Assembly (NCBI GenBank): GCA_964652835.1
Contig: CAZZCB010000001.1
Coordinates: forward strand, 26,935 to 90,934
Length of the DNA stretch: 64,000 nt
Direction of reading: 5' to 3'
Origin: an uncultured Candidatus Saccharibacteria bacterium
GTDB taxonomy: Bacteria > Patescibacteriota > Minisyncoccia > Phycocordibacterales > CSBR16-119
The notes below the pieces were generated by a model. The model had not been told where the DNA came from. It ran no database searches and saw nothing but the letters and a program-made list of their open reading frames with translations. Numbering within the stretch: the first letter of the stretch is position 1; each line of letters starts with the position of its first letter. The translations under genes and the position numbers were made by a program. Shown one piece after another: positions 1 to 64,000 of this stretch.

Positions 1-251
1 CAACCGCCACCACCTTCAGGATTTCCAGGGTTATTTATTTCAACCCCCATCCAAGCGAAACCTCTGATGGTTCCTATTTCATCATTGTTGCCACCTGGAG
101 AAACTGGCCCAGTGTCTCCGTCTGCAGGACCGAGAGTCCCGCCGACATCAGTACCATATGCAATACCGCCGGCACTAAGGAAAAGAAACAAAGCTAAAGC
201 TAGTATATATGATTTTCCAAGTGTTTTTTTAAACTTTTTTAAAAAACTCAT
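1..251 (-). CDS. secreted protein, N-terminal part (gene continues beyond window start)
   Basis: ATG at 251-249 on minus strand. Translation MSFLKKFKKTLGKSYILALALFLFLSAGGIAYG has a signal peptide; reading frame stays open to position 1. Confidence 0.4.
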   Translation of the reverse strand, partial: MSFLKKFKKTLGKSYILALALFLFLSAGGIAYGTDVGGTLGPADGDTGPVSPGGNNDEIGTIRGFAWMGVEINNPGNPEGGGG

Positions 252-253
252 AT

Positions 254-556
254 TTAGTTACTGTTACTTAAATCTTTGATTATTTGTTGCTTTTGTTCTT
301 CTGAAATATTTACAGAATTTTTAGGACTTGAATCTGAGAGATCTTTTATTATAGCTTCTTTTTGTTCGTCAGATATTTTGATAGTAGACTTTTCTGCTGA
401 AGCGCTTAGCTCGGCTATTATCCTGAGTCTTTCTTGTTCGGCCTTGTTTACAGAGCTTAGTCTGTCCCCCTTTTTAACCACAATAACTATAATTACGACT
501 AGCAAAACAAGCAGTATTATAATTAAAAGTTTTCTATTTTTTTTCTCCGGTTCCAT
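254..556 (-). CDS. small membrane-anchored protein with degenerate ISEEQKxxIIKDLS repeats
   Basis: ORF track. N-terminal hydrophobic anchor followed by imperfect internal repeats. Confidence 0.4.
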   Translation of the reverse strand: MEPEKKNRKLLIIILLVLLVVIIVIVVKKGDRLSSVNKAEQERLRIIAELSASAEKSTIKISDEQKEAIIKDLSDSSPKNSVNISEEQKQQIIKDLSNSN

Positions 557-589
557 AATTTATATATTTAAATTTTAATTTATAATATT

Positions 590-904
590 TTAATTTGAGT
601 CTGGCGCTCTTGTTGCTTCATATGCTTGTTTTATCATTTCCTCTTCTGTTAGTATTTTTGGTTCTTGGTCTGGCGCTCTTGTTGCTTCATATGCTTGTTT
701 TATCATTTCCTCTTCTGTTAGTATTTTTGGTTCTTGGTCTGGCGCTCTTGTTGCTTCATATGCTTGTTTTATCATTTCTTTTGTTTCCTTGATTTCTTTA
801 AAATAGGCAGACAACCTAGAAACTACAAATATAAATAGAATAATTAAAATAAAAATTAGTATGTATTTATATTTTTTATTAGAGAAAATTGACTTAAGGT
901 TCAT
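590..904 (-). CDS. small membrane-anchored protein carrying 3 perfect 23-aa tandem repeats (EEMIKQAYEATRAPDQEPKILTE)
   Basis: ORF track. N-terminal TM segment. The repeats are encoded by the perfect 69-bp tandem DNA repeat. Confidence 0.5.
   Translation of the reverse strand: MNLKSIFSNKKYKYILIFILIILFIFVVSRLSAYFKEIKETKEMIKQAYEATRAPDQEPKILTEEEMIKQAYEATRAPDQEPKILTEEEMIKQAYEATRAPDSN
601..797. repeat. perfect 69-bp tandem repeat, about 2.8 copies, in-frame inside CDS 590..904
   Basis: ctggcgctcttgttgcttcatatgcttg... recurs at 601, 670 and 739 with no mismatches until the third copy diverges near 780. Confidence 0.9.
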
Positions 905-987
905 AAATTAGAAATTTTATTTTTAAATGTTTTACAGAAATATTATACCACTCTAAATTAAGAAAGATTTACAAATAAAAACAACAA

Positions 988-996
988 TGTGGATAA
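988..996. promoter_or_regulatory. isolated consensus DnaA box (TGTGGATAA) upstream of nusA
   Basis: Exact 9-mer match to the reverse complement of TTATCCACA. Confidence 0.4.
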
Positions 997-1114
997 TTTG
1001 ACCTCGGAAGGAAAATGATTTATTATTGAAGGGTAAATCGTCCTGCTCTTGCCGGACTTTTTTTAATGAAGAAGCCGGGGCTTTGCCCCCTATTACAATT
1101 AAATATAAACCAAT

Positions 1115-2323
1115 ATGTTAGATCTAAAAGCATTAAAATCAGCATTATTACAATTAGAAGAAGAAAAGAAGATACCGAAAGATAAGATAATCGACGCAAT
1201 CGAGCAGTCTTTGGCTGCCGCATACAAAAAAGATTACGGTAAAAAAGGCCAAATAGTTCGGGTAAAACTCGATCTAGATTCTGGGGCGACTGAATTCCAC
1301 CAAGTAAAAATAGTAGTAGATGAATCTACTGTTAGATTCCTGGAAGATGGTGAAGATATAGAAGATTTCCTAGAAGAAAACACTGAGACTCTAGAAGCAG
1401 ACGTAAAACCTGTTTTTAACCCTGAAAAACACATCTTACTGGCAGACGCAAAGATGATGAAAAACGACGCAAAACTAGGTGAAGAGATAATCTTCCCTCT
1501 TGAAATGAAAGATGATTTCGGACGTGTGGCTGCACAAACTGCTAAACAAGTTATTATCCAAAGAATCCGTGAAGCAGAAAGAGGTGCAGTTATGGAGGAG
1601 TACGGCGGACAAGAAGGAGAAATAATAAACGGAATTGTTCAAAAAGTAGAAAGAGGAATTGTTTTCGTGGACTTTAACAAAGCAACAGGAATAATCCCGA
1701 GAGAAGAGCAGATTTTTGGTGAAAGATTTATGACAGGCCAAAGAATAAAAGCCTACTTAACAAAAGTTGAAGAAGGACACCGAGGAGTAAATCTTTTCCT
1801 TTCAAGAACTCACCCAAAATTTATTGAGAAACTTTTCGCAATAGAAGCTCCTGAGATAGCAAGTGGAGTTGTGGAGATAAGAAGCATTGCCCGAGAAGCG
1901 GGAGCAAGATCTAAAATAGCTGTTTACTCAAACGATAATAACGTAGATCCAATCGGAGCTTGCGTAGGACAACGAGGAGTTAGGGTAACAACAGTGATGA
2001 ACGAACTCGGTGGAGAAAAAATTGATATTATCCCTTGGAGTGAAGATCCTGAAGAGTTTGTTTCCTCAGCCATATCTCCAGCAAAAATAATCTCTATCAA
2101 ACTAGTAGAACGAACAAATGAAAAAGGTGAGAACGAAAAAGTCGCAGTTATAGAAGTAGCAAACGACCAACTATCACTTGCTATAGGAAAAGGAGGACAA
2201 AACGTGAGACTAGCTGCGAAACTTACTGGATGGAAAATAGATATTAAAGGTGCAGATGCGCCAGAAGTGACGCCAGCAGAAGAAGCTTCTAAGGAAGAAG
2301 GAAAAATAGAGGACGAGGAGTAA
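1115..2323 (+). CDS. nusA: transcription termination/antitermination factor NusA
   Basis: 402 aa. N-terminal NusA domain, S1-like and two KH regions (GACVGQRGVRV, IGKGGQNVRLA). Confidence 0.9.
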   Translation: MLDLKALKSALLQLEEEKKIPKDKIIDAIEQSLAAAYKKDYGKKGQIVRVKLDLDSGATEFHQVKIVVDESTVRFLEDGEDIEDFLEENTETLEADVKPVFNPEKHILLADAKMMKNDAKLGEEIIFPLEMKDDFGRVAAQTAKQVIIQRIREAERGAVMEEYGGQEGEIINGIVQKVERGIVFVDFNKATGIIPREEQIFGERFMTGQRIKAYLTKVEEGHRGVNLFLSRTHPKFIEKLFAIEAPEIASGVVEIRSIAREAGARSKIAVYSNDNNVDPIGACVGQRGVRVTTVMNELGGEKIDIIPWSEDPEEFVSSAISPAKIISIKLVERTNEKGENEKVAVIEVANDQLSLAIGKGGQNVRLAAKLTGWKIDIKGADAPEVTPAEEASKEEGKIEDEE

Positions 2324-2362
2324 TTTTACTAACCACTATAAACTAATAACTAGAAACTATTT

Positions 2363-2902
2363 ATGAATCTTTGGCACGAAGTATCAAAAGGTGAAAATAT
2401 TCCAAACGAAATAAACGTAATAATCGAAATTCCCAAAAATTCACCGAACAAATATGAGATTGATAAGGAAACAGGACTTATAAGTCTAGATAGAGCAAAC
2501 TACAGCTCAGCGCCATACCCATTTGATTACGGATTCGTTCCTCAAACACTTTGGGAAGATAACGACCCACTGGATGTAGTAGTGCTAACCACCTTCCCTC
2601 TTCACCCTGGTATCTTGGTAAAGTCCAGGCCAGTGGCAGTAATGGAAATGATCGACGACGGAGAATCTGACTATAAGATAATCGCAGTTCCGGTGGATGA
2701 TAAAAGATGGGACGATACACATGATTTGGCAGATTTGAACAAACATATGATGAAAGAATTTGCTCACTTCTTTGAGACATACAAAGAACTTAAGAAAGGA
2801 CAAAAAGATATCGTAAAAATTCCAAAGATTTCTGGTAAAAAAGAAGCTATGGAAGCGGTGCTTAAATCAATAGAGTTATATAACCAAAAATTTGGTAAAT
2901 AA
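2363..2902 (+). CDS. ppa: family I inorganic pyrophosphatase
   Basis: 179 aa. NVIIEIPKNSPNKYEIDKETG...DNDPLDVVVL... signature. Confidence 0.9.
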   Translation: MNLWHEVSKGENIPNEINVIIEIPKNSPNKYEIDKETGLISLDRANYSSAPYPFDYGFVPQTLWEDNDPLDVVVLTTFPLHPGILVKSRPVAVMEMIDDGESDYKIIAVPVDDKRWDDTHDLADLNKHMMKEFAHFFETYKELKKGQKDIVKIPKISGKKEAMEAVLKSIELYNQKFGK

Positions 2903-2909
2903 TACAAGA

Positions 2910-2948
2910 AAAATCCCGCAAGACCTCTGGCCTTGCGGGATTTTTCTT
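2910..2948 (+). terminator. rho-independent terminator after ppa
   Basis: Hairpin cccgcaag-acctctgg-ccttgcggg followed by a T-run. Confidence 0.7.
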
Positions 2949-3011
2949 TACTTTACCCAAATTTAAAAAGAAGTTACAATTGGAGTATTACCAGAATTAA
3001 TCAAATAAAAT

Positions 3012-3665
3012 ATGAAATCATTTAAATATATATTTATGACGGCACTTTTAGTTTCACTTTTCCCAGGAGGAGTAGAAGCTAATGTCGGAACTAATTTAGA
3101 AATAGGAGCTGAAGCTAGAGTCGGAGCACCATTTGAAAATGGAATAAATCTTCGAAGACTAGATCTTCAGAAAAAGCTTTCAGTTGAAGAAGTAGAAGAG
3201 CGAAGAGCAGAATTTCAAAAAGCTAGAGAGGCATTCAAAAATGCAACAGTCGATACAAGAAATATTATGCGTTCAGAATTTAGAGCTAAGTTTGCAGAAA
3301 GATTTAAATTTACAGCAGATAAACTTTCAGAATTTCAAACAAGAATGGAGCTAAGACTAGAGACTGAAAACAATATGGGAACAGATGTTTCTAAGGCGAA
3401 AGTAAAACTTGAAGAATCAAAATCTTTTATGGTTCAAATTGAAAAAGATATTGAGAGTCTAAGAGCGCTGTTAGAAGAAAGATACGCAGAAGATGAAAGA
3501 GAAGCAAAAAAAGAAGAAGCTCGGAAATTAGTAGAGGCGATAAAAGCAGGTATTAAATCTTCACACCTAGCTCTTAAGGAATGCGTACAGGAGCTAAGGC
3601 TTGCAAAAGCGAGCGTACAGGCGGATGTGGATGTTTCCCTAGAGGCAAACGTAAATACTAATTAA
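3012..3665 (+). CDS. secreted coiled-coil protein
   Basis: Signal peptide MKSFKYIFMTALLVSLFPGGVEA; charged helical remainder. Confidence 0.5.
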   Translation: MKSFKYIFMTALLVSLFPGGVEANVGTNLEIGAEARVGAPFENGINLRRLDLQKKLSVEEVEERRAEFQKAREAFKNATVDTRNIMRSEFRAKFAERFKFTADKLSEFQTRMELRLETENNMGTDVSKAKVKLEESKSFMVQIEKDIESLRALLEERYAEDEREAKKEEARKLVEAIKAGIKSSHLALKECVQELRLAKASVQADVDVSLEANVNTN

Positions 3666-3688
3666 TAATTCTTTTTTAAAAAAATATT

Positions 3689-3952
3689 ATGGAACAAGAA
3701 AAAAAGGGCGGACTTTTTGGATCAATACTAGTTGTTTTAATTCTTCTTGGACTTGTGGTGTATTACCTATCGAATAAAAACCAGATGGCGCAAATTCCAG
3801 ACGGACAGAGTGCCTCAGAGACTGATACTGATTTAAACCAAAACCAGCAAACAAATATGGAGGAGGTCAGCGCAGAAGCAGAGCTTGAAGCCGAAATAGA
3901 ATCACTTGATACAGGATTTGAAGATATGAACGCTGAAGATCTAGATATGTAA
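3689..3952 (+). CDS. small membrane protein with acidic C-terminus
   Basis: One TM segment (LFGSILVVLILLGLVVYYL); acidic tail. Confidence 0.4.
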   Translation: MEQEKKGGLFGSILVVLILLGLVVYYLSNKNQMAQIPDGQSASETDTDLNQNQQTNMEEVSAEAELEAEIESLDTGFEDMNAEDLDM

Positions 3953-3957
3953 AAAAA

Positions 3958-3990
3958 ATGCCCCGCGGCCGAAGGCCGCGGGGCATTTTA
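3958..3990 (+). terminator. rho-independent terminator
   Basis: gccccgcggcc-gaag-gccgcggggc stem-loop plus T-run. Confidence 0.7.
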
Positions 3991-3997
3991 AATTATA

Positions 3998-5092
3998 TTG
4001 GACAAAACAAGACTTTTGAGTAATATGGTTATTATGAAAATAAATAACTTAGAGATAAATAAAAAAGAAAAATCAATCGTTGAAATTAAAGGCGAAGTAG
4101 AAACTGCGGACTTTGAAAAAGCTCGAGATATGGCTGTTTCAAAGCTTTCAGAGCACATGGAGCTAGACGGATTCCGAAAAGGAAAAGCTCCAAAAGATAT
4201 GGTTATTAAGAAACTTGGAGATCAGATAATCCTCGAAGAAATGGCTCAGGTTACCCTTTCAAAAGTATACCCACAAATAATCACTGAAAATAAGATTGAC
4301 GCTATTGGTTATCCGCAAATAAATATCACAAAACTCGCAAACGGAAATCCGCTTGGCTTTACTATCCTAACAGCTGCAATCCCAGAAATAAATCTTCCTG
4401 ACTACAAATCTATCGCAAAAGAAGTTTCTAAAACTAAAGAAATCGCCGAAGTAAAAGACGAAGAGTACCAAAGCTTTATCAAACAAATCAAAAGAGCAAA
4501 GGCGCACGACGATTTTCATAAAGCAAATCCAGACGTAAAAGGTCACGACCATCCAGAAATTTCTGATGAAAATCTTCCAGAGCTTGATTTAGAGTATCTT
4601 AAAACTCTTGGCAACTTTTCTGATATGGCAGACTTTGAAACAAAGGTTCGCGCGGATATCTTAAAAGACAAAGAGCTAAAAGCAAAAGAAAAAAACAGAC
4701 TTGCTCTAATAGAGTCTATTGAAAAAGAAACGACTATAGACGTGCCTGAGATTTTAATAAAATCTGAAACAGAAAAGATGATTGCTAGAATGAGGAGTGA
4801 TATTGAAAGAATGGGACTAAAATATGAAGACTACCTAAAAAGTATTGGTAAATCTGATGAAGATGTCCGAAACGAATTTAAGGGTGATGCAGAAAAAAGA
4901 GCAAAAGTTCAAATGGTTGTTGGAGAAATAGCAGTAAAAGAAGGCCTCCGACCTGACGCGGAAAAAGTTAAAGAAGAGGTTGCAAAAGTAATGCAGGCTT
5001 ACAAAGATGCCGACGAAAATAGCGCGAAGATGTATATTGAAAACGTGCTAGTAAACGAAGAAGTATTTAAGTTTTTGGAAGATTTAAAATAA
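3998..5092 (+). CDS. tig: trigger factor (short form, 364 aa)
   Basis: Trigger-factor signature GFRKGKAP. N-terminal ribosome-binding domain and C-terminal arm. Shorter than the canonical ~430 aa. Confidence 0.8.
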   Translation: MDKTRLLSNMVIMKINNLEINKKEKSIVEIKGEVETADFEKARDMAVSKLSEHMELDGFRKGKAPKDMVIKKLGDQIILEEMAQVTLSKVYPQIITENKIDAIGYPQINITKLANGNPLGFTILTAAIPEINLPDYKSIAKEVSKTKEIAEVKDEEYQSFIKQIKRAKAHDDFHKANPDVKGHDHPEISDENLPELDLEYLKTLGNFSDMADFETKVRADILKDKELKAKEKNRLALIESIEKETTIDVPEILIKSETEKMIARMRSDIERMGLKYEDYLKSIGKSDEDVRNEFKGDAEKRAKVQMVVGEIAVKEGLRPDAEKVKEEVAKVMQAYKDADENSAKMYIENVLVNEEVFKFLEDLK

Positions 5093-5197
5093 AATTTAAA
5101 TTTTCTTTCTTCTTAATAAGAAAGAAACAAAGAATCAAGACCCACACTTCACACCTAAAACTAAGATAATTTAAGTCAAAAAACCTGCAAACTCACA

Positions 5198-5235
5198 AAA
5201 ACCAGAAGTGTGTAAACACTTCTGGTTTTTGCTTA
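5198..5235 (+). terminator. rho-independent terminator after tig
   Basis: aaaaccagaagtgtgtaaacacttctggttttt hairpin with T-run. Confidence 0.6.
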
Positions 5236-5467
5236 AACAGTGCTGGTTTTTAAGACAAATTATCTTAGTTTTTTAACGGTGCTCTCGTGTAGGGTCGTAA
5301 GTGGTGGATTAAAGCAAATCAAATAAATTTCTTAACCTGCCTGCCGGTAGGCAGGCGATATATTTTAAGCGTCAAAAACTATTCCGAGTAAGGTGAGAAA
5401 AAGGAAAACGGTGTTCCCATATGAGGTAGAAATCTCTTCAATTTTATTTTGCGGATATTTAAAAGCA

Positions 5468-5497
5468 GAAAGGGCGCTCCGATATCGGAGCGCCCTT
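5468..5497 (-). terminator. GC-rich terminator of the high-GC island gene 5600..6106
   Basis: agggcgctccgatatcggagcgccct perfect hairpin, followed on the minus strand by a T-run. Confidence 0.6.
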
Positions 5498-5599
5498 CTA
5501 TGTGGCATGTGGCTCGCCTGGTGATTACCTTAACGGGGTATTCCAGTGCGGGTCACGGGTTCATCGATCATGTGCGTGCCACTACCAGGCACACGATCT

Positions 5600-6106
5600 T
5601 CAGCATCGCAAGTAGCGCGGCATCGTCCAGGCAGGATGGCGCCGCAGCAGGGGCACCATCTGAGGCGCATGCTTTGCGACACCCACGAGGGGCAGGCCGG
5701 CGGCGGTCTTCTTGTTGTCCAGGCTGTAGCGGTCCTTCATGATCATGTTGTAGCACGATCGTTCGGGTTCCGTTGCGGCCAAGGGCAGCGCATTGCTCAC
5801 GGTCATCAGATCCAGGGCGGGGTTCAAGATGTAACGGTTGCCGTCCGTGTGATCGGATCGGTGCACGCCGGTCTCCTGGCCGTTGGCTTGCCCTGGGGCG
5901 GAATACATGATGTTGATGTCGATGTCGTTGCCCTGGTCCACCACCATGTCGGTGATGTCCTCGGCGGCCTGCTGGTCAGCGGTGATGCTCTTGATGAATT
6001 CATTATGGTCAGCCTTCGGCCCCGTATCGGGTGCCGCGAAGGCGGTCGGGCTGAACGCCACACAGGCGAACAGTCCCATGGAAAGGAACAATGCTTTCGT
6101 TTTCAT
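5600..6106 (-). CDS. secreted protein of unknown function, high-GC island (about 60% GC)
   Basis: Signal peptide [24 protein letters not shown]. Codon usage is strikingly GC-rich relative to neighbours. No Shine-Dalgarno. Confidence 0.6.
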
Positions 6107-6156
6107 GCGAAAAGGATTTGGTTACAACCAACGAAATTGCTGGTCGTTTGTTTGGC

Positions 6157-6184
6157 AGTATAGCATATAATAAAAACTTGTCAA
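6157..6184 (-). promoter_or_regulatory. sigma70-type promoter (TTGACA-16-TGcTATACT) for island gene 5600..6106
   Basis: Minus strand reads gcTTGACAagtttttattatatgcTATACT. Same architecture as 5 other promoters in the window. Confidence 0.6.
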
Positions 6185-6288
6185 GCACTTTTATTTATGC
6201 TATAGTTTGTCTACCAAAAACCTTTATTTTAAGCCATTTTTTGGTAATTAATAAAAAATTACTAGACACTAATAACTATAAACCACAT

Positions 6289-6885
6289 ATGTTAATACCA
6301 ACAGTAATAGAAAAGACACATAACGGAGAACGGGCTTACGACATATACTCTCGCCTACTAAAGGAGCGGATTATCTTCCTGGGAACAGGGGTTGAAGAAA
6401 ACTCATCAAGTAACATAATCGCTCAACTTCTTTTTCTAGAATCAGAAGATCCTAAAAAAGATATATATATGTACGTAAACTCTCCAGGCGGAAACGTAAA
6501 AGACGGACTTGCGATAATAGACACAATGAATCATATCAAACCAGATGTGGCGACAGTTTGTGTAGGTATGGCAGCTTCAATGGGTGCAGTAATACTTTCA
6601 GCTGGAGCAAAAGGTAAGAGATTTATACTTCCAAACGCGGAAGTTATGATCCATCAACCACTTGGCGGAGTTGAAGGACAAGCTTCTGATATCGCTATAA
6701 CGGCAGACAGAATAATAAAGACGAAAGCTAAATTAAATAAAATCCTTGCAGAAAACACAGGTCAAAAAGTTGAAAAGGTTGAAAAAGACGGAGACAGAGA
6801 CTACTGGATGGACGCAAAAGAAGCAGTAAAGTACGGAATCGTAGACAAGATAATGGAGAAACCTAAATCTGGAATTAAGAAATAA
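6289..6885 (+). CDS. clpP: ATP-dependent Clp protease proteolytic subunit
   Basis: [10 protein letters not shown]...[14 protein letters not shown]...MIHQPLGG catalytic Ser/His motifs. The ORF-track N-extension from 6091 is non-homologous and overlaps the divergent promoter, so the start is set at the ATG at 6289. Confidence 0.9.
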
Positions 6886-6892
6886 AATAAAA

Positions 6893-6921
6893 AGACCCCG
6901 CACTTCGTGCGGGGTCTTTTT
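6893..6921. terminator. bidirectional terminator between clpP and the convergent 529-aa gene
   Basis: agaccccgcacttcgtgcggggtct hairpin flanked by A-run and T-run. Confidence 0.7.
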
Positions 6922-6924
6922 ATT

Positions 6925-8514
6925 TTATAGTCTACCTAAATCTACTCCGTACAAGTTCATATCGTGTTTGTTTATAAAGATAAAATAATCTTGTTTATCA
7001 TTTACAACCGGACTTGTAACATCTATTTGGCCTTTTATCTTATTTTGATCGAGTAATATTTTTGCAGTATTCGTCGCAACATCTATTTTCCAAATCATAT
7101 CTGAGAATAGAGTCTCCCCTTTATACCAGTCGTCTGGATAAGTGGCTGTTGGAACAGAAGATGGGGCGCCACAATAAATAGTTTTACTATCTTTTGTCCA
7201 TATACATTTTTCAGGAAGAGTTGTTGGGGCGAAATCTGAGATCTGTCCTGTTGCGATGTTTAATAAAGAAGTTTTTAAAGTCGCGTTTTCATATGAACTG
7301 TATAGAGCCTTTTTTCCATCTGGACTTATATTTGTCGTTAGCCCGTTTACGTTTGAGATTATATTTTTCAGACTATTATTTTTAACATCTAAGATATATG
7401 AGTTTCCTGGATATCTGCCAGATGCGCGAGTGGTTAAAGAAATAGTATTTTCAGATATAGCTTGAGGGATCCATTCTGAGAATTTTGATGACCAAACTTT
7501 TTTAGAAGCCCCTGTTTTAAAATCATATATCACGCCGTCCACACCAGAGGATTGTTTTAACAAGTAAAATATTTTTTGTCCTGAAGATATAGGAGAAACA
7601 AAAGTTATATTATTAGTCAGAAGTTTTGTTTCAAGCGTTGCATATTTTGCAGAGTCCCCCAAAAGAAGATCTGGCTTTTTAATACTCGCGACAACATTTT
7701 CAACAATACCGTCTTTAAGATATCTCATGAGCAAGAAGCTTTTTGTATTATCAAAATAAGACTCGTATACTCTAGCAACCTGAGAACTAGTAACTCTAGC
7801 AAGTGGCTCATTTGGTTTTATCGCCTTGTCAAAAATATATCCGTTTGATCTATCTACAAAACGGACAAGCTCTACAGTTTCCTTCAGAGGAGCTTTCGCC
7901 ACCTTTGGCACAATACCCTGGAATTCGTTAAGCTTCTTGTACATCATCGGACCCACAACTCCGTCCGGAGTTAGTCCGCTTTTGTCCTGGAATTCGATAA
8001 CTGCATTTTTTAGAGTTGTGTCAAAAGCGTTGTCTATAGCTAAAGACGGCGAAGGGTCTTGTCTATTCAAAACAGTTTTTAAATCTACAACCTCTTTCCT
8101 GTCGTCTCCAAATTTAAGAGATGGATATCCTGTAAAATCATACCCTTCTACCAAGTTCGCAGAAACTTCTTCTGGAACTATTATCTCTCTTTCGATATAA
8201 GTAAAGGTGGTGCCAGATACAGGCTCTTCACTTATTTTTTGAACTATTGGAGAATCTTCATTTGAAACAAAATCAACCTGAACAGGAACGGCTCCATCCC
8301 CTTCACCTTCTTCAGAACTGCCATCTCCCCCACTAGAATTATTCCCATCGCCCAAAGAAGTATCTTCTGAATTTATTCCAAAAGGATTTTCAATATTCGT
8401 CTGTATTTCCAGCGCATCTTTTTTGTTTTTTGCGCGAACCAAAATAATACCTAAAATAACAAGGCCGATAGCCAGAACTGAAACGAGTAAGATTTTAAAA
8501 AGTTTTTGTGACAT
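6925..8514 (-). CDS. membrane-anchored protein with peptidoglycan-binding domain and TolB-like beta-propeller repeats
   Basis: N-terminal TM. PG_binding_1-like LTPDGVVGPMMYKKL. Repeated SPDGKK / WD-like segments. Last gene of the T4SS-like operon. Confidence 0.55.
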   Translation of the reverse strand: MSQKLFKILLVSVLAIGLVILGIILVRAKNKKDALEIQTNIENPFGINSEDTSLGDGNNSSGGDGSSEEGEGDGAVPVQVDFVSNEDSPIVQKISEEPVSGTTFTYIEREIIVPEEVSANLVEGYDFTGYPSLKFGDDRKEVVDLKTVLNRQDPSPSLAIDNAFDTTLKNAVIEFQDKSGLTPDGVVGPMMYKKLNEFQGIVPKVAKAPLKETVELVRFVDRSNGYIFDKAIKPNEPLARVTSSQVARVYESYFDNTKSFLLMRYLKDGIVENVVASIKKPDLLLGDSAKYATLETKLLTNNITFVSPISSGQKIFYLLKQSSGVDGVIYDFKTGASKKVWSSKFSEWIPQAISENTISLTTRASGRYPGNSYILDVKNNSLKNIISNVNGLTTNISPDGKKALYSSYENATLKTSLLNIATGQISDFAPTTLPEKCIWTKDSKTIYCGAPSSVPTATYPDDWYKGETLFSDMIWKIDVATNTAKILLDQNKIKGQIDVTSPVVNDKQDYFIFINKHDMNLYGVDLGRL

Positions 8515-8516
8515 AT

Positions 8517-10049
8517 TTAGTTAAATGTTATGTGCCAATGTTTAGCGGTAGTGTTTCCTGTTGAGCCACTTGGTTCTGCGTAAAAACTTCCAACTCCATC
8601 AATATTAATCGTCTGACCGCTAGGGAAATTAGCGCTTGGGGATGGCCCTCCTGGTAAACCATTTAAGTATGTATTTAAAGATTCTGTAGCCCTCATGTCT
8701 ATAATCTTTTTATTTGGACCATGTGTGGAGTGAAGCCAGGCCTCACTCCCTCCTGTTATGACCATTTCACAGTTACAACTATTTTTAAAGGATATTATCT
8801 GCCCGATTACAGACTCAGCGGTTGAATCAAAATAAACAGAAGTACAATTTGGCGTACCAGCTGTTGGTGTACAGTTAGAATTACCGGAAGATGAAACAGA
8901 TATACCTGCAGCAGATAACTGACCTCTTTGCTGAGAATCATCTGGCCATGGCATTCCCATAACGATAGGTTGACCATTTAACATTGCAGTAGGTGCGATA
9001 TTTGTACCTGGTGTAGCATTACCGTTGTCCCATTCTCTTGTTGGTCCATCTAATGTGACTGTTGGTATTTTAATATTTAAATCCTCTGCAAGCTCTGGGT
9101 TTATTGTGTTTAATATAACCCAAGCGCCCAATGCTAAAACAAGTCCTGTTATTGCATTTACTATGTAACTTTTTCCCTTTCCTTTTTCTCCAAAAGACTC
9201 AGATGTTAGATATGTTATACCTCCAACAACAATCATTATCAGCGCCAAAAGTCCTGCGACAACTATAAGTATCGTGAACAGAGATTCAAGCCATTGACCC
9301 ACGTCTGGGTCCCCTGTGAATCCTGGAAGTGGTGCCAGAGGGGTGGTTGAATACTCACCTGAAACAACACCACCAGTGTTTATAACACCAGTTGTTGTTA
9401 TGTCTATGGTTGTATTATCCGTGCTACAAATACCACCATACGGTAAAGGGTTTGGCGCCTGACCGGCGCCGACGGGACATCCAAGTTGCCAGTACGTTTG
9501 ACATGAATAGTCACATTCATACATTAGCCCACTACCATTTTGAGATAGGTTAAAAATTTCTGGTGACCCTGTTATGCTGTCGTTAAATATTTTAATTGCA
9601 ATTATACAGTCCTCTATTCCTGCCACCGCCTCACACCCCCCCAAAACTCCTCGTTCTCCAACCAGAAGAGGTATTGAAAAGTCACTTGTTGTAGACTGAA
9701 AATCAGTAGAACCATTTGGTGACGAAGTAGAGTCAGTAAGTGCTATTTTTATTTCTTGTATTGGGACGACCTCGATACCAAATGATAATGTTGTACTAAA
9801 TTGAATATTTTGCAAAAGGACTCTGAATATATTTCCGCCAGTAGTATTACAATCTATAGTTTTTACATCTAGATATACAAATGGCCTAGGATCATCCTCG
9901 TACTGATTTATGGTAAACCAACCTTGGGGTCTGATGGACGTCTGACCAGATACTATCTCACAGGCCTCTACTGAGTGGGCGCCGGAAAAAACAAAAAAAC
10001 CTGTAAGGAAAAGAAAGACAGTTAAAAGATTTTTAATAAAACTATTCAT
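8517..10049 (-). CDS. T4SS-associated surface protein: signal peptide, internal double-TM hairpin, C-terminal putative zinc peptidase (M15/VanY-like) domain
   Basis: TM hairpin LFTILIVVAGLLALIMIVVGGITYL-TSESFGEKGKGKSY-IVNAITGLVLALGAWVIL resembles a VirB2/TrbC pilin-like hairpin. C-terminal HSTHGPNKKIID ... AKHWHITF resembles the H-x(6-7)-D ... HxH zinc ligands of M15 peptidases. Confidence 0.4.
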   Translation of the reverse strand: MNSFIKNLLTVFLFLTGFFVFSGAHSVEACEIVSGQTSIRPQGWFTINQYEDDPRPFVYLDVKTIDCNTTGGNIFRVLLQNIQFSTTLSFGIEVVPIQEIKIALTDSTSSPNGSTDFQSTTSDFSIPLLVGERGVLGGCEAVAGIEDCIIAIKIFNDSITGSPEIFNLSQNGSGLMYECDYSCQTYWQLGCPVGAGQAPNPLPYGGICSTDNTTIDITTTGVINTGGVVSGEYSTTPLAPLPGFTGDPDVGQWLESLFTILIVVAGLLALIMIVVGGITYLTSESFGEKGKGKSYIVNAITGLVLALGAWVILNTINPELAEDLNIKIPTVTLDGPTREWDNGNATPGTNIAPTAMLNGQPIVMGMPWPDDSQQRGQLSAAGISVSSSGNSNCTPTAGTPNCTSVYFDSTAESVIGQIISFKNSCNCEMVITGGSEAWLHSTHGPNKKIIDMRATESLNTYLNGLPGGPSPSANFPSGQTINIDGVGSFYAEPSGSTGNTTAKHWHITFN

Positions 10050-11010
10050 TTTCTGTAATATTTAATCTCAAAGGTCTTGAGTTTTCTTGTAATAACTCTG
10101 TCTTGTTGTTTGTTCTGAAATTTAAATCTACTGAATTAACATTTTGAGCAACATCAAGGAAAATCATATTAGGAAAATCTGTAGCAAAAACCCTGCCCCC
10201 CACCTTCCACTCAGTTAGAAGTGAGGGGTCTTTAAGATTTTTTGTGAAAATAAAATATGGCTCAGCTATTATGTTTATTTTTCTTTTATTGAAATTTTGA
10301 TCTGTTTTTACGGCTTTGTTATATAAAGGTCCGTAGGCAGAGCTAAATTCATAAAAGTGAACTTCACTGCTACCCGGGGTGATAGTAACGCTCTTTTCTA
10401 AAGACCTAGAAAGCCCGGCAGCCGAAACCTGAACTGAGTTTTGTTTATCTAAAATACCAGGAGAATAAAGGAAGCTGTTTTTTCCGTAGCCTGATTGGCC
10501 GGCAAAATTAGATCCGTCTTTATGCCAAGAATATACGAAAGTTTCCGGACTAGGAACAAAACCCTTACTGTTTGTAATCTGAGGAATAGCCACAACCTTT
10601 ATTCTGGACTGTTTTATAGGGATTATCTTACCTTTATAAAAAGGTGGCTCATATCCACCAACAACCTCCCAGAGGACATCCATAGAAGATGGGTTTATTT
10701 TTATAGAAGCTTCGAGACTACCCCCATTTATCTTGGCTATGCTTTTTATAGTATTTCCATTTTCACCAACAGAGAAAGAAAAGTTTTTTATTCCCTTTCC
10801 TTTACTTTCTAGCTTTCCGTCTTTATACCAAGAAATTTCTGAGTTATTTAGATCAAGACCAAAAGAAGAAACAGAAACGGAAACCATCTCACCAGGAGAA
10901 GGATAGCTTGGAGAAGATTTAAGCTCTAGAGACTGAGCGCCTACAAAAAAGGGCAACGCAAAAAAAACAAAGGCTGAGAATATTATTTTTTTTGACAAAA
11001 TGCCTTTCAT
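10042..11010 (-). CDS. secreted protein, unknown function (T4SS-like operon)
   Basis: Signal peptide MKGILSKKIIFSAFVFFALPFFVGAQS. Confidence 0.45.
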   Translation of the reverse strand: MKGILSKKIIFSAFVFFALPFFVGAQSLELKSSPSYPSPGEMVSVSVSSFGLDLNNSEISWYKDGKLESKGKGIKNFSFSVGENGNTIKSIAKINGGSLEASIKINPSSMDVLWEVVGGYEPPFYKGKIIPIKQSRIKVVAIPQITNSKGFVPSPETFVYSWHKDGSNFAGQSGYGKNSFLYSPGILDKQNSVQVSAAGLSRSLEKSVTITPGSSEVHFYEFSSAYGPLYNKAVKTDQNFNKRKINIIAEPYFIFTKNLKDPSLLTEWKVGGRVFATDFPNMIFLDVAQNVNSVDLNFRTNNKTELLQENSRPLRLNITENE

Positions 11011-11016
11011 AATAGT

Positions 11017-11661
11017 TTAAAATTTTAGCTCTTCCTCAACTTCTTTTTCAATATTTGATATCTCCCCTTTTATAGCATCAACTTTATTTAACTGACTTTC
11101 TATTTTTTGTTTTGATTCTTCAAGTTCTTTTATGTTTTCTATATCTTTAGCAATATCTTCTTTTACTTTTTTTAGATTATCTAATTCTTCTTTTACTTCT
11201 GTTTTTTTAAACCCGAGCTTTTCTACTATTTTAGAAAGCATCGACTGAAGACTTAAGATTTTTTCATTTAAGGATTCATTTTTCGCTGGAGCAGAAGAGT
11301 GTCCGACAGTTTGGTTAAACTCTTTTTCTAAATCAGAAATATTTGTTTCAACTTTATTTGGTAAAGGTTTTATTGGGTCAGTAGCCGGAGCGACGCTTTC
11401 CAAGGCCTCCTCTTTTGCCGGAGTAGATTTTTTATCCATCTGCTCTTTTAGTAAACTTAAATCTTCTTTGCTTCCTTGCGGAGCAAATTCTAAGCCTATT
11501 TTTTTAAGATCTGCATCGTCGCCCGACACAGGAGCACTATCTATATCTATAAATTCTTCTGTTTTGCTATCTCCAGATGACAAATCGACACCCGCATTAT
11601 GTAAAGTATCTTTCTCGCCACCAGTTATTTTATTATCTGTTGTTTTATTATCTGTATCCAT
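11017..11661 (-). CDS. acidic coiled-coil protein (T4SS-like operon)
   Basis: ORF track; low-complexity acidic N-terminus and K/E-rich coiled-coil C-terminus. Confidence 0.45.
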   Translation of the reverse strand: MDTDNKTTDNKITGGEKDTLHNAGVDLSSGDSKTEEFIDIDSAPVSGDDADLKKIGLEFAPQGSKEDLSLLKEQMDKKSTPAKEEALESVAPATDPIKPLPNKVETNISDLEKEFNQTVGHSSAPAKNESLNEKILSLQSMLSKIVEKLGFKKTEVKEELDNLKKVKEDIAKDIENIKELEESKQKIESQLNKVDAIKGEISNIEKEVEEELKF

Positions 11662-11713
11662 TGGCTTTATTATACCAAGAAGATACGAAAAAAGTCTTTA
11701 AATGTTGTGAATT

Positions 11714-13789
11714 CTAGATTTGATCCTTAAACATCTTTTCCAGCTCTTCTATTTCGGCGTCAAGTTTATTGTTTTCGTCTTCCATTTTATCAGTTTCGGT
11801 CTTATTTTCTAGAACAATTCTTACTTTAGGCTTATTTTCCATAGCCGGCTGTTCTGCGGTCACGGTTTCATCTGGCTCTAAATCATCACTTTTTGACTCT
11901 AAAGGCAGATCTTCTTCATAGTTAACCTCGTAGGATTCGTCTTTTGCTGGATTTGGCTTTCCCCCACCTTCTTCTTCCATATATTCATCTTTTGCTTTTT
12001 TAATAGCTAAAATCTGCGACGGATCAGATGTGATAATCTGGTCTTCTGTATATGAAGCGATTATTTTAATAGCCACGTGTTTAAGCCCGGCAAAGAAAAT
12101 TCCCTCTCCGACTTCTGATTCTAGAAGCAAATATTTTTCCTCATCTGTCAGGTTGAAAACTTTTTGCAATGCATCAGCAGAACTTGTGGATTGTTTCAAA
12201 AGAATCTGCATCGACGAGTTCGTCACGATAGGCATACCATACGGTGAGTTTATAAAATCATTTACGTCTTGAGTTATTGTTGAAAGGCCAAGATAGTATT
12301 TTCTACCTCTTTTTGCGATTGAATAAAGGAAACTCGCCGTATCTTCAGATTTCATCATCCACCAAGCCTCATCGACAATAAGAAGTCTCTTCTTTAGATT
12401 TTTACGGACAGCGTTCCAGATAAAGTGTGTGATGATATACATCGCAACAGGTTTTAGGTCGTCCTCCATGTCTCTAACAGAAAAAACTATAAATTTTCTA
12501 TTTATATCTACGTTTGTTGGTTGGTTTAGGAAATTCTTCCAAGTACCCTGAGTATATTTTATAAGTCTAGTTACCACAGATTCGCTTCCCTCAAGTCCCG
12601 AAAGAACCATTTCAAAGTCAGACAAAAGCGGCGGTTCGATATTTGAGAAATCAGATTCTGCTGAAATATCTTTCATTGCATAAGTTTCTGTTATGGCTTT
12701 GTCTATTAGTGCATCTTCTTCCGGCGAAAGTCCGCCGAGCATGATTCTAAAAAGTCCTACGAGCTGGATGGTGTTTCCCCTCAAAATATCGTCTGGCGTT
12801 TCGTCACCTGTTGGCATTGGTAAATCAAAAGGGTTTATGTGGTGCTCTGAAGAAAGAGAAATATTAAAATATCGCCCGCCGATAGCTTCTGCAAGATACT
12901 CATATTCTCTTTCCGGGTCGATAACAATAACTTCTGCATCAAACATTAGTGTTCGCAAAATCTCAAGTTTTGTAGAATAAGATTTACCAGAACCAGACTT
13001 GGCGAAAGTTACAGAGTTGTAGTTCTCAAGAGAAAATCTATCGAAAATAATAAGTGACGAGTTGTGTCTATTTACCCCATACAAAATACCCTTGTCTGAA
13101 GAAAGGTCGAAAGAGACAAACGGAAAAAGACTAGAAAGTGGTTCTGAGTTTAGCTTTTGGTGAATCGCCAAAAAATCGTTCCCTGTTGGGATAACACTGT
13201 TGAAACCTACGTCTTGTTGGAAAAGGGCTGGTTTTATATACACAAGCTTTGATTCAAGCATTGATTTTATTTCACTTTCTATCTTTGAAAGTTCTTTTTC
13301 GCTGTCAGCGTATATAGTTATATAAAGTCCAACGTCAAACATTTTCTGTTGAGCTTGTTGTAGGCTATCGCGAAGGTTTTCAAGATCCTGATACGCAGTA
13401 TCTAAAACAGGGTCGCGCACAAGACCTTTTGATTCACGCACATTTATCTGACTTTGAACTTCAGCAACTTTCTTCTGGAACTTTTTTAAAATATCTTCTG
13501 TGTTTATGTTGTGAATGTGAATAGCAACATCGAATATTTTGTCTAGGTTGATTATCGGCGTAAACCAGTTATCTGAAAGATAACGGGGATACGAGATAAC
13601 GAAATAAGTTCTGGTTATTTTATCTCCCAGGTTTAGGTTTTTTGGAGAAACCTTTAGGGCTGACGGAGCCAAAATATCCTGAAGCTCAAGAGTTGCGGCT
13701 TCGTAAATCTCCTTCGGTAAAACCGGCATTATCTCACGCTTTTTTGATCCAGATTTATTTGATTTTAAAATATTATCTAAAAAACCCAT
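11714..13789 (-). CDS. VirB4/TraC/TrbE-family type IV secretion ATPase (central and C-terminal ATPase part)
   Basis: Walker A SGSGKSYST. VirB4 DEAW motif (LLIVDEAWWMM). CagE_TrbE_VirB region VISYPRYLSDNWFTPII. Confidence 0.85.
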   Translation of the reverse strand: MGFLDNILKSNKSGSKKREIMPVLPKEIYEAATLELQDILAPSALKVSPKNLNLGDKITRTYFVISYPRYLSDNWFTPIINLDKIFDVAIHIHNINTEDILKKFQKKVAEVQSQINVRESKGLVRDPVLDTAYQDLENLRDSLQQAQQKMFDVGLYITIYADSEKELSKIESEIKSMLESKLVYIKPALFQQDVGFNSVIPTGNDFLAIHQKLNSEPLSSLFPFVSFDLSSDKGILYGVNRHNSSLIIFDRFSLENYNSVTFAKSGSGKSYSTKLEILRTLMFDAEVIVIDPEREYEYLAEAIGGRYFNISLSSEHHINPFDLPMPTGDETPDDILRGNTIQLVGLFRIMLGGLSPEEDALIDKAITETYAMKDISAESDFSNIEPPLLSDFEMVLSGLEGSESVVTRLIKYTQGTWKNFLNQPTNVDINRKFIVFSVRDMEDDLKPVAMYIITHFIWNAVRKNLKKRLLIVDEAWWMMKSEDTASFLYSIAKRGRKYYLGLSTITQDVNDFINSPYGMPIVTNSSMQILLKQSTSSADALQKVFNLTDEEKYLLLESEVGEGIFFAGLKHVAIKIIASYTEDQIITSDPSQILAIKKAKDEYMEEEGGGKPNPAKDESYEVNYEEDLPLESKSDDLEPDETVTAEQPAMENKPKVRIVLENKTETDKMEDENNKLDAEIEELEKMFKDQI

Positions 13790-13790
13790 A

Positions 13791-14426
13791 TTATTCTTTG
13801 TTAAAGTTTATCTTAGATTCGGCATCGCCAGGGTTAAACACTTTATAGAAAAGCTCGACTTCTTCATCTGTCTTTAGCGCAACTGTTCGTACTCCAACGC
13901 GCGAAAGACCTTGCTGAACAAGGGCTACCCTCTGCTCGAGCTGTGACCGGTAAAGCTCAAACTCCTCTTTTTTGTTTTGATTACTTTTACTGCTTGGTAA
14001 AATCTTTTCCAAAAAACCACCAGAAGAAGCTAGCACTGCGGGAGTATAGGGCACAACAACAAAAAAGTGCTTTGTCATAATATTAACATCATCTGTAAAA
14101 TTTTGGATGAACTGCATATACTCTTGTGTTTGAATCTTGAGTAGTGGCTCTGTTTGATTTTTTAATTTCTCTTCAAGAGTTGCGAGATATGAAGTAACAT
14201 CATATTTTCTAGATTGAATAGAGATCTGAACTGAAAAATCCAATGTGTTTAAAAAGTTTTGGAACTGCATAATAATAGCGTTTTGTTCGTCTTCTGATTT
14301 AAGAGAGATGTTCACCGAAGAAGCCATTAAAATAGACCGGAGTCCACCATCTTTTAAAACAACAATCCCATCCTGGATTTCTTTTATTGGTACAAATTCT
14401 TGTGAAGCGCGAGCATTTAAAGCCAT
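13791..14426 (-). CDS. VirB4 N-terminal domain protein (split VirB4, translationally coupled to 11714..13789)
   Basis: VPIKEIQDGIVVLKDGGLRSILMASSVNISLKSEDEQNAII matches the N-terminus of Gram-positive VirB4-like ATPases (PrgJ/TcpF/ConE type). Stop TAA is 1 nt before the next ATG (TAAtATG). Confidence 0.6.
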   Translation of the reverse strand: MALNARASQEFVPIKEIQDGIVVLKDGGLRSILMASSVNISLKSEDEQNAIIMQFQNFLNTLDFSVQISIQSRKYDVTSYLATLEEKLKNQTEPLLKIQTQEYMQFIQNFTDDVNIMTKHFFVVVPYTPAVLASSGGFLEKILPSSKSNQNKKEEFELYRSQLEQRVALVQQGLSRVGVRTVALKTDEEVELFYKVFNPGDAESKINFNKE

Positions 14427-14429
14427 AAA

Positions 14430-14909
14430 TTATTTTCTTTTATTCATATCTAAAACGTCTAAGCTCCATGAAATATCTTTTAATTTACCTTCTGTAAGAC
14501 GAGGAAGGGCCTCACCAGAGGTAGATTTTTCGATACGACTAGGTAAAACTTTTTCTTTTTTAGGAGCTCTTTGTTTCCAAATAAAAAGCTTACTTCTAAA
14601 AAAGTAATTCATAGAAGATTGCAGAACTTCAGAAAAATCTCTACCATTTACTTTGTAAAAAGTAAGGGCAAGAGCCAGCCCGACAACAACTAGAATCAAA
14701 GGTATGGCTATTAAAAGCGGTAAGACTTTTGATAAAACATAAGCTCCCCCGGCACCACCTAAAAGATATATGAACTGCTTAAAGGTAAAAGGACCGAAAA
14801 TCTTATCCTCTATTTCAATAAATTGTGGAACTTGAAATCGCATATACATAGTATACAGTATTCGGTATTTAGTATACAGTTTTAAACCAAAAATATTGTG
14901 GATGAACAA
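14430..14909 (-). CDS. PrgI-family (VirB3-like) small membrane protein
   Basis: RFQVPQFIEIEDKIFGPFTFKQFIYLLGGAGGAYVL plus a second TM. Typical PrgI layout directly upstream of VirB4. True start probably the internal Met about 20 codons in. Confidence 0.55.
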   Translation of the reverse strand: MFIHNIFGLKLYTKYRILYTMYMRFQVPQFIEIEDKIFGPFTFKQFIYLLGGAGGAYVLSKVLPLLIAIPLILVVVGLALALTFYKVNGRDFSEVLQSSMNYFFRSKLFIWKQRAPKKEKVLPSRIEKSTSGEALPRLTEGKLKDISWSLDVLDMNKRK

Positions 14910-14935
14910 AACCCCTTGCGGGGTTTTGTTTTATT
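14905..14935 (-). terminator. terminator between upstream operon and T4SS core operon
   Basis: aaaaccccttgcggggtttt hairpin with T-run. Confidence 0.6.
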
Positions 14936-15530
14936 CTATTGGTTCACGATATGGATCAAATTTTATTTCAGGTATTTTTATTACCCCTTCTTTTGCCATC
15001 ATCGCTGGAACACTCACGGGAACTTCTTTTGTTGAAGGCTCTGGCTCTGGGGTTTTTTCTACAACAGGCTCTGGGGCTTTAATTCTTTTATCTACAAAAG
15101 TTTCGATTGTTTTCTTTTCTGATTTTGGAGTATAACCATCTTCAACCTCAATCCCAGAGTAGTGAAGCTCGTCTTTTTCTTCGTCTGCCATTATTTCCCC
15201 AGCAGAAACTTTTTCATAGTGAAGTCGCAAAGCTTCTCTGATTTTTGAAAAAAGTCTCTCGTTTACCTGGTCAACAATATTCATAAGTTCATCGTCTGAA
15301 AGACCAATTCTTTTTTGAATATTTTCTGGATAGTCTTTTGGATGCTCGAGCCCTATCATGGTCAAAATAGTTTCAACAGAGAGAGTGTCGATGTCGTCTA
15401 TGTGCATTTTATGCTCGCGACCAATGTTAAAAATCGTTCGCTCCCAGTCCGACGCACGAATAGCTTCCCGCACCTCGGCTGGGATTTTCTTCATCTGCTC
15501 TTCTATTAACTTTTTTTGATTTTCATCCAT
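14931..15530 (-). CDS. hypothetical acidic protein
   Basis: ORF track only. Confidence 0.4.
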   Translation of the reverse strand: MDENQKKLIEEQMKKIPAEVREAIRASDWERTIFNIGREHKMHIDDIDTLSVETILTMIGLEHPKDYPENIQKRIGLSDDELMNIVDQVNERLFSKIREALRLHYEKVSAGEIMADEEKDELHYSGIEVEDGYTPKSEKKTIETFVDKRIKAPEPVVEKTPEPEPSTKEVPVSVPAMMAKEGVIKIPEIKFDPYREPIE

Positions 15531-15541
15531 ATATTTTTATT

Positions 15542-17707
15542 TTATATTGCACCTCCCCCTGGTGGCGGAGTGGCTGATGGCGGAGTGGCTGGCTTAGGTT
15601 TTTCATCCTCTTTTGCTAATTTTTTAGCAAGCTCTGAGAATTTTTCTGCATCACTCTTAGATGCTTTACCACTTCTTATATCGTTGGCTATTTCTTTATT
15701 ATCAACTCCCATCATCATGCCCCAGACATCTCTAGACGCCACAGCATCAGCAACAAGACCGCGTCTTTCTTTCTCTTCATCTTTAATAAAGTCTTCGTCT
15801 TTTTTCCTTCTAACCTCCTCTCCTTTTTTATCAATTTCTTTTAATTTTTTCTCTCTTTCTTCTGGAATTTCTTTGTTTAACCTTTTTTCAAGCTTATCTC
15901 TTTCTTCTGACTCGTCTTTATTTAACACACCCTTTTTTATAAGCTCGTCTAATCTTTCAGTAACCTCCTTTGTCTCTTCATCAAAACCACGCTTTATTTC
16001 GTTCTTCGTATCAAGTAGGGCAAACAATTCATCCTGCCTACGTTTACCAACAACCTTGTCTCTTTCTCTAAACGAAACAGATGATTGATCTTCTGCCATC
16101 TCAAGCTTTTCTTTTCGTTTGTCTTTTTCAAACTTGTCTCGACTTTCCGTGGATCCTTTTCCGAATGTCATTTTATCACCAGCAAAAGCTGTTGATGCCG
16201 GTTTTATAATGTTTTTACCCGCAAAACCAGCAACACCACCAACCGCACCACCTAGCATTTTTGACTTGTCGGCATTTCTGATATCAAAGCTACTTTTTTT
16301 CCAATTATTAAGACGATTTTTTGTACTCTGTAAGCTATATAATTCTTTTTGCAAAAGTCGTTTTTGTACAGGGTCGTCTGTATTTTTAAGAGCAGTTCTG
16401 GCTTCGGCAATACGAGCATTATAATTACCAGCCTTTAGAGCAGATGAAGCAAGTCCACCAACAACTTTCCTTCCCGCAAAAGCAGTCGCACCCAACGCAC
16501 CACCAGCCGCAACACCTGCGACCTTACCCACAATACTCTTAACCATACTGCCAAATTCCCCAGCCATACTGTCGGCTGTTTTCTTAGCTATTTGAAGCAA
16601 AACTATTATAAAAATAAACGGGATGAAAATCTTCATTAAGTTTGTAAAAATATCAGCACCCTCAGCTGGAACCGCTGGGCCTGTTCCAAAAATAGAAAGG
16701 AATGAAATCATTAAATAAAGGAAGAAGATAAAAATAGGGGCCATAAAAGCAAGCTTTAGAACTGTGTCTTTCCAAGTATCGAAACTCATTTGTTTTACGA
16801 GTCCTCCGCTTCCAGGTACGGCTAGTGTTATAAAAGCTATCGGAGAAAAAATCATCGAGAACCAAAGACCGATAACTCGCCCGACAAAAAGTAACGCCAC
16901 AGACACAAATGTCCACATAAGGAAACCGTTGACGATGACCATCAAAATAAATACCGCAAAAATAGTACCAGTCTTTTCAATTACGGGTGTAACTGTTCCT
17001 GTAAACTGACCTGTCTGAGTACTGTATTGACCAGAGGCGCTACTAGATCCAGACAAAAATATTGATGAACTGAGTAAATTTTGTGGATTTATTTTATCAA
17101 CAATACCAAAAGTTATTGATTTATAACCTTCTGCGTCTGCATAGGATTGATCATTTTCAATAACAATACTGTTGTAAAAAGCTCGGGCTAGAATATTACC
17201 TGCATCTATGACAACTTTTGTAAAAAAAAGTGAGAAGTTTAAAAGAAGAGCGACTATGATCAAAGTTGGAATATATTTTTTAGAACTTGAACCTAAAATA
17301 TGTCGTATTGCCAAATAAAGCAACGTAAAAATAAACGCCACGTTTGAGATATCTCGTATTAGCCCCCAACCTTTTATAATGAAATCTGAACGATAAGCAT
17401 TTGAATCTAGACTGTATCCCAAGAAAAAGTCTAAGATCTTTGCAGCAACTCCAACCAGCCAAAAAGATGGTTCTAAGATCACATTATAAAAAGCATAAAG
17501 TAAACAATTGGCAGAAAAAGGGTTAGACCAATTCGAGCAACCTTTTTCTACTGCGCTTTCTATATTTGTGTCTAGAACTAAGGAACCCTGATCTGTTGGC
17601 GCCCCTTGAGCAAAGGCCAAAGGCGCTGGAGACACAAAGTATCCAGAGAAAACTACAAATATTGAAGCTGCTAAAATTGCTATTTTTTTCATTATAGGCA
17701 AGACCAA
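15542..17707 (-). CDS. VirB6/TrbL-like polytopic membrane protein with long K/E-rich C-terminal tail
   Basis: Signal/TM followed by at least 6 hydrophobic helices. C-terminal 250 aa are charged low-complexity ending in PPSATPPPGGGAI. Confidence 0.5.
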   Translation of the reverse strand: MVLPIMKKIAILAASIFVVFSGYFVSPAPLAFAQGAPTDQGSLVLDTNIESAVEKGCSNWSNPFSANCLLYAFYNVILEPSFWLVGVAAKILDFFLGYSLDSNAYRSDFIIKGWGLIRDISNVAFIFTLLYLAIRHILGSSSKKYIPTLIIVALLLNFSLFFTKVVIDAGNILARAFYNSIVIENDQSYADAEGYKSITFGIVDKINPQNLLSSSIFLSGSSSASGQYSTQTGQFTGTVTPVIEKTGTIFAVFILMVIVNGFLMWTFVSVALLFVGRVIGLWFSMIFSPIAFITLAVPGSGGLVKQMSFDTWKDTVLKLAFMAPIFIFFLYLMISFLSIFGTGPAVPAEGADIFTNLMKIFIPFIFIIVLLQIAKKTADSMAGEFGSMVKSIVGKVAGVAAGGALGATAFAGRKVVGGLASSALKAGNYNARIAEARTALKNTDDPVQKRLLQKELYSLQSTKNRLNNWKKSSFDIRNADKSKMLGGAVGGVAGFAGKNIIKPASTAFAGDKMTFGKGSTESRDKFEKDKRKEKLEMAEDQSSVSFRERDKVVGKRRQDELFALLDTKNEIKRGFDEETKEVTERLDELIKKGVLNKDESEERDKLEKRLNKEIPEEREKKLKEIDKKGEEVRRKKDEDFIKDEEKERRGLVADAVASRDVWGMMMGVDNKEIANDIRSGKASKSDAEKFSELAKKLAKEDEKPKPATPPSATPPPGGGAI

Positions 17708-17768
17708 TTCACTATAATGAAATTATAACACTCTTCTTAAAAAGCGAAGATTTTTATTGTGTAAATCT

Positions 17769-20135
17769 TTAGTATAGAGACTGTAGATTATTTGCGAATA
17801 TCTCAGTTGTAACGGTTGGCACTGTAAATGTGAAATCATTGAATCCTGAAATATTGATTTCAGTGTTATCGTCCCCAAAGTTTATGTTATTTAAGAATCT
17901 ATCGGCGTTTACAGGTAGGTTGTTTCCAATAATGGTGTTTTCATATATGGATTGGAATGGATACTGAATTCTTTCATTTAATGCTGTATACCCCGTCGAA
18001 ACCTCACTTAAACAATCATTTATGTATCCATTGACTGCAAATATTTGAGAGGCGTAGTTTGAAACATTTGAGGTTACTTGATCTAACTGACCTTGACTAA
18101 CTATGGCGTTTTGATTATAGATATTATCTAAAAGAGACTCTATGACCTGCATTTCAGGACTATTTGGATCTCCTTGTTGTTCTGGGGTAAGAGATTCATA
18201 TTGAGAGAAAATGGCTTGTATTTGAGGTATAACAGGTATTAGGTTGTTAACTTGATTTTGTAGTATACCTATTTGAGTTTGGTAGCCTTCTATTTGTGAA
18301 AAATAGTTCGAGGCAACAGGTCTTATTGTTGGTGGAGCCTGGAGAGAAGAGTAATTTGCAAGAACCTCATTTCTATATTTAGTAAAAACAAAATTCATAA
18401 ACAAGCTAAACTGAGTGTAGTCAGGAACAATATATTCAGGAATAATAATTCCTGTAAGATCCTCAACAACGGCAGCGTAATAAACCCCGTCTCCACTCGG
18501 CGCAACTTCATTAATCATAGATTGTAAATTAATAGACGCAAATTCGTTCCATCTTGGATTTGGCCCAGGCACGCAATAATCTAGCGCTCTTATGTCTCTT
18601 ATTAAAGTTGAGATATTTTGTATAGCAGAGTTAGCTTGTATCAGATAAGATTGTTGTATTTCAAGTAAACCAGAATCTAGACCTTCTCCGTTTAAAACCT
18701 CGGAGACTGGTGGCTGGTTCGCGTTGGCTCCAAAATCTGGGTCGTTTGATTGCGCCCATAAAGCATTATAATTAGGGTCGTTTGGATTTGAGCTATATTG
18801 ACCGTCCGGTCTTTGAAAGGCCCTCAACCCTTGCTCAAACAACTGAGCCGCTAGTGTATCTAGTATTAGACCTAGGTTTTCATTAAATTCATCAGCAAGT
18901 TCAAGCCCCCTTAGAGGTGAACCCAGAGCCTGGCTAGTTTGTTCGGCAATAAATCTACCCGGGGTTACCGTCTCCCATTTTGCACAATTACTTCTGTTGA
19001 CGAAATAGTTATACATTTCTCTTTGAGCGTAGTCTCCCTCTACGTCCGAAAGTTCTGCTTGAACAGCCTCAGGAAGAAGCTCGATAACATCAGAAACGGT
19101 TCCGTTTGGACCCATTAAAGAGTAGCCCCCCATATGCATAGGGTCATTTCTGTCGAAATACACATCAGCAGGATCTCCTGTGTTTGTAAGCCTGCAAACT
19201 CTCTGGTTTAAAAGTCCACCAGCTTCATTTAACTCCTGCTGGAAATTTTCAACAATATTAATATCACTACCCGCTATTTGTCGAGAGAGATGGTTGTTTG
19301 CCATTATGTAGTTACCGAAAATATTATTGTTTGGTTGAGCAAAGGCTGTATATCCAGCCCACCCTCCAACACTAAATCTGGCTTGGAAGTTTTCATATGA
19401 GGCATATTGATTATTACTTTGAAGAACCTGGTTTAAAGAAAACCGCATATTGTCTTGAAGCCTGTTTTGAACAGTAAGCAATATTGTTTCAGATAGTATT
19501 CTTCCAAAAGGGTAGTCTTCTGGATTCATTGAAAACCAACCAGTAAAACTTACTATCTCGTCTTTTGCAATTTCTTCAAAAAAATTAGCCCTATCTTCTG
19601 GATAAAATGGATTTCCTTCAAACCCGCTGTTAATCCATTCAACGGTCATGAAGGTTATCTTATCAATAATCTTTAGAACAATAAACCGCGCGATAAGATC
19701 TAGACATTCCTCTTTAAAACTTTGTAGTGTTGTTTCAGTGTTAACTTTTCCCACCTCTGCCTGAACAGACGCCTTTACCGTCTCATCCACCACAGGAACT
19801 TTAGGTCCTGGGGTCACCCCCGAAGCTGCATCTGTTATATCTGTCCCAATAACAGCCTCACTTAATTCACCAACCCCGTCAACGACGGCGGCCTCACCTT
19901 TCTCAGACAATGCGGCAGCGGCTTTCGCCGCTTTTCTTTCTGCAAAAAATTTAGTACTGCAAGTCAAGGCAACCCCCGCAATACCTTGGATATTTAATCC
20001 CCCACTAGCATTTCCCCCACCACCAAAAAGCTGTGCTTCTGCCTTTGGTGTATGTGCGGAAAAAATTGAAACTAATAAAATAGTTACAACAAGGAAAGAG
20101 GATATTGTTTTTTTAAAAAAAGAAAAACTTTTCAT
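17769..20135 (-). CDS. large secreted Q/N/S-rich surface protein (788 aa)
   Basis: Signal peptide. No nucleotide-binding motifs. Adhesin-like composition. Confidence 0.5.
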   Translation of the reverse strand: MKSFSFFKKTISSFLVVTILLVSIFSAHTPKAEAQLFGGGGNASGGLNIQGIAGVALTCSTKFFAERKAAKAAAALSEKGEAAVVDGVGELSEAVIGTDITDAASGVTPGPKVPVVDETVKASVQAEVGKVNTETTLQSFKEECLDLIARFIVLKIIDKITFMTVEWINSGFEGNPFYPEDRANFFEEIAKDEIVSFTGWFSMNPEDYPFGRILSETILLTVQNRLQDNMRFSLNQVLQSNNQYASYENFQARFSVGGWAGYTAFAQPNNNIFGNYIMANNHLSRQIAGSDINIVENFQQELNEAGGLLNQRVCRLTNTGDPADVYFDRNDPMHMGGYSLMGPNGTVSDVIELLPEAVQAELSDVEGDYAQREMYNYFVNRSNCAKWETVTPGRFIAEQTSQALGSPLRGLELADEFNENLGLILDTLAAQLFEQGLRAFQRPDGQYSSNPNDPNYNALWAQSNDPDFGANANQPPVSEVLNGEGLDSGLLEIQQSYLIQANSAIQNISTLIRDIRALDYCVPGPNPRWNEFASINLQSMINEVAPSGDGVYYAAVVEDLTGIIIPEYIVPDYTQFSLFMNFVFTKYRNEVLANYSSLQAPPTIRPVASNYFSQIEGYQTQIGILQNQVNNLIPVIPQIQAIFSQYESLTPEQQGDPNSPEMQVIESLLDNIYNQNAIVSQGQLDQVTSNVSNYASQIFAVNGYINDCLSEVSTGYTALNERIQYPFQSIYENTIIGNNLPVNADRFLNNINFGDDNTEINISGFNDFTFTVPTVTTEIFANNLQSLY

Positions 20136-20142
20136 ACTCTTA

Positions 20143-21033
20143 TTATATTACACCATTTGTAGAAAAATACTTTTTAAATGCATTAATATCGTTAAGCAAC
20201 TTTTCTGAATACTCGTCATACTTACTAAAATAAGTTGCGACTTTTAACGGATCCTCTTCTAGAAAGAAGACGCTTTTCATTATTTCAGACATTTTATCTA
20301 GGTTGTTTATATATGACAAATGTAAACCAACGTTTGAGTTTGGAACTTTAGTACCTAATAAACCTTTAATTAGTCCTTCCGAAAAACTTAAATATTTTCC
20401 TAGCTCATCTAGTCCATACTTATCTTCTGGGTTTTCCAAAATATACGCAAGTAATGTTAATTCACTTGTTTCTAATTTACCAAGCCTTGCATAAATATCT
20501 GAAACATCTTTTTTATATTGATCAACGGAAGTATTACCTATCTTAAGGTCAGACATTGTATATTTGTCTTTCAAGCTAAAATTTTCAATCGACTGACCTA
20601 TTCCTTGAGAAAATTGATCTACCGTATCTTGGTTAAATGAACCATTTTGATTTAAAACAGAGGCGGTCGTAAAAAACTGCTTAGCAAAAACTTCTGTTTC
20701 GTTGTTGGGGTTAGATTTATATGTCTCATCAAAATCCACCTCTTTTCTTTTGTTTTCAACATATTTTTTATCATCTAGACCATCACCGTCTGTGTCTTTC
20801 AGACTTGGGTTTGTTCCCCATAAAGCCTCTTCCCAGTCATATAGTCCATCTTCGTCTGTATCTAAAGAAAAGAAATCTTCACTTTCGGCTACCGATGCAA
20901 ATGCTTCGCTCGAAGAATTTTGCCAGACTGTTTTTTTATTTAAAATTTTACCAAAAATAAAAATAAGTAACGCCAACAAAACAGCAGTACCGATTATTTT
21001 TACAAATTGTTTGCTTGGTAAGTATTTTTGCAT
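20143..21033 (-). CDS. membrane-anchored protein with thrombospondin type-3-like Ca-binding repeats
   Basis: DTDEDGLYDWEEALWGTNPSLKDTDGDGLDD (DxDxDG motifs). N-terminal TM. Confidence 0.5.
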   Translation of the reverse strand: MQKYLPSKQFVKIIGTAVLLALLIFIFGKILNKKTVWQNSSSEAFASVAESEDFFSLDTDEDGLYDWEEALWGTNPSLKDTDGDGLDDKKYVENKRKEVDFDETYKSNPNNETEVFAKQFFTTASVLNQNGSFNQDTVDQFSQGIGQSIENFSLKDKYTMSDLKIGNTSVDQYKKDVSDIYARLGKLETSELTLLAYILENPEDKYGLDELGKYLSFSEGLIKGLLGTKVPNSNVGLHLSYINNLDKMSEIMKSVFFLEEDPLKVATYFSKYDEYSEKLLNDINAFKKYFSTNGVI

Positions 21034-21040
21034 AGTTTAT

Positions 21041-21445
21041 TTATATTGGTAGCGGTAGAGATGTTCCCCACATAACAGCCCTAAGAACTGGGATAGGGCT
21101 AACTATCGGAGGTACGACAACTGTACAGTCGGGTAATGGTACAGGAAGATAAAGTCCCAAAATCCAAGAGCCTGGGGCAATTAGCCCGAACTGAGTAAGT
21201 GGTGATAAGGTTTGTTGAAACGGACCCACTATTGGAGGAGTCAATATTGTTGGTGTAGTGATAAAAGGATCTTCAGGAGCAAAATCAACGTCTGGGCAAA
21301 CTGCGCCCGGAACCGGCGCCGTCACAACCTGTCCACCAAAAGGCATGAGTGCTTGCGCAAGCGTGATATTTACAGACAACCCAAAAAGAATTATAAAAAC
21401 AAAAAATATGATTTTTTTCATATTTCTATTATATACCAAAACCAA
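21041..21445 (-). CDS. small Pro-rich secreted protein
   Basis: Signal peptide MKKIIFFVFIILFGLSVNITLAQA. Confidence 0.4.
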   Translation of the reverse strand: MVLVYNRNMKKIIFFVFIILFGLSVNITLAQALMPFGGQVVTAPVPGAVCPDVDFAPEDPFITTPTILTPPIVGPFQQTLSPLTQFGLIAPGSWILGLYLPVPLPDCTVVVPPIVSPIPVLRAVMWGTSLPLPI

Positions 21446-21462
21446 AAGCTTTCGTGTGGATA

Positions 21463-22236
21463 CTAAATAGATTTTAAAAGCAAAAGCCAGTCCGAAAGAC
21501 TCAGTTTTTCAGCTCTTATGTTTTGATCAAGGCCTAGCTCTTTAAATTTCTCTTCTAAAAGCTCTCTTTTGACACCTAGACCGCTAAGATTTTTTATTAA
21601 AGTCTTTCTTTTTTGAGAAAATCCTCCTTTTATGAGTCTGAAAAATTCATCTTTTTCTTTATCTTTTAGGGTATTTTTAATATTTTCTATCAAAAGTATG
21701 GCCGAGTCTACTTTTGGCTCTGGAGAAAAATACCGAGCTGGGATTTTACTCACGAATTTTGGCTCGCCAAAAACCCGAACGCTCATCGACAAAATACTTT
21801 CTTTGCCGTCACGTGCCACCACTCTTTCCGCCACTTCTTTTTGAACAATCAGCGCCATAACGGCCGGCTGATACTTTGACTCTAAGAATTTTTCTAAAAT
21901 AGCACCTGTTATATAGAAAGGAATATTTGCAACTATTTTATATTTTTTAGGAAGCTTTGAAAGATCGAAAGTTAAAATATCATCTTTTAAAAGAATAAGT
22001 TTTTTACTTTTTATTTCTTCTTTAAATTTCTCTTCAAGCACCGGGATAAGCTCTTCATCTTTTTCAATAGCAATAACCTTCCCTGCGGACTCTAAAACTT
22101 TTTCTGTTAGAGCTCCTTTTCCTGGGCCGATTTCAACCACGGTATCTTCCCCACTAATTTTTGCAGCCAAAATAATATCTCGTAGAGCTTTTCCAGATTT
22201 TAAGAAATTTTGTCCAAGGTGTTTTTTAGCTTTCAT
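21463..22236 (-). CDS. rsmA: 16S rRNA (adenine1518/1519-N6)-dimethyltransferase
   Basis: HLGQNFLKSGKAL...VVEIGPGKGALT KsgA signature. Confidence 0.9.
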   Translation of the reverse strand: MKAKKHLGQNFLKSGKALRDIILAAKISGEDTVVEIGPGKGALTEKVLESAGKVIAIEKDEELIPVLEEKFKEEIKSKKLILLKDDILTFDLSKLPKKYKIVANIPFYITGAILEKFLESKYQPAVMALIVQKEVAERVVARDGKESILSMSVRVFGEPKFVSKIPARYFSPEPKVDSAILLIENIKNTLKDKEKDEFFRLIKGGFSQKRKTLIKNLSGLGVKRELLEEKFKELGLDQNIRAEKLSLSDWLLLLKSI

Positions 22237-22239
22237 CCC

Positions 22240-24189
22240 CTAAATATACACTATATTATTCCCAAAGCCACTACTGTCTCTTTCTTCTCTATGAACAAAT
22301 TCTTCTGGAATATCTTCTAAAAATTCTGAAGGGTTTCTAACTTCTGTATTTCCAAAAACCATCCTGATAGTTGCGTAACTTAAAAACAATTTCTTTTTAG
22401 ACCGAGTCACAGCAACGTAGAAAAGTCTTCTCTCTTCTTCTTCGTTATAATCTCTGTTCATAGACTTTTTTCCATGAGGAAACAAATCATCTTCAAGTCC
22501 GACAATAAAAACATATTCGAACTCCAGACCTTTCGATGCGTGAACAGTCATCAGCTTTACTCCGTTTTTAGGTTTCTTTTTTACTGTTTCACTCAAAGTG
22601 TCTTGATCAGATGCGAGAGCCGCTTCTTCTAAAAGAAGCTCGATGCCGTCCATTTTTTCTAGCTCGTCGTATTTGGTCGCAAAAGTAATAAGTTCTTTTA
22701 CGTTTTCAAGTCTTTCTAAATCATCTTCGAGTCCTGACTTTAAAAGATCGGCTTCTATGCCAGACTCTTTTATAACGTAAGCAATAGTTTCTGACGGTAA
22801 ATGAGTTTCCGCAAAATTCCTGATTTTTTCCAAAGACTCATAGAAAGACTTTATTTTAAGCCTTGTTTTTAAAGGCAAAACAGACTCCTGCCCAGCGAAG
22901 AATTTATCTAAAGTAGTTTTTCCTAAACCTCTTTTTGGTTCGTTTATAATTCTTCTAATATCAGAAAGTGAATCTGGGTTTAAACTTCCACGAAGATAAG
23001 AAAGAACGTCTTTGATTTCTTTTCTATCAAAAAAGCGAACACCTAAAACTTGGTAAGGCAGTGAGTACTTAAGCATGTATTCTTCAAAAAGTCGGGACTG
23101 GAAATTTGCTCTATAAAGCACAGCGATGTCGTTTGGATTCACACCCTTGTCCATAAGCTCTGTTACTTTATCCGCCACGAACTCTGCTTCATATTTGTCG
23201 TTATAACTTTCAAAAACCGAAATCAGTTCCCCGTCTTCGTTTTCTGTAAATAAGTTTTTATCTTTTCTTTGTTTGTTTTTTCTGATTATGTGATTTGCAG
23301 CCCCAATAATATTTTTTGTTGACCGGTAATTTTGCTCAAGTAAAACTACTTTCGCACCTGGATAATCTTCTTCGAAATTTAAAATGTTAGTTATATCTGC
23401 TCCACGCCAGCTATAAATATTTTGGTCTGAGTCTCCGACCACGCAAATATTTCCATATTTTTTCGCCAAAAGTTTTGTCAGTAAATACTGAACTGTGTTT
23501 GTGTCCTGATACTCGTCGACGTGAATAAATTTCCACCTTTCTTGATACATATCCAAAACATCTTTGTGATCTTGAAAAAGCAAAACTGTTTTTAAAAGAA
23601 GGTCATCAAAATCCATTCCTTTTTCTTTTATTTTTTTCTCTTCATACTTTTGCCAAACGCGAGCTATCACTTGTGCGTTATAGGACTGAGCATTTTTACC
23701 GAACTCTTCGAGACTTACGAAATTATTTTTCTGGGAAGAGATCACACTTTTAAACATCCGGATAGGACTTTGCTTTGGGTCGATATTTAAATCTTTTAAA
23801 ACGTCTTTTATGATAGAGTTTGTATCTGCGTCGTCGAGTATTACAAAGTGTCTATTAAATCCTATTTTCTCAGCATTTTCTCGTAGAATTTTTACCGCAA
23901 GTGAGTGAAAAGTGGCAATCATCGGACGAGAAGTCGTGCCCAAAAGCATGTGCCCGACGCGTTCGACCATCTCTTTTGCCGCTTTATTTGTAAAAGTAAC
24001 AGCTAATATATTTTCAGGCGCCACACCTTCATGTATAAGGTGGATAATACGGTGAGTTACTGTTTTCGTTTTACCAGCTCCAGCTCCAGCCACTATCAAA
24101 AGCGCTCCGTGCGTGTGCAGAACCGCTTCTTTTTGTCTTTCATTTAAACCAGATAAATAATCCATGAAAGATACTATAACATAAATCAA
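22240..24189 (-). CDS. pcrA: ATP-dependent DNA helicase PcrA/UvrD
   Basis: GAGAGKTKTVTHRI Walker A. UvrD motifs throughout. Confidence 0.9.
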   Translation of the reverse strand: MIYVIVSFMDYLSGLNERQKEAVLHTHGALLIVAGAGAGKTKTVTHRIIHLIHEGVAPENILAVTFTNKAAKEMVERVGHMLLGTTSRPMIATFHSLAVKILRENAEKIGFNRHFVILDDADTNSIIKDVLKDLNIDPKQSPIRMFKSVISSQKNNFVSLEEFGKNAQSYNAQVIARVWQKYEEKKIKEKGMDFDDLLLKTVLLFQDHKDVLDMYQERWKFIHVDEYQDTNTVQYLLTKLLAKKYGNICVVGDSDQNIYSWRGADITNILNFEEDYPGAKVVLLEQNYRSTKNIIGAANHIIRKNKQRKDKNLFTENEDGELISVFESYNDKYEAEFVADKVTELMDKGVNPNDIAVLYRANFQSRLFEEYMLKYSLPYQVLGVRFFDRKEIKDVLSYLRGSLNPDSLSDIRRIINEPKRGLGKTTLDKFFAGQESVLPLKTRLKIKSFYESLEKIRNFAETHLPSETIAYVIKESGIEADLLKSGLEDDLERLENVKELITFATKYDELEKMDGIELLLEEAALASDQDTLSETVKKKPKNGVKLMTVHASKGLEFEYVFIVGLEDDLFPHGKKSMNRDYNEEEERRLFYVAVTRSKKKLFLSYATIRMVFGNTEVRNPSEFLEDIPEEFVHREERDSSGFGNNIVYI

Positions 24190-24227
24190 AAAGCCCCCGA
24201 TTGGGGACTTTCTGTGTATTATTTTAC

Positions 24228-27200
24228 TTACTTTTTGTATATTTTTAAGACTCTAATTGTTCCATCTTGAAGTCTTGTAGCTTTTTCATAGACCAGCGTT
24301 CCTATTTTACCAGCATTATCTCTTCGTATTTTATTTATTTTTTCATTTATCAAGCCTTGGTCTTTTGCTTCTTCGTAAATTCCAATATATCCATTTTTAA
24401 AAGATACTAAGTTTTTTGAAGATCCTGTAACCTCTCCGTAAGTATTTACTACTTCATCTGCTTTAAAAAGCTTACTTCCTAAATCAACCTGTGTGCTAGA
24501 ATTTGTTAAATATTCGACTCCACCCAAAGATGATTTTCCTGGCGACGGAACGGCTGTCTCAAAAACATCTTCAGCCCTAAGAGCCGCTGAGATTTTATTT
24601 TTCTGTTCATTTATAGTATTTTGTAGAGCTTCGTATTCTTCACTTCCCGCTGGATATTTACCTGAATCTAAAAATTCTTGCGCAACGGCTAGTCTGTCAA
24701 AGTCAAGATTATACTTTAGCGCCTCGTGGTATTTAGAATTTATTATTTCTCCCAAAGCTTCATTTCGAGCAACAGGAGTGTCGTCCATATTCCAAGAAGA
24801 CAGGGCGGCAATTGGTATATACTTCTTGCCTTCTCTTTCGTCAAAAGATATCTCGTAGCTTTTTCCTGAAACATTTGCGCTTTCAGCTACGGGCACAGCC
24901 TTACTTGGAGAAGCTTCTTTGTTTAGAACAAAATCTTGCCCCTCAGAAACAGAAGTTACGTTAGGTGCCGGCTCTTTACTGAATTCTGTTGGAACAGGTT
25001 TTTCATACCAATTAGAAGGACCTGGTTTTATTTCCTTACTCACAACGTTATACCCCTCATCAATCTTTGCCCTTAGAGCTTTCTCATAGTCAAAGTCACG
25101 AGAAGGCGCCTTAGCATAAGAGTTTTCTGGGGCTCCAGAAGATTCATTTCCAGCATTGAAAAACTTTCTTTCAGATTCTACAGCCTCCACCTCTGTGACC
25201 GCCTCTGGTTTATACACGACATCTTCACCGTTTAACCCCATAAATCTAACCACTCCTTTTGAATCGATAGAAAATCCTTCTCCCTTTTTAATCACAGCGC
25301 TTTCATTAACCTCACCAGGTTTATAGAATCCCCATTCTCTGGCAAGCTGGTCTGGGGTTTTTGCCATAAGGTCTTTATACTGCGCAGGCACATCGTTTCC
25401 AAATTTTAGTTTAAGGCTATCTTGTAAATCATCTATCGCACCGATAGCACCCCTTGATCCAGCCATCGCAGATTCCAGGACGCCAGATTCTGAAGGAATG
25501 TTTTTAACTGTTAAATCTTCTGGGGTCTGGCTTAGGCCCTCACCCCCGATGATCTCTGAAGTCTTTGGGGTAATTGGTGTGCCCTCTGTTTTAAAATAGT
25601 CATAAGGCACTCCTGTGATTTGACCTTTTAAATTTTTTATTTTTTCCACAGCATCACCACTTTTATCTAGCATAGCTTCCCATGCAGCATTAAAGTAACC
25701 TTGTTCCTGCGCATGTCTAATGCCTGCACCAAAGCTAAAACCGAGCATCGCAACGCTAGCACCTTTCAAAACAGCCAAGGCTCTGGCTTTGTCTTTTTCG
25801 CTTTGAGCCTGGTCGTCTTTTATAAATTGTTTAAATCTTTCAAAAACCTGCTCTTCTTTTGAAGCTTCGTTTGTTGACTTATCGAAGACCCCATCAGTGT
25901 TCGTATCTACTCCAAATCCGCCATTCATTTCAACAAGCACAGCAGCCTTCGACATAAGATCAGAGATTTTAAATTGGTTTACTATTTGATCTTTTGATTT
26001 ACCGAAGTTTATACGACCATCTCTCATCATCTCGTCTGTCACAAAAATTCTAGTCTTGATAGTTTCAAGTATTCTTGCCTTACTTTTATCATCAGTCGTT
26101 TTTTCAAATTGACTAACTAATTTTCCAAGTCTTTCGTGAACATTTTCAGAATTAATAGATTTTTTAATTCCGAGGTCGTCAACCTCTTTTCCATACCTTT
26201 TTCTAAGCTCTTTGCCTTCAAACTCTAGTCTTTTCTTTCTATCTGCCAAATATCCTCCGACAGCACCTGCTACAACAATACCTATGCCTGTAGCCGCAAA
26301 AGTTCTACCTAGCCACTTGGTGGCGTAACCAGCTCCAATAAGTGCCGCGCCCTTAGCCCAATTACCCATATCCGTTCCTAAGATTTTTTCAGAAAAAGAC
26401 GATGATATTTTTTCCATTTCTGGATTTTGCGTTATGTATCGTCCAAAGTTAACATGCATGTCCGTTTCTCTGATCATCATCATAACTTGTGTTTGCGCTT
26501 CTTTATATTTTCCGGCAATTTCAATTTCTTCTTCATTTGTTTTTCCTTTATCTTGATACTCTTTTTCAACAGCAGAAAGCATTGCTCGTGAAAGCTCATT
26601 TTTTTCTTTCATATAATCTTCTAATGCTTCACGATAAATTTTCCTTTGAGAATTTGTAGCTGTTTCTAGTGACCATTCATAAGGGATTTCGGAGAAACGA
26701 CTAGCGGACGCATTGAAAAATGTTTTAGCTTCTTCTATTTTTTGATCTCTAGAATTTCCAACCTGAACATACTCAAAATTAGGAACAGGTCTTCCTTTTA
26801 TAGTATCTCTGTATTTAAGTTTTGGCGCCCCCATCAAATATTTACCTAGAGTGGCAATATCCTCTTTATAATCCTCAAGTCCACCGTCTATTATTTTATT
26901 TATGGCTTTATCTCGAAGAGAAACTTGTCTTTGGTCTTTTGTAAAACTCGCCCCAATCTTTTTAAAGAATCCCATATTTTTTATCTCTTCTTCGTTTTGG
27001 TCTTTTGAAGCAAGATCTGCATCGAGATATATCTTTTGTTCAATCTTTGAAAGTAGATACATCTGCTTGTCAGGCAATAGAGAGAAAAACTCTGGAGACA
27101 TCGCATAAAGACTTTGCAAGGATTCTATACCAAGATCACTTAGTCTTTCTTTTACACCAGAGGACACACTTATATTTTCTAAATTTATTGATGGAGCTTC

Positions 27201-29330
27201 ATTAACCCCTCTTTCATCTTCTGGTAAATCTTGCGCATTTTCTGAAACATCTTTAGTCCCTGATTCATTTCCAGCCGCTTCCAAAGCGCCTCTTTTTGCG
27301 ATCTCTTTTTTTATTTCTTCAGAATTTTGATTATAGAAATCTTCGTCTTCTACTTGTAGGTGAATGCTACCTGACTCGTTTTTCGTTGCCCAAATACGAT
27401 CTACAAATTCACTAACCGTTTCTTTCTTTCGGTCTTCTACATTAGTATTATTTTCTTCTGGGGTTTTATTTCGAGAATACTCTTCTTCTTTAACCCCTTT
27501 CCAATAAACAAAATCCTGGTCTTCTTTTGTAAGAGCCTCGTATTCTTCCTTTGACCAACCATTTTTTTCTAATACATCTTTTCTTTCTTCATAATCTGAT
27601 TTCTCCTCCAGCTCAGGTTCAAGTGTTTCATTTTTTGGTTTGTTTAGGGCCTCTTGTTTTAAAGCTTCCAAATCTTCAAGTTCTTCCTCTTCTTGCTTTA
27701 TAACTTCCTCTGATCCATCTACCACTCTTAATTCTTTAATAACCTCTTCTTGCTCTTCTATTTTTTTATTTAAATCTTCTATGTCCACCTGCACATCACC
27801 TGAATTAAGGAGTTCTTTTGCTTCTTTTACAGAAACATATCTAACATGAACATCCAGACCCTCCTCGTCACTATGGCGAACAGACAGAACTCTGATATTT
27901 CTTTCTTCTTCTTTTTGTTCTTTATTAACAACAGCATCTTCTTGCACCAAAGCTTCTGCATGATTCTTAAACCATTCTTCTTTGGTTATCTGCTCTCTGA
28001 AAGCTTTCTGTTGATCCTCTATAGACATTCCTCGAAGGTCTTCGTTTGTAAATCCAAGAACTGGAAGAAATCTTCCATTCTCCACCCCTCTAAAATCATC
28101 AACGTCCCCCAGCCCTGCGTCATCCCCAGAAAAAGCTTCTGGTGACATCGGTACTACAGCGCTTTTTGTAGGAGGATTTTCTTTTCTTTCATTATTTTCA
28201 GGGCTTGTCTTTTTATTTCTTAAACTCTCAATATACATCCCCTTACTCATATTGGTGTTTAAAATTCGAGTGGCTTCCGCTGCAGACATTCTGTTAATTT
28301 CAGTATTACTAAACCCCCTCTTTAAAAGTGCGACGGATATTTCCGCCTTATTAATTTTTTTAGAAATCTCACTTTTATCATCATCTGTTTTTGCATATTT
28401 TAGAGCTGTTCTTAGTCTAATAAGACCATCCTCTATTTTTTTTATATTTACACTAGACGAATATTCCCCGTCTTCATAGCCCATAACAAACTCATCTTTT
28501 GTTACACCTGAGTCAAGTATTTGATTTCTTTCTTCCTCTGTTAAAGATTTTATATCACCCTGAATAAAACCTTTTTTATTTAAAAGTTTATCGTCTATTT
28601 TTCTATTTACATAGTCACTAACATTAGAAAGCTTGTTTATATCTTCGTTAGTAAGTCCCGCGTCATAAAAATCCAAAATAGATTGTTTTTCGGCCAATTC
28701 ATTCTCTAGTTTTTTTAGTCTATCACCCAGCAAAAATATATCCTTTGATTCTTTTTTATTTTTTGCAATTTCAGACTGAGCTAGTTTTATGTCGTGTTTT
28801 AGGATTTTAACTTTAGCTTGGATGGTTTTTTTGTTTTCATTTTCTCCAACAAAAATTGACTGTTTATTTCCTATTTTTTGCTCTGCAGAATTTTTATTCT
28901 CGCCCGAAAATCTAGCTCTTGAGATTTCAAGCCATTTATCTTTTGTATAATTATTTTGTAATATCTCAGCTAAATCCTCCCTTGAGTAAACCTCATTTAT
29001 TTCATTAGCTGAAAATCCAAGCCCTAAGAATACTTTTAAATTATCTCTAGCTTCTTCTATTTGAGAAGTACTGTACCCTGAATTATCATATACAGGAGAC
29101 GCATCAAAAAACTCCCCTGAATCATCCCTATGTCTACCTTTCTTTCCCTCAAAACCCCTTCTTCTGGTGCGTCCGAAGCTCCTTTCTCTGATACCCGCAG
29201 CCTCTTCCTCAATTTTAAAATGAAGGGCATCGGTTGCACGATCCTCACCCTGAGCCATTCTTTGCTTTATTTTATTTAAATCAAAATCTTCTAAATTTTT
29301 AGGTGACATAATAAATTTATTATACAACAA
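24228..29330 (-). CDS. giant protein (1700 aa): coiled-coil rich, central double-TM anchor, unknown function
   Basis: Single uninterrupted ORF. TM pair around GAALIGAGYATKWLG...IGIVVAGAVGGYL. No recognisable catalytic motifs. Confidence 0.6.
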   Translation of the reverse strand: MLYNKFIMSPKNLEDFDLNKIKQRMAQGEDRATDALHFKIEEEAAGIRERSFGRTRRRGFEGKKGRHRDDSGEFFDASPVYDNSGYSTSQIEEARDNLKVFLGLGFSANEINEVYSREDLAEILQNNYTKDKWLEISRARFSGENKNSAEQKIGNKQSIFVGENENKKTIQAKVKILKHDIKLAQSEIAKNKKESKDIFLLGDRLKKLENELAEKQSILDFYDAGLTNEDINKLSNVSDYVNRKIDDKLLNKKGFIQGDIKSLTEEERNQILDSGVTKDEFVMGYEDGEYSSSVNIKKIEDGLIRLRTALKYAKTDDDKSEISKKINKAEISVALLKRGFSNTEINRMSAAEATRILNTNMSKGMYIESLRNKKTSPENNERKENPPTKSAVVPMSPEAFSGDDAGLGDVDDFRGVENGRFLPVLGFTNEDLRGMSIEDQQKAFREQITKEEWFKNHAEALVQEDAVVNKEQKEEERNIRVLSVRHSDEEGLDVHVRYVSVKEAKELLNSGDVQVDIEDLNKKIEEQEEVIKELRVVDGSEEVIKQEEEELEDLEALKQEALNKPKNETLEPELEEKSDYEERKDVLEKNGWSKEEYEALTKEDQDFVYWKGVKEEEYSRNKTPEENNTNVEDRKKETVSEFVDRIWATKNESGSIHLQVEDEDFYNQNSEEIKKEIAKRGALEAAGNESGTKDVSENAQDLPEDERGVNEAPSINLENISVSSGVKERLSDLGIESLQSLYAMSPEFFSLLPDKQMYLLSKIEQKIYLDADLASKDQNEEEIKNMGFFKKIGASFTKDQRQVSLRDKAINKIIDGGLEDYKEDIATLGKYLMGAPKLKYRDTIKGRPVPNFEYVQVGNSRDQKIEEAKTFFNASASRFSEIPYEWSLETATNSQRKIYREALEDYMKEKNELSRAMLSAVEKEYQDKGKTNEEEIEIAGKYKEAQTQVMMMIRETDMHVNFGRYITQNPEMEKISSSFSEKILGTDMGNWAKGAALIGAGYATKWLGRTFAATGIGIVVAGAVGGYLADRKKRLEFEGKELRKRYGKEVDDLGIKKSINSENVHERLGKLVSQFEKTTDDKSKARILETIKTRIFVTDEMMRDGRINFGKSKDQIVNQFKISDLMSKAAVLVEMNGGFGVDTNTDGVFDKSTNEASKEEQVFERFKQFIKDDQAQSEKDKARALAVLKGASVAMLGFSFGAGIRHAQEQGYFNAAWEAMLDKSGDAVEKIKNLKGQITGVPYDYFKTEGTPITPKTSEIIGGEGLSQTPEDLTVKNIPSESGVLESAMAGSRGAIGAIDDLQDSLKLKFGNDVPAQYKDLMAKTPDQLAREWGFYKPGEVNESAVIKKGEGFSIDSKGVVRFMGLNGEDVVYKPEAVTEVEAVESERKFFNAGNESSGAPENSYAKAPSRDFDYEKALRAKIDEGYNVVSKEIKPGPSNWYEKPVPTEFSKEPAPNVTSVSEGQDFVLNKEASPSKAVPVAESANVSGKSYEISFDEREGKKYIPIAALSSWNMDDTPVARNEALGEIINSKYHEALKYNLDFDRLAVAQEFLDSGKYPAGSEEYEALQNTINEQKNKISAALRAEDVFETAVPSPGKSSLGGVEYLTNSSTQVDLGSKLFKADEVVNTYGEVTGSSKNLVSFKNGYIGIYEEAKDQGLINEKINKIRRDNAGKIGTLVYEKATRLQDGTIRVLKIYKK

Positions 29331-29357
29331 ACTTTGACAAAAACAGCCACCTGTAGT

Positions 29358-29366
29358 TTATCCACA
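29358..29366. promoter_or_regulatory. consensus DnaA box TTATCCACA in the divergent promoter region between the giant protein gene and the LysM/M23 gene
   Basis: Exact 9-mer. Confidence 0.35.
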
Positions 29367-29455
29367 AACCGATTGACTAGGGACCCAGGGTAAGATACCA
29401 TTTACATACGTGTTGATTTGGATGCGCGTCTAATAAACCATTTTTCAATTAAACG

Positions 29456-30622
29456 TTGCAAAATAAGGGTTTTCCAGAAAGATTAATCAACAATAAACCA
29501 AAAAGGCTTATAAAAACTCAACAACAAGACCCAGATCCCCTTAATCAAATCAGTTATTCGGGACAGGTATCAAATAACCTTAAAAAATGGCTTTTCCTTG
29601 GAAAGGCTTCTATTCCTTTTGCTCTAACCTTTTCTTTGATTGTTCTGCCGATAGCCAAATCTTCTGGGGACGAAATCCTAAAATCAAAAAATCTAAGCTC
29701 AAACTCTCAAAACCTAAAACTGCTTCAATCTGACATATCTCCGGCCGGGGCTGGCTCGACAGGAGGAGCTGAGATACTAATAGAAGAAAATGCCTTACTT
29801 GCCACGGGGATCTCAGGAGAAGAAAGTGCGCCGAAAGTGGTAAAAGCAGGGGCGGATGAAATCAGTGTATATATAGTACGTGAAGGAGACACACTTTCTC
29901 AAATAGCAGACATGTTTGGCGTAAAAGTAAGCACTATAAGAGGTTTTAACAACATACGAACAGACGGAGACTTAAAAACTGGTCAAGAACTACTTATTCT
30001 TCCGATAGACGGAGCTACATATAAAGTGGAAAAGGGTGACACACTATCTAGTATTGCTAAAAAATTTAAGAGCGACGAATTTGATATTTCAGTATTTAAC
30101 GATATAGGTGAAGATGGAGTTTTGGTGATTGGCTCTGAGATAGTTATCCCAAATGCAGAAAACCTACCAGTCGAGCCAGTAAAAGAAGTTACAAAAGTTG
30201 CGACTAGTACAAAAACAACAGTCAAAACTACCGCTTCTACGACTAAGTCTGGCGCGCCTTCTGGATTCTATACCCACCCAGTTCCAAGAGGTTCTGTTAA
30301 AAGCCAAGGCTTCCACGGACCATACCAAGCTCAAGACCTAGCCGCAAAAGAAGGAACTCCGATTGTTGCTTCATCTGCTGGTAGAGTTATTTCAGTTAAA
30401 AATGGCGGATACAACGGGGGTTACGGAACAATGTTAATCATCGACGATGGAAGAGCAAACGTACTCTACGCCCACATGAGTAAAATAGATGTGACCCAAG
30501 GGCAGACTGTTAAACAAGGAGAAGTGATCGGATATGTTGGAAACACGGGACGTTCAACTGGTCCACACCTACACATCGAATACAGAGGAAAGAAGGGCCC
30601 TGTTAAAACTCCTACTTGGTAA
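29456..30622 (+). CDS. LysM-domain M23 family peptidase (peptidoglycan hydrolase)
   Basis: Two LysM motifs (YIVREGDTLSQIA, YKVEKGDTLSSIA). M23 motifs HxxxD and HLHIE. Confidence 0.8.
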   Translation: MQNKGFPERLINNKPKRLIKTQQQDPDPLNQISYSGQVSNNLKKWLFLGKASIPFALTFSLIVLPIAKSSGDEILKSKNLSSNSQNLKLLQSDISPAGAGSTGGAEILIEENALLATGISGEESAPKVVKAGADEISVYIVREGDTLSQIADMFGVKVSTIRGFNNIRTDGDLKTGQELLILPIDGATYKVEKGDTLSSIAKKFKSDEFDISVFNDIGEDGVLVIGSEIVIPNAENLPVEPVKEVTKVATSTKTTVKTTASTTKSGAPSGFYTHPVPRGSVKSQGFHGPYQAQDLAAKEGTPIVASSAGRVISVKNGGYNGGYGTMLIIDDGRANVLYAHMSKIDVTQGQTVKQGEVIGYVGNTGRSTGPHLHIEYRGKKGPVKTPTW

Positions 30623-30642
30623 TTTGATAGGAAGTAAAAATA

Positions 30643-30667
30643 AAGCCGCACCCGAAGAGTGCGGCTT
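30643..30667. terminator. bidirectional terminator (LysM/M23 gene and comM)
   Basis: aagccgcacccgaagagtgcggctt hairpin. Confidence 0.7.
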
Positions 30668-30682
30668 TATTTTTACTTCTAC

Positions 30683-32200
30683 TTAATACTCTTCTTTCGG
30701 TCTATACGCCAGCGCCTCTAAAATATGTTTTGTTTCTATATCTTCTTTGTCATCTAAATCCGCAATGGTCCGCGCGAGTTTTATAATCCTGTGATATGCG
30801 CGCGCAGAAAGTCCGAGTTTTTCCGCAGAAGTATTTAAAATATTTTTTATATCATCTTTTAAGAAAACAACCTTATCTAAATCACGAACTGACATTTCGC
30901 TATTTGTTTTAGCTTTTGATCCAGTAAGTCTTTTCGCTTGCCTCTGCCGAGCTTTTATAACCCTTTTAACAATCTCACTACTTGTCTCGCCTGATTTTTC
31001 TTTCGCACCTAAAAGTTCGTAATCTATCTTTGGCACATCAACCCACATATCTATCCGGTCTATTATCGGCCCTGAGATTTTCTTTTTATAACGAACTATC
31101 TCACTTGCCGTGGCGTTATCTGGTGGCGGATTCATCGCAGCTATTAAAATAAAGTTAGTCGGGAAAACCGCAGTGCCTTTTGATCTTGAAATATGAACAA
31201 CTCTATCTTCTAGTGGCTGACGAAGTGACTCTATTACCCTTCTGTCGAACTCTGGGAATTCATCTAGAAACAAAACTCCTTTGTGTGCCAAAGTTACTTC
31301 ACCAGGTTTTGGAAAAGTTCCACCGCCAATAACAGAAACGTAGCTCGAGGTATTGTGTGGAGAGCGAAAAGGTGGATGAGTTATCAGGGCGCCATCTAAA
31401 GTTCCAGCCACACTGTGTATGCCAGTAATTTCTAAAATATCTTCTTTTGAAAGCGGGGGAAGAATGCCAGAGAATGCACGAGCAAGCATTGTCTTCCCTG
31501 TTCCAGGCGGCCCATACATAGCGATATTGTGCCCGCCAGCTGCCGCAATCTCAAGCCCTCTTTTTGCTACGTCTTGCCCACGAATATCAGAAAAATCGTT
31601 ATGTGCTTTTGGGGGCCCGGATAAAATCTCGGTCAGCTCTTGCGGGGCGATACTGAAATTCACATCTTCTTTCAAATGGTTTATAACTTCGAGTAAATTT
31701 TTTGCCGGAAAAATATCTATTCCTTCTATCAGCGCCGCCTCTTCTTTATTTACATCTGGTATGAAAACCTCCTTAAATCCCAAATCTTTTAAAGTTTTAA
31801 CCAGCGCCAAAATCCCTTTCACTGGTTTTAATTCTCCGTTCAAAGAAAGCTCTCCCACAAAAGCTTTTTTCTCAGGACTGAATTTAAGCTCTTCGTTTGA
31901 AAGAAGATACCCGAGGGCAATTCCTAAATCAAAATACGATCCTTCTTTTTTCACAGAAGCAGGAGAAAGAGAGACAACTATTTTTTGATTACTTTGTTTT
32001 GGAGATGAAAATCCGGAGTTTTTAATAGCGCTGCCGACGCGGTCTCTGGCTTCTTCGACGGCTTTGTCGGGGAGACCAACAACAGAAAAATTATGCAGAC
32101 CTCTTCCGATATCTGTTTCTATTGTAATTAACTGCCCGTCTAAAACATTCACCTGAGCAGAATATACTCTCGAGAATGACATAATAAAAGTATACCGCAA
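30683..32200 (-). CDS. comM: Mg-chelatase-like AAA+ protein ComM/YifB
   Basis: YifB N-terminal domain. Walker A GPPGTGKTM. C-terminal Mg-chelatase region. Confidence 0.9.
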   Translation of the reverse strand: MRYTFIMSFSRVYSAQVNVLDGQLITIETDIGRGLHNFSVVGLPDKAVEEARDRVGSAIKNSGFSSPKQSNQKIVVSLSPASVKKEGSYFDLGIALGYLLSNEELKFSPEKKAFVGELSLNGELKPVKGILALVKTLKDLGFKEVFIPDVNKEEAALIEGIDIFPAKNLLEVINHLKEDVNFSIAPQELTEILSGPPKAHNDFSDIRGQDVAKRGLEIAAAGGHNIAMYGPPGTGKTMLARAFSGILPPLSKEDILEITGIHSVAGTLDGALITHPPFRSPHNTSSYVSVIGGGTFPKPGEVTLAHKGVLFLDEFPEFDRRVIESLRQPLEDRVVHISRSKGTAVFPTNFILIAAMNPPPDNATASEIVRYKKKISGPIIDRIDMWVDVPKIDYELLGAKEKSGETSSEIVKRVIKARQRQAKRLTGSKAKTNSEMSVRDLDKVVFLKDDIKNILNTSAEKLGLSARAYHRIIKLARTIADLDDKEDIETKHILEALAYRPKEEY

Positions 32201-32365
32201 CCAATATTTTGTTTAAAGTAATAAAAACAAAAAGTGTGAAAAAGTTTTTAAAACCACAAACAACAATCGAAGAGGTTTCGACCCTACACGAGAACACCGC
32301 TCGCACAATTCAATCCCCTCTACAAAAAGAAAGGAAATTAAAAAACCCTTTCGGGTTTTTTAAGA

Positions 32366-32731
32366 TTAATCATTCATGTGTTCCTTACACGTCCTCGCAG
32401 CTGGATTCGCCATAAGCCTATCTTCTTCGATATCTTTTCCTGATAGCTCACATTTTCCAAAACTTCCGTCAGCTCTCTCTATTTTTGCCAAAGCATTTTT
32501 AACATCTAAATATCTTTTTTCAAGCTGTCCTAAAGTGTTTGCTCTTATTGCAAAATCTTCATCAACATCCGCTGCGTCATTCTTATCTGAGACTTCGGCC
32601 TCACCTTCTTTTTGATAAGCACCCCAGTCCCCAGTCTCTGGATCCATTATTCCAAGCTCTGAAAGCTCTGCTTCAAGCTTCGCTCTTTCTTCTAAAAGCA
32701 TTCCTTTAAATTTATTTGTTTCTGTTGTCAT
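32366..32731 (-). CDS. DksA/TraR-family protein with degenerate (2-Cys) zinc finger
   Basis: Coiled-coil N-terminus. C-terminal CELSGKDIEEDRLMANPAARTCKEH resembles the TraR/DksA finger with Cys-to-Ser/Thr substitutions. Confidence 0.5.
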   Translation of the reverse strand: MTTETNKFKGMLLEERAKLEAELSELGIMDPETGDWGAYQKEGEAEVSDKNDAADVDEDFAIRANTLGQLEKRYLDVKNALAKIERADGSFGKCELSGKDIEEDRLMANPAARTCKEHMND

Positions 32732-32867
32732 CCCATTAGAGATAGCAAATTATTAATTTGCATACCTATTTAAAATTTTATGAATAATATCCGTCTGTAA
32801 CTTTCTTTAACCTATTAAAGAATTTAAGTAAAAATCTCTAACGGGACAAGTATTATTATTTTACCAA

Positions 32868-33815
32868 TTATCTAATACTTTGTGAATTAATCCTTTTTAT
32901 AATCTCTTCTACCGACGGCGTGTGACTTGTCATTAAAATAGTATTTCTATCCAAGTAAATATATGAGAAAACCAAGGCTCCGTTTTCATCATACAGGTTT
33001 CTAGACTCCTTGTTGAAGGTTACCCCGCTTTGAAATGTTCTCAGGAAAATATCTCCGGCAAAAGATTTTGGATCAATTTTAAACAATCTAACAAGGTCGT
33101 TTACCATCGAAACTTCCCAGTCTTTCATCGCTGAGAAAGATTCATTAAAATCCTTAACCTTTAAAATAAGGAAGAGATTTCCCTTGTCTTCAACCTTATA
33201 AACACCAAGCATAAACTGACCTGTTAAATTATTTGTGACCGTTTCAGGAACATCTATACCGAGTTTACTAAATAGTACATTTACGTTTATCAAACTTTTT
33301 CCCACAGAAGTCTGATTGGTTATAAACATATTAGTTATCGTTTCGTTCTCAGCAAAATCTGCTTTTAGTGTATTGTGAATAGCAGTGAAAAAATTCCCTC
33401 TTGTTAGACTTGTTATATCTGTTTGTGTTTGGTTTTCAGAATAAATAAGACTAGGTGAACCGATAGGGGCGACAACAGAAACAGGATTATCTTTATTCAT
33501 TATTGTGTAAACAAAAATAAGAATACCCGCCACGATAAACATAACACCGAGCAGTATCACAATAAGATTTTTTGTACTTGTCGGATCTTTTGTTTCTTTA
33601 TAAGCCTTTCTTCTTTCTTGTTCGGCTAGGGCTATCTTTATAACAGAACCTTTTTCACGTCGCATAATTTCTGCAATATCAGCAGAATAAGTTCTGATAC
33701 CAATACCGACTTTTTTTGAATCAGTGTTTTCTTTTGAGAGAGGTGAAGGTCCCACAACTGCTGTGGTTTTTTCAAGCTCATTTTTTAAAACTTCCCTATC
33801 TTGATCTAAACTCAT
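32868..33815 (-). CDS. membrane-anchored hypothetical protein
   Basis: TM segment LIVILLGVMFIVAGILIFVYTIM. Confidence 0.45.
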   Translation of the reverse strand: MSLDQDREVLKNELEKTTAVVGPSPLSKENTDSKKVGIGIRTYSADIAEIMRREKGSVIKIALAEQERRKAYKETKDPTSTKNLIVILLGVMFIVAGILIFVYTIMNKDNPVSVVAPIGSPSLIYSENQTQTDITSLTRGNFFTAIHNTLKADFAENETITNMFITNQTSVGKSLINVNVLFSKLGIDVPETVTNNLTGQFMLGVYKVEDKGNLFLILKVKDFNESFSAMKDWEVSMVNDLVRLFKIDPKSFAGDIFLRTFQSGVTFNKESRNLYDENGALVFSYIYLDRNTILMTSHTPSVEEIIKRINSQSIR

Positions 33816-33855
33816 GAAAATATTTTACCACGCTTTAGAAAAAACGAAATGAAAA

Positions 33856-33879
33856 AGGCCCGCACAAGTACGGGCCTTC
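33856..33879 (-). terminator. terminator of the OMP island gene
   Basis: aaggcccgcacaagtacgggcctt hairpin; T-run on minus strand. Confidence 0.65.
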
Positions 33880-33895
33880 GTCGCAGAACTTCTCC

Positions 33896-34594
33896 TTAGA
33901 AGTTTACGGCTGCTTGGAAAGCAAGCGCTTGGCGACGGTAGTCGCCGAGACCCTGACTTTCCAGCAAATTGTTCATCGCCTGATCCCAGGCATAGGTTAC
34001 GCCGAGTGAGTAACGCTCACAGGTGAAGTAACTGATCTGTGCATACTGACCCTGGGCAATGGAAGATATTCCAATACGACCTTCGAAGCTCTTGAATCGA
34101 GCTCCAACATGTTGGTCATAGAAGATACCTCGACCACCAACCTCAGCGTGCACGCCGGCGAACATCGACAGGTTGTCATCGCAGGAGCGGAATTCCGCAC
34201 GAGCGATGATCGTTCCACCGATAGCTCCGTGACCACGGTACTGGAAGGTTGGCCCAACAGCAAACTCGATAAGACGATGATTGCCTTGGACTCGACCTTT
34301 CACAAGCGGGCTCACAGAGCTCACTGCGGTATTGTACCGCGAGTAGTTCTGGGCACTGCCTCCAACGAAGAAGCTTTCCTTCTTACTCAGCGAGAAGAAG
34401 GCTTCTCCACCAATATGGTGGAACTGGTTGCCCAGCTCCGGAGTGGAAACCTCCCCGAAATCCGGGATGGTGTAGTCGCCCATCAACACGGACGCTTGTC
34501 CGTGATAGGACTGGGCGTTAACAACGCCAACACACACAGAGGTCACCAGCATGATAACCAGAGCGATGAGGTGAAAATTGATCTTGTTTTTCAT
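33896..34594 (-). CDS. outer-membrane-type beta-barrel protein (OmpA/OmpW-like), high-GC island
   Basis: Start set at the internal Met of ORF 33896..34711. Signal peptide MKNKINFHLIALVIMLVTSVCVGVVNAQ. Alternating hydrophobic beta-strand pattern. Aromatic-rich C-terminus ending in Phe (…AFQAAVNF). About 55% GC. No SD. Confidence 0.55.
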   Translation of the reverse strand: MKNKINFHLIALVIMLVTSVCVGVVNAQSYHGQASVLMGDYTIPDFGEVSTPELGNQFHHIGGEAFFSLSKKESFFVGGSAQNYSRYNTAVSSVSPLVKGRVQGNHRLIEFAVGPTFQYRGHGAIGGTIIARAEFRSCDDNLSMFAGVHAEVGGRGIFYDQHVGARFKSFEGRIGISSIAQGQYAQISYFTCERYSLGVTYAWDQAMNNLLESQGLGDYRRQALAFQAAVNF

Positions 34595-34654
34595 GGGAAA
34601 GGGCTGTGTTTTACCTGGTTTTACGCAGGTTGGTTGGTTTCTAGGTTCTTGTAT

Positions 34655-34683
34655 ATAATAGCATAAATAGATTATTTTGTCAA
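34655..34683 (-). promoter_or_regulatory. sigma70-type promoter (TTGACA-17-TGcTATTAT) for the OMP gene
   Basis: Minus strand reads acTTGACAaaataatctatttatgcTATTAT. Confidence 0.6.
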
Positions 34684-34735
34684 GTATATTTAGACAAGGA
34701 AAAAGGCCCATCTACATTGCGTAAACGGGCCTTCG

Positions 34736-34808
34736 TGCTGGGGGCAGGACTCGAACCTGCGACCTTGTGCTTGTGATACACATGCTCTACCATCTGAGCT
34801 ACCCCTGC
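34736..34808 (-). tRNA. tRNA-Val (anticodon CAC)
   Basis: Minus-strand sequence GCAGGGGTAGCTCAGATGGTAGAGCATGTGTATCACAAGCACAAGGTCGCAGGTTCGAGTCCTGCCCCCAGCA. D-arm GCTC/GAGC. Anticodon loop AUCACAA. T-arm GCAGG-TTCGAGT-CCTGC. 7-bp acceptor stem with one A-A mismatch. CCA not encoded. Confidence 0.8.
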
Positions 34809-34883
34809 ATTTATCTCTGAACCCCTAAGGGCTTGATGGTCTTAAAAGAACTTACCTGGAATATATTACTCAGGTATAAAAAA

Positions 34884-34914
34884 TTGTCAACGTAAAAGCC
34901 CGGCGCCTCTGGCG
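34884..34914 (-). terminator. terminator after pnp
   Basis: aaaagcccggcgcctctggcgccgggctttt hairpin. Confidence 0.7.
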
Positions 34915-34957
34915 CCGGGCTTTTACGTTTTAAGCTCCACGTTCTACGTTTCACTTT

Positions 34958-37084
34958 CTACCCTTTCGGATTCTTCACGAAATCCTTATCAGCTTCTTTA
35001 ATAGAAAGTCCTAATTTACCCATTTCATTTTTGATAATTTTAACTGGAACTATTTGTCCAAGCTTTAGAACTTCTTCTACTTTCTCCACCCGGAAAGGCG
35101 CTATTTCAGAAATGTGAATCATCCCCTCTTGTCCGTTCATCATTTTTGCAAAAGCTCCAAAATCTTTTATTCCGCTAATCTCAGCACTTGAAGTATCTCC
35201 AACTTTCCATTCGTAAGTCATATTTTCGATTATCTTTTTCGCTTCGTCAGCTCCACCATCTTTTCCTGTGATAAACACAGTTCCGTCATCCTCTATCGTG
35301 ATCTCTGTTTTTGTTTTGTCTCTGATTTCGTTTATTGTTTTTCCTCCAGAACCTATTACCATTCCGATTTTATCTGGAGATATTTTTGTCACTACTATTT
35401 TCGGCGCAAAAGGTGAAATATCTTTTCTAGGTTCTGCAATAGCTTCTTTAATAGTTTGAATAATTTTATTTCTAGCAGACAAACTTTGTGTCATAGCTTC
35501 TGATAGAATTTTCCGAGAAACTCCATCTACTTTTACATCGAGTTGTATTGCAGTCAGTCCGTTTTCTGTTCCAGCAACTTTAAAATCCATATCTCCGTAG
35601 TGATCTTCTGGGCCTTGAATATCTGTTAGGATTTTATAATTATTTTCATCTTTATACATCAGACCCATAGCAATACCTGCTACGGGAGCTTTGATCGGCA
35701 CACCACCGTCCATCAGCGCAAGAGACGATGCGCAGATAGAAGCTTGAGAAGTCGAACCGTTTGAAGCCATCGCCTCAGAAACAAGTCTTATCGTATACGG
35801 GAATTCTAGCTTGCTCGGCAGAACCACTTCCAAGGCTTTTTCAGCTAAAGCTCCGTGACCAACCTCTCTTCTGTTGACAAACCCAGCTCTGCCCATCTCT
35901 CCAACAGAAAAAGGTGGGAAGTTGTAGTGGTGCATAAACTGTTTGTTTTCTTCGTTCTCCATACCGTCTATAAGCTGAGCGTCTTCTGGTCCACCGAGCG
36001 TTAGCGCTGTGAAAATATGAGTTTCTCCTCGGTAGAAGATACCAGAGCCGTGAAGAACTTTTGAAAATCCTCCGGCCTGAGCGTAGAGTCCGCGCACCTC
36101 ATCCATCGCACGTCCATCCGCTCTGACATTGTTTTCTACGGCCTCTTTATGGAGAAGTGCGTCGAGCTGACCTTCAAAAAAATCTAGCTCTTTTTTAAAG
36201 CCAGCACTCTCTGGGAAATTTGTCTTGAGTAATTCTTTCCAAACCTTTTTTAGGCTTTCCATTTTTTCTTTTCCAGGGACTCCTGTCACTGCGTGATCTT
36301 TTAAAACAGGTCTTATTTTTTCTTCAAACAAAGAGAGGGCCTCGTTAGATATTTTTTCTTCTTCTAAAACTTTCTTTTCTTTACCGATTTCTTTTCGGAT
36401 TTCATTTTGCCAGTTTTCAAGTTTTTTAATTTCTACTTCTGCTTTTCCTAGAGCATCAGCGATAATATTTTCTGGGATTTGGTAAGCCACAGCTTCTATC
36501 ATATTTATCTTGTCTTCTTTTCCGCAAACAATAAGATCGTATTCAAAACCTTCTCCTCTGCTTTTCAGTGATGGATTAAAAATAGATTCACCGTTTCTCT
36601 CTATTAAACGCACTGCACCGATTGGACCAGCCCAAGGTATCTCAGAAGTATGAAGAGCTAGTGAAGCTCCATTCACCGCCAATATTCCTGGATCAATAGA
36701 TTCGTCCATTGCGAGCACTGTCGCAATAATCTGCACACCGTATTCCATTTGCTGGTTAAAAAGAGGGCGAAGAGTTCTGTCGATAACTCTTCCCGCGAGA
36801 ACAGCTTCATCTGTCGGCTTACCTTCTCTTTTCATAAAACGTCCGCCGCCGATTTTTCCTGACGCGTAGAACTTTTCGATATAGTCTACTGTTAAGTTAA
36901 ACCAGTCGGTCTGACTTTTTTCTTTTGACATCACGGCTGTAACGAGAACTCTCGTTTCGCCACAAGACATAATCACAGAGTTTGCTTGATCTACTAAATC
37001 AGAAAAAATAGCTGTTACCTCTTTTCCTCCTACTTCTAAAGTATATTTCTTTTCTTTCATTTTAATTTCCTGCCAATCTGGCAA
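34958..37084 (-). CDS. pnp: polyribonucleotide nucleotidyltransferase (PNPase)
   Basis: 708 aa; two RNase PH domains, KH and C-terminal S1 domain. Confidence 0.92.
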   Translation of the reverse strand: MPDWQEIKMKEKKYTLEVGGKEVTAIFSDLVDQANSVIMSCGETRVLVTAVMSKEKSQTDWFNLTVDYIEKFYASGKIGGGRFMKREGKPTDEAVLAGRVIDRTLRPLFNQQMEYGVQIIATVLAMDESIDPGILAVNGASLALHTSEIPWAGPIGAVRLIERNGESIFNPSLKSRGEGFEYDLIVCGKEDKINMIEAVAYQIPENIIADALGKAEVEIKKLENWQNEIRKEIGKEKKVLEEEKISNEALSLFEEKIRPVLKDHAVTGVPGKEKMESLKKVWKELLKTNFPESAGFKKELDFFEGQLDALLHKEAVENNVRADGRAMDEVRGLYAQAGGFSKVLHGSGIFYRGETHIFTALTLGGPEDAQLIDGMENEENKQFMHHYNFPPFSVGEMGRAGFVNRREVGHGALAEKALEVVLPSKLEFPYTIRLVSEAMASNGSTSQASICASSLALMDGGVPIKAPVAGIAMGLMYKDENNYKILTDIQGPEDHYGDMDFKVAGTENGLTAIQLDVKVDGVSRKILSEAMTQSLSARNKIIQTIKEAIAEPRKDISPFAPKIVVTKISPDKIGMVIGSGGKTINEIRDKTKTEITIEDDGTVFITGKDGGADEAKKIIENMTYEWKVGDTSSAEISGIKDFGAFAKMMNGQEGMIHISEIAPFRVEKVEEVLKLGQIVPVKIIKNEMGKLGLSIKEADKDFVKNPKG

Positions 37085-37285
37085 ATGCTTGTTTTCAGGC
37101 TTTAGGATTGAAATCTATTTTTTGATTTCAACTCTACTTGCCCAAAAACAAGTTATTTAATTTATAATACTTCGATTTTACTTGATTTTAGCCAAAAGAG
37201 AAAGTCTGGTTTTAGGGCACTTTATATTAAGGTTGCCCAAGATAAATAACAAAAACCCCTTTCGGGGTTTTTGTTATTTATCTTT

Positions 37286-38758
37286 TTATTTAGCTATTTT
37301 AATTCCCTCTTCTGCTTTTTCTTGTTCTTCTCTTTCTTCTTTATCTCTTGCTAGTTTTCTAGCGATTAAGATTATAAAGAATATGATTAGGACAATTATA
37401 AGCCATCCAATAAAAGATGATGGGAAGAATTTACCTGCAAAGATAGAGTTTGCTGATTGGTTAGAACCTCCGCTAACAACTTCGATGATTGAGTAAACCA
37501 GTGAGTCTACTTTAGCACCTACTGTTGTCGGGTGATCGTGGATTCCTAAAAGAGATGCAATAAGAAGAGTTTCTCCTTGCGCGCTCTTTAGAACATCTAC
37601 TATTACAAAGAATTCTCCTTTAGCTTCTTTTGGAAGAGTTTCCACCGTAACAACTACTGAGTTTGTAGATTTTGAATATCCACCAAGAGTTGTTTTTCTA
37701 AATGCAGTTTCCTTTGGAAGATTAACTTGCATTATTACGTTTTTAAGATCTTTTCCAGAATTGTTTTTATAAGAAACAGTATAAGTTACAGTGTCTCCGA
37801 TAGAAACTTTTTCTAGATTTGAACTTAGGTCAAGACTTAGGAATACAGAATTGTTTACAGTGCTTACTGTTGTGTTTGTCGATGTAGCTCCTGAGACAAC
37901 CCCAGTGTTAGTATTTACATATACACCTCCAGTTGTAAAAGTTGAAATATCGCCGTAATCTGTTCCTTCGTTGTTTTGAATAACAAGTCTTACGTAGTAA
38001 GTAGTTTTTTGAGAAAGACCAAGTATTTGTCTTGAAATATTACTTGTTCCGTTTCCGATAGATTGATTTGGAGTTCTGTTACCCATAGCAGTAGTGCGAC
38101 CATATTCAAACCAAGCATTTCCGTTTCCACCATCGTTTATAACAGAAATTCCGTTTAGATTTGCTGAATAACTTGTAACATTTGTCGCATATAAAGTTAT
38201 TGCATTTATACCACTTGCAGATGAGTTGTTGTCATCATCGTCGTTATCATTATTATTGTTGTTGTCGTCATCAGTTGTAAATGATCTTACGCTTCCAGAG
38301 TCATCGTTAGTACAAGCTCTGAAATAATAAGTTTCATCTTCGTCAAGACCAGATACTGTTCTAGAGAACACATCTCCGTCATCAAAATCTCCTGAAACAC
38401 TGTATTCTAGATCATCATCAGAACAAGAAGGTGTTGAGTCGTTATCATCGATAACAAACCAAACATCTACGTTGCTTCCGTTTGTAACTTCTCCTCTTAG
38501 TCTCGCAGAGTCTTCATCAATACTTGTCGCAGAAAGAGTTGTAACTTGATCATCGTTATTATTGTCGTTGTCATCATCGTTATCGTCGTCATCGTTGTTG
38601 TTTCCAGAACCATCCCAGTCTATAGGGACAAGTTCTTCTCCGTTCCAATAAGTTGCACCACCGTTGCTTTGAGCAAAAGATGGGTTAGCGAACAGACCAG
38701 AGAAAGAGAACACCAGTACAAACGCGAAAATATTTAGTTTTTTTATTGTGTTTTTCAT
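37286..38758 (-). CDS. surface protein with D/N-rich low-complexity linkers, Fn3-like repeats and C-terminal TM anchor
   Basis: Signal peptide. NNNDDDDNDDD tracts. Repeated ...RLRGEVTNGSNVDVWFV / ...YFRACTNDDSG blocks. C-terminal TM plus charged tail. Confidence 0.55.
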   Translation of the reverse strand: MKNTIKKLNIFAFVLVFSFSGLFANPSFAQSNGGATYWNGEELVPIDWDGSGNNNDDDDNDDDNDNNNDDQVTTLSATSIDEDSARLRGEVTNGSNVDVWFVIDDNDSTPSCSDDDLEYSVSGDFDDGDVFSRTVSGLDEDETYYFRACTNDDSGSVRSFTTDDDNNNNNDNDDDDNNSSASGINAITLYATNVTSYSANLNGISVINDGGNGNAWFEYGRTTAMGNRTPNQSIGNGTSNISRQILGLSQKTTYYVRLVIQNNEGTDYGDISTFTTGGVYVNTNTGVVSGATSTNTTVSTVNNSVFLSLDLSSNLEKVSIGDTVTYTVSYKNNSGKDLKNVIMQVNLPKETAFRKTTLGGYSKSTNSVVVTVETLPKEAKGEFFVIVDVLKSAQGETLLIASLLGIHDHPTTVGAKVDSLVYSIIEVVSGGSNQSANSIFAGKFFPSSFIGWLIIVLIIFFIILIARKLARDKEEREEQEKAEEGIKIAK

Positions 38759-38805
38759 ATTTTGTGTGTCCTGCTTTCACAGGTTTATTAACTTATAACC
38801 ACTAT

Positions 38806-38834
38806 ATTATAGCACTTTACAATATATTTGTCAA
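38806..38834 (-). promoter_or_regulatory. near-perfect sigma70 promoter (TTGACA-17-TGcTATAAT) for 37286..38758
   Basis: Minus strand reads gcTTGACAaatatattgtaaagtgcTATAAT. Confidence 0.65.
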
Positions 38835-38935
38835 GCATTATTTTATAACTTTTATTATTTTACCCTTGTTTTAAAAGACTTTTTTCAAGTAAAACATTCC
38901 TAAATATTCGATATTTCTATCAAAAACTTAGGAAT

Positions 38936-38962
38936 GTAGAGGGGCCATTGAGGCCCCTCTAC
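38936..38962 (-). terminator. GC-rich terminator of island gene 38997..40913
   Basis: agaggggcc-attga-ggcccctct perfect 9-bp stem. A 9-bp AT-rich inverted repeat (cattcctaa / ttaggaatg at 38895-38936) lies immediately downstream on the gene strand. Confidence 0.6.
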
Positions 38963-38996
38963 TACTTTCCCCGTTTTGGGGCTAGTTCCCTTCGTG

Positions 38997-40913
38997 TTAG
39001 CGACGCTTGGGTCCACTGCTGGAACCACCGCTTTGCATCGCATTGCGAGCAGGTGCGGAATTGGTCCGCATTTGCTGCCGAGCAGGTTGCGACGGCCTGA
39101 CTGCCACTGGCTTAGTAGCCACTCGGGTGTTACCGCTAACAGTACGCACCTGATGATGTGTCCGAGAAGGACTAGCAGAAGGTCGCACACCTCCAGTGTT
39201 TCGGCTGACAGTTCCACCGTTCCGTGAAGGAGTGGTGTTACCGTAAACTTGACCCCGGTTTCCGTTCGCTCGAGGCTGTTTAGGAGGATTAACGCTCGGC
39301 TTCGTACCATAACCTGAAGGCTTGGTAGTCTGAGCAGTAGATCCACCATTCACACGCCCTTGGGGAGCGGTTTGCGGCTTTGCGGCAGGCTTAGTGCTTA
39401 CACCGGATGAACCTTGACGGTTCTCGGCGAAAGTTTCAGACGTGCCGCGTCCATTGGCACCAGCTGGTGCCTGCAGACCACCCCTGGGAGCCATAGGCTC
39501 TTTGCTGGGAGGAGCAGCTACCATATCCGGGGTTGAAGGAGGAAGCTTGATCGTGGGTTTGTTACCCTCGACAACCTTTCTATCAGCCACCGAACCGGTA
39601 GGGATGGAAGAAGGCAGAACCAAGGCTGGGACTTTACGCTCCGTCGTTACCGACGTTGCGAGTCCAACTTTAGTTTGACCTTCAGCCGAAGCTTTGGTCG
39701 ACTGAGTGAATGAGGTGGAGTTTCCGCCAAGCTCTGCCGAAGCAAGCTCAACATACTCCTCTTCAACGTTTCCTCCTGAGGTTACGGCAGATTTGCATCC
39801 GCCACAGCCGTCGTTGTAAACGTCCCCGTAGTAATTGTTGCTGACTGTGTAGCCAACACCACTACCAACCCAGTCGATCCCGACATGGCTGTAGCCATTC
39901 CACACAGAGGAACCACCGCTTACCCAACGATTAGGCATACAGCCGTAATAAGGAATGGATGGCATACAGCCGAAACCGTTACCAAATCCACCGCCGAAGC
40001 CGAAACCAACAGAGAAGCCTCCGCCGAAGCCACCTATTCCCCAGTTGTTACCGAAGCCTCCACCCCACATTGGTTGTGAGTAAAAGGGTTGCAACATCAC
40101 GGGATAGCCGTAGGCACCAGCACTACCGAGTGGCGCGCCGTTGCTGGCGTGCCGGTAGTAGTTCTGGCTATATCCAGCATAGTCTCCCATGCCGAACTTA
40201 TAACCATTGCGCTTGTTCGAAGCGGTAGGCTCCCACTCACCCTCAGCGTTCTTGCTGAAGATGAATGTCGGGTCCTTTTTGCGGTCACCGGCTTTGATAG
40301 CCTTAGGCGCATCAGGATCTTCGGTCTCCCACTTGTCTCCGTTCTTCTGATAGAAACGGTCTTCATGGAAGAACGACTTACCTTCCTCGACCCACTCGAT
40401 GTTGGCAACTTTCGTCGCGTCATCGCTGGTCTCGGAAAACCCTTTCTTTGCTTCAGCCAGAACATCTGGCATTTGCCCAGAAGGGGTGTACACTTTGATG
40501 ATCCGGCTCGTAGATCCCTCGTAAAGGGGTACTAAGAATTTCGGATCATCCACATCCACACCCAAACTGGGTGGAATGTAGAAAGGTACGGACAAGTCCG
40601 ACACCCACACAGAAAGCGTGGTATCAATGAGACGGTATTCGTTGGCGCCGTCCAAGAGGATGAAGTCACCCTCAAGATTCACAGGCTTAACGTGGCTCGG
40701 ATATCCGAACAGGACATCTTCCCACATCTCATCGTTCAGCATCTCCGGGGAGATACCTCCGGGAACCACCGAATTGGTGGCCTCCCATCCACTTGAGGCC
40801 AAAACGACCTCCTTTACAGCCTTCACCCACTCTTGCGAATGAGCGGAGGTTTGCGCGAGCAATGGCTGAGCCATTGCGCACACGAAGAGAATGACAAAGA
40901 TCAGATTTTTCAT
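38997..40913 (-). CDS. secreted Gly-rich protein (GFGGG/GNxW repeats, basic S/T/P-rich tail), high-GC island (about 60% GC)
   Basis: Signal peptide MKNLIFVILFVCAMAQPLLAQ. Central WGGGFGNNWGIGGFGGGFSVGFGFGGGFGNGFGC block. No SD. Confidence 0.6.
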   Translation of the reverse strand: MKNLIFVILFVCAMAQPLLAQTSAHSQEWVKAVKEVVLASSGWEATNSVVPGGISPEMLNDEMWEDVLFGYPSHVKPVNLEGDFILLDGANEYRLIDTTLSVWVSDLSVPFYIPPSLGVDVDDPKFLVPLYEGSTSRIIKVYTPSGQMPDVLAEAKKGFSETSDDATKVANIEWVEEGKSFFHEDRFYQKNGDKWETEDPDAPKAIKAGDRKKDPTFIFSKNAEGEWEPTASNKRNGYKFGMGDYAGYSQNYYRHASNGAPLGSAGAYGYPVMLQPFYSQPMWGGGFGNNWGIGGFGGGFSVGFGFGGGFGNGFGCMPSIPYYGCMPNRWVSGGSSVWNGYSHVGIDWVGSGVGYTVSNNYYGDVYNDGCGGCKSAVTSGGNVEEEYVELASAELGGNSTSFTQSTKASAEGQTKVGLATSVTTERKVPALVLPSSIPTGSVADRKVVEGNKPTIKLPPSTPDMVAAPPSKEPMAPRGGLQAPAGANGRGTSETFAENRQGSSGVSTKPAAKPQTAPQGRVNGGSTAQTTKPSGYGTKPSVNPPKQPRANGNRGQVYGNTTPSRNGGTVSRNTGGVRPSASPSRTHHQVRTVSGNTRVATKPVAVRPSQPARQQMRTNSAPARNAMQSGGSSSGPKRR

Positions 40914-40984
40914 GGTCGTTGGGGTTTATATGTCGTTTCTGGTTGTTTTCGGTTTGTCTGAGTCCAAGACTCATTTCCTGGTAT

Positions 40985-41013
40985 AATATAGCATATCTCG
41001 GGTTTTTTGTCAA
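40985..41013 (-). promoter_or_regulatory. sigma70 promoter (TTGACA-17-TGcTATATT) for island gene 38997..40913
   Basis: Minus strand reads gcTTGACAaaaaacccgagatatgcTATATT. Confidence 0.6.
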
Positions 41014-41093
41014 GCACCCTAAAAGCCCCTACCCCACTGTTTTCCCCTTGTAAATATGTGCTTTTTCTTGACATAGAGTATAATTAATCGCGT

Positions 41094-42812
41094 ATGACAG
41101 TCCTATTTGATGACGAAAAGCAGTTAAAACAAGTCGAACTTCTTCGCACTGCCGAAGAAGAGGATTTGGCTAAAACCCTTGCCGAGACAAAATACGGTGT
41201 TCCGTATATTGATTTAACAAAAGTAACCATTGAAAACGACGCCCTAAAGACTGTCCCGGAACAAGAGGCACGAGAAATAGAAGTTGCCCCTTTTAATATT
41301 TCCGCAAAGAAAGTTTTGATCGCAGTGCACGCGCCAGAGCGTATGGAGGTTTTAAATCTAAAGAAAACTCTCGAAAGAAAAGGATACAAAGTAATTTATT
41401 TTATGGCTTCTAAGAAAAGCCTAGAAAAAGTTTGGGACAGATATCAAGAAGTTTCTCAAGCTGAAAAGTTAAAGGCTGGAAGTCTGTCTATCTCCGGAGA
41501 AACACTTCTTAAGACTGCGGAGAAAATTAAAAAGCTTGAAGATATCCAAAAAGAAGTTCAAAACATTACGGACGCAACATCAACTCACAAAGTTTCTAAG
41601 ATTATCGAAATTATTTTCGCTGGAGCGATCGCACTGAAAGCATCTGACGTGCACATCGAGCCGGCAGAAGATTTTGTTCAAGTTAGAATCAGACTCGACG
41701 GAATACTGCACGAAGTTCTAAAACTTGATGAAAGAATTTACAATCTTATAAACTCAAGAATAAAACTTGTTTCAGGACTAAAGCTTTCTAAGAACCAAGC
41801 GCAGGACGGACGTTTCTCTATTTGGCTAAATGAATACGAAGTTTCAATGCGTACTTCTGTTATCCCTGGAGCATACGGTGAAGGAATAGTTATGCGTCTT
41901 CTAAATCCACAATCGATAATGGTGCCGATGGAAGAACTAGGTATTGAGAAAAAACTTTTCAAAATAATCGAGAGAGAAATAGAAAAACCAAACGGACTAA
42001 TCATAATCACAGGTCCTACAGGTTCTGGTAAAACAACAAGTCTCTACACTTTCCTACAAAGAATATATTCTCCGGAAATTAAAATCCTAACTATAGAAAA
42101 CCCTATTGAATACCACCTAGAAGGAATAACCCAAACACAGACTGATCACAAAAAAGGTTACGGATTTCTAGAAGGTCTCCGAAGCGCACTAAGACAAGAC
42201 CCGGACGTGCTAATGATCGGAGAAATCAGAGATGGAGAAACAGCGAAGATTGCAGTCGAATCTTCACTTACCGGGCACATGGTTTTCTCTACTCTCCACA
42301 CAAACAACGCCGCCGGCGCAGTGCCGAGACTAATAGACCTTGGAGTTAATCCGAAAATCCTAGCCTCTGCCCTTTCACTTTCTATCGCCCAACGTCTGGT
42401 TAGAAAACTCTGCGTTCACTGTAAACAAAAAAGAGTAGTCACAAAAGACGAGGAAGAGATCGTAAGAAAGATTTTATCTGACGCTGGAAAGTTTGGAAAA
42501 GATTTAGCTTCTTATGGAGTAAGCGCGGACCAGAAAATAGAACTTTGGAAACCAGTCGGATGTGAAAAATGTAACGGAATTGGATATAAAGGACGTATTG
42601 GTATTTTCGAAGCTATCATATCGGACGATGCGATAATAGACATTATGCCGATGAACCCAAGTGAAGACGAGATAAAGGTCATCGCAAACAAACAAGGGAT
42701 ATTGGACATGAAAGAAGACGGCATCGTAAAAGCTGTCGCCGGTATCACAACAATAGAGGAAGTTAAAAAAGCAGTTGATATTTACGAGGAGATAAAGGTC
42801 AAAGAAGAATAG
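41094..42812 (+). CDS. pilB: type IV pilus assembly ATPase PilB (GspE family)
   Basis: T2SE N-terminal domain. Walker A GPTGSGKTT. Tetracysteine CVHCK...CEKCNG motif. Confidence 0.88.
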   Translation: MTVLFDDEKQLKQVELLRTAEEEDLAKTLAETKYGVPYIDLTKVTIENDALKTVPEQEAREIEVAPFNISAKKVLIAVHAPERMEVLNLKKTLERKGYKVIYFMASKKSLEKVWDRYQEVSQAEKLKAGSLSISGETLLKTAEKIKKLEDIQKEVQNITDATSTHKVSKIIEIIFAGAIALKASDVHIEPAEDFVQVRIRLDGILHEVLKLDERIYNLINSRIKLVSGLKLSKNQAQDGRFSIWLNEYEVSMRTSVIPGAYGEGIVMRLLNPQSIMVPMEELGIEKKLFKIIEREIEKPNGLIIITGPTGSGKTTSLYTFLQRIYSPEIKILTIENPIEYHLEGITQTQTDHKKGYGFLEGLRSALRQDPDVLMIGEIRDGETAKIAVESSLTGHMVFSTLHTNNAAGAVPRLIDLGVNPKILASALSLSIAQRLVRKLCVHCKQKRVVTKDEEEIVRKILSDAGKFGKDLASYGVSADQKIELWKPVGCEKCNGIGYKGRIGIFEAIISDDAIIDIMPMNPSEDEIKVIANKQGILDMKEDGIVKAVAGITTIEEVKKAVDIYEEIKVKEE

Positions 42813-42821
42813 TTAAAACAA

Positions 42822-42848
42822 AAGGACGACGCTTACGCGCCGTCCTTT
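42822..42848 (+). terminator. terminator after pilB
   Basis: aaggacgacgcttacgcgccgtcctt hairpin plus T-run. Confidence 0.7.
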
Positions 42849-43133
42849 TGTTTTTATTGAAAAAGATCTACAAACCTCCAAATAATCCTTTTTCTTACAA
42901 AGTAAGAAAAGTAATAAAATCTTAAAGGATAGCCGCAGTAACTCCGCTTGATGCGGTAACCATTGCGTCCTTTTTGAAGTTATAGAGACAGAGCCTGATT
43001 ACTTAGAGGTTTCTAAACCCTTTTCAATGAGACAGATAATATATCACGGACAAAAATATTGTAAAGTACATTTATAAGGACGCACCGTGCATACGTTCCT
43101 TACAAAATAAAAAAAGACTAAAACGTCTTTGTT

Positions 43134-43163
43134 TTGAACAAAAAATCACAAAAGTGATATAAT
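43134..43163 (+). promoter_or_regulatory. candidate promoter (TTGAAC-18-TATAAT) for ruvB
   Basis: ttgaac...aaagtgatataatg about 55 nt upstream of the ruvB ATG. Confidence 0.35.
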
Positions 43164-43216
43164 GTTTTTAAATCTTTAATTTACTTACCTGAGTAGTTTA
43201 GCATATAAAAAATAAA

Positions 43217-44209
43217 ATGTCAAGTGATACAAATACAAATGAAGAAATAAAGAGCGACAGCTTTTTAGACAATACTTTAAGACCTCGCACTTGGGACGAG
43301 TATATTGGTCAGGAAAAAATTAAACAAAACCTAAAAATACTTATCCAAGCAGCAGAAGAAAGGGGTCATGTCCCAGAACATATTTTATTCCACGGACCAC
43401 CCGGACTTGGTAAAACAACTCTTGCACACCTGATCGCTCGTGAAGCAGGGAAACAAATGAAAATAACATCTGGGCCTGCGATAGAAAAAGTTGGGGACCT
43501 CGCGAGCGTTCTAACAAATCTTTCTCCTGGAGATATTTTATTCATCGACGAGATTCACCGACTAAACAAAATGGTTGAAGAAGTTCTCTACCCTGCGATG
43601 GAGTCAGGAGTGCTCGATATCATCATCGGTAAGGGTCCTTCTGCTAGAACTATCCAGCTCGACCTACCACCTTTCACGCTCATCGCAGCGACGACTCGTC
43701 CAGCGCTCATCTCTTCCCCACTTCGTTCACGTTTCTCAGGCGGAGTTCACAGACTTGAATTTTATACAGATAACGAAATGAAAGAGATTGTGAAACGAGC
43801 GAGTCTTCTTTTGGGAACAGAAGCGGACGAAGGAGCAGTGGAAGAAATAGCAAAGAGAGCGCGGTTCACACCAAGAACTTCTAACTACTTTTTAAAACGC
43901 GCTCGCGACTACGCTCAAATAAATAAAGAAAAGTTAACAAAAGAAAATGTCCGTAAAGCGCTAGAGCTTTTAGGTGTTGACGATATCGGACTTTTTGAAA
44001 CGGACAGAAATCTTTTAAGGACAATAATCGAAAAGTTCGGCGGCGGACCCGTAGGACTAAACACTCTCGCCGCAGCAACAAGTGAAGAAGAGGCAACAAT
44101 AGAAGAAGTTATCGAACCATATCTTTTAAGACTAGGACTTCTCGAAAGAACACCTCGCGGACGAACAGCGACAGAAAAAGCATATCAGCACCTGGGGATT
44201 AGGCAGTAG
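43217..44209 (+). CDS. ruvB: Holliday junction branch-migration helicase RuvB
   Basis: GPPGLGKTTLA Walker A. RuvB sensor motifs. Confidence 0.92.
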   Translation: MSSDTNTNEEIKSDSFLDNTLRPRTWDEYIGQEKIKQNLKILIQAAEERGHVPEHILFHGPPGLGKTTLAHLIAREAGKQMKITSGPAIEKVGDLASVLTNLSPGDILFIDEIHRLNKMVEEVLYPAMESGVLDIIIGKGPSARTIQLDLPPFTLIAATTRPALISSPLRSRFSGGVHRLEFYTDNEMKEIVKRASLLLGTEADEGAVEEIAKRARFTPRTSNYFLKRARDYAQINKEKLTKENVRKALELLGVDDIGLFETDRNLLRTIIEKFGGGPVGLNTLAAATSEEEATIEEVIEPYLLRLGLLERTPRGRTATEKAYQHLGIRQ

Positions 44210-44225
44210 GCATCAGGCTTTAGCT

Positions 44226-44585
44226 ATGAAAACTTTTAAAGACTTAATTGTATGGCAGAAATCAATGGATCTTGTAAGGCTTGTTTATAAAACAACAAAA
44301 TCATTTCCTGCTGAAGAAAAATTTTCATTAACTAGTCAAATTCAAAGATCTGCAATATCGATACCTTCGAATATTGCAGAAGGAAAATTACGTAGGACAA
44401 ACAAAAATTTTATTCAGTTTTTATATATTTCTCTCGGCTCTTGTGCCGAACTAGAAACACAGATTATAGTCGCCAAAGATATCGGATATATAGAACCTGA
44501 TGATTTTGAAAAAATACAGACCGATATAAACGAGATTATGAAAATGATTACTGGATTAATTAAAAAACTAATGCCTAGCGCCTAA
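44226..44585 (+). CDS. four-helix-bundle protein (23S rRNA intervening-sequence protein family)
   Basis: LIVWQKSMDLV...IPSNIAEG...LYISLGSCAELETQ family pattern. Confidence 0.65.
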   Translation: MKTFKDLIVWQKSMDLVRLVYKTTKSFPAEEKFSLTSQIQRSAISIPSNIAEGKLRRTNKNFIQFLYISLGSCAELETQIIVAKDIGYIEPDDFEKIQTDINEIMKMITGLIKKLMPSA

Positions 44586-44603
44586 GGCCTAGTAACTATA
44601 CAA

Positions 44604-45125
44604 ATGGGATCATCACATAAAAAACAAGGAAAAATTGCTGACAACAATGCGAAAAAATCTCAAGTTTTTTCTAAACTTGTCAGACTTATACAAGCAGAAT
44701 CTAAAAAATCAGGAGGTGATCAAAACTCTCCAGGTCTTCGTGTTGCTATCGAACGAGCAAGGAAAGAAAATATGCCAAGCGACACTCTCGAAAGAGCTAT
44801 TAAAAAAGGTTCTGAACCGGGGGTTGATTTACAGCCTGTTTTATTCGAGGCTTACGGCCCAGCGGGAATAGGAATTATCATCACTGGGCTTACAGACAAC
44901 AACAATAGAACGAGTCAGGCAGTAAAACATATTCTTTCAAAAAACGGATCATCTCTTGGGGGCGCCGGATCTGTGGCTTGGAATTTTTCTAAAAATGCCG
45001 AAGGCGAGTGGACTCCAAATACTACAATGAGCGCAAGTGAAGAAGATTTAGAAAAACTTTCTATCATCATAGAAGCTCTTGAAGAAAACGAAGACATCCA
45101 AGATGTTTATACAAATGCAGAATAA
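44604..45125 (+). CDS. YebC/PmpR-family protein, shortened (173 aa, lacks middle domain)
   Basis: KSGGDQNSPGLRVAIERARKENMPSDTLERAIKKG and C-terminal EDIQDVYTN match YebC. About 70 residues shorter than canonical YebC. Confidence 0.65.
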   Translation: MGSSHKKQGKIADNNAKKSQVFSKLVRLIQAESKKSGGDQNSPGLRVAIERARKENMPSDTLERAIKKGSEPGVDLQPVLFEAYGPAGIGIIITGLTDNNNRTSQAVKHILSKNGSSLGGAGSVAWNFSKNAEGEWTPNTTMSASEEDLEKLSIIIEALEENEDIQDVYTNAE

Positions 45126-45147
45126 ATAAATTTTTCAATAAGAAAAA

Positions 45148-45169
45148 GCTCCGGACACGTGTCCGGAGC
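45148..45169. terminator. bidirectional terminator
   Basis: gctccggacacgtgtccggagc perfect hairpin. Confidence 0.65.
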
Positions 45170-45186
45170 AAAAACATGGAATATTT

Positions 45187-45792
45187 TCACGATGCAATGA
45201 ATGCATCGACGGCCTTAAGCTTCGCAATTTCCACTTGCGAAACCGGCCCCACCAACTTCCCCGAAGTAAGTGTGCGCATTTTACCAAAACGACCAGTGTG
45301 AACGAACCTCTCTTCGTGACAGCGCAGAACATAACCGTCCCAATTGCCATCTTTAATGAGGTTCCAGTCGCGCTCAGTAATGAACACGCTCTCAATCGGA
45401 CCGTACAGCCACGCGATAGATATTTCAGGAAGTGGCGTTATCGGCCAAACTTTCCGAAAACCTGTCACGATAAATCCGTTCTCGGTCTTGAATCGGTTTC
45501 GGAAAGATCGAGCAGGAGCCATGTAGTCATCTTTACTATAGGGTATGGCTACCCACATAGATGCAACAGCGGCAACGTCCTCAAAATACTTACTACTTAA
45601 GACAACCATGTCGACCGGCACAGGGTGCTGGCAAGGAAGAAGTGCGACCCTCTCCTTAAACCATTCCTTGAGATCCATGGACCAATAACTGAGTGTCTCG
45701 GACAAGTTATCGGCGATTTCGAACTTTTTTTCGACATACATAAAAACTAAGACAATAATTGCAACGATGCAGATGATGGTCAAGGTTGTCAT
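45187..45792 (-). CDS. membrane-anchored hypothetical protein (moderately high GC); start set at MTTLTIICIV
   Basis: N-terminal TM anchor. ORF track gives 45187..45846 with an 18-codon N-extension. Confidence 0.45.
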   Translation of the reverse strand: MTTLTIICIVAIIVLVFMYVEKKFEIADNLSETLSYWSMDLKEWFKERVALLPCQHPVPVDMVVLSSKYFEDVAAVASMWVAIPYSKDDYMAPARSFRNRFKTENGFIVTGFRKVWPITPLPEISIAWLYGPIESVFITERDWNLIKDGNWDGYVLRCHEERFVHTGRFGKMRTLTSGKLVGPVSQVEIAKLKAVDAFIAS

Positions 45793-45868
45793 GTTTGCGG
45801 GGGTTGGTTGGTTTTTGTTTAAGGAACAGTGGCTAAATATAAACATATATTTAGCTATTAGTCAATAC

Positions 45869-45916
45869 TTCCACTCTTTGAAAACTCGAGCGAACTCAAG
45901 TCCTCAAAAGTGGAGC
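45869..45916. repeat. 48-bp palindromic intergenic element, copy 1 (CCACTCTTTGAAAA-N19-TCAAAAGTGGAG)
   Basis: Direct comparison with copies at 46632 and 47851. Confidence 0.8.
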
Positions 45917-45938
45917 CCTGTAAAAACAGAGCTACGCT

Positions 45939-46619
45939 TTATTGTTTTTTCAAATTTCTCAAATACCCTCCGTCTATTGGTATAACCATATTACTAATCA
46001 CGTTTTGATTCACTAACCAAAAAATAGATTCAGCCACTTCTTCCGGGTTTAAAATTCTGCTCCCTGGTGAATCTTTTAAAACCTGATTAAATTTTTTACC
46101 AAAACCTTGTCTTGAAAGACCTGTGTCAACAAGTCCTGGAGCAACGCAATTAATAAATACGTCTTTTATTTTCATTAATTCATTTTCAAGTTTTTCATGT
46201 ACATCTTTTTCAAAAGAATAGTCTTTATTATCAGGAAGAAAAGTATACAGAGATCCAACCGCGCAAACATGACTTACGTTATTTGTTTTCAGCAATTCTT
46301 TTATTATTTGAACCCCGCCCAATTTTATTTCTTTATATAGTTTTTTATATTCTTTTGTTTTATCTTGAGAAAAAATTCCAGCGCAATGTATTATTTTTGA
46401 AATATTATATTTTTCTAATTTTTTAACCAACTCTTCTCTTTCTTTGTTTTTAGAAATATCGCATTGTATAAATTCAATATTTCCAAACACAGAAGCAAGG
46501 TCTCCTTTGTTTTCATTTCTACCAACAACAATAACCTCATTATCTTTTGATAATATTTTTGCTGTTTGGAAACCTATACCAGACGTTCCTCCTAAAATTA
46601 GTATTTTATTATTTTTCAT
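45939..46619 (-). CDS. SDR-family short-chain dehydrogenase/reductase
   Basis: ILILGGTSGIGFQTA (TGxxxGxG) and downstream Y/K catalytic region. Low GC, unlike flanking genes. Confidence 0.8.
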   Translation of the reverse strand: MKNNKILILGGTSGIGFQTAKILSKDNEVIVVGRNENKGDLASVFGNIEFIQCDISKNKEREELVKKLEKYNISKIIHCAGIFSQDKTKEYKKLYKEIKLGGVQIIKELLKTNNVSHVCAVGSLYTFLPDNKDYSFEKDVHEKLENELMKIKDVFINCVAPGLVDTGLSRQGFGKKFNQVLKDSPGSRILNPEEVAESIFWLVNQNVISNMVIPIDGGYLRNLKKQ

Positions 46620-46631
46620 ATATTTAAGTTA

Positions 46632-46679
46632 TTCCAATCTTTGAAAAATCAAATTTCTTTAATTTCTCAAAATTGGAGC
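46632..46679. repeat. 48-bp palindromic intergenic element, copy 2 (CCAATCTTTGAAAA-N19-TCAAAATTGGAG), fused to a GC hairpin 46673-46697
   Basis: Compensatory CCACT-to-CCAAT and AGTGG-to-ATTGG changes relative to copy 1. Confidence 0.8.
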
Positions 46680-46723
46680 CGACGAGTTTTCGTCGGCTCG
46701 AACTTCTTAGGCGCCGCTTAGTC

Positions 46724-47776
46724 CTACGAATCGTAGTGCCAAGCAGCGTCGAACACGGGTATCAAGAAATGTTTGCCAGACATCTTGTGCATCCGCGCCA
46801 ATTTCACAGCAACCGCAAACCCAGCCCTTCCTGTGCGACCAAACTCCGACAACGCTTCGTGGTGAAAGTCGTCCCACTTCACAACCCACTCACTTTTATC
46901 TGCCGGCTTAAAGCCAACAGATTCAATGAAGAGTTGATCTACGTAGTCGCTTGTCACCAATCCAACACCGTCGAGTAGTGGTATTGCCACATCAAGTGCG
47001 GGCATGGAAAAGGTGGTGTGAGAAGGTGATGATCCGGGTAAGTCATGTCGCAAAAACATGTCTGGGTTGATTCCAAAAATCCTTTCGTACTTCCCAGGAG
47101 GATAGTATTTGCGGTGAGCATTGCCAGATGCCACAGATTCAAACCCGAACACTTTCGATTGGGGAAAGAGTGACTTGAACCCGGTTGCCATGGGAAGTGC
47201 CGTGGTGCCATTACCCAAAGGGCAAATGACCACATCCGGTCGAATACCGGCTTCGACGACTTCTTCGACGAAGGGACGGAACGCATTAGTCGCAGCGTTG
47301 TTAATCGAAATTCCTCTCCCGAATATGTCACCCATCGCGTGGTTGATATATTTAGTTTCGGGATGTTTAGCAAGAAAAGCCTTGATAAACTCTGGGAATC
47401 CGTTCACGTACGCTTCGGCTGGCGTGAGGATAAGCTCCCCGCCAGCTTCTTCGATCGCCCGCTCACGAGCCTTCTCACCACCAGCAGGCACTGCGATCTT
47501 GATATTGTAACCAAGAGCAGTGGCAACTGCGGCTGCGGCACGTCCGCCACTGCCCGAAGTGGTTTCCAGAAGCGTGTCACCTGGCTTGATGAGGCCGAGG
47601 CACTCTTTCAAGTAGATGAGCTTCAGGAACACTCGGGAATAGTGGCACTCACCGTACGGCAACTTGTAGTCAAGTTTGAAGTGGTAAGTGTTACCCTCAA
47701 ACTCAATGGTTTCGATTGGCGAATTGCGGACTTCAGACATCATGCGTGTGTAGAGGTTTTTGCGCTGAGTGTTCAT
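46724..47776 (-). CDS. cysteine-synthase-like (PLP fold-type II) protein lacking the Schiff-base lysine, paralog 1
   Basis: Aligns along its length to CysK (TSGSGGRAAAAVATALGY, GEKARERAIE, LGNGTT). The SVKxR lysine motif is replaced by ECHYSR. About 52% GC. Confidence 0.7.
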   Translation of the reverse strand: MNTQRKNLYTRMMSEVRNSPIETIEFEGNTYHFKLDYKLPYGECHYSRVFLKLIYLKECLGLIKPGDTLLETTSGSGGRAAAAVATALGYNIKIAVPAGGEKARERAIEEAGGELILTPAEAYVNGFPEFIKAFLAKHPETKYINHAMGDIFGRGISINNAATNAFRPFVEEVVEAGIRPDVVICPLGNGTTALPMATGFKSLFPQSKVFGFESVASGNAHRKYYPPGKYERIFGINPDMFLRHDLPGSSPSHTTFSMPALDVAIPLLDGVGLVTSDYVDQLFIESVGFKPADKSEWVVKWDDFHHEALSEFGRTGRAGFAVAVKLARMHKMSGKHFLIPVFDAAWHYDS

Positions 47777-47790
47777 GATGGTTTATGTTA

Positions 47791-47809
47791 TGTGTTAGGC
47801 CTAAACACA
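47791..47809 (-). promoter_or_regulatory. 19-nt palindrome TGTGTTTAGGCCTAACACA, 14 nt upstream of the paralog-1 ATG
   Basis: Identical element with identical spacing upstream of paralog 2. Confidence 0.6.
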
Positions 47810-47850
47810 CAACATAAATTAATTTATATTTTTAAAAGAACTAAATATAT

Positions 47851-47897
47851 CTCCACTCTTTGAAAATTCCACCGAGGTGAAATTCTCAAAAGTAGAG
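47851..47897. repeat. palindromic intergenic element, copy 3 (CCACTCTTTGAAAA-N19-TCAAAAGTAGAG)
   Basis: The G-to-A change in the right arm gives a G-U wobble only if the element is transcribed from the minus strand. Confidence 0.8.
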
Positions 47898-48002
47898 ACA
47901 AGACCTTAGCCTTGTCTACTTTGGGTTGTTCGTCTCACGACGATCTTCAGTTTTAGGGGACCTTAGCTCCCTAACCAGAGGTTAGTCTGTCTGTGACTTT
48001 GA

Positions 48003-49103
48003 CTAGCTTTGTTTGGTTTTTTCCGTCTGCTCCCACCAGCTGTCGTAGCGGTTCGCGTGATCGTAGGCGACTATCAGGTAGTTTTGACCCTCGGTTTCCC
48101 GTGCCAAATTTTCTGCCACCTTATAGCCAGCCCAGGTCGTTCGACCGAAGGTCTTGAGCTCATTTGGGATGCCGGTGTCGAACACTATGGCATCTTTTGG
48201 GGGCTCTTGACCCGTGATCTCGGTGTACTCCCTGAGAGTGCTTGAATCCCAGACCAACTTCTCTGCTGCGAGAAGTGGCAAGGAAGCCTCCAGAGCGGGC
48301 ACATCGAAATGCACTCGGTAGCTCGTACCTGGCAACCTATGCCTTGAGAACTCTCCGCGTTGCGACAGGTTCATCCCGAACTCTTCTTCGAAGCGTCCAG
48401 GATAAAGTTTGTCGTACACGAAACCACTCTCAAAACTTTCGGCTCCAACGATCTTGACCGAAGGACACAACTCCTTGATCCTGCGACCATATCCGTTCTG
48501 GGTTGTCCCATTACCGGATATTGCCACAAAGACATCAGGGGTCACGTTCTCCATGTCGCGCAACGCTTCGTCTACCACGTTGGCACAGGCGGCCATCGCC
48601 TCTTCGTTCACCATGGGCACTTTCCCTTCCAGGACCATGCTGTGGTTAAAGAAGAAACAATCCCTATTTTTCGCAAGGAACTTCCTTGAGAAAACGGGTG
48701 CGCCGTCAACGTAAGCCAGAGAGTCAGTGAGGTGCAGTTGGTGTGAAGGAATCCACTCCAAGATTGCACGCTCACGAGCTTTTTCACCATCGGCAGGCAT
48801 CGCAACCTCGCACACATACCCGAGTTGGGCAGCGAGCGAAGCCATTGCGATGCCAGCGCTTCCACTGGTGAAATCGTAGACTCTTTGACCCGGCTTGATC
48901 AAACCCTTCTCTTCGAAGTGCTTGAACAAAGCCAAGTAGATACGGACATAGTGGTTGAAACCAGGAGCATTTTCACACTCGAGCTTCACAAACAACTTGT
49001 TCCCGTTGGGGAGCACGTTATTCATTTCCACTAATCGCGTGTTAGAGGTTTTCACCTCGAGGCGAGAGTAGAGTTGGGCGCGCTGAGTGTTCATGGGGTT
49101 CAT
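48003..49103 (-). CDS. cysteine-synthase-like protein lacking the Schiff-base lysine, paralog 2
   Basis: Same fold (TSGSAGIAMASLAAQLGY, GEKARERAILE, SGNGTT). SVKxR replaced by FNHYVR. Start set at ATG 49103 (MNPMNTQR). The ORF track starts at an upstream GTG (49136) inside the leader palindrome. Confidence 0.7.
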   Translation of the reverse strand: MNPMNTQRAQLYSRLEVKTSNTRLVEMNNVLPNGNKLFVKLECENAPGFNHYVRIYLALFKHFEEKGLIKPGQRVYDFTSGSAGIAMASLAAQLGYVCEVAMPADGEKARERAILEWIPSHQLHLTDSLAYVDGAPVFSRKFLAKNRDCFFFNHSMVLEGKVPMVNEEAMAACANVVDEALRDMENVTPDVFVAISGNGTTQNGYGRRIKELCPSVKIVGAESFESGFVYDKLYPGRFEEEFGMNLSQRGEFSRHRLPGTSYRVHFDVPALEASLPLLAAEKLVWDSSTLREYTEITGQEPPKDAIVFDTGIPNELKTFGRTTWAGYKVAENLARETEGQNYLIVAYDHANRYDSWWEQTEKTKQS

Positions 49104-49116
49104 GGGGTTAGGGTTA

Positions 49117-49135
49117 TGTGTTAGGCCTAAACACA
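49117..49135 (-). promoter_or_regulatory. 19-nt palindrome TGTGTTTAGGCCTAACACA, 14 nt upstream of the paralog-2 ATG
   Basis: See 47791..47809. Confidence 0.6.
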
Positions 49136-49188
49136 CAACCGAAACCTTTTCTGAAACTGAATCTTTTCGATGAACAACTTTCTGGACA

Positions 49189-49218
49189 TATCATAGCAGG
49201 TTTTGTCAATCTTGTCAA
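49189..49218 (-). promoter_or_regulatory. sigma70 promoter (tandem TTGACA TTGACA -18- TGcTATGAT) for the cysK-like pair
   Basis: Minus strand reads TTGACAagaTTGACAaaacctgcTATGAT. Confidence 0.55.
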
Positions 49219-49328
49219 ATTACTTTTTATATTTTGTTATATTTTTTCTAAAAAAACGTTGTGAATCAATGTTTAAAAACTGTTGATAACCTCTTTACAA
49301 CAATGAGTATTTTTAGTAGCATTTAGAC

Positions 49329-50090
49329 ATGGAAGATAAATTAAAAAGGCTAGGACTTACAGATAATGAAATAAAGGTGTATTTGTGTGTTCTTGAAAAC
49401 ACTAAAATAACCCCAGCAATGATTGCTCGAAAAACAGGCGTAACCCGCCCTACCTCCTACGGAGTAGGTAAATCTCTGGTAGAAAAAGGCTTTATTTTAG
49501 CCGACGAGCTCAGTCCAACGCTGTATTTCGTCGCCCTGCCCCCAGAAAACATAATAAAGTCTGTAAAAAAAGAAAGGCTTGAAATAGAAGAAAAGATAAA
49601 AATAGCAGAAGAGCTGAGTGCGGAGCTTTTATCTGTGCCAAAATCTAAAAACTATTCTGTGCCAAAAGTCAGATTTATAGACGAACACAGCTTTAAAGAC
49701 TTTATGTATGAAAGAGCTCCCGTTTGGAACAGCTCCGGACTTGCCGGCGACGGCACATGGTGGGGTTTCCAAGATCATGGACTTATAGACTATATTCCAG
49801 ACTGGTTTAAATGGTATTTTGATTTTTCTGCAGGGAAAATTAAATCAAACCTCATAACAAACGCCGAAGAAAGTGTGATGATTGGCGACAAGCTGCACGA
49901 GAAATATGAAAGACGGGCTAAATATTGGGCTGGTGCGGATAAAATAAAAGTTACGTATTCTGTTTTAGGTGACTTTGTTTTTATTGCAAACACACAAAGT
50001 AAGCCACACTATGTGGTGGAAATCCACGACGCTGTGATAGCTGAAAATATGCGACAAATCTTTAAGGGCTTTTGGGAGATGTTGCCTTAA
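49329..50090 (+). CDS. TrmB-family HTH transcriptional regulator
   Basis: N-terminal LGLTDNEIKVYLCVLENTKITPAMIARKTGVTRPTSYGVGKSLVEKGFI winged-helix region typical of TrmB. Divergent from the cysK-like pair. Confidence 0.55.
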   Translation: MEDKLKRLGLTDNEIKVYLCVLENTKITPAMIARKTGVTRPTSYGVGKSLVEKGFILADELSPTLYFVALPPENIIKSVKKERLEIEEKIKIAEELSAELLSVPKSKNYSVPKVRFIDEHSFKDFMYERAPVWNSSGLAGDGTWWGFQDHGLIDYIPDWFKWYFDFSAGKIKSNLITNAEESVMIGDKLHEKYERRAKYWAGADKIKVTYSVLGDFVFIANTQSKPHYVVEIHDAVIAENMRQIFKGFWEMLP

Positions 50091-50106
50091 GGGGTAAAAT
50101 ATAAAA

Positions 50107-50928
50107 ATGAATAATCTTTTTCTTATACAAATATTATCTTCTTTTTTAATTGGCGGAATTTTAATATCAGCCCTAACTTTCTGGTCTGAAAAACTAAATA
50201 GTAAATTGTCGGGGATCGTCGTCTCATTTCCAACAACTGTTGTTCTAGGTTTTATATTTTTATCTTGGGTTTCATCCCCAGAAATAATTCCCGAGGTTGC
50301 ACCTACCGCTATTGCAGTTTTAGGGGCCACAACACTGTTTACAAACTTTTATTCAAAAACTTCTATAAAGATTAGCAGGATTGTTAAACAAAAAATATTT
50401 CAAATAGCACTATCGTTTCTGATAAGTAGCGCCATGTGGATCATTATCTCGTCTATTATTGTGTCGCTTAAAATAAGTCTACCTATTTCGATTTTTGTTT
50501 ATTTTATACTAATGACAATAAGTCATTTGTGGTTTAAAGAAGGAAACAAAAATAAAACAAAAGATCTTATTAAGATTAAAAAATACAACTTGTCACAAAA
50601 AATATTTCGCGGAATATTTGTTGGAATAATCGTTGTTCTTATAACAATATTAAGTAAAACTTTAACCTCTTTTTGGGGTAGTGTTTTTTCTGTTTTCCCG
50701 GCAGCTTTTTCGTCGGTTCTAATGATCTACCACTTTAATTATGGAACACAAAAACTATCTCTTGTTTCTCGAAATATGCCGATTGGATCAATATCTATAT
50801 TAATATATATTTTAGGCTGTTATTTTACTTTTCCAATTATGGGTGTGCTTTTGAGCACACTAATTTCTTTATTATTTAGTCTAATTACTTCAGTCTTTTT
50901 ATTTAAAATAAAAACTCACCGAGGGTAA
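50107..50928 (+). CDS. polytopic membrane protein (about 8 TM), unknown function
   Basis: ORF track; hydrophobic throughout. Confidence 0.5.
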   Translation: MNNLFLIQILSSFLIGGILISALTFWSEKLNSKLSGIVVSFPTTVVLGFIFLSWVSSPEIIPEVAPTAIAVLGATTLFTNFYSKTSIKISRIVKQKIFQIALSFLISSAMWIIISSIIVSLKISLPISIFVYFILMTISHLWFKEGNKNKTKDLIKIKKYNLSQKIFRGIFVGIIVVLITILSKTLTSFWGSVFSVFPAAFSSVLMIYHFNYGTQKLSLVSRNMPIGSISILIYILGCYFTFPIMGVLLSTLISLLFSLITSVFLFKIKTHRG

Positions 50929-50932
50929 GTTT

Positions 50933-51463
50933 TTATTTTTTGTTTAGTTTTAATAAATTATCCACCGCCTTTTTGTAGGAAGAAGTAAAATAAATTTTGT
51001 CTTTAGAATACTTTTTCTTTGATATTTTTATTATTGTTTTAAGATAATCTGTTATTCCGTCCGTTCCCTCTAAAACAGAAACTGGTAAACCTTCTTCTAT
51101 CGCAATAGTAAATTCTGAAAGCGTGCCTATCCGGCCGTTTAAAACGATGGCGCCGTCAATACTTTTTATCATTGCCAAACTTCTGGCGGTAAAACCGGGG
51201 ATGAATTTTTTGTTGCGATAGAAATCGAGACAGTGATTGTCGTGACGTTTATCGTGGTCTTTTTTATTTTTATCTGGAGAGTAGACGGATGTTTTTCCTC
51301 CGAGTTTATATGTGTGTTCAGCGATAATACCTGGAATCCCTAAAGATCCGCCAGTAACAACTTCTACACCTTTTTCTTTTAAATATTCTGCGATACTTTT
51401 TGCAAGTTTTTTATTTTTACTTGAAACTTTAAAGCTCGCCGAACTAAAAATTCCTATTTTCAT
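50933..51463 (-). CDS. LOG-family (TIGR00725/TIGR00730-type) Rossmann-fold protein
   Basis: VTGGSLGIPGIIAE and NGRIGTLSEFTIAIEEG resemble the LOG GGGxG ... PGGxGTxxE motifs. Confidence 0.55.
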   Translation of the reverse strand: MKIGIFSSASFKVSSKNKKLAKSIAEYLKEKGVEVVTGGSLGIPGIIAEHTYKLGGKTSVYSPDKNKKDHDKRHDNHCLDFYRNKKFIPGFTARSLAMIKSIDGAIVLNGRIGTLSEFTIAIEEGLPVSVLEGTDGITDYLKTIIKISKKKYSKDKIYFTSSYKKAVDNLLKLNKK

Positions 51464-51464
51464 G

Positions 51465-52145
51465 TTAACGTTTCTTAAATTTCATAACCATAAACCCTGG
51501 ATAAATATCTCCATCAATTTTTTCTGCAGCTGGATCATATCTTTCGTCGAACAATTCAAGATTAAACTTACTTAATATTTCTGGAGAAAAATATTCATAA
51601 AAAGTATGGGTTGGTTCTTTTACAGTTAGTGATCCATTAAACAAAACAGAATCTACAATTTTTGTTTTGAAGTAATTTTTGTTTTTACCTCTTCTTTCCA
51701 TGTATTGTCTTAATGGGTGTGTAACCAATAGAATAAAATATCCATTCTTTTTTAAAAGCCTGTGAGCTTCGCTAAAAACCTTACCAATATTTTTTGATGT
51801 TTGCATTGCATATTTACTCACAACTAAATCAAAGCTTTTATCTGGAAATTTCACTTTCTCAAAGTCAGAGAGTTTTATATTTTCAGAAAAAGATGGATTG
51901 TTTATTTTTGCCATTTTTATAAATTCCAAAGACATATCTACTCCGTAAACAACGGCTCCTAATTTTGAGTAGTAGTTCATATCCTTGCCATCTCCACAAC
52001 CTAGATCAAGGATTTTTTTATTTTTAATATCTTTTGACAAAACTTCATAAAGAACAGCCCTATTAACCCAATTTTGGTCTTCGTGTGTATTTGAAAATAC
52101 GATTGCTATTTCTTCATATTGTTTTTTTATTCTTAATGTTTTCAT
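51465..52145 (-). CDS. class I SAM-dependent methyltransferase
   Basis: ILDLGCGDGKDMNYYSKLGAVVYGVDMS (motif I). Stop is 1 nt from the LOG-family start. Confidence 0.8.
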   Translation of the reverse strand: MKTLRIKKQYEEIAIVFSNTHEDQNWVNRAVLYEVLSKDIKNKKILDLGCGDGKDMNYYSKLGAVVYGVDMSLEFIKMAKINNPSFSENIKLSDFEKVKFPDKSFDLVVSKYAMQTSKNIGKVFSEAHRLLKKNGYFILLVTHPLRQYMERRGKNKNYFKTKIVDSVLFNGSLTVKEPTHTFYEYFSPEILSKFNLELFDERYDPAAEKIDGDIYPGFMVMKFKKR

Positions 52146-52245
52146 ATGTCTTAAATAGTATCGGAAAGTCTTGACATTATCAAAATATATGCCTAAATAT
52201 AGATATTATTAAACTTTTAGTTTAAAAAATGATATACTTGCCTAC

Positions 52246-53070
52246 ATGATTCCGTTGCAAAACAACAACATTGAAGAAATTGCCTTTTTATTTTTTTTAA
52301 AGAAAGAGGGCACGGCATTTGATCTAAAAAATCATTTGGATGACTTGGGTAAAAATGTAACTATTCAAGGTGTATACAAATCACTAAATAAGCTCATAAA
52401 ACAAGGGGTTTTAATAAAAAATAAAAAGAAAATGGTTGTTAGCCAGGAATGGCTTCAAAATTTGATAAATAAACTTGGTGGTGAAGGACCAACCCCTAAA
52501 ATAAAAGATGGTGAGTCAACAACACACCAATTTAACTCTTTAAAAAAACTAGATATGTACTGGAAACATATAACTAAGTCTGTTGGATTGGAGTTTGGTG
52601 ATTTCCCCATTTTTTCTTATGAACCACATGAAATATGGATTCATCTCAAAGATAGAGAGGAAAGCCAGAAGGAGTTTTTTAAAAGCTTCGATAAGCATAA
52701 AAGGTTTGGTTTTTTTAGGATTGGTGGAACAGATTTTGGAGATAAGCAATATAAAAAAGATTTTGCGAGCAAATATGTAAACGTCGATATTGATGAGAAA
52801 AGAATATTAAATGATTATATTGTTGTTATTGGAGACTACATAGTGAAAACTAAACTCAAAAAAGAAACAGCTGTAAAAATTGATGATGTTTTTAAGAAGG
52901 AAGTTAATATAAAAGGTATCCAGGAAAACCTAAATAAGTTCTTAACAGATAAACAAAAAGTTAAACTAATCATAGAAAGAAACAAAAACAAGGCTAAGTT
53001 ACTTAGAAAGAAAATGTCTAGAGAGTTTTACATCCCCCAAGAGCTTATTAAAAAGTATGATTTGTTTTAG
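52246..53070 (+). CDS. hypothetical protein with N-terminal winged-helix-like region
   Basis: ORF track; PadR/wHTH-like first 70 aa; weak. Confidence 0.35.
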   Translation: MIPLQNNNIEEIAFLFFLKKEGTAFDLKNHLDDLGKNVTIQGVYKSLNKLIKQGVLIKNKKKMVVSQEWLQNLINKLGGEGPTPKIKDGESTTHQFNSLKKLDMYWKHITKSVGLEFGDFPIFSYEPHEIWIHLKDREESQKEFFKSFDKHKRFGFFRIGGTDFGDKQYKKDFASKYVNVDIDEKRILNDYIVVIGDYIVKTKLKKETAVKIDDVFKKEVNIKGIQENLNKFLTDKQKVKLIIERNKNKAKLLRKKMSREFYIPQELIKKYDLF

Positions 53071-53080
53071 AATATAGAAT

Positions 53081-53560
53081 ATGAAAATAATCGGTATAGA
53101 TCCAGGGTATGAGCGGGTTGGGATTGCGGTTTTGGAGAAAAACAAAACTGACCGCAAGGAAAATGTTCTGTACTCAAACTGTTTTAAGACGAATGCAAAG
53201 ATGTCGCTCGACGAGCGGATATTTTTGATTGGAAAAGAAATAGAAAAAGTTATAAAAGAATTCTCTCCAGAAGTGATGGCTATTGAAAAACTTTTTTTTG
53301 AAAACAATGCGAAGACTGCGATGGGAGTTTCTGAGGCGCGCGGGGCGATAGTTTTCGTCGCGCAAAACCTGGGACTAAAAGTTCTACAGTACACACCGCT
53401 TCAAATAAAAAGCGCTGTGACAGGATATGGAAAGGCAGATAAAAGTGCTGTACATATGATGGTTCATAAACTGGTTACTCTGCCAAAAGAGGTAAAACAA
53501 GACGATGAAATCGACGCAGTCGCTGTGGCTATCACAGGATTTGCGACGGAAAGATTTTAA
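53081..53560 (+). CDS. ruvC: Holliday junction resolvase RuvC
   Basis: IIGIDPGYERVGIAV ... DEIDAVAVAITG catalytic acidic residues. Confidence 0.85.
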   Translation: MKIIGIDPGYERVGIAVLEKNKTDRKENVLYSNCFKTNAKMSLDERIFLIGKEIEKVIKEFSPEVMAIEKLFFENNAKTAMGVSEARGAIVFVAQNLGLKVLQYTPLQIKSAVTGYGKADKSAVHMMVHKLVTLPKEVKQDDEIDAVAVAITGFATERF

Positions 53561-53647
53561 TTTCCCCAAAAGCTGTTTTTCCCTCTTGCCTTTAATAAGG
53601 CTTTCTGCTAAAAATAGCGTAATTATAATAATCAATTTTAAAAACAC

Positions 53648-53857
53648 ATGGGACACGACGATTTACTTGGAGAGGATTTGTTTGCAAGTGAGTTAGATGA
53701 TGATTTACTGATCGGGGCTGATCTACCAGAAGAACTGGATCCGCTAGACGAAGTTCTTCCTGCTGAGGAAGAGGCTCTGGGTCTCGATGATGAAGATTTG
53801 TTAGATGAAGATGATGAAGATTATTCTGGAGGATACAATCCAGACGAGTGGAATTAA
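53648..53857 (+). CDS. small hyper-acidic protein (69 aa, about 45% D/E)
   Basis: ORF track; followed by a GC hairpin at 53868-53897. Confidence 0.4.
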   Translation: MGHDDLLGEDLFASELDDDLLIGADLPEELDPLDEVLPAEEEALGLDDEDLLDEDDEDYSGGYNPDEWN

Positions 53858-53939
53858 AGATGAAATAAAGAGGGGCGCCCGAGGGGCGCGCCTCTTTATT
53901 TATATCTAATTCTCACAGTGAGATTTGTTGTTATGTAGA

Positions 53940-53968
53940 TTGACAAAAACACTTTTTAGTGCTATGGT
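53940..53968 (+). promoter_or_regulatory. sigma70 promoter (TTGACA-17-TGcTATGGT) for 54001..54678
   Basis: ttgacaaaaacactttttagtgctatggt. Confidence 0.6.
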
Positions 53969-54000
53969 GACACAGAAGTTCTTACCAAACCCCATCAACC

Positions 54001-54678
54001 ATGAGTACGAAAAACTTTTCAATCGCTCTTTTGGGGCTTGTTATTGTAACAATCCTCTACCTTGTTTTAAGGTGTGACCGCTTTCCTGGAAAAGAAGTCC
54101 AGCGCAGCAAGCCGGCAATATCCACGGAATACAAAAAGAAGTTGGGCGAGTCTGAGTGGAAGCACTTTGACTATGCGGTCAAGGAGTGTCGAGCGGTTTT
54201 TGAAGCTGACACGTTTCTTGTTCAAAACGCTCACTTTTGGGAAAAACACAACATCGAACCGGCCGTCGGTTACGCTGCGTGGCTTTTCCAAGAAACGCGT
54301 TTCAGGGGCGACACCATTGGAGACAGTGGAACAGCCTATGGATACGGACAAATTCATGGTCCTGCCTTAGAGGAGATGAACCAAATTCGCGCAGAAAGAG
54401 GGTGGCAACAATACTCACTACCAGATCTTCATGGAAGGTCGCGAGAAAGGCTAAGGTTCTTTCTTCAGTCTCTTCATGACTACACAGATCTGTGTGAGAA
54501 AAGGTACAGCCGTAAAAGGAACCTTGATGCAGACCTGAATGCATGGAACGGTGGCGGCAAGAATGGGAAAACCAGGGAAACAAAATACTCTGGCGAGATC
54601 AAGTCTGTCGTCCTCCAATACTACGAGAGGAAGAAGGTTGAGGAAGCGAAACAGAAAGGGGTTAGCGCCAAGCGCTAA
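54001..54678 (+). CDS. membrane-anchored protein, possible lytic-transglycosylase/lysozyme-like fold, elevated GC (about 48%)
   Basis: N-terminal TM. WLFQETRFRGDTIGDSGTAYGYGQIHGP loosely resembles the SLT E-S...G..Q active-site region. C-rich SD-less leader aaccccatcaaccATG. Confidence 0.35.
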   Translation: MSTKNFSIALLGLVIVTILYLVLRCDRFPGKEVQRSKPAISTEYKKKLGESEWKHFDYAVKECRAVFEADTFLVQNAHFWEKHNIEPAVGYAAWLFQETRFRGDTIGDSGTAYGYGQIHGPALEEMNQIRAERGWQQYSLPDLHGRSRERLRFFLQSLHDYTDLCEKRYSRKRNLDADLNAWNGGGKNGKTRETKYSGEIKSVVLQYYERKKVEEAKQKGVSAKR

Positions 54679-54683
54679 CCCCT
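54659..54683 (+). terminator. terminator overlapping the stop codon of 54001..54678
   Basis: ggggttagcgc-caa-gcgctaacccc perfect 11-bp stem. Confidence 0.6.
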
Positions 54684-54692
54684 TCGCCTTTT

Positions 54693-55889
54693 CTATTTAA
54701 CTAAAATCCTCACAAAATCTTTTTTACCGTATTTAAGCGTCATATTTTTTTTAACTTCAATATTTTCTTTTACCACCTCTTCTGTTTCTAAATCTTTTAC
54801 CGCCCCGCCGGAAATCCTTCTTGTGAATTCACTGTTTGAAGGAAGTAAATTATTTTTTACCAAAACCTCGCCGAGCTTCGTACCACTTTTTACAGAAATC
54901 TCTTTTATGTTTTTTGGTATTTCTTTTTTAGAAAAAGTATTTTCCCAGTTCTCCCAAGCTTTCAAAGCTTCTTTATCACTGGTATACATTTTTGTAATCT
55001 CAAAAGCGAGCTTCATTTTTATATCTTTTGGATTAAAGCCAAGAGATAAAGATTTTTCATGTTCGGAAATCATATCGAGTGGAACACGAGTTAGAAGCGT
55101 AAAGTATGGGATAACTAAATCGTCAGACATGGACATAATTTTCCCAAACATATTGTTTGCGTCGTCTAGGAAGTTAATAGTATTTCCCCAAGAAGAACTC
55201 ATTTTTCTACCATCAAGACCATTTATAATCTTAGTCATTACAACATCTTGTGGGTTTTGGCCAACCTCTTTTTGCATATCACGCCCAGCCAAAAGGTTAA
55301 ATTTTTGATCTGTTCCACCAAGCTCGACATCTGCTTTTACTGCCACAGAGTCATATCCTTGCATTAGAGGATACAAAACCTCGCGAAGTGAAACTCTCTT
55401 CCCTTCTTTTAATCTTTTTGCAATATTTTCCCGAGAGATAAATCCATTGATAGAAAAAATATTTGCGTGCTCTCCCACCTCCTTATATCCAAGCTTTTTC
55501 AGCCATTTACTGTTTTGGTGAAATTCACATTTTTTTAAGTCGATAATTTTACCAACTTGTTTTTTGTAGTTCTTTAAATTCTCTTTTATTATTTTATCTG
55601 TTAGCATCGGTCTTTCAGAATCTTTATCAGATGTGTCACCGATAATCCCAGTGAAGTCCCCTGCGATAAAAACAACTTTGTGACCAAGCTCTTGGAAATC
55701 ACGAAGCTTTAAAAGTGGAATAGATCTACCCAGGTGAATATTAGGACTTGTTGGATCGATACCGAGTTTTATCCGAAGCTGTTTTCCGCTCATTAATTTT
55801 TTCTTTAAATTTTCAGCGTCAATAACCTCTTCAACGCCCCGAGTTAAAAGTTCTTCGATTTTTTTAGAATCAGTAATTATTTTTGCCAT
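54693..55889 (-). CDS. tyrS: tyrosyl-tRNA synthetase
   Basis: Class I HIGH-like PNIHLGR and KMSSS motifs. C-terminal S4-like domain. Confidence 0.88.
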   Translation of the reverse strand: MAKIITDSKKIEELLTRGVEEVIDAENLKKKLMSGKQLRIKLGIDPTSPNIHLGRSIPLLKLRDFQELGHKVVFIAGDFTGIIGDTSDKDSERPMLTDKIIKENLKNYKKQVGKIIDLKKCEFHQNSKWLKKLGYKEVGEHANIFSINGFISRENIAKRLKEGKRVSLREVLYPLMQGYDSVAVKADVELGGTDQKFNLLAGRDMQKEVGQNPQDVVMTKIINGLDGRKMSSSWGNTINFLDDANNMFGKIMSMSDDLVIPYFTLLTRVPLDMISEHEKSLSLGFNPKDIKMKLAFEITKMYTSDKEALKAWENWENTFSKKEIPKNIKEISVKSGTKLGEVLVKNNLLPSNSEFTRRISGGAVKDLETEEVVKENIEVKKNMTLKYGKKDFVRILVK

Positions 55890-55986
55890 AGTCCCCGTAT
55901 TTTAGCATTTCAGCGGGCTTTGGTAAATTCTTGCAAAACACCAAGATCTGGGTAATATATTTTCCACCACTTCGTCTTTAATATAT

Positions 55987-58602
55987 ATGCGTAAATTCTT
56001 TTTTACTGATAAGATAAAAGTAATGATAAAAAAACTAAAAAACAAAATAAAAAACATTAAAGGAATTCACGCGAGCAAAATAAAAAACAAGATAAAAAGC
56101 TTGAGACTTAAAAAACACCACGTTATGAACGCAGGTTTAATCTTCTTGGTTCTGGGAGGCCTACTTGCCAGCTTTTCGATAATTTGGGTTGCCACCTTGC
56201 GCGTTCCAGACTTCAAATCTTTCGATGAAAGACGTGTCGCCAGATCTACAAAGATCTACGACAGAACAGGCGAAGAAGTTTTATTCGATATCCACCAAGA
56301 TGTAAAAAGAACCGTTATCTCTTTTGAAGAGATGGGAGATTTTGTAAAAGATGCCACTCTGGCGATCGAAGATAAAGACTTCTACGACCATAAAGGAGTT
56401 CAACCGAGAGCATTTATCCGGGCTCTGGTTGCAAACCTAAAATCAGGAAGTTTCTCTCAAGGAGGTTCGACCATCACACAACAGGTTGTTAAAAACTCTT
56501 TACTTACAAACGAAAAAAGAATTTCAAGAAAACTAAAGGAATGGTTTTTAGCTTTAAAACTTGAAAAAGAAATGTCAAAAGACGCCATTCTGGCAACATA
56601 TTTAAACGAAATCCCTTATGGAGGAAATATTTATGGAATAAAAGAAGCTTCAAACTATTTCTTTAGTAAAAATCCAGTCGATTTAACTATTGCAGAATCT
56701 GCATACCTGGCAGCGATACCAAAAGCTCCGACTTACTATTCTCCATATGGAAAAAACAAAGAGATTCTAGATACAAGAAAAAATCTTGTTTTGTCTGAGA
56801 TGTTTAAACAAGGAAGAATCACGGAGGAAGAATATAACACCGCAAAAGAAGAAATTGTAGAATTTTTGCCTCAAAGTAGATTTAGTATAAAAGCTCCACA
56901 CTTTGTCTTTTATGTCAGAGAATATTTAGAGCAGAAGTACGGCGCAGATGTTGTAGAGTCTGGTGGACTGAGAGTTATCACAACTCTTGATTACGATCTT
57001 CAGCAAAAAGCTGAGCAGGTTGTATACAAACACGCAAAAGAAAACGAAGAACTTTGGAATGCGTCAAACGCAGGATTAGTCGCAATGGATCCAAACACTG
57101 GAGAAATCCTAACAATGGTTGGTTCTAGAAATTATTTTGACGAAGAAATTGATGGAAAATACAACATCGCAACAGCTAAAAGACAGCCAGGTTCGTCATT
57201 TAAGCCATTTATTTATGTAACAGCGATGATGAAAGGTTTCACTCCTAATTCTGTTTTATTTGACACAAAAACAGAATTCCAGACAACTTGTAACCCGCAA
57301 GGAAGAGCGCTAAGCGGAGGCCAGGGAGACTGTTACAGTCCTTCAAACTACGATGATGTATATAAAGGGCCGGTCACTCTAAGACAAGCTCTGGGTGAAT
57401 CAAGAAACGTACCAGCTGTTAAACTTCTTTACTTAACAACAATAAACGACGCCCTAAAAACAGCAAAGAATATGGGTATTAAAACTCTTTCTGATGCTAA
57501 CCAGTACGGACTAACGCTAGTTTTGGGAGGTGGTGAAGTAACTCTTCTAGATATGACTTCCGCTTACAGTGTTTTCGCGGCAGAGGGAGTTCGCTATGAA
57601 CCAGTCTCTATTTTAAAAGTAGAAGATTCTAGTGGAAATATCTTAGAAGAACACACAGAGTCAAGCGGACAAACAGTGGTAGATGCAAACGCAGCGAGAA
57701 TTATCTCAGATATGTTGAGTGATAACGAAGCTCGTACACCTTTGTTTGGGGCAAACTCATTCCTGAATTTTGGAGAAAGAGATGTGGCTGGTAAAACAGG
57801 AACAACAAACAACAACAAAGACGCATGGATGATGGGCTATACACCAAATATAGTTGTGGGTGTTTGGTCTGGAAACAATGACAACACACCGATGAAAAAA
57901 GGTTCTGCTATATCAGGAAGACTATGGCGAGAATTTATGGATTTTGCTTTAACAAAAGTTTCAAGCGAATCTTTCACCCCACCTTTCATAAACGAATCAC
58001 TCGATCTTAAACCAATAATGCGCGGAAACTGGCTTGGTGGAGAAAGTGTTTTAATAGACTCTATATCAGGAAGACTGGCAACAGAATCCACCCCAGAAGA
58101 AACATTGGAAGAATTAACTGTAACAGAAGTTCACAACGAACTTCACTGGATAGACCGAGCAAATCCAACCGGCCCAAATCCGGAAAACCCAGGAGGAAGA
58201 CAATATGAAAACTGGGAATATTCAGTACAAAATTGGTGGAACCTAAACAAAAGTAGATTCAACACTGTAGACGAAGGAGATCTTCCTACTGCCTACGACA
58301 ACGTCCACACAGCAGAAAAACAACCAACGATAGATATCGAATATCCTGATGCTGTAGAGTTATATCCAGCAGATCAGCCAATATTTATTCAGCTCGATTA
58401 CGAAACAGAGTATCCAGTAGATTCGTTTGATATTTTTGTAAACAATACATATCTTGGAAATACAAAAAATCTACCTTTTAATTTTTCTTTCACTCCTTCA
58501 GCGATAGAAAATATCCAGTCAGTGAATGAACTAAAGGTTATCGTTCGCGATGAGGTTTATAACAAAGCAGAGGCAAGTGTAAGTTTCTCAGTAGATATAT
58601 AA
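55987..58602 (+). CDS. bifunctional penicillin-binding protein 1A (glycosyltransferase + transpeptidase)
   Basis: GT51 motifs (EDKDFYDHKGV, GGSTITQQ). Transpeptidase SSFKPF (SxxK), SRN, KTGT. True start probably an internal Met before the TM at MNAGLIFLVLGG. Confidence 0.9.
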   Translation: MRKFFFTDKIKVMIKKLKNKIKNIKGIHASKIKNKIKSLRLKKHHVMNAGLIFLVLGGLLASFSIIWVATLRVPDFKSFDERRVARSTKIYDRTGEEVLFDIHQDVKRTVISFEEMGDFVKDATLAIEDKDFYDHKGVQPRAFIRALVANLKSGSFSQGGSTITQQVVKNSLLTNEKRISRKLKEWFLALKLEKEMSKDAILATYLNEIPYGGNIYGIKEASNYFFSKNPVDLTIAESAYLAAIPKAPTYYSPYGKNKEILDTRKNLVLSEMFKQGRITEEEYNTAKEEIVEFLPQSRFSIKAPHFVFYVREYLEQKYGADVVESGGLRVITTLDYDLQQKAEQVVYKHAKENEELWNASNAGLVAMDPNTGEILTMVGSRNYFDEEIDGKYNIATAKRQPGSSFKPFIYVTAMMKGFTPNSVLFDTKTEFQTTCNPQGRALSGGQGDCYSPSNYDDVYKGPVTLRQALGESRNVPAVKLLYLTTINDALKTAKNMGIKTLSDANQYGLTLVLGGGEVTLLDMTSAYSVFAAEGVRYEPVSILKVEDSSGNILEEHTESSGQTVVDANAARIISDMLSDNEARTPLFGANSFLNFGERDVAGKTGTTNNNKDAWMMGYTPNIVVGVWSGNNDNTPMKKGSAISGRLWREFMDFALTKVSSESFTPPFINESLDLKPIMRGNWLGGESVLIDSISGRLATESTPEETLEELTVTEVHNELHWIDRANPTGPNPENPGGRQYENWEYSVQNWWNLNKSRFNTVDEGDLPTAYDNVHTAEKQPTIDIEYPDAVELYPADQPIFIQLDYETEYPVDSFDIFVNNTYLGNTKNLPFNFSFTPSAIENIQSVNELKVIVRDEVYNKAEASVSFSVDI

Positions 58603-58603
58603 T

Positions 58604-58921
58604 ATGCATTGGCTAATACCGTTATTTATACTTGTAGCACTAGAGGCTGTGGCAGATATTGTTTCAAAGACTTGGCAAATACGAGGACATAATTTTCTCG
58701 CAGTACTGGCTTTGTTAACTTATCTAGCTGCAAACTTTTTTTGGTTAATCTCTCTTAAAAATGGAGCAGGGCTTGCGAAAGGTGCCGTTTTGTTTTCGAT
58801 TTTTTCAGCTATTGTTGCAGTGGCAATAGGTGTGATCTTCTATAAAGAAAGTCTTTCCACTATTCAACTCGTTGGTCTAATTTTAGGAATTATCGGTATC
58901 GCTTTCATTTTCTGGGAATAA
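58604..58921 (+). CDS. small 4-TM transporter (SMR/DMT-like)
   Basis: 105 aa, four hydrophobic helices. Start overlaps the PBP stop. Confidence 0.5.
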   Translation: MHWLIPLFILVALEAVADIVSKTWQIRGHNFLAVLALLTYLAANFFWLISLKNGAGLAKGAVLFSIFSAIVAVAIGVIFYKESLSTIQLVGLILGIIGIAFIFWE

Positions 58922-58933
58922 CAAAAAGCAAAT

Positions 58934-58959
58934 AAAAACCGCCCAGATGGGCGGTTTTT
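58934..58959. terminator. bidirectional terminator
   Basis: aaaaaccgcccagatgggcggttttt. Confidence 0.7.
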
Positions 58960-59215
58960 ATTTTATATCTTTCACTATCTTTTCCAATCCTTGTTTTTTA
59001 ATTTCTTTTAAAAGAGATTCTTTGTTTAATTTTATCTCAGCTTTTAGATATGAGTCTGATTTTATAAACAGAGTATCGTTTTTAAAAGAAACATCTTCTC
59101 TGTCTATTTTTACATCTAAGACTCTTTCAAAAACCCTGACAATAACATCTTTTTCGGCAAAGCCTTTGTTTAAGATATTATTAAATTTTGAAAGTAAATC
59201 TTTTATATCCGCCAT
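58958..59215 (-). CDS. small protein downstream of dnaN (DUF721-like position)
   Basis: Synteny only (dnaA-dnaN-small ORF); weak sequence support. Confidence 0.35.
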   Translation of the reverse strand: MADIKDLLSKFNNILNKGFAEKDVIVRVFERVLDVKIDREDVSFKNDTLFIKSDSYLKAEIKLNKESLLKEIKKQGLEKIVKDIK

Positions 59216-59216
59216 A

Positions 59217-60314
59217 TTATCTATTCATAGGCATTATTAGATATTGGAAATCCTTATCTCCATTGCCTTTTATAATAAGAGGTCTGTTTGATCCGTTAAA
59301 GTTTAGAGATATTGAATCGTCGTTTATAGATTGGAAACAGTCTGAAAGGTATTTTAGGTTTATATTCATCTGTACATCTTTTCCTTTTAGAGAACCTTCT
59401 AGTTTTGTTTTATTTTCTCCAACATCTTTGTTTTCTGAATATATTTCAAATAGTTTTTCTTCTGGCTTTATAGATATTGTTATTTGATTAAATTTATCTG
59501 AAAAGACATTTGAAAGTTTTAGTGCATTTTGCAAATCATTCTTAAGGACAATAACCGTTGTCTCATATTCTTTAGGAATAATTTGTCGATAGTCTGGAAA
59601 AACTCCATCGATAAGTCTTGAAGTTAAAAAGAAACCTGGTGAATTAAAAGATATTTGGTTTTTATTATAAACAACCTTCATATCAATATTTAGCCCAGCA
59701 ACCACTTTTAGAATCTCTATAATATTTTTATATGGGATTAAAAGTGTTGAAATATCAGCTTCGTTTTTGTTTTTTATAGATTTTTCAGCGAGACGAAATG
59801 AGTCTGTTGCAATAAAATATATTTTATCTTCGTTTGTATATAAAAACACACTTGAGATTTCTGGTTTAATATCAGATACGGATGAACTGTAGAACACTGC
59901 TTTAATACCCTCTAAAAGCTCCGTAGAAGAGATTTCGAAGCTGTCACCCACAACGTCTGGTAGTGTAGGAAAATCTTCTTTAGGAATCGATTTAAGAAGT
60001 ACTGAACTATTTTTATTTGAAATAACTAAATTATTTTCTTTTTGTTCAAAGCTAATTATCTTTTCATTACCTAAATTTAGCACCGCGCCACTTAGAACAG
60101 ATCCAAGTATTGCAATCTCACCTTCCTTCTCAATGTTTGCCGGGATTTCTATTTCAATACCCAAGCTTAAGTTTGTGGCCTTTAACTTAAGAGACTTTCC
60201 TACTGCTGTTAAAAGGACAGAATTTAAAACTTCTAGAGTAGAATTTTTACTCACAATCTTTTCTACCTGAGAAACAGCTTCTTTTATTTTATCTGCTCCA
60301 CATTCTAATTTCAT
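59217..60314 (-). CDS. dnaN: DNA polymerase III beta subunit (sliding clamp)
   Basis: 365 aa; three-domain clamp pattern; synteny with dnaA. Confidence 0.9.
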   Translation of the reverse strand: MKLECGADKIKEAVSQVEKIVSKNSTLEVLNSVLLTAVGKSLKLKATNLSLGIEIEIPANIEKEGEIAILGSVLSGAVLNLGNEKIISFEQKENNLVISNKNSSVLLKSIPKEDFPTLPDVVGDSFEISSTELLEGIKAVFYSSSVSDIKPEISSVFLYTNEDKIYFIATDSFRLAEKSIKNKNEADISTLLIPYKNIIEILKVVAGLNIDMKVVYNKNQISFNSPGFFLTSRLIDGVFPDYRQIIPKEYETTVIVLKNDLQNALKLSNVFSDKFNQITISIKPEEKLFEIYSENKDVGENKTKLEGSLKGKDVQMNINLKYLSDCFQSINDDSISLNFNGSNRPLIIKGNGDKDFQYLIMPMNR

Positions 60315-60569
60315 ATAAGATATATTAAATGTATAAAACTCTATTTATAAAAGATTATATTTATTAACCCTGTTGATAATGTGGATAAGCTCACAATCTT
60401 TTTTATTCATAACCCTAAAGAGAGATTTTATTTTGTGTATATCTTTCTCAAAAGAGTTTAAAACTTCTAATAAAAAATCTGTTTTTAAAGTTTATGTTCA
60501 TAACTCTTTTTTATCCCCACGAAGTTATAAACAAAACTAGATACTTATCAACATACTTATCAACAATTT
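60315..60569. other. oriC segment (dnaA-dnaN intergenic) with clustered DnaA boxes
   Basis: TGTTGATAA + TGTGGATAA at 60370-60387. TTATCAACA at 60545-60553 and 60557-60565. AT-rich. Confidence 0.6.
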
Positions 60570-61922
60570 TTAACTAAACATTACTCTTATTTGTTCTATT
60601 TCTTCTACTAATTTAGGATCTTCTTTTATGTCGTTTTTAATCTTTAAGCATGAGTGAATTACTGTTGTGTGGTCTTTTCCGCCTAGTTTTTGTCCTATTA
60701 GAGGGTAAGAGACATTGAAATCTTCTCTTAGAATGTACATTATCACTTGTCTTGCCTTTACTATTTCCTTTCTTCTTGTCTTTTCATAAATACTATCTTC
60801 GGCAATATCATAAAAATCACTTATTGTTTTAACAATATTCTGAACAGAAACACTTTTCTTTGGTTTAATGTTGTTTTTTATAAGCTTTTTAACCTCTATT
60901 AAGGTTAAGTCACGTTTTTTAAACTGAACTTGGCAGATAATAGTGTTTAAAGTTCCTTCAAGTTCTCGAATACTTCCACTTATAGAAAGAGCAATATAAT
61001 CAATAATATCATCAGAAAGATCAATACCGTTTTCTTCAAGTTTTGACTTAATAATAGCCACCTTTGACTCTGTTTCTGGCTCTGTTACGTCTACGATCAT
61101 TCCTGATCCGAATCTTGAACGAAGTCGGTCTTCAAGTCCTGGAATATAGTTTGGGTGTTTATCAGATGAAAACACGATTTGTTTGTTGTTTTCATACAAG
61201 CTGTTGAAAAGGTGGAAAAGTTCCTCCTGAGTCTTTTCTTTATTTGAAATAAACTGAACGTCGTCCATGATTAAAACGTCGTATTGTCGATACTTTTGTT
61301 TAAATTCGTTTGGCTTGTTGTTTCTAAGAGAGTTTACGTAATCAACAGCAAATTTTTCAAGCGGAATATAGTGAACAGTCTTTCCTGGAAACTTTTCTTT
61401 AATAGAGTTCCCTATCGCTTGGATTAAGTGAGTCTTTCCAAGACCTGTTGGCCCATAGATAAAGAACGGGTTATATGATTTACCTGGATTTTTAATAATA
61501 GCTTGCGCCGCAGCGTAAGCCAGTTCATTAAAAGAACCAACAACGAACGTATCAAACACGTATCGTGGGTTTAGATTGTCTCTTTTATCTATATATAGAT
61601 TGTTTAAAGGTAATTCGTTGTTAATTATGATGTTTTGAGAGCTTCCAATATCCCCTTCTTTCTTATTTGGATTATGTTTGTAGATACTAAACTCAACATT
61701 TCTTATGTTGTTTGAATAGTTCATTAAAACTTTTAGTATAAGTTTCTCGTGTTTGTTCTTTAGCCAATCTCTTACGAACTCGTTTGGCACCCCTACGTAT
61801 GCAGTACCATTTTCTTGTTTAGTTAGTTTTGTATTTTTAAACCAAGTAACAAAATTAGCTCTAGAAAGATTATTTTCAATCTCGTTTAAACAACTTTCCC
61901 AGATCTGTTTGTTATCAATCAT
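60570..61922 (-). CDS. dnaA: chromosomal replication initiator DnaA
   Basis: GPTGLGKTHL Walker A. Sensor and box motifs. C-terminal DNA-binding domain. Confidence 0.95.
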   Translation of the reverse strand: MIDNKQIWESCLNEIENNLSRANFVTWFKNTKLTKQENGTAYVGVPNEFVRDWLKNKHEKLILKVLMNYSNNIRNVEFSIYKHNPNKKEGDIGSSQNIIINNELPLNNLYIDKRDNLNPRYVFDTFVVGSFNELAYAAAQAIIKNPGKSYNPFFIYGPTGLGKTHLIQAIGNSIKEKFPGKTVHYIPLEKFAVDYVNSLRNNKPNEFKQKYRQYDVLIMDDVQFISNKEKTQEELFHLFNSLYENNKQIVFSSDKHPNYIPGLEDRLRSRFGSGMIVDVTEPETESKVAIIKSKLEENGIDLSDDIIDYIALSISGSIRELEGTLNTIICQVQFKKRDLTLIEVKKLIKNNIKPKKSVSVQNIVKTISDFYDIAEDSIYEKTRRKEIVKARQVIMYILREDFNVSYPLIGQKLGGKDHTTVIHSCLKIKNDIKEDPKLVEEIEQIRVMFS

Positions 61923-62109
61923 GATTAAAAAAATTTAAAGCTAAAGTAAGTTAGAAGTATTATAGTATTTTTATGGAAAACATTTTTATAAATAAAAATG
62001 TTTATAAACTGTGGATAACTACATTATATAAAACAAAAATTCTTTTTAAAAATTTATTAGGCATTAACCATTGATTTATTTTTATGTCTAGTATATAATC
62101 CTCCTACTT
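61923..62109. other. oriC segment upstream of dnaA (AT-rich, one consensus DnaA box at 62010-62018)
   Basis: tgtggataa plus AT-rich stretches. Confidence 0.5.
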
Positions 62110-62256
62110 ATGTCATTTACATATAGTCCAAAAAAGAAAAAAAGAGCTCGAACTCATGGATTTCTAGCGAGAACAGCCACAACAAGTGGAAAGAAAATCC
62201 TAACAAATCGCCGAAGAAAAGGGCGAGCTAAATTGACTGTATCTAAACCTAGATAA
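62110..62256 (+). CDS. rpmH: 50S ribosomal protein L34
   Basis: Not in ORF track (48 aa). Translation [48 protein letters not shown] matches L34. Confidence 0.85.
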
Positions 62257-62265
62257 TTTATTTCT

Positions 62266-62604
62266 ATGATTCCTAAGACAAATAGGATATCTAAAGGGTT
62301 TTTTGAGGAAATTAACAAAAACGGGAAAGGTCTATCTTCCCCGTTTTTGTCTATTAAATATCTTAAAAATGACCAGAAAATAAGCCTTTTTGCGACCGTT
62401 GTATCAAAAAAGGTCTCAAAAATATCTCCAAAAAGGAATTTAATCAAAAGAAGGGTTAATTCTGTGGTGAATAACCATAAAAGTCTTATAAAACCAGGCT
62501 TTTTTGTTGTTTTCTATATAAAACCAGGTGCTTTAGACCGAACTTTTGATCAAATAAAAGGAGAAACTCTTGATTTACTTAAAAAATCAGGGCTTTTGGT
62601 ATAA
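62266..62604 (+). CDS. rnpA: RNase P protein component
   Basis: Position after rpmH. Basic 112-aa protein with RnpA pattern. Confidence 0.8.
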
Positions 62605-62611
62605 TAAAAAG

Positions 62612-62848
62612 ATGAAATACTTATTTATGGGCCTTATCTGGCTTTACCAAAAGCTAATATCCCCTATTTTCTATCTTTTGGGTGTCAGATGCCGGTTTTA
62701 CCCAACCTGTTCACACTACTCGATGGAAGCATTCCAAAAACACGGATTTTTAAAGGGTTTTTGGCTCTCAACCCGCCGAATCTCAAGATGTCACCCATGG
62801 GGAGGTTCTGGGGTGGATAATGTTCCGGAAAAACAAATAAAACTTTGA
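62612..62848 (+). CDS. yidD: membrane protein insertion efficiency factor YidD
   Basis: [12 protein letters not shown]...[14 protein letters not shown]...HPWGG. Start set at the internal ATG after the rnpA stop. Confidence 0.85.
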
Positions 62849-62878
62849 AAATCCGTCATTTTACGTTAAAATCAAGAA

Positions 62879-63616
62879 ATGTTTAATACCATTTTTTATG
62901 AACCAATATATAACGCTTTAGTCTACCTTATTAACGTTATTCCTGGCGGAGATATTGGTTTGGCTATTATTTTACTTACTATTATTATTAAATTTATCCT
63001 TCTCCCTCTTCACCGAAAAGCTATTATTAGCCAAATAAAGCTCAAACAGCTAGAACCAAAGATAAATGAAATAAAGGCAAAATACACAGACAAGCAAGAA
63101 CAAGCAACAAAAACTTTTGAATTATATAAGCAAGAAAAGATAAACCCACTTTCTGGATGTTTACCAATCTTGATCCAGCTCCCTATTATCTTCGCGCTAT
63201 ACAAAGTTTTCTTAAACGGATTCGATTTTACTTCCTTGGAACATCTTTACTCTTTTATAAAAGCGCCAGAAACTATAAACGTGAATTTCTTGGGAGAGTT
63301 TGATCTCGGCGCGCGAAATCTTTTCCTTGCGGTCTTGGCCGGAGTCACTCAGTTTTTCCAAATAGACTTAGCCGTGAAAAGAAATCCAGAAGTTAAGAAC
63401 GATGGATCGATGCAAGCAAATATTTCAAACATGATGAGTAAGCAAATGAGATTTATAATGCCGGTGTTTGTTGGATTTATCTCATACCAAATCTCTGGAG
63501 CCATCGCCCTTTACTGGTCTGTTAACAACATCTTCACAACGGTTCAAGAAGTTTTGATTAACAAAAAGATGGCGAAAAAGCAGGAAGTAATAGAGGCTGA
63601 GATTATCAATAAATAA
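62879..63616 (+). CDS. yidC: YidC/Oxa1-family membrane protein insertase (short, Gram-positive type)
   Basis: Conserved YidC TM core; synteny. Confidence 0.85.
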   Translation: MFNTIFYEPIYNALVYLINVIPGGDIGLAIILLTIIIKFILLPLHRKAIISQIKLKQLEPKINEIKAKYTDKQEQATKTFELYKQEKINPLSGCLPILIQLPIIFALYKVFLNGFDFTSLEHLYSFIKAPETINVNFLGEFDLGARNLFLAVLAGVTQFFQIDLAVKRNPEVKNDGSMQANISNMMSKQMRFIMPVFVGFISYQISGAIALYWSVNNIFTTVQEVLINKKMAKKQEVIEAEIINK

Positions 63617-63626
63617 TATTTAGCTT

Positions 63627-64000
63627 ATGGAAACAGAAATCAAAAAGATAATAGAAGAATTACTCAGTAAGCTTGGGTTTGATTTTCCAAATGTTTCTAG
63701 TGAGCTTGATATGGACTCTGGATCTTTTTGGTTCTCTGTGGAAAGTAAAGATTCTAATTTTTTAATAGGAAAAGACGGTGAAACTATACAATCTCTGAAT
63801 TTCTTACTGAAAAGATTTGTTGAGAAAAAATACAAAGAAAATACTCCTCACGTAACACTCGATGTAAATAATTATCAAAAAGCAAAAGTTGAAAAGATAA
63901 AAACCATTGCACATATGATGTCTGAACGCGCTCGATTTTTCAAAAGCAAGATAGAGCTAGAGCCGATGAATTCATTTGAAAGAAGAATAGTCCACGAATA
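63627..64000 (+). CDS. jag: Jag/KhpB-like KH + R3H RNA-binding protein (5' part; runs off window)
   Basis: METEIKKIIEELLSKLGFDF (Jag_N), KH (LIGKDGETIQSLNFL) and start of R3H (ELEPMNSFERRIVHE). No stop before window end. Confidence 0.75.
   Translation, partial: METEIKKIIEELLSKLGFDFPNVSSELDMDSGSFWFSVESKDSNFLIGKDGETIQSLNFLLKRFVEKKYKENTPHVTLDVNNYQKAKVEKIKTIAHMMSERARFFKSKIELEPMNSFERRIVHE

What the first reader, a model, noticed from the sequence alone, without database searches (positions are those of the whole stretch)
33896..34808. Gram-negative-type beta-barrel outer-membrane protein next to tRNA-Val in an otherwise monoderm-looking genome
The 233-aa protein has a signal peptide, amphipathic beta-strand periodicity and the OMP-typical aromatic C-terminus ending in Phe (…AFQAAVNF). 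This is the hallmark of proteins inserted by the BAM machinery. The rest of the window looks monoderm: PrgI-type T4SS, LysM/M23, YidC short form, and no BAM/Lpt genes. The gene sits in a 55% GC island directly abutting a tRNA-Val gene, a classic integration hotspot. Either it is a foreign gene that cannot function as an OMP here (and may be repurposed), or the organism has an unsuspected outer membrane.
Basis: partly seen in the sequence, partly recalled or inferred. Interest (0 to 1): 0.6.

Follow-up and report, generated by a model that had tools for sequence, protein, structure and literature searches.

The report
Outer-membrane-type barrel protein in CPR bacterium
A tiny, probably single-membraned symbiotic (CPR) bacterium encodes an exported protein predicted to fold like a Gram-negative outer-membrane channel; the gene belongs to this lineage rather than being a recent import, is swapped between strains like a cassette, and may act in a host cell's membrane.

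Summary
Window 33896-34597(-) is a real 233-aa gene under purifying selection (dN/dS 0.09-0.18). It has a Sec signal peptide and its own near-consensus promoter and terminator. AlphaFold (pLDDT 86) predicts a 12-stranded membrane-type beta-barrel, closest to KdgM-type porins and OMPLA, with a C-terminal Phe.

The genome is CPR/Patescibacteria: PNPase is 83-92% identical to Paceibacterota/Saccharibacteria MAGs. The window holds a Gram-positive-type T4SS and no BAM/Lpt genes.

The "recent foreign island at a tRNA" reading is not supported:
- The family has about 15 members in billions of proteins, all on contigs that look like this clade. Nearly all sit in the same pnp-X-n315-dksA slot, with or without a tRNA.
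- Every ortholog, even at 30% identity, keeps GC3 0.55-0.73 against neighbours at 0.23-0.33.

The slot is nevertheless a recombination hotspot:
- A near-identical strain (flanks 95-98%, dS 0.14-0.36) carries a 67%-identical allele (dS 1.8).
- Other relatives carry a different secreted protein behind the same promoter and signal peptide, or only tRNAs.

The best inference is a small channel or anchor acting in a membrane other than the producer's, probably the host's outer membrane. This is untested. The stable GC-rich codon class is unexplained.

The parts
33896..34597 (-). Gene X: CDS of 233 aa plus stop, a new sequence family predicted to form a 12-stranded membrane-type beta-barrel
   Evidence: ORF and translation. 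13 homologs with in-frame indels. dN/dS 0.09-0.18. AF2 pLDDT 86.2, pTM 0.75. Top 50 listed Foldseek PDB hits are essentially all OM barrels or engineered porin derivatives.
34517..34597 (-). Sec signal peptide (aa 1-27). It has a KNK n-region, a hydrophobic core and a V-N-A|Q signal peptidase I site. There is no conserved lipobox Cys.
   Evidence: Read from the sequence. The A/V-x-A/G|Q motif is conserved while the h-region varies. AF2 models it as a helix. The same signal peptide is used by the alternative cassette in L013/L011.
34421..34483 (-). Most conserved motif of the family, GDYxIPGFGEVSTPELGNQFH: end of strand 1, the long loop L1 and the start of strand 2
   Evidence: Invariant or near-invariant columns. 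Mean entropy 0.38. 90% nt identity between W and L018, against about 60% in the rest of the gene.
33899..33988 (-). Loop L6 with a short helix (WDxAMNxLLExQGLG), then the last strand ending in hydrophobic residues at -9, -7, -5, -3 and a terminal Phe (beta-signal-like)
   Evidence: AF2 secondary structure H205-213, E222-231. Alignment. Terminal F in 13 of 14 members, I in P0013.
34655..34683 (-). Own sigma-70-type promoter, TTGACA-17-TATTAT with a TG extended -10 (11 of 12 matches)
   Evidence: Conserved upstream of X and of the alternative cassette in 7 loci.
34598..34654 (-). 5' UTR with a small conserved hairpin (about 34613-34630). No obvious Shine-Dalgarno sequence.
   Evidence: Five pairs, three of them with a compensatory change. 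This is weak evidence.
33846..33879 (-). Intrinsic terminator of X. Its two arms are repeated in the terminator behind the tRNA.
   Evidence: The homologous terminator precedes n315 in all loci, including those without X.
34702..34734 (-). Intrinsic terminator behind tRNA-Val, a direct-repeat partner of the X terminator (12/12 and 13/14 nt arms)
34735..34808 (-). tRNA-Val(CAC), a separate and independently variable module of the same intergenic hotspot. It has its own promoter at 34863-34890.
   Evidence: Relatives carry other tRNAs, or none, at this position.
34958..37084 (-). pnp (polynucleotide phosphorylase), the conserved left border of the slot
32868..33815 (-). n315, a conserved single-pass membrane protein that forms the right border of the slot. 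It is present with or without X.

Best explanation
Gene X is a genuine protein-coding gene. It forms a self-contained expression cassette, with a strong sigma-70 promoter, a short 5' UTR, a Sec signal peptide, a mature domain of about 205 aa and an intrinsic terminator.

What is shown or strongly predicted:
- After export and cleavage at VNA|QS, the mature chain is predicted to fold into a 12-stranded antiparallel beta-barrel of the transmembrane kind.
- The barrel has a variable hydrophobic outer face and a conserved polar, charged lumen. Turns are very short.
- Two long conserved loops, L1 and L6, lie at one mouth. Conservation is highest around the N- and C-terminal strands (b1, b11, b12 and loop L1), which by inference close the barrel. 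The C-terminus ends in Phe.
- The nearest structural analogs are small monomeric 12-stranded channels (KdgM/NanC type) and OMPLA.
- The family is endemic to a narrow clade of CPR/Patescibacteria.
- It sits in a fixed slot between pnp and a conserved membrane-protein gene (n315). The promoter, 5' UTR and signal peptide on one side and the terminator on the other stay conserved across loci, so they could serve as recombination anchors (inferred).
- Whole alleles are exchanged between lineages, replaced by an unrelated secreted protein, or lost.

What is inferred:
- The producer belongs to a lineage without an outer membrane or BAM. The barrel therefore most likely works in a membrane that is not a conventional outer membrane of its own.
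- My preferred mechanism is insertion into the outer membrane of the host cell at the epibiont-host contact. There it would act as a small solute channel or a membrane anchor for a nutritionally dependent symbiont.
- Presence/absence and allele turnover would then reflect host or strain specificity.

Rough confidences: real exported membrane-type barrel, about 0.85. Lineage-endemic cassette exchanged by recombination rather than a recent Gram-negative import, about 0.85. Acts in the host membrane, about 0.3.
For: Coding and selection:
- 13 homologs keep the frame, and all indels are in frame.
- dN/dS is 0.09-0.18 in five pairs.

Fold:
- AF2 with 14 sequences gives pLDDT 86.2 and pTM 0.75. All five models score 84.5-86.2, with 12 strands of 8-16 residues.
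- Foldseek against the PDB gives 107 hits at E<=1e-3. The top 50 listed are essentially all OM beta-barrels (porins, OMPLA, autotransporter barrels) or engineered porin derivatives.
- The best size-matched hits are the KdgM-type porin VhGalP 8xua (TM 0.53/0.57) and OMPLA 1fw3 (0.49/0.46).
- The top BFVD hits are phage-encoded OMP-like barrels.

Membrane character:
- The hydrophobic strand face has mean Kyte-Doolittle hydropathy +1.38, 2 of 71 residues charged and column entropy 1.63.
- The polar face has mean hydropathy -1.05, 14 of 69 residues charged and column entropy 1.09.
- Variable hydrophobics on one face and conserved polars on the other is the reverse of what a soluble barrel shows.

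Lineage:
- PNPase is 83-92% identical to MAGs named Ca. Paceibacterota or Saccharibacteria.
- The window has a Gram-positive-type T4SS, LysM/M23, PBP1a and a short YidC, and no BAM/Lpt.
- CPR are regarded as having lost the outer membrane (PMC10160955; PMC12102498).

Endemic family and synteny:
- 9 homologs in 5.8e9 proteins and 4 more distant ones in 1.84e9 representatives.
- None in GTDB species representatives or IMG/VR.
- The pnp-X-n315-dksA synteny holds down to 30% identity.

Cassette behaviour:
- W vs L018: pnp, n315 and dksA are 97-100% identical in protein with dS 0.14-0.36, but X is 67% identical with dS 1.8. Nucleotide identity drops exactly between the start codon and the terminator.
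- W vs L020: n315 is 60.7% identical but X is 76.3%.
- L011 and L013 carry a different 136-137-aa secreted protein behind the same promoter, signal peptide and terminator.
- L009, L010 and L015 have no cassette.
Against: - No experiment exists, and the fold is a prediction from a shallow alignment. A single-sequence AF2 run gave pLDDT 42.
- I could not inspect model coordinates. Barrel closure and the position of L1 and L6 are therefore inferred from the strand count and the fold hits.
- Strand faces were assigned by hydrophobicity, so part of the hydrophobic contrast arises by construction.
- Host insertion has no direct support. The host is unknown, and so is whether it is diderm.
- A Sec-exported protein would reach the outside of a host outer membrane, whereas BAM works from the periplasm. 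Insertion would have to be spontaneous or use an unknown route.
- The long loops are conserved rather than hypervariable, which is not what classic surface-exposed arms-race proteins show.
- The whole genome could not be searched for bamA, lptD or similar genes.
- The family is rare and absent from several close relatives, so it is not essential to the lifestyle.
Confidence: 0.45

Rival explanations
1. X is a recently acquired Gram-negative OMP gene that integrated next to tRNA-Val as a genomic island. It is non-functional or repurposed in a monoderm.
For: - Codon usage is strongly atypical: no AGA among 12 Arg codons against 58% in the background, CTG 43% against 7%, and GC3 0.59 against about 0.28.
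- The gene lies next to a tRNA.
- It is absent from several close relatives.
- Its terminator arms occur as direct repeats on both sides.
Against: - No homolog exists outside the clade in about 5.8e9 and 1.84e9 proteins.
- The slot is the same in orthologs at 30-76% identity, and in L004 and L017 it holds no tRNA.
- GC3 of 0.55-0.73 is kept in all orthologs although dS is saturated.
- Purifying selection acts on the gene.
- No integrase is adjacent in the window, and the repeat is not tRNA sequence.
- Another GC-rich gene of the same codon class (38997-40913) is vertically inherited, with dS 0.16, the same as its flanks.
Confidence: 0.05
2. The organism, or this clade of CPR, has an unrecognised outer lipid layer of its own, and X is one of its porins or structural barrels.
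For: - X carries the full set of OMP hallmarks, including a C-terminal Phe with hydrophobic residues at -3, -5, -7 and -9.
- Its strong consensus promoter suggests an abundant protein.
- The cell envelopes of most CPR have never been imaged (PMC8871954).
Against: - No BAM, Lpt, Lol, Tol or OmpA-type hit was found in the 64-kb window. A crude signal-peptide plus C-terminal-aromatic screen found no other OMP-like ORF in about 300 kb of related loci.
- The T4SS is of the monoderm type (PMC12102498).
- X is missing from close relatives (L009-L011, L015) and is replaced by an unrelated small protein in L011 and L013. That is unlikely for a core envelope component.
- There is a single copy per locus set, and the family is tiny.
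Confidence: 0.15
3. X stays on the producer, either in the outer face of its own cytoplasmic membrane or in its wall or S-layer. It is a strain-variable surface component, for example a phage or host-recognition determinant, whose alleles are kept diverse by frequency-dependent selection.
For: - Old, divergent alleles sit in near-identical backgrounds, together with presence/absence and cassette replacement. This pattern is typical of surface and receptor loci.
- A signal peptide is present.
- The slot lies beside a conserved single-pass membrane protein.
Against: - No single-chain OMP-like barrel is known to reside in a cytoplasmic membrane (my knowledge), and an open barrel there would be toxic.
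- Variability is concentrated in the lipid-facing residues of strands 3-7 and in the signal peptide, not in exposed loops, which are short or conserved.
Confidence: 0.2
4. X is a soluble secreted beta-rich protein, such as a binding protein or a toxin precursor that oligomerises. In this reading the AlphaFold barrel is misleading.
For: - The alignment is shallow, with 14 sequences.
- The single-sequence model is poor.
- Foldseek TM-scores are moderate, at most 0.57.
Against: - Five concordant models score pLDDT 84.5-86.2.
- Only 2 charged residues occur among 71 positions on the hydrophobic face.
- The hydrophobic face is the variable one and the polar face the conserved one.
- The even strand count, mature size of about 205 aa and terminal Phe fit small OMPs.
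- The top 50 listed structural neighbours are essentially all membrane barrels.
Confidence: 0.1
5. The GC-rich stretch is not a protein gene but a structured RNA or another non-coding element beside the tRNA.
For: - It is a GC-rich block in an AT-rich genome next to a tRNA.
- A long antisense ORF is present at 34109-34666.
Against: - Rfam finds only the tRNA.
- dN/dS is far below 1 with saturated dS.
- All indels are in frame.
- The promoter, signal peptide and terminator architecture is that of a protein gene.
Confidence: 0.01

Closest known systems
KdgM/NanC family of small monomeric 12-stranded outer-membrane channels (e.g. VhGalP, PDB 8xua)
   Same: - The mature size is similar: about 205 aa against 210.
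- Both have 12 antiparallel strands, short turns and a signal peptide.
- It is the best size-matched structural hit, with TM 0.53/0.57.
   Different: - No sequence similarity was found. No Pfam hit appeared even at E<=5-10 for any of the 14 members, and a profile search of PDB sequences found nothing.
- Identity in the structural alignment is about 10%.
- The host lineage is CPR, not a diderm.
- Two long conserved loops, L1 and L6, are specific to this family.
OMPLA (outer-membrane phospholipase A, PDB 1fw3) and other 12-stranded OM barrels (NalP/EstA autotransporter translocators)
   Same: The predicted fold is a 12-stranded membrane barrel. TM is 0.49/0.46 to OMPLA, and NalP and EstA also appear among the hits.
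   Different: - I could not identify a Ser-His-Asn triad on adjacent outward-facing positions. The invariant H59 and S93 lie on different strands and faces.
- There is no passenger domain.
- No sequence match was found.
Polymorphic porin or surface-protein loci exchanged by homologous recombination (for example Neisseria porB, enterobacterial ompC/ompA alleles; from my knowledge)
   Same: - Old, divergent alleles sit in a conserved chromosomal slot.
- Breakpoints fall at the gene borders.
- The gene tree is incongruent with the flanks.
   Different: - The exposed loops are the conserved parts and the membrane-facing strands the variable ones.
- The slot can also hold an unrelated secreted protein that shares the promoter and signal peptide, or nothing at all.
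- The organism is not known to have an outer membrane.
tRNA-linked genomic islands
   Same: - The gene lies next to a tRNA.
- Its composition is atypical.
- It is present in some relatives and absent in others.
- Short flanking direct repeats are present.
   Different: - There is no integrase.
- The repeats are terminator arms, not the tRNA 3' end.
- The cassette also occurs without any tRNA.
- The atypical composition is evolutionarily stable.
Phage-encoded OMP-like barrels (BFVD hits, 'uncultured Caudovirales phage' proteins)
   Same: Small signal-peptide barrels of similar size, with TM up to 0.48/0.55.
   Different: - No PHROGs match.
- No relative in IMG/VR contigs.
- No phage genes flank the slot in the window; L018 carries one extra unannotated 169-aa ORF there.

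Membership tests
Classical BAM-assembled outer-membrane beta-barrel protein (OMP) | N-terminal Sec signal peptide cleaved by signal peptidase I | tested here: met
   n-region, h-region and an A/V-x-A/G|Q site are conserved in 14 members. This is a sequence reading; no dedicated predictor was available.
Classical BAM-assembled outer-membrane beta-barrel protein (OMP) | Even number of antiparallel strands forming a closed barrel | tested here: met
   AF2 gives 12 strands at pLDDT 86, and all structural neighbours are closed OM barrels. This is a prediction only, and the coordinates were not inspected.
Classical BAM-assembled outer-membrane beta-barrel protein (OMP) | Lipid-facing hydrophobic belt with a polar lumen | tested here: met
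   Hydrophobic face: KD +1.38, 2 of 71 charged. Polar face: KD -1.05, 14 of 69 charged. The hydrophobic face is the more variable one.
Classical BAM-assembled outer-membrane beta-barrel protein (OMP) | C-terminal beta-signal: terminal aromatic residue with hydrophobic residues at -3, -5, -7, -9 | tested here: met
   The C-terminus reads ...L-x-F-x-A-x-V-x-F. The terminal residue is F in 13 of 14 members and I in one.
Classical BAM-assembled outer-membrane beta-barrel protein (OMP) | Producer has an outer membrane and an Omp85/BamA insertase | not testable with these tools
   None was found in the 64-kb window. The literature holds that CPR lack an outer membrane. The rest of the genome could not be retrieved.
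KdgM/NanC porin family (Pfam KdgM) | Significant match to the family profile | tested here: not met
   No Pfam family matched at E<=10 for X, or at E<=5 for any of the 14 members apart from three isolated one-member noise hits.
KdgM/NanC porin family (Pfam KdgM) | 12-stranded monomeric barrel of about 210 aa | tested here: met
   TM 0.53/0.57 to 8xua, with a 205-aa mature chain.
OMPLA | Ser-His-Asn catalytic triad on the barrel exterior | tested here: inconclusive
   Invariant H59, S93 and N208 exist, but they lie on non-adjacent strands and different faces by sequence parity. No 3D check was possible.
tRNA-integrated genomic island | Integrase gene at the island border | tested here: not met
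   The only elements between pnp and n315 are the tRNA, X and their signals. In L001, L003 and L006 a tyrosine-recombinase gene lies 1.7-2.7 kb upstream of pnp, outside the slot.
tRNA-integrated genomic island | Direct repeat of the tRNA 3' end (attL/attR) flanking the island | tested here: not met
   The repeats are the two arms of the terminator (12/12 and 13/14 nt). They overlap the tRNA by at most its last 2 nt.
tRNA-integrated genomic island | Atypical composition caused by recent acquisition | tested here: not met
   The composition is atypical but is conserved across orthologs with saturated dS and 30-76% identity.
CPR/Patescibacteria genome (context) | Closest relatives of housekeeping genes are CPR MAGs | tested here: met
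   PNPase is 74-92% identical to five MAGs titled Ca. Paceibacterota or Ca. Saccharibacteria, 54% to a sixth, and 40% to the one proteobacterial hit.

The most novel reading that the evidence does not exclude
A Patescibacterial epibiont without an outer membrane of its own exports a self-contained OMP-type barrel. The barrel inserts into the outer membrane of its host cell and acts there as a channel or anchor, making it a 'porin in trans'.

The gene would belong to a small class of host-interaction genes in these genomes that share a stable GC-rich, AGA-free codon usage and are exchanged as cassettes between strains.

A still bolder variant is not excluded by anything here: that codon class reflects expression outside the producer, for example after T4SS-mediated transfer.
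Probability: 0.2. Interest if true: 0.9.

Novelty: new variant of a known kind. Interest (0 to 1): 0.62.

Why it matters
CPR/Patescibacteria make up a large share of bacterial diversity and live as obligate epibionts, but how they tap their hosts is mostly unknown. They are generally taken to have lost the outer membrane.

A conserved, selected, exported protein with every hallmark of an outer-membrane barrel in such a lineage has two possible meanings. Either these cells have an envelope layer nobody has seen, or they make a membrane barrel for use in another cell's membrane. Either outcome would bear on how the outer membrane was lost and on the mechanism of episymbiosis.

The gene is small, self-contained and easy to synthesise, so the question can be tested directly by expression, refolding, bilayer conductance and localisation.

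Two further observations may be general features of these genomes:
- a class of genes that keeps GC-rich codon usage for long periods in an AT-rich genome;
- a promoter-plus-signal-peptide slot that accepts alternative secreted proteins.

Tried and rejected
Searches that found nothing:
- Rfam over the whole window found only the tRNA, so the GC-rich block is not a known RNA.
- Pfam, NCBIfam, PHROGs and PADLOC gave no hit for X. NCBIfam returned only noise beta-lactamase hits at 12-14 bits.
- A profile search of PDB sequences found nothing.
- A pattern scan of GTDB species representatives found no relative of X. IMG/VR found none. JGI metagenomes yielded one extra member, L019.
- An HMM of the family against all ORFs of the window and 18 loci found no paralog.
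- A crude screen for a signal peptide plus a C-terminal aromatic residue found no other OMP-like ORF.
- A whole-window repeat search found no template/variable repeat pair of the kind expected for a diversity-generating retroelement, so that idea was dropped.

Technical limits:
- The single-sequence AlphaFold run was uninformative, with pLDDT 42.
- A promoter-pattern search returned nothing because I mis-set the spacer by one base.

Ideas considered and rejected:
- Expression-linked codon bias as the cause of the high GC3. rpsO, tig, ppa and clpP all have GC3 of about 0.3 and use AGA.
- In-situ positive selection as the cause of the W/L018 divergence. dS is 1.8 against 0.14-0.36 in the flanks, and dN/dS is 0.14.
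- A lipoprotein. The Cys in the signal peptide is not conserved.

Literature searches found no report of OMP-like barrels in Patescibacteria.
Full report
**1. What is at the coordinates**

Gene X is read from the ATG at 34597 to the stop at 33896 on the minus strand. It encodes 233 aa, starting MKNKINFHLIALVIMLVTSVCVGVVNA|QS and ending AFQAAVNF.

The ORF tool lists a longer 271-aa version starting at 34711. That start lies inside the promoter and no homolog supports it; all homologs begin at MK.

Upstream lies tRNA-Val(CAC) at 34735-34808(-) (ARAGORN; Rfam 64.8 bits). The two genes are separate transcription units:
- The tRNA has its own promoter-like site (34863-34890) and terminator (34702-34734).
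- X has a near-consensus promoter, TTGACA-17-TATTAT with an upstream TG (34655-34683, 11 of 12 matches).
- X has its own terminator at 33854-33879.

The CDS has GC 0.53 and GC3 0.59. Nine surrounding genes have GC3 0.24-0.34.

**2. It is a protein gene under purifying selection**

A search of 5.8 billion proteins found only nine homologs, at 50-99% identity. A profile search of 1.84 billion representatives added four distant ones, at 31-44% identity, plus two spurious repeat proteins.

All members have a signal peptide and keep the frame with in-frame indels. Nei-Gojobori estimates for five pairs give dN/dS of 0.09-0.18. Rfam finds no RNA family in the GC-rich block. The idea that this is a non-coding element is rejected.

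**3. Fold**

X alone gave a useless model, with pLDDT 42. With the 14-sequence alignment, AlphaFold2 gave pLDDT 86.2 and pTM 0.75, and all five models scored 84.5-86.2. The model has:
- 12 consecutive antiparallel strands of 8-16 residues;
- very short turns;
- one long loop between strands 1 and 2 (L1);
- one loop with a 9-residue helix between strands 11 and 12 (L6).

Foldseek against the PDB returned 107 hits at E<=1e-3. The top 50 listed are essentially all outer-membrane barrels or engineered porin derivatives. The best size-matched hits are the KdgM-type porin VhGalP (8xua, TM 0.53/0.57) and OMPLA (1fw3, 0.49/0.46). The best hits in the viral structure library are phage-encoded OMP-like barrels.

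On the alignment, one face of the strands is hydrophobic: mean Kyte-Doolittle hydropathy +1.38, with only 2 of 71 positions charged. It is the more variable face (column entropy 1.63). The other face is polar: mean hydropathy -1.05, with 14 of 69 positions charged. It is the more conserved face (entropy 1.09).

Variable hydrophobics outside and conserved polars inside is the signature of a membrane barrel and the reverse of a soluble one. One caveat applies: the faces were assigned by hydrophobicity, so only the charge and conservation contrasts are independent evidence.

The C-terminus has hydrophobic residues at -3, -5, -7 and -9. The terminal residue is Phe in 13 of 14 members. There is no sequence similarity to any Pfam, NCBIfam, PHROGs or PADLOC family, or to PDB sequences. 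X is thus a new sequence family with a known fold.

**4. The organism**

The window's PNPase is 74-92% identical to five MAGs titled Candidatus Paceibacterota or Candidatus Saccharibacteria. It is 54% identical to a sixth Paceibacterota MAG and 40% to the only proteobacterial hit.

The window encodes the following:
- a monoderm-type type IV secretion system (PrgI, T4SS_pilin, a TraG/VirB4-like ATPase);
- LysM+M23 and PG_binding proteins;
- PBP1a;
- PilB;
- a 245-aa YidC;
- dnaA and dnaN.

Nothing from the BAM, Lpt, Lol or OmpA families was found. The literature regards CPR as lacking, or having lost, the outer membrane (PMC10160955; PMC12102498). It also notes that few CPR envelopes have actually been imaged (PMC8871954).

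I found no paper describing OMP-like barrels in Patescibacteria. I could not retrieve the rest of the genome, so the absence of BAM in this organism is inferred rather than shown.

**5. Not a recent foreign island**

Every homolog whose contig could be read sits in the same place, pnp - X - n315 (a single-pass membrane protein) - dksA-like - comM - LysM/M23 - giant protein. This includes the most divergent one, P0013 at about 30% identity (L017). The one exception is P0011. It lies in a GC-richer relative next to genes that elsewhere sit a few kb upstream of pnp (L016).

In L004 and L017 the pnp terminator is followed directly by the X promoter, with no tRNA. No integrase lies in the slot. The only flanking direct repeats are the two arms of the terminator, 12/12 and 13/14 nt.

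High GC3 (0.55-0.73) and near-total avoidance of AGA/AGG are found in every ortholog, next to neighbours at GC3 0.23-0.33. This holds even though synonymous sites between orthologs are saturated. Recent import without amelioration therefore does not explain the composition.

**6. The slot is nevertheless a recombination hotspot**

The clearest case is the window (W) against L018.

| Comparison | pnp | n315 | dksA | X |
|---|---|---|---|---|
| W vs L018, protein identity | 97.3% | 97.8% | 100% | 67% |
| W vs L018, dS | 0.23 | 0.14 | 0.36 | 1.8 (dN/dS 0.14) |
| W vs L020, protein identity | 85.6% | 60.7% | not compared | 76.3% |

Between W and L018, nucleotide identity falls from about 96% to about 60% exactly between the start codon and the terminator, then recovers at once. 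So W's allele is closer to that of a distant genome (L020) than to that of a near-identical one (L018). These are old alleles moved by recombination, not in-situ rapid evolution.

Close relatives with 83-92% identical PNPase differ in what fills the slot:
- L009 and L010 have only tRNAs there, and L015 has neither a tRNA nor a cassette.
- L011 and L013 carry an unrelated 136-137-aa secreted protein. It is driven by the same promoter and extended -10 and begins with a homologous signal peptide. It ends at the homologous terminator.

The slot is therefore an expression-and-export socket (promoter, 5' UTR, signal peptide ... terminator) that accepts alternative mature domains.

The tRNA module upstream also varies:

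| Locus | tRNA(s) in the slot |
|---|---|
| W | Val-CAC |
| L020 | Val-CAC plus one more tRNA-like gene |
| L018, L021 | Thr-TGT |
| L001, L003 | Ile-GAT |
| L010 | Thr-CGT plus Lys-TTT |
| L009 | Glu-TTC plus one more |
| L004, L017 | none |

**7. Where the protein varies**

Within the ten closer members, the most conserved parts are strand 1, loop L1 (GDYxIPGFGEVSTPELGNQFH), strands 11 and 12, and loop L6. The signal peptide and the middle strands 3-7 vary most.

There are no long hypervariable loops. This argues against classical loop-based antigenic variation. It suggests that the two long loops and the terminal strands that would close the barrel carry the function or the assembly determinants.

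**8. Mechanism**

Shown or strongly predicted:
- X is an autonomous, probably strongly transcribed gene.
- Its product is exported by Sec.
- The product folds as a 12-stranded membrane-type barrel of the size class of KdgM/NanC channels.

Inferred: the producer belongs to a lineage without an outer membrane or BAM. A Sec-exported barrel can then reach only the outer face of its own cytoplasmic membrane, an undescribed outer layer, or the surface membrane of the cell it is attached to.

I favour insertion into the host's outer membrane as a small channel or anchor, at about 0.3. The reasons:
- CPR depend on their hosts for nutrients.
- The gene behaves like a strain-specific accessory host-interaction gene, with presence/absence, allele exchange and replacement by other secreted proteins.
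- An open barrel in the producer's own energised membrane would be harmful.

The main weaknesses:
- The host is unknown.
- BAM acts from the periplasmic side, so insertion would need to be spontaneous or use an unknown route.

The rivals are an unrecognised outer layer of its own (0.15), a producer-bound variable surface component (0.2), a soluble protein with a misleading prediction (0.1), and the recent Gram-negative import (0.05).

**9. The unexplained codon class**

X is not alone. Each of the following has GC3 0.54-0.80, uses CGN for about 65-100% of its Arg codons and prefers NNG over NNA:
- the alternative cassette in L011 and L013;
- a 638-aa secreted Gly/Phe-rich protein (38997-40913);
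- a 168-aa signal-peptide protein between tig and clpP (5600-6106, minus strand);
- two PALP-family enzymes (46724-49136).

All 21 background genes score on the opposite side of a synonymous-usage index. rpsO, tig, ppa and clpP are ordinary, so this is not expression-linked bias.

The 638-aa gene is vertically inherited between W and L018, with dS 0.16, the same as its flanks. It remains GC-rich in L004, where dS is saturated. The composition is therefore maintained over time. Possible causes are biased gene conversion at recombination-prone loci, repeated import from GC-richer relatives (L016 has 50% GC), or selection at the mRNA level. None was tested.

**10. Verdict**

- The explanation as a recent foreign island at a tRNA integration site is not supported.
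- I rate it a new variant of a known kind: a new sequence family with the OMP barrel fold, in a lineage where that fold has no obvious home, and encoded in an exchangeable export cassette.
- Interest is 0.62. It would surprise a specialist in CPR biology or envelope evolution and is directly testable. At present it rests on prediction alone, and the family is rare.

Noticed in passing
window 34735-34808 and the same position in L001, L003, L006, L009, L010, L018, L020, L021: The tRNA gene(s) between pnp and the cassette differ between closely related genomes: Val-CAC, Thr-TGT, Ile-GAT, Thr-CGT plus Lys-TTT, Glu-TTC, or none. W and L018 have flanks 95-98% identical but carry Val-CAC and Thr-TGT respectively. 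tRNA genes appear to turn over in this hotspot independently of the cassette.
   Followed up: partly
L018:9765-9860; L001:9769-9864: L018 has a tRNA-like sequence sharing both halves of the window's tRNA-Val, but with an insertion of about 22 nt in the anticodon region and a degenerate acceptor stem. ARAGORN does not call it. L001 has a 96-nt 'tRNA-Ile(TAT)' call with an insertion at the same place. These may be intron-bearing or decaying tRNAs.
   Followed up: no
L013:1055-1465 and L011:8272-8685: An alternative occupant of the slot. It is a 136-137-aa secreted protein (ending ...YTLLVCKR/K) with no Pfam, PHROGs or PADLOC hit. It uses the same promoter, a homologous signal peptide and the same terminator as X, and is also GC-rich (GC3 0.54-0.55).
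   Followed up: partly
window 5600-6106 (-), between tig and clpP: A 168-aa ORF with a clear signal peptide ([24 protein letters not shown]|AP). It has GC3 0.80 and the most deviant codon usage in the window, and no family hit. It looks like another GC-rich secreted-protein insertion between conserved housekeeping genes.
   Followed up: partly
window 38997-40913 (-): A 638-aa secreted protein with a Gly/Phe/Asn-rich low-complexity middle and a Pro/Ser/Arg-rich tail. GC is 0.54 and there is no Pfam hit. It is syntenic in L004 and L018 next to pilB. It is vertically inherited yet persistently GC-rich.
   Followed up: partly
window 46724-47776 and 48003-49136 (-): Two paralogous PALP-family (PLP-dependent) enzymes with GC3 0.56-0.62 and codon usage that looks foreign. 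Each is preceded by a 39-nt palindromic repeat, at 47780-47818 and 49106-49144.
   Followed up: no
window 45865-45915, 46628-46678, 47847-47897: Three copies of a 51-nt element with an internal inverted repeat (CCACTCTTTGA...TCAAAAGTGGAG). Each lies just upstream of one of three consecutive minus-strand genes: a 219-aa unknown, an SDR and the first PALP gene. It could be a shared operator or leader, or a cassette boundary.
   Followed up: no
window 580-786: Three tandem copies of a 69-nt unit, 80-87% identical, near the left end of the window and overlapping a small ORF with a membrane segment.
   Followed up: no
L001:1586-2290, L001:2232-2624, L003:433-861, L003:1958-2362 (all minus strand): Four different GC-rich ORFs with no Pfam hit, in the variable region next to the CCA-adding enzyme gene. 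All end in -AA (…HGIAA, …RKIAA, …NKVAA, …ETLAA). The ending recalls ssrA-like C-terminal degradation tags, but it may be coincidence.
   Followed up: no
window 44604-45125 (YebC-like) and 38997-40913: The YebC/TACO1 homolog is short, at 173 aa. It shares the exact 9-residue string FSKNAEGEW with the 638-aa GC-rich secreted protein. This is an unexpected identity between unrelated proteins.
   Followed up: no
window 44226-44585 (+): A 119-aa ORF between ruvB and yebC. Its positional counterpart in L004 carries hits to 23S_rRNA_IVP and bAvd, the accessory protein family of diversity-generating retroelements. No reverse transcriptase or template/variable repeat pair was seen in the window.
   Followed up: partly
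window 34613-34630 (5' UTR of X) and homologous positions in L001, L003, L004, L018, L020: A small 5-6-bp hairpin with a GTAAAA-type loop is conserved in the 5' UTR. Three of its pairs show a compensatory change. There is no recognisable Shine-Dalgarno sequence before the start codon.
   Followed up: partly
L018:9074-9583 (-): A strain-specific extra 169-aa ORF with no family hit is inserted between pnp and the tRNA in L018 only. This is another sign that the intergenic slot accumulates insertions.
   Followed up: no

What the first reader, a model, noticed from the sequence alone, without database searches (positions are those of the whole stretch)
45869..47897. Three copies of a 48-bp palindromic intergenic element with compensatory substitutions, one after each gene of a cassette-like array
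Element: CCA(C/A)TCTTTGAAAA – exactly 19 nt variable spacer – TCAAAA(G/T)T(G/A)GAG. Copy 2 has CCACT-to-CCAAT matched by AGTGG-to-ATTGG, a fully compensated base pair. Copy 3 has a G-to-A change that stays paired (G-U) only in RNA made from the minus strand, the coding strand of all four genes. Along the minus strand the order is: cysK-like 2 – element – cysK-like 1 – element (fused to a GC terminator hairpin) – SDR gene – element – membrane-protein gene. The low-GC SDR gene is thus bracketed by two direct copies, between high-GC genes. The covariation points to a functional RNA hairpin on the operon transcript (processing, stability or termination site, or protein-binding motif). The one-element-per-gene arrangement also resembles attC-like cassette boundaries.
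Basis: seen in the sequence. Interest (0 to 1): 0.6.

Follow-up and report, generated by a model that had tools for sequence, protein, structure and literature searches.

The report
Intercistronic hairpin module in Patescibacteria operons
The three repeats are real: each is a ~20-bp RNA hairpin fused to a terminator-like GC hairpin, sitting between genes of one operon in a candidate-phyla-radiation bacterium. The same undescribed module recurs in about 20 related assemblies and most likely splits or stabilises the operon's mRNA; it is not an integron site.

Summary
Observation confirmed. Three copies lie at 45871-45915, 46634-46678 and 47853-47897, where chance predicts none. The "19-nt spacer" is really the upper stem plus a tetraloop of one ~20-bp hairpin (B).

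B belongs to a family of 41 copies (39 distinct) in Patescibacteria assemblies:
- 98-99.8% of positions pair, and 6-10 of 19 pairs show double compensatory changes.
- Two G·U wobbles never vary; 22 of 41 loops are GNRA or YNMG; 40 of 41 copies fold better on the coding strand.
- Wherever an upstream gene could be called, it is co-oriented with B.

B is only half the unit. A variable GC-rich hairpin (A), shaped like a weak intrinsic terminator, abuts it, and A's short U-tract forms B's 5' arm. The operons themselves end in ordinary terminators.

Best reading: an intercistronic RNA module, a leaky terminator plus a hairpin that forms only on read-through. It probably acts in processing or stability, like lambda tI/sib or the rpsO-pnp RNase III site. 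The mechanism is inferred, not shown.

It is not an attC site: the R boxes are absent and no integrase lies in 64 kb. Even so, coding sequences are swapped between conserved modules in related genomes. There is no Rfam match.

The parts
47852..47896 (-). Hairpin B, copy 3 (between PALP2 and PALP1); loop CUCG
   Evidence: Pattern hit. Minus-strand RNA fold -29.9 kcal/mol, z -6.9. Covariance model 69.7 bits on the sense strand, 33.4 on the antisense.
47897..47921 (-). Hairpin A of module 3 (AGACAAGGCUAAGGUCUUGUCU) with the upstream AAAGU box. It is terminator-like, and its U-tract CUACUUUU is the 5' arm of B.
   Evidence: The scan flags it as terminator-like.
47922..48002 (-). Conserved ~85-nt 3' UTR ('type I') between the PALP2 stop codon and module 3. 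It includes the hairpin UCGUC-GUGA-GACGA.
   Evidence: Aligns with L144, L145, L159, L213, L214 and L220. It sits behind unrelated upstream genes.
46633..46677 (-). Hairpin B, copy 2 (between PALP1 and SDR); loop GAAA; outer stem CCAAU/AUUGG
   Evidence: 70.8 bits on the sense strand.
46678..46706 (-). Hairpin A of module 2 (GAGCCGACG-AAAA-CUCGUCGGCUC) with the upstream AAGAAGUUC purine box
   Evidence: Homology with L144 resumes exactly at this box.
45870..45914 (-). Hairpin B, copy 1 (between SDR and the membrane-protein gene); loop UUCG
   Evidence: 72.2 bits on the sense strand.
45915..45938 (-). Hairpin A of module 1 (AGCUCUG-UUUU-UACAGGGCU) with the upstream AAAG box
45836..45865 (-). 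Promoter-like site (TTGACT-18-TATATT). It lies inside a 34-nt insertion that is absent from L144, between B copy 1 and the shared CA-rich leader.
45148..45169 (-). Canonical intrinsic terminator (GCUCCGGACACGUGUCCGGAGC followed by UUUUUCUU) that closes the operon
   Evidence: Equivalent terminators close the arrays in L144, L190, L214 and L220.
49190..49218 (-). Best promoter-like site of the operon (TTGACA-17-TG-TATGAT, 11 of 12 matches), in the divergent region shared with the TrmB gene
48003..49136 (-). PALP-family enzyme, type 2 ('cysK-like 2'); GC 0.52
   Evidence: Pfam PF00291; paralogue typing.
46724..47776 (-). PALP-family enzyme, type 1 ('cysK-like 1'); GC 0.51; 39% identical to type 2
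45939..46619 (-). Short-chain dehydrogenase (SDR); GC 0.286
   Evidence: The subfamily is small and always sits in TrmB-PALP-SDR loci.
45187..45846 (-). Variable last gene of the operon: a 219-aa ORF with no Pfam family. The probable start is the ATG at 45792, after the CA-rich leader.
   Evidence: It is replaced by different genes in L144, L220 and L213.
49329..50090 (+). Divergent TrmB-family regulator gene. A TrmB gene lies next to B-carrying arrays in at least 11 loci.

Best explanation
**What it is.** The element is the conserved half of a two-hairpin cis-acting RNA module. The module sits in the intercistronic spacers of accessory operons in Patescibacteria.

**Anatomy, read on the sense strand.**
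1. A purine box (RAAG).
2. A variable GC-rich hairpin A.
3. A short U-tract, YACUUUU. Items 1-3 together have the shape of a weak intrinsic terminator.
4. Hairpin B, which starts 0-1 nt after A. The U-tract itself forms B's 5' arm, so B can only form once the polymerase has read through.

**Proposed working (inferred).**
- Transcripts that stop at A end in an ordinary protective 3' hairpin.
- Read-through transcripts fold B, a ~20-bp duplex of the size RNase III-type enzymes cut.
- Cleavage or protection at B then separates the fates of the upstream and downstream cistrons. Each gene gets its own 3' cap (A) and its own structured 5' end followed by a standard CA-rich leader.

**Consequence for genome evolution.** Because these modules and leaders are conserved, they also act as fixed frames between which coding sequences are exchanged among related genomes.

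**Shown versus inferred.** Shown: the structure, its strand, its position and its family. Inferred: leaky termination, nuclease cleavage and the effect on expression.
For: **Structure is selected on the sense strand.**
- 99.8% of 494 cells pair and 6 of 19 pairs carry double changes. The slid-register controls collapse to 32-61% paired.
- In the extended set, 98.4% of cells pair and 10 of 19 pairs carry double changes.
- Two wobble pairs, G·U and U·G, are present in all 39 distinct copies.
- 18 GNRA and 4 YNMG tetraloops occur among 41 copies. Mean folding energy is -19.8 kcal/mol on the sense strand and -11.1 on the antisense, and 40 of 41 copies are more stable on the sense strand.

**Position.**
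- Every copy is intergenic.
- The upstream gene is on the same strand wherever one could be called.
- The model match starts mostly 15-45 nt after a stop codon (longer behind the conserved type I 3' UTR); where a co-directional gene follows closely, its ATG lies about 10-70 nt downstream.

**Tandem architecture.**
- Hairpin A ends 0-1 nt before B in about 30 of 33 modules.
- When the RNA is truncated at the U-tract, the purine box pairs with YACUUUU around A in 33 of 40 modules.
- In a relative without B (L217), the orthologous PALP-to-SDR spacer holds a plain terminator, AAAGUAGCG...CGCUACUUUUUAU.

**Not the operon's end signal.** The arrays finish with canonical GC-stem plus U-run terminators.

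**Operon context.**
- A strong promoter-like site lies upstream of the first gene.
- The TrmB | PALP | ... | SDR unit is conserved in L144, L159, L213-L215, L217-L219 and L220.
- B lies in the PALP-to-SDR interval in L144, L159, L213, L214 and L220. A remote variant B' occupies all three spacers of L215, at 16.6-18.5 bits in the sense orientation.

**Precedent.** RNase III cutting 5'-UTR and intercistronic hairpins, and changing the half-lives of flanking messages, is documented for E. coli pnp and others (PMC5371410).
Against: - There are no expression data. Termination at A, cleavage of B and any effect on the flanking genes are all untested.
- A's U-tract is short (4 U, starting 3 nt after the stem), so it may not terminate at all.
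- B's lower stem and the two wobble pairs are conserved at the sequence level. That is more than a generic RNase III or stability hairpin needs, and it hints at a specific partner that has not been identified.
- An RNase III gene was not looked for in this genome.
- Between the window and L144, the free apex positions of orthologous copies differ at 25 of 30 sites. Four-fold sites of the neighbouring genes differ at only about 34%. This model does not explain such rapid turnover.
- The sense strand is probably also the lagging-strand template: dnaA and dnaN are on the same strand at 59-62 kb, and the + strand GC skew is negative. Strand asymmetry therefore does not by itself exclude a single-stranded-DNA hairpin.
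Confidence: 0.55

Rival explanations
1. B is the binding site of a dedicated sequence-specific RNA-binding factor, such as a translational repressor, an antitermination or processing factor, or a lineage-specific nuclease. On this view it is not a generic double-stranded-RNA substrate.
For: - The lower-stem sequence UUUUGAG...UUUUCAAAG is nearly invariant and the two wobble pairs never vary, even in copies found by the model rather than by the search pattern.
- Only three apex pairs and the loop vary freely.
- The remote B' variant in L215 differs coherently in all three of its copies, as expected if it co-evolved with a partner.
Against: - No candidate protein co-occurs in every locus. TrmB is frequent, but it is a DNA-binding winged-helix protein.
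- Part of the invariance is ascertainment, because the database patterns fixed those bases.
- One distant copy (L213:12773) replaces UUUUGAG/UUUUCAAAG with UUCUGAG/CCUCAGAG and keeps the pairing.
Confidence: 0.15
2. B (or A+B) is a DNA-level recombination site. It would fold as a single-stranded hairpin, be used by an unidentified site-specific recombinase, and define mobile gene cassettes, analogous to attC.
For: - There is one module per gene.
- GC content is mosaic: 0.29 against 0.51.
- Homology between the window and L144 breaks exactly at the 3' end of B.
- The same ~150-nt module follows non-homologous genes in different genomes. The modules are 72-91% identical while the upstream proteins are about 36% identical or unrelated.
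- The array is more similar between the window and L144 than the flanking core genes are.
- The apex is reshuffled between orthologous copies.
Against: - There are no attC R or L boxes and no unpaired central spacer.
- No integrase or transposase was found among the 61 window ORFs scanned against Pfam. None appears in the Pfam-annotated loci that carry B.
- The right-hand boundaries of replaced segments are not at B. They lie just upstream of the next module, leaving relics of the previous gene's last codons. This fits homologous or illegitimate replacement rather than site-specific exchange.
- PALP and SDR are conserved partners.
- The bias towards RNA-type tetraloops also argues against it.
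Confidence: 0.1
3. The module is simply a transcription terminator. Each gene would be its own transcription unit, and B would be an accessory part of the terminator.
For: - A has an A-tract, a GC stem and a U-tract.
- The scan lists module 3's hairpin A as terminator-like.
- A promoter-like site follows module 1 in the window.
- L217 has a plain terminator at the orthologous position.
Against: - The U-tract is only 4 U and is displaced by 3 nt.
- No U-run follows B.
- The gaps to the next start codon are 10-45 nt in many cases and hold no promoter-like hexamers. The window's promoter-like site lies in a lineage-specific 34-nt insertion.
- These genomes use canonical long-U terminators at array ends.
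- A plain terminator gives no reason for B's 3' arm to be conserved and to covary.
Confidence: 0.1
4. It is a selfish REP- or MITE-like repeat that spreads on its own and has no role for the host genes.
For: - It is a short palindromic repeat with several copies per genome.
- The module is found behind unrelated genes.
Against: - The orientation is co-directional with the upstream gene wherever one could be called.
- It is kept at orthologous positions in several genomes.
- Copy number is low: 3 in 64 kb, all in one operon.
- No terminal duplications were seen in the flanks printed.
- It is absent from IMG/VR and from the phage and plasmid collections.
Confidence: 0.06
5. It is a double-stranded DNA operator for the neighbouring TrmB-family regulator.
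For: - A TrmB gene lies next to B-carrying arrays in at least 11 loci.
- B has inverted-repeat arms, CCACT...AGTGG.
Against: - The sites lie downstream of genes, not at promoters.
- The half-sites are about 35 bp apart.
- The wobble asymmetry, tetraloops and self-complementary apex have no meaning in duplex DNA.
Confidence: 0.03

Closest known systems
Phage lambda tI/sib retroregulation of int (established knowledge; recalled, not tested here)
   Same: A terminator is combined with sequence beyond it. Transcripts that stop at the terminator carry a protective hairpin. Read-through transcripts can fold an additional long duplex that includes the terminator region and becomes an RNase III target.
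   Different: - In lambda, the read-through duplex is an extension of the same stem. Here it is a separate second hairpin that uses the U-tract as its 5' arm.
- Lambda has one site. Here the module is repeated between most genes of several operons and forms a conserved sequence family.
- Cleavage is unproven here.
Intercistronic and 5'-UTR RNase III hairpins (E. coli rpsO-pnp, rnc leader, phage T7 early mRNA sites)
   Same: - A hairpin about two helical turns long with a small bulge, lying between cistrons.
- In rpsO-pnp it lies just after a leaky terminator.
- T7 has one site per gene.
- RNase III cleavage there changes the half-lives of the flanking messages (PMC5371410).
   Different: - Those sites share shape but little sequence. 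B has a nearly invariant lower stem and two fixed wobble pairs.
- The hosts here are Patescibacteria.
- No cleavage data exist.
REP/BIME extragenic palindromes of enterobacteria
   Same: Imperfect palindromes 35-50 nt long in operon spacers. They can protect upstream mRNA from 3' exonucleases and set differential expression within operons.
   Different: - REPs number in the hundreds per genome, occur in both orientations and in inverted pairs, and are tied to RAYT transposases.
- B has few copies, is always in the sense orientation, and is always fused to hairpin A.
Integron attC sites
   Same: - A hairpin-forming element follows each gene in a same-strand array.
- The base is conserved and the apex is variable.
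- Sequences are homogeneous within a lineage and drift between lineages.
- Neighbouring genes differ in GC content.
   Different: - There are no R''/R' (RYYYAAC/GTTRRRY) or L boxes.
- There are no extrahelical-base or central-spacer features.
- There is no IntI or attI.
- Replaced segments are not bounded by B on both sides.
Neisseria 'minimal mobile elements' and Correia elements (recalled, not tested here)
   Same: - Genes are swapped between conserved flanking sequences, presumably by homologous recombination in naturally transformable bacteria.
- Correia repeats are co-transcribed and cut by RNase III.
   Different: - The flanks here are ~70-150-nt RNA modules rather than whole conserved genes.
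- Correia elements are mobile, have terminal inverted repeats and target duplications, and occur in both orientations.

Membership tests
Integron attC site | Conserved R'' (RYYYAAC) at the 5' end and R' (GTTRRRY) at the 3' end of the site | tested here: not met
   The three copies and the 26-sequence alignment end in CYAC...GUGGA and contain no AAC...GTT boxes.
Integron attC site | Folded structure with an unpaired central spacer, L boxes with extrahelical bases, and a variable terminal structure | tested here: not met
   B is a continuous 19-24-bp stem with a single bulged base and a 3-5-nt loop. Only the variable apex resembles an attC site.
Integron attC site | An integron integrase (IntI) and attI at the head of the array, or at least a tyrosine recombinase nearby | tested here: not met
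   Pfam scans of 61 window ORFs find no integrase or transposase. The array head carries a TrmB regulator gene and a sigma-70-like promoter.
Integron attC site | Array content varies freely between strains, with boundaries at the sites | tested here: inconclusive
   Two segments differ between the window and L144, and their left boundaries fall at the 3' end of B. Their right boundaries lie upstream of the next hairpin A, and PALP and SDR are conserved partners in nine further loci.
Intrinsic (Rho-independent) terminator | GC-rich stem-loop followed immediately by a run of U, often with an upstream A-tract | tested here: inconclusive
   Hairpin A has the GC stem, and its purine box pairs with YACUUUU in 33 of 40 modules. 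However, it has only 4 U, starting 3 nt after the stem. B itself has no U-run after it. The operon's real end at 45148-45169 is canonical.
RNase III substrate | About 20 bp or more (two turns) of mostly Watson-Crick duplex RNA | tested here: met
   The predicted stems average 19.3 bp, including an average of 3.8 wobble pairs, and some copies add 1-4 base pairs at the base. This is prediction only.
RNase III substrate | Cleavage by RNase III in vivo or in vitro | not testable with these tools
   No transcript-end data or enzyme assay is available.
REP/BIME | High copy number dispersed through the genome, in both orientations and often as inverted pairs | tested here: not met
   The window has 3 copies in 64 kb, all in one operon. 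The next-best model hits in the window have E above 0.1. All 41 copies are co-oriented with the upstream gene where one is callable.
REP/BIME | Association with a RAYT (TnpA-REP) transposase | tested here: inconclusive
   None lies in the window or in the annotated loci. Whole genomes could not be searched.
MITE | Terminal inverted repeats flanked by target-site duplications, with presence/absence polymorphism of the bare element | tested here: not met
   No flanking direct repeats were seen in the flanks printed. Copies are retained at orthologous positions in the window, L144, L213, L214 and L220.
Any Rfam 15 family | A match at or above the family's gathering score | tested here: not met
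   Only tRNAs reach gathering score in the window and in 17 related loci. The best sub-threshold hits over the elements (snoZ175, twister-P3) have E of 2-4.

The most novel reading that the evidence does not exclude
The A+B module, together with the standard CA-rich leader, is a lineage-specific 'gene socket'. A hairpin recognised by a dedicated but still unidentified factor would make each coding sequence an autonomous, exchangeable expression unit. Patescibacteria would then shuffle accessory genes between such sockets, an integrase-less functional analogue of an integron. The unusually fast, fully compensated turnover of the hairpin apex would be part of the mechanism, for example as an address or as an anti-recombination feature.
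Probability: 0.12. Interest if true: 0.8.

Novelty: new variant of a known kind. Interest (0 to 1): 0.5.

Why it matters
Patescibacteria (the candidate phyla radiation) are mostly uncultivated, and almost nothing is known about how they control their mRNAs.

- **A usable motif.** This is a well-supported structured RNA motif that is absent from Rfam. It has a clear position rule (between co-directional genes, fused to a terminator-like hairpin) and a covariance model that can be run over all MAGs.
- **A testable question.** It makes one question about these organisms directly testable: do they punctuate polycistronic mRNAs by leaky termination plus duplex processing?
- **A marker for exchanged genes.** It marks a set of horizontally exchanged accessory operons (TrmB | PALP | SDR and small secreted proteins). 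In these, coding sequences are swapped between conserved non-coding frames. This bears on how very small genomes renew their accessory genes.
- **A possible tool.** If the module insulates neighbouring cistrons, it could serve as a natural part for expression constructs in the newly tractable Saccharibacteria.

Tried and rejected
**Searches that found nothing**
- Rfam at gathering score and at permissive E-values found nothing for the elements, the flanks, 17 related loci, or the Ro60-adjacent copy.
- blastn of the 4.1-kb array against the phage and plasmid collections gave no match.
- IMG/VR scans: the loose pattern gave only chance or coding hits, none with the hairpin. The strict pattern gave none.
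- Literature searches (attC, integron or TrmB with Patescibacteria or Saccharibacteria; conserved intergenic stem-loops) found nothing describing this motif.

**Ideas considered and dropped**
- *Integron:* rejected on box consensus, structure and the absence of an integrase.
- *DNA-uptake sequence:* rejected, because there are only three clustered copies in 64 kb.
- *DGR accessory hairpin* (a bAvd-like gene lies at 44226-44585): no reverse transcriptase was found among the scanned window ORFs, and that gene is a conserved core neighbour in relatives.
- *Y-RNA or Ro60 link:* one divergent copy lies 95 nt downstream of a TROVE/Ro60 gene in L140. No Y RNA model matches it and the other loci lack Ro60, so Ro60 was treated as cargo.
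- *Recent tandem duplication of cysK:* rejected. The proteins are 39% identical and belong to two paralogue types.
- *Promoter inside B:* no consistent hexamers at workable spacing. The only good promoter-like site after a module lies in a window-specific insertion.
- *Self-cleaving ribozyme:* the only hint was a twister-P3 hit at E = 2.3 over one copy.

**Caveats on my own data**
- My crude ORF caller mis-assigned some downstream genes. The orientation analysis was redone with a non-overlapping ORF set.
- The MAG labels (Saccharibacteria versus Paceibacterota) may overstate phylogenetic breadth. Several loci share the dnaA/TyrRS/PBP/RuvC neighbourhood with the window.


Full report
**1.

None of 100 dinucleotide-preserving shuffles gave a match. 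The repeat finder groups the copies as one family.

The genes are all on the minus strand:

| Gene | Coordinates | GC |
|---|---|---|
| PALP-family enzyme (type 2) | 48003-49136 | 0.52 |
| PALP-family enzyme (type 1) | 46724-47776 | 0.51 |
| Short-chain dehydrogenase (SDR) | 45939-46619 | 0.286 |
| 219-aa ORF, no Pfam family | 45187-45846 | 0.47 (measured over 45187-45792) |

One element lies in each of the three spacers.

The copies are not assembly artefacts. Three independent Logan assemblies carry copies 1 and 2 identically. Independent assemblies of relatives carry copies in the equivalent spacers of the same operon.

**2. What the element looks like as RNA**

On the minus (coding) strand each copy folds into one long hairpin of 19-24 bp with a single bulged base. 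The loops are UUCG, GAAA and CUCG. Folding energies are -18 to -30 kcal/mol, with z-scores of -4 to -7. On the plus strand the folds are much weaker, at -10 to -17 kcal/mol.

Its variation is itself compensated.

**3. It is a family**

- *Genome scan.* One scan of 185,579 species genomes with a pattern anchored on the conserved bases returned 51 stretches. Eighteen matches, in 13 loci from 9 MAGs, fold into the full hairpin. All 9 MAGs are labelled Candidatus Saccharibacteria, Paceibacterota or Patescibacteria group. The other matches, in unrelated taxa, do not fold this way.
- *Metagenome scan.* This added six copies on four contigs.
- *Viral scans.* IMG/VR gave none.
- *Covariance model.* Model R1, built from 26 distinct copies, scores about 70 bits on the sense strand and about 30 on the antisense. 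It found further divergent copies in the same loci. With loci reached through SDR homologues the total is 41 copies, 39 of them distinct.

Covariation results:

| Measure | MAFFT alignment | Model-fitted alignment |
|---|---|---|
| Cells forming standard pairs | 99.8% of 494 | 98.4% |
| Pairs with changes on both sides | 6 of 19 | 10 of 19 |
| Shuffles reaching the observed scores | 0 (paired %, covariation score) to 2 (double-change pairs) of 500 | 0 of 500 |
| Paired when the register is slid | 32-61% | not quoted here |

Other signs of selection on the sense strand:
- Seventy-eight cells are G·U wobbles and only one is a mismatch.
- Two wobbles, G·U and U·G, are present in every copy.
- Eighteen loops are GNRA and four are YNMG, out of 41. 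By my own estimate, about 3% and 6% would be expected at random.
- 40 of 41 copies fold better on the sense strand.

Caveats:
- The database patterns fixed the lower-stem bases, so their invariance is partly ascertainment.
- The sequences are related.
- The MAG labels may exaggerate breadth, because several loci share the window's dnaA/TyrRS/PBP/RuvC neighbourhood.

**4. Position and orientation**

- Every copy is intergenic.
- Wherever a flanking gene can be called, the gene that ends upstream is on the same strand.
- The model match begins mostly 15-45 nt after the stop codon, and about 100-130 nt after it behind the conserved type I 3' UTR.
- The next gene is usually co-directional. Where it follows closely, its ATG lies about 10-70 nt downstream.

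**5. The element is half of a larger unit**

- In about 30 of 33 modules, a GC-rich hairpin A (7-10 bp, variable sequence, itself showing compensated variants) ends 0-1 nt before B.
- A purine box (RAAG, e.g. GAAGAAG or AAAGUGG) lies upstream of A.
- If the RNA is cut off at the U4 tract, this box pairs with YACUUUU on the far side of A in 33 of 40 modules. That is the A-tract / GC stem / U-tract layout of an intrinsic terminator, though with a short and slightly displaced U-run.
- The same YACUUUU is the 5' arm of B. The full-length RNA is predicted to fold as A-core plus B.
- In L217-L219, more distant relatives without B, the orthologous PALP-to-SDR spacer holds a plain terminator, AAAGUAGCG...CGCUACUUUUUAU.
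- In L215 all three spacers of the operon hold an A-type hairpin fused to a divergent B'. With filters off, the model detects B' at 16.6-18.5 bits, full length and in the sense orientation.
- The operons end in canonical terminators with long U-runs. Examples are window 45148-45169, L144, L190, L214 and L220.
- The best promoter-like site of the region lies upstream of the first gene, at 49190-49218.

The modules are therefore internal to a polycistronic unit and are not its terminator.

**6. Genomic setting**

- The window is chromosomal and close to the origin. It carries dnaA, dnaN, ruvA/B/C-type genes, PNPase, TyrRS, a PBP, NusA, trigger factor and a T4SS-like cluster.
- No integrase or transposase was found among the 61 window ORFs scanned against Pfam.
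- A TrmB-family regulator gene lies next to B-carrying arrays in the window, L144, L155 (twice), L173, L125, L153, L140, L213, L214 and L220.
- TrmB | PALP | ... | SDR is a conserved unit.

**7. Cassette-like behaviour, but not an integron**

*Window against L144:*
- The core genes TrmB and YebC are about 70% identical, and their four-fold sites are 38-44% identical.
- PALP2 and SDR inside the array are about 90% identical, and their four-fold sites are 66-67% identical. The array was therefore shared more recently than the surrounding chromosome.
- Two segments are replaced. The gene after module 3 is PALP1 in the window and an unrelated 190-aa ORF in L144.
- The last gene is a membrane-like ORF in the window and a small lipoprotein-like ORF in L144. 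It is a periplasmic binding protein in L220, and a second TrmB plus about 5 kb of small genes with three more modules in L213.

*Where the boundaries fall:*
- The left boundaries lie at the 3' end of B or at the start codon after a shared CA-rich leader.
- The right boundaries lie just upstream of the next purine box or hairpin A.

*The module is portable:*
- The ~150-nt 'type I' 3' UTR plus A plus B is 72-91% identical between genomes.
- It follows PALP type 2 in the window and L144, PALP type 1 in L159 and L214 (about 36% identical to type 2), and a radical-SAM gene in L145.
- In L159, L214 and L145 it begins with a relic of the last codons of PALP type 2.

*What this means:* coding sequences are exchanged while the non-coding modules stay. 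This fits homologous or illegitimate replacement between conserved frames.

*Against attC membership:* the R and L boxes, the central spacer and extrahelical bases, and an integrase are all absent.

*One unexplained point:* the three free apex pairs and the loop of orthologous copies differ at 25 of 30 positions between the window and L144. That is far more than the four-fold sites differ. The same apex variants recur at other positions and in other genomes.

**8. Most likely mechanism**

*Shown:* a sense-strand RNA structure under selection, always intercistronic, fused to a terminator-like hairpin whose U-tract it sequesters.

*Inferred:*
1. A acts as a leaky terminator or 3' cap for the upstream cistron.
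2. B forms only on read-through RNA. As a ~20-bp duplex it is a substrate for RNase III-type processing or a barrier to exonucleases.
3. The neighbouring cistrons thereby acquire separate stabilities.

This logic is known from lambda tI/sib, from rpsO-pnp and from the T7 early RNase III sites. RNase III effects on flanking messages are documented in PMC5371410.

I put about 0.8 on 'cis-acting RNA element of the operon transcript' and about 0.35 on the specific termination-plus-RNase III scheme. The reported confidence of 0.55 is for the combined statement.

*Rivals:* a dedicated RNA-binding partner, a single-stranded-DNA recombination site, a plain terminator, a selfish repeat, and a TrmB operator. 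They are listed with the results that would refute each.

**9. Novelty**

No Rfam 15 family matches. There was no match in the phage or plasmid collections, and no paper in the searchable library describes the motif.

The kind of element is familiar: an intercistronic stem-loop next to a terminator. What is new is the fixed tandem architecture, the strongly conserved hairpin with two invariant wobbles, its restriction to Patescibacteria accessory operons, and its role as a frame for gene replacement.

I rate it a new variant of a known kind, with interest 0.5.

Noticed in passing
window 47787-47813 and 49113-49139 (minus-strand sense): A near-perfect palindrome, GUUGUGUGUUUAGGCCUAACACAUAAC, sits about 10-20 nt upstream of the start codon of both PALP paralogues. 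It also precedes the PALP genes of L144, L213 and L220. It could be the TrmB operator or a leader hairpin.
   Followed up: partly
window 47922-48002; L144 2195-2281; L145 1005-1090; L159 6956-7045; L214 9855-9940; L220 515-600: A conserved ~85-nt 3' UTR with two small hairpins (one with a GUGA loop) shows little covariation. In L159, L214 and L145 it starts with a relic of the last codons of PALP type 2, although the gene upstream is different.
   Followed up: partly
window 45939-49103 versus L144 1103-3730: The array genes are much more alike than the flanking core genes. Four-fold sites are 66-67% identical in the array and 38-44% in the flanks. This indicates recent exchange of the array between lineages.
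   Followed up: yes
B apex (upper stem + loop, inside 45870-45914, 46633-46677, 47852-47896) versus L144 2299-2349, 2986-3036, 3756-3806: The upper stem and loop of orthologous hairpins are almost completely replaced (25 of 30 free positions), always with compensation. The same apex variants recur elsewhere: the window copy 2 apex equals the apex of the first L144 copy and of L125. This is unexplained.
   Followed up: partly
L215 9100-9151, 9915-9968, 10738-10791: A remote variant of the module occupies all three spacers of the orthologous operon: an A-type hairpin fused to UCAAUYCUCAGGAAUAUAU...AUGUAUUUCUAARGAUUGA. The model detects it only with filters off.
   Followed up: partly
L140 4445-6052 and 4301-4350: A Ro60/TROVE-vWA gene is one of the cargo genes of a B-punctuated array. 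A divergent B without the bulge lies 95 nt downstream of it. No Y RNA model matches.
   Followed up: partly
window 45826-45868: A 34-nt AT-rich insertion, absent from L144, carries a good promoter-like site (TTGACT-18-TATATT). It lies between hairpin B copy 1 and the shared CA-rich leader of the last gene.
   Followed up: partly
downstream of B in many loci (e.g. L141 596-625, L144 3807-3843, window 45793-45825): Two recurrent SD-less leader types follow B ahead of unrelated genes: ACGUACAUUCACAAAA... and (CAG)UUCUUUAAAACAAAAACCAACCCCC...AUG.
   Followed up: no
window 38997-40913: A 638-aa ORF with GC 0.54 (window mean 0.38) has no Pfam family. It looks like another foreign island, but it has no hairpin module nearby.
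   Followed up: no
window 8517-20135: A T4SS-like cluster on the minus strand includes a T4SS pilin domain, a TraG/VirB4-type P-loop ATPase, a PrgI-family protein and several large ORFs without families.
   Followed up: no
window 580-786: Three tandem copies of a 69-nt unit, 80-100% identical, lie at the left edge of the window.
   Followed up: no
window 44226-44585: A gene for a 23S-rRNA-intervening-sequence / bAvd-like four-helix-bundle protein lies between ruvB and yebC. It is conserved at this position in L144, L213 and L214, and no reverse transcriptase was found among the scanned window ORFs.
   Followed up: partly

What the first reader, a model, noticed from the sequence alone, without database searches (positions are those of the whole stretch)
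46724..49136. Tandem cysteine-synthase-like paralogs in which the PLP Schiff-base lysine is replaced by a conserved His-Tyr-x-Arg
Both proteins align end to end with CysK (fold-type II PLP enzymes), e.g. TSG(S/N)xG, GEKARERAI, (L/S)GNGTT. Where CysK has N-P-x-x-S-V-K-x-R with the catalytic Lys, paralog 1 has …PYGECHYSR and paralog 2 has …APGFNHYVR, i.e. Lys replaced by Tyr with a preceding His in both. The Ser-Ser-Gly-Ala PLP-phosphate/N1 region is also altered (TTWAG in paralog 2). Loss of the essential lysine, conserved across two diverged (about 35% identity) paralogs, suggests a selected non-canonical function: a pseudoenzyme, regulator or binding partner, or a different chemistry. The pair sits in a high-GC cassette-like block next to a TrmB-family regulator.
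Basis: partly seen in the sequence, partly recalled or inferred. Interest (0 to 1): 0.7.

Follow-up and report, generated by a model that had tools for sequence, protein, structure and literature searches.

The report
Lysine-less cysteine-synthase-like enzyme clade
Two neighbouring genes belong to a large, undescribed branch of the vitamin-B6 "cysteine synthase" fold in which the lysine that normally anchors the cofactor is always a tyrosine, yet the proteins are strongly conserved, tightly regulated and linked to reductases, so they probably carry out an unknown chemistry.

Summary
Both ORFs are PF00291 (fold-type II) proteins, 39-41% identical, and Tyr occupies the Schiff-base lysine position (CHYSR / NHYVR versus SVKDR). 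This is not peculiar to the pair. It marks a monophyletic clade, 129 full-length 50%-identity representatives among the 150 best hits, found mainly in CPR bacteria and DPANN archaea. Tyr is the only invariant residue and co-varies with Gln142->His, Thr177->Asn and two further tyrosines. The phosphate loop and the Ser/Thr that contacts ring N1 are kept. No compensating lysine exists. No curated family, solved structure or paper describes the clade. Both paralogs are under purifying selection (dN/dS 0.06-0.13). A divergently transcribed TrmB-family regulator lies immediately upstream in most CPR loci. NAD(P)H oxidoreductases of four unrelated families lie nearby in 15 of 39 loci, and a ProC-like one is fused twice. 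A bulged 14-bp mRNA leader hairpin with covariation precedes both window paralogs. Related genomes carry one subtype or the other at this locus; the window has both. Best reading: an active enzyme without an internal aldimine, possibly holding PLP/PMP non-covalently, working with a reductase. Substrate unknown.

The parts
46724..47776 (-). Paralog 1 (350 aa): Lys-less fold-type II (PALP) protein, subtype with C-H-Y-[SA]-R. The Tyr46 codon is at 47641-47639.
   Evidence: ORF. PF00291 73.7 bits. Tyr aligned to the CysK Schiff-base Lys. AF2 pLDDT 93.9. dN/dS 0.07-0.13 against orthologs. 100% identical to P0205 on an NCBI MAG contig.
48003..49103 (-). Paralog 2 (366 aa from ATG 49103, or 363 aa from ATG 49094): Lys-less PALP protein, subtype with N-H-Y-V-R. 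The Tyr codon is at 48950-48948. The listed ORF runs on to GTG 49136, but that start lies inside the leader hairpin.
   Evidence: ORF. PF00291 81.8 bits. Alignment to CysK. 94% aa identity and dN/dS 0.063 against the L021 ortholog. Start-codon reasoning.
47783..47817 (-). Leader RNA hairpin of paralog 1: 17-bp stem with a one-nucleotide bulge, centre 23 nt before the ATG. Contains the 27-nt core GTTGTGTGTTTAGGCCTAACACATAAC shared with paralog 2.
49106..49146 (-). Leader RNA hairpin of paralog 2 (core 49112-49140), with the same 27-nt core. Centre 22 nt before ATG 49103.
   Evidence: No Rfam family matches.
49190..49218 (-). Sigma-70-type promoter of paralog 2: TTGACA-17-TATGAT with an extended -10 TG.
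   Evidence: Best promoter-like site in 45000-50200, 11 of 12 matches. Conserved in L012, L018 and L021.
49280..49303 (.). Operator-like inverted repeat TTGTTGTAAAGAGGTTATCAACAG beside the TrmB start. Probable TrmB binding site.
   Evidence: Related palindromes sit at the same place in other loci: TGTTGA-N7-TCAACA in CPR, TTGTC-N-GACAA in archaea. Coordinates. Binding not tested.
49329..50090 (+). Divergently transcribed TrmB-family regulator (253 aa): wHTH, coiled-coil helix and a PLD/Nuc-like effector-type domain.
47896..47917 (-). Intrinsic-terminator-like hairpin between paralog 2 and paralog 1. It lies inside a 3' region (47852-48024) that is 82% identical to the regions downstream of the single PALP-Tyr genes of L018 and L021.
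46669..46699 (-). Terminator-like hairpin after paralog 1: GAGCCGACG-AAAAC-TCGTCGGCTC followed by a T-rich tail.
   Evidence: Sequence read, coordinates. The consensus scan did not report it.
45939..46619 (-). Short-chain dehydrogenase/reductase (226 aa, YxxxK present), the recurrent downstream partner.
   Evidence: PF00106 and PF13561. Only generic SDR hits in NCBIfam. The same SDR family is found in 6 loci. 88% nt identity to L021.

Best explanation
Both genes encode intact, selected members of a large and so far undescribed monophyletic branch of the fold-type II (CysK/CysM/CBS-like, PF00291) superfamily. In this branch the Schiff-base lysine is always tyrosine (consensus S-H-Y-D-R). The change travels with Gln142->His, Thr177->Asn and two further tyrosines. 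The glycine-rich phosphate loop (G-N-G-[TS]-[ST]) and the Ser/Thr that contacts the cofactor ring nitrogen are retained. The most likely reading is an active enzyme with no internal aldimine. It may still hold a vitamin-B6 cofactor (PLP or PMP) non-covalently, with Tyr46, His45 and His146 acting as acid/base groups. The fold-type I sugar 3-dehydratases ColD and E1 work this way with His in place of Lys and PMP as cofactor. The enzyme's C=N or C=O product (or its substrate) would be handled by an NAD(P)H oxidoreductase that is encoded next door or fused. Expression is controlled at two levels. One is a dedicated, divergently transcribed TrmB-family regulator. The other is a conserved bulged hairpin in the mRNA leader, close to the start codon. 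The window holds two copies because two subtypes that replace each other at the same TrmB...SDR locus in related genomes have been stacked here, each with its own copy of the leader hairpin. Shown: lysine loss, clade-wide conservation, purifying selection, fold, gene neighbourhood, fusions, RNA covariation. Inferred: catalysis, B6 binding, roles of His and Tyr, the reductase coupling, and what the hairpin does. The substrate is unknown.
For: Tyr at the Lys position in both paralogs. Tyr in 150 of about 175 alignable relatives. It is the only invariant column in 86 diverse members with 19% mean column identity. All 129 Tyr proteins fall on one side of one bipartition in an NJ tree built without the motif columns, with no Lys protein among them. 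Pocket positions are replaced and then nearly invariant: H146 99%, N189 97%, Y123 92%, Y342 95%. The G-x-G loop and the [ST][ST] at the N1 position are kept. dN/dS is 0.06-0.13. The AF2 model is confident (pLDDT 93.9, pTM 0.91) and its best PDB matches are CysK/OASS and CBS at TM about 0.70. NAD(P)H oxidoreductases lie nearby in 15 of 39 non-redundant loci and come from four unrelated families: SDR, an SDR-like 216-aa protein, ProC/F420_oxidored-like, and RibD_C. PALP-Tyr::ProC-like fusions occur in P0045 and in L022. A TrmB gene sits divergently 60-400 bp upstream in nearly all CPR loci, and an Lrp/AsnC regulator takes that place in three archaeal loci. The leader hairpin is paired in 218 of 219 cells, has compensatory double changes at 9 positions, and shows 10 G.U cells against 1 A.C cell. 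It lies at a fixed distance from the ATG and is essentially confined to PALP-Tyr leaders across 610 kb scanned on both strands. The precedent of Lys->His with PMP in ColD/E1 is described in PMC8987622.
Against: B6 binding is therefore inferred only from retained motifs. The Asn that contacts O3' in CysK is Ser in both window proteins, and S, N or T across the clade. No fold-type II enzyme working without the lysine is known to me. In canonical enzymes the lysine also carries out transimination and proton transfer. 24 of 39 loci show no nearby reductase, and the reductases are generic, matching no curated equivalog. One clade member (P0081) has a long C-terminal extension that could be a signalling module, which would fit a sensor role. 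The hairpin is missing from the archaeal loci and from L010, L011 and L013, so it is not essential to the system.
Confidence: 0.5

Rival explanations
1. Ligand-sensing pseudoenzyme. The protein has lost catalysis and uses the old active-site pocket to bind a metabolite or a partner's tail. It would then modulate the adjacent TrmB-family regulator or another partner. CysK does this with CymR, CysE and CdiA, and the plant TSB-like pseudoenzyme does it with TSA.
For: The catalytic lysine is absent. A TrmB gene of one dedicated subfamily, with a conserved C-terminus (...FKGxWE[KTM][IL]), is tightly and recurrently linked. A fold-type II pseudoenzyme acting as an allosteric partner has a precedent in PMC12727527. 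P0081 carries a long C-terminal extension that might be a signalling module.
Against: 18 of 43 loci lack TrmB. Some have an Lrp/AsnC regulator instead, which makes the PALP-Tyr gene look like the regulated target and not an obligate partner. The adjacent and fused NAD(P)H reductases point to metabolism. Replaced pocket residues that are then frozen, together with a retained phosphate loop, are more typical of retooled catalysis. No complex could be modelled.
Confidence: 0.2
2. An enzyme that no longer uses vitamin B6 at all. The fold-type II scaffold and its phosphate loop would now bind a different phosphorylated substrate or cofactor. His45/Tyr46/His146 would act as general acid/base or as metal ligands.
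For: Several pocket residues change together (K->Y, Q->H, T->N, plus two further Tyr). The near-invariant His residues (H45, H146, and H244 in 107 of 127) could form a metal site. Several neighbours act on phosphorylated or nucleotide compounds: GTP cyclohydrolase II and RibD_C in L020, a histidine phosphatase in L033, an HD-domain protein in L028, and a phosphoribosyltransferase in L008.
Against: The Ser/Thr pair at the N1-contact position and a G-N-G-x-x loop are retained. From my own knowledge, that loop is compatible with PLP-phosphate loops such as G-N-A-G-N of threonine synthase. These nucleotide-type neighbours are each seen in one locus (or one duplicated pair), whereas reductases recur. 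His244 is shared with CysK.
Confidence: 0.15
3. Protein-derived carbonyl cofactor. Tyr46 would be oxidised after translation to a quinone resembling topaquinone, helped by a metal held by the conserved histidines. This would give B6-auxotrophic symbionts a built-in replacement for PLP.
For: The invariant Tyr sits exactly where the cofactor aldehyde is anchored. It is followed by Asp in most members (H-Y-D), which recalls the N-Y-D/E topaquinone consensus (own knowledge). Conserved His residues lie nearby in sequence terms. The hosts are reduced-genome CPR and DPANN organisms.
Against: This is purely an analogy, with no geometric or chemical evidence. The window paralogs have Y-S-R and Y-V-R, not Y-D. 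The retained phosphate loop and N1 Ser/Thr argue that a B6-shaped ligand still binds. Many CPR and DPANN organisms are anaerobes, while topaquinone formation needs O2 (own knowledge).
Confidence: 0.06
4. Ordinary cysteine synthase (CysK/CysM) in which another lysine supplies the Schiff base, or an alignment artefact.
For: The best curated hits are the cysK/cysM/cysKM models, and source annotations say 'cysteine synthase'.
Against: Scores are 48-80 bits against cutoffs of 344-394. Three independent alignments agree on Tyr at the Lys column. The only well-conserved lysines in the clade (K34 at 88%, K201 at 52%) are equally conserved in the Lys-bearing enzymes, so none is a newly acquired replacement. 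Gln142 and the Asn of the TSGNTG loop are also changed.
Confidence: 0.02

Closest known systems
O-acetylserine sulfhydrylase / cysteine synthase CysK, CysM and CBS (fold-type II PLP enzymes, PF00291)
   Same: Same two-domain fold (Foldseek TM about 0.70). Same order of motifs: KxE strand, the S-x-[K/Y]-D-R position, the TSGxxG loop, the G-x-G-x-[TS] phosphate loop, the HxLxG motif, Ser/Thr at the N1 position, and the C-terminal D...RY.
   Different: About 20% identity. Schiff-base Lys->Tyr, Val40->His, Gln142->His, Thr177->Asn, and Asn71->Ser in the window proteins. Two insertions are present (around RHxLPGTS and before GRTT). Scores fall far below every curated cysteine-synthase cutoff.
ColD / E1 / SpnQ nucleotide-sugar 3-dehydratases (fold-type I, PMP-dependent)
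   Same: A B6-fold enzyme family in which the catalytic lysine is replaced (by His). No internal aldimine forms, the replacing residue acts as acid/base, and a partner reductase completes the pathway (PMC8987622).
   Different: Different fold type (I versus II). His replaces Lys, not Tyr. The substrates are NDP-4-keto-sugars, and nothing here shows a sugar-nucleotide substrate or PMP binding.
SbnA/SbnB and BhcB/BhcD type pairs (fold-type II enzyme plus NAD(P)-dependent dehydrogenase or imine reductase)
   Same: A CysK-like or dehydratase-like fold-type II enzyme works with an adjacent NAD(P)-dependent oxidoreductase. This rests on my own knowledge of these pathways. The SbnA and BhcB models appear among the weak hits.
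   Different: SbnA and BhcB keep the lysine. Their partners belong to the ornithine cyclodeaminase/mu-crystallin family, not to the SDR, ProC-like or RibD_C families. Scores to these models are far below cutoff.
CysK as a regulatory partner (CymR-CysK, CysE-CysK, CdiA-CysK) and the plant TSB-like pseudoenzyme
   Same: Fold-type II proteins used for sensing or allosteric control rather than catalysis. Here there is a tight genetic link to a transcription factor.
   Different: Those proteins keep the lysine and PLP. TSB-like was inactivated by other substitutions (PMC12727527). The partner genes are not divergently paired in those systems. No interaction was tested here.
TrmB / TrmBL2 transcription regulators (the neighbouring gene)
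   Different: Only about 253 aa, the size of TrmBL2. It lacks the second sugar-binding subdomain of the 338-aa TrmB. NCBIfam TrmB models score 18-31 bits against cutoffs of 500-650. The effector is unknown.

Membership tests
PF00291 PALP / fold-type II PLP-enzyme superfamily | Significant match to the Pfam model above its gathering score | tested here: met
   73.7 and 81.8 bits against a cutoff of 35.
PF00291 PALP / fold-type II PLP-enzyme superfamily | Two-domain alpha/beta fold of the tryptophan-synthase-beta type | tested here: met
   AF2 pLDDT 93.9. Foldseek finds CysK, OASS and CBS at probability 1.00 and TM 0.65-0.73.
PF00291 PALP / fold-type II PLP-enzyme superfamily | Active-site lysine forming the internal aldimine with PLP | tested here: not met
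   Tyr at the aligned column in both paralogs and in all 129 clade representatives. No compensating lysine.
PF00291 PALP / fold-type II PLP-enzyme superfamily | Glycine-rich phosphate-binding loop and a Ser/Thr contacting pyridine N1 | tested here: inconclusive
   The loop is kept as G-N-G-[TS]-[ST], and [ST][ST] is kept in GR[TS][ST]. This is compatible with PLP binding, but no ligand was modelled or measured.
Cysteine synthase CysK / CysM (TIGR01139, TIGR01138, TIGR01136) | Score above the curated equivalog or subfamily cutoff | tested here: not met
   48-80 bits against cutoffs of 344-394. Other clade members score 50-123 bits.
Cysteine synthase CysK / CysM (TIGR01139, TIGR01138, TIGR01136) | Substrate-carboxylate loop T-S-G-N-T-G and Gln142 | tested here: not met
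   T-S-G-S-[GA]-G in the window proteins. Gln->His in 99% of the clade.
PMP-dependent lysine-less dehydratases (ColD / E1 type) | Fold-type I aminotransferase fold with His in place of the catalytic Lys | tested here: not met
   The fold is type II and the replacement is Tyr. This is a functional analogy only (PMC8987622).
PMP-dependent lysine-less dehydratases (ColD / E1 type) | Binds PMP and forms a Schiff base with a keto substrate | not testable with these tools
   Needs spectroscopy, LC-MS of the purified protein, or a liganded structure.
TrmB-family regulator (neighbouring gene 49329-50090) | N-terminal TrmB wHTH plus a C-terminal TrmB-type effector-domain fold | tested here: met
TrmB-family regulator (neighbouring gene 49329-50090) | Sugar effector binding | not tested
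   NCBIfam TrmB equivalogs score far below cutoff. Ligand residues were not compared.
Known cis-regulatory RNA families (Rfam 15) | Match of the leader hairpin to any Rfam covariance model | tested here: not met
   No relevant hit at gathering threshold or at E <= 10 in 47700-49400.

The most novel reading that the evidence does not exclude
This clade performs carbonyl-cofactor chemistry inside a PLP fold without the Schiff-base lysine. The boldest version is that the invariant Tyr is converted to a built-in quinone cofactor, making the enzyme independent of vitamin B6 in B6-auxotrophic CPR and DPANN symbionts. A milder version is the first fold-type II enzyme family that works with non-covalent PMP/PLP through a His/Tyr acid-base system. 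Separately, the bulged leader hairpin would be a new cis-regulatory RNA bound by a protein, possibly the enzyme itself.
Probability: 0.1. Interest if true: 0.95.

Novelty: new variant of a known kind. Interest (0 to 1): 0.72.

Why it matters
The Schiff-base lysine is treated as the defining catalytic residue of PLP enzymes, and lysine-less homologs are usually dismissed as dead. Here a whole, diverse, strongly constrained clade has replaced it with tyrosine and re-fitted the pocket. It keeps dedicated regulators and reductase partners, and databases annotate it as "cysteine synthase". If the proteins are active, they extend what the fold-type II scaffold can do, much as ColD and E1 did for fold-type I. 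They would also correct metabolic reconstructions of CPR and DPANN organisms that count these genes as cysteine biosynthesis. The clade offers a defined set of testable residues (Y46, H45, H146, N189, Y123, Y342). The associated leader hairpin is a candidate new regulatory RNA motif in bacteria for which almost no regulation is known.

Tried and rejected
(1) Defence-system role: PADLOC gave no hit for either paralog or for TrmB, and only a chance-level hit for the SDR. (2) Membership of a curated family: NCBIfam gave only sub-threshold CysK/CysM/CBS/SbnA hits. (3) A solved relative: phmmer and Foldseek against the PDB returned only canonical Lys-bearing enzymes at about 20% identity. (4) Literature: five searches found no description of the clade. 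They covered fold type II with lacking lysine, PLP-independent, CPR with cysteine synthase, Lys replaced by Tyr, and the motif strings. The motif-string search only matched 'transhydrogenase'. (5) The leader palindrome as a DNA operator for TrmB: judged less likely. Its position is fixed relative to the ATG and not to the promoter. It has a conserved one-sided bulge and a 10:1 excess of G.U over A.C cells. It is absent from L010, L011 and L013, which do have TrmB. A separate palindrome sits next to the TrmB gene. Its self-complementary centre keeps a DNA-level role possible. (6) A JAMM/MPN domain fused in P0047, which would have linked the clade to CysO-type sulfur carriers: Pfam Prok-JAB scored only E = 0.25, so it was not used. 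(7) The alignment of 86 diverse members was too divergent for the genome scan, so a narrower alignment was used. That scan relied on the single pattern GEKARExAI, so its 33 loci under-sample subgroups lacking that motif. (8) AFDB50 fold search: the library was not available. (9) Pocket geometry and docking: model coordinates are not exposed to scripts, so no distances or ligand fits were computed. (10) P0022 could not be located on a contig.


Full report
OBSERVATION. The two ORFs exist as described, on the minus strand at 46724-47776 (350 aa) and 48003-49136 (377 aa). Both pass Pfam PF00291 (73.7 and 81.8 bits, cutoff 35). They are 39% identical over their full length. phmmer alignments to solved CysK chains put ...GECHYSR and ...GFNHYVR on ...GGSVKDR, so Tyr stands where the Schiff-base lysine should be and His precedes it. 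The region is GC-rich, 0.51-0.52 against 0.39 for the flanks. A TrmB-family gene lies next to it. Two details need correcting. First, the sequence match to CysK models covers only the N-terminal two thirds. The end-to-end equivalence is structural (AF2 pLDDT 93.9, pTM 0.91; Foldseek TM about 0.70 to CysK, OASS and CBS). Second, the GTG start at 49136 lies inside a conserved leader hairpin, so paralog 2 most likely starts at ATG 49103 or 49094.

THE LYSINE LOSS MARKS A LARGE CLADE. A word-indexed search with paralog 2 found about 27 close clusters, all with [SN]HYxR, followed by a sharp drop to true CysO-dependent CysM proteins with SVKDR. An exhaustive phmmer of paralog 1 against 1.84 billion representatives gave 1177 hits at E <= 1e-3 and 135 at E <= 1e-10. 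In a joint alignment, the Schiff-base column is Tyr in 150 proteins, Lys in 25, His in 2 and Phe in 1. The clade consensus is P-[TSG]-G-S-H-Y-D-R. Among 86 diverse members with 19% mean column identity, this Tyr is the only invariant column. A neighbour-joining tree built without the motif columns places all 129 full-length Tyr proteins on one side of a single bipartition, with no Lys protein among them. Six columns separate the clade from the Lys-bearing enzymes: Y46 (Lys), L88 (Lys), Y123 (Gly), H146 (Gln, equivalent to Gln142 of CysK), N189 (Thr, the second residue of the G-T-G-G-T phosphate loop) and Y342 (Ala/Pro). Several features are retained: the G-x-G framework of the phosphate loop, its final Ser/Thr, the Ser/Thr pair at the position that contacts pyridine N1 in CysK, the TSGxxG loop (with the Asn now S, N or T), and the HxLxG motif. 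The residue roles in CysK are from my own knowledge of the Salmonella OASS structure. No new lysine is conserved in the clade. K34 (88%) and K201 (52%) are just as conserved in the Lys-bearing enzymes.

NOT A KNOWN FAMILY. In NCBIfam the best hits are the cysK, cysM and cysKM models, at 48-80 bits against cutoffs of 344-394. Other clade members reach 50-123 bits. PADLOC gives nothing. No PDB chain belongs to the clade. Source annotations are generic: 'cysteine synthase', 'PLP-dependent lyase/thiolase', 'pyridoxal-phosphate dependent enzyme' or 'hypothetical'. Five literature searches found no description. The hosts are CPR bacteria (labelled Saccharibacteria, Paceibacterota, Moranii-, Nomura- and Taylorbacteria) and DPANN archaea (Woese- and Pacearchaeota). 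A few MAGs are labelled Alphaproteobacteria or Methanosarcinales. The window itself is an unnamed NCBI MAG contig of 98,678 bp, close to a Ca. Paceibacterota genome.

FUNCTIONAL, NOT DECAYING. dN/dS is 0.063 for paralog 2 against its L021 ortholog (94% aa identity). For paralog 1 it is 0.07-0.13 against L015, L018 and L012.

A CONSERVED LEADER RNA. Just upstream of both window paralogs lies the same 27-nt sequence, GTTGTGTGTTTAGGCCTAACACATAAC (47787-47813 and 49113-49139), even though the proteins are only about 40% identical. Fifteen distinct leaders in four sequence classes share one architecture. It has 4-5 bp, a single bulged nucleotide in the 5' arm (variable but always present), then at least 9 bp. 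Of 219 cells, 218 are paired. Nine of 14 positions show double compensatory changes. There are 10 G.U cells against 1 A.C cell, so the structure forms only in the sense strand. The centre lies 22-24 nt before the ATG in three classes. In the fourth it lies 38-42 nt before the ATG and is enclosed by a CTCCG...CGGAG pairing that would sequester a Shine-Dalgarno-like GGAG. A scan for this architecture over 610 kb on both strands found it essentially only in front of PALP-Tyr genes. The only two hits in the 64-kb window are these two. Rfam has no matching family. I read it as a cis-regulatory mRNA hairpin, probably protein-bound and acting on translation. Its self-complementary centre means a DNA-level role is not excluded. 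It is absent from the archaeal loci and from L010, L011 and L013. The best promoter-like site in the region (TTGACA-17-TATGAT with TG; 49218-49190) precedes the paralog 2 leader. A terminator-like hairpin (47917-47896) separates the paralogs, so each appears to be its own transcription unit with its own hairpin. A different palindrome, TTGTTG...CAACA at 49280-49303, sits beside the TrmB start. It has counterparts in other loci and is the more likely TrmB operator.

WHY TWO COPIES. L021 (Ca. Paceibacterota) is syntenic with window 43000-50090 at 73-88% nucleotide identity. It has only the paralog-2 type, with an unrelated 190-aa ORF where paralog 1 sits. L018 shares the TrmB gene, leader, 3' region and SDR but carries the paralog-1 type. 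The two subtypes therefore replace each other at one regulated locus, and the window has both stacked. No other locus of the 43 has a tandem pair. Independent Logan assemblies do contain both window proteins on contigs of the same maximal length, 3583 bp. The gene's GC content is often discordant with its host locus, in both directions, while the TrmB gene usually matches the host. This fits repeated horizontal replacement of the coding region. I did not explain this further.

MECHANISM. Lysine loss, retained cofactor-site features, frozen new pocket residues, purifying selection, dedicated regulation and the reductase linkage together favour an active enzyme that works without an internal aldimine. 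The established precedent is ColD/E1/SpnQ. In these fold-type I enzymes the catalytic Lys is replaced by His, PMP forms the Schiff base with a keto substrate, the His acts as acid/base, and a reductase completes the pathway (PMC8987622). By analogy I propose non-covalent PLP/PMP, Tyr46/His45/His146 as proton-transfer groups, and an imine, enamine or keto product reduced by the partner. This is inference. I rate it at 0.5. The rivals are a ligand-sensing pseudoenzyme partner of TrmB (0.2), a B6-independent enzyme that reuses the phosphate site (0.15), a Tyr-derived quinone cofactor (0.06), and ordinary cysteine synthase (0.02). The remainder is unassigned.

VERDICT. I class it as a new variant of a known kind, namely a lysine-less clade within the fold-type II PLP superfamily. 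It is uncharacterised and is mis-annotated as cysteine synthase. Interest 0.72.

Noticed in passing
window 47783-47817 (-) and 49106-49146 (-); also L001, L002, L012, L014-L018, L021, L024, L026, L030 and L034, 23-42 nt upstream of the PALP-Tyr ATG: A conserved bulged leader hairpin (14-bp stem plus a 1-nt bulge) with strong covariation and a sense-strand G.U bias. A 27-nt core is identical in front of both window paralogs. No Rfam family matches. It is a candidate new cis-regulatory RNA motif.
   Followed up: yes
window 46724-49103 versus flanks; loci L001-L042: The GC content of the PALP-Tyr gene is often discordant with its host locus, in both directions. Examples are 0.52 versus 0.38 in L021 and 0.39 versus 0.50 in L014. 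The adjacent TrmB gene usually matches the host. This suggests repeated replacement of only the coding region between conserved leader and 3' sequences. No mechanism was established.
   Followed up: partly
window 47852-48024: The stretch spanning the last codons of paralog 2 and the region just downstream of it contains two small hairpins and a terminator. It is 82% identical to the regions downstream of the single PALP-Tyr genes of L018 and L021, even though L018 carries the other protein subtype.
   Followed up: partly
window 5546-6163, 33896-34711, 38997-40913: Other GC-rich islands (0.48-0.55, against a window mean of 0.38) encode unrelated predicted secreted or low-complexity proteins. 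One is a 638-aa Gly/Ser/Pro-rich protein with a signal-peptide-like N-terminus. The genome therefore carries several GC-discordant insertions.
   Followed up: no
P0144, P0185 (SHHDR); P0177 (SHFDR); P0134, P0169, P0170, P0182 (SHKDR): Near-relatives carry His or Phe at the Schiff-base position. The His variants also have H146. Lys-retaining SHKDR proteins keep Gln and Thr at the other hallmark positions. These look like intermediates or side branches that could be used to reconstruct the order of substitutions.
   Followed up: partly
P0182 (548 aa): A Lys-retaining SHKDR CysK-like protein is fused to an N-terminal adenine/hypoxanthine phosphoribosyltransferase domain (NF009211, 153.6 bits).
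   Followed up: no
L020 6361-10043: Here a PALP-Tyr gene is flanked by a RibD_C-type NADPH reductase and by a GTP cyclohydrolase II fused to a methyltransferase domain. This hints at a link to pyrimidine, pterin or flavin-type intermediates, but it is seen in only one locus.
   Followed up: partly
P0047 C-terminus (residues about 410-599); P0081 C-terminus (residues about 325-757): The extension of P0047 contains an HxHxP...SxxD motif resembling JAMM/MPN metalloproteases, but Pfam Prok-JAB scores only E = 0.25. P0081 has a 430-aa C-terminal extension with no Pfam hit that might be a signalling module.
   Followed up: partly
L005/L006 4752-9008: In this CPR locus the PALP-Tyr gene has no TrmB neighbour. 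It is divergent from a suf Fe-S cluster operon (SufB, SufD, cysteine desulfurase, NifU, SufC). This is a single context that would fit a sulfur or cysteine-related role.
   Followed up: no
P0012, P0013, P0016, P0045, P0047 and the L022 ORF, N-termini: Several clade members share an N-terminal extension of 60-100 aa containing a Y-R-D-x-L-A motif. It has no family assignment.
   Followed up: no
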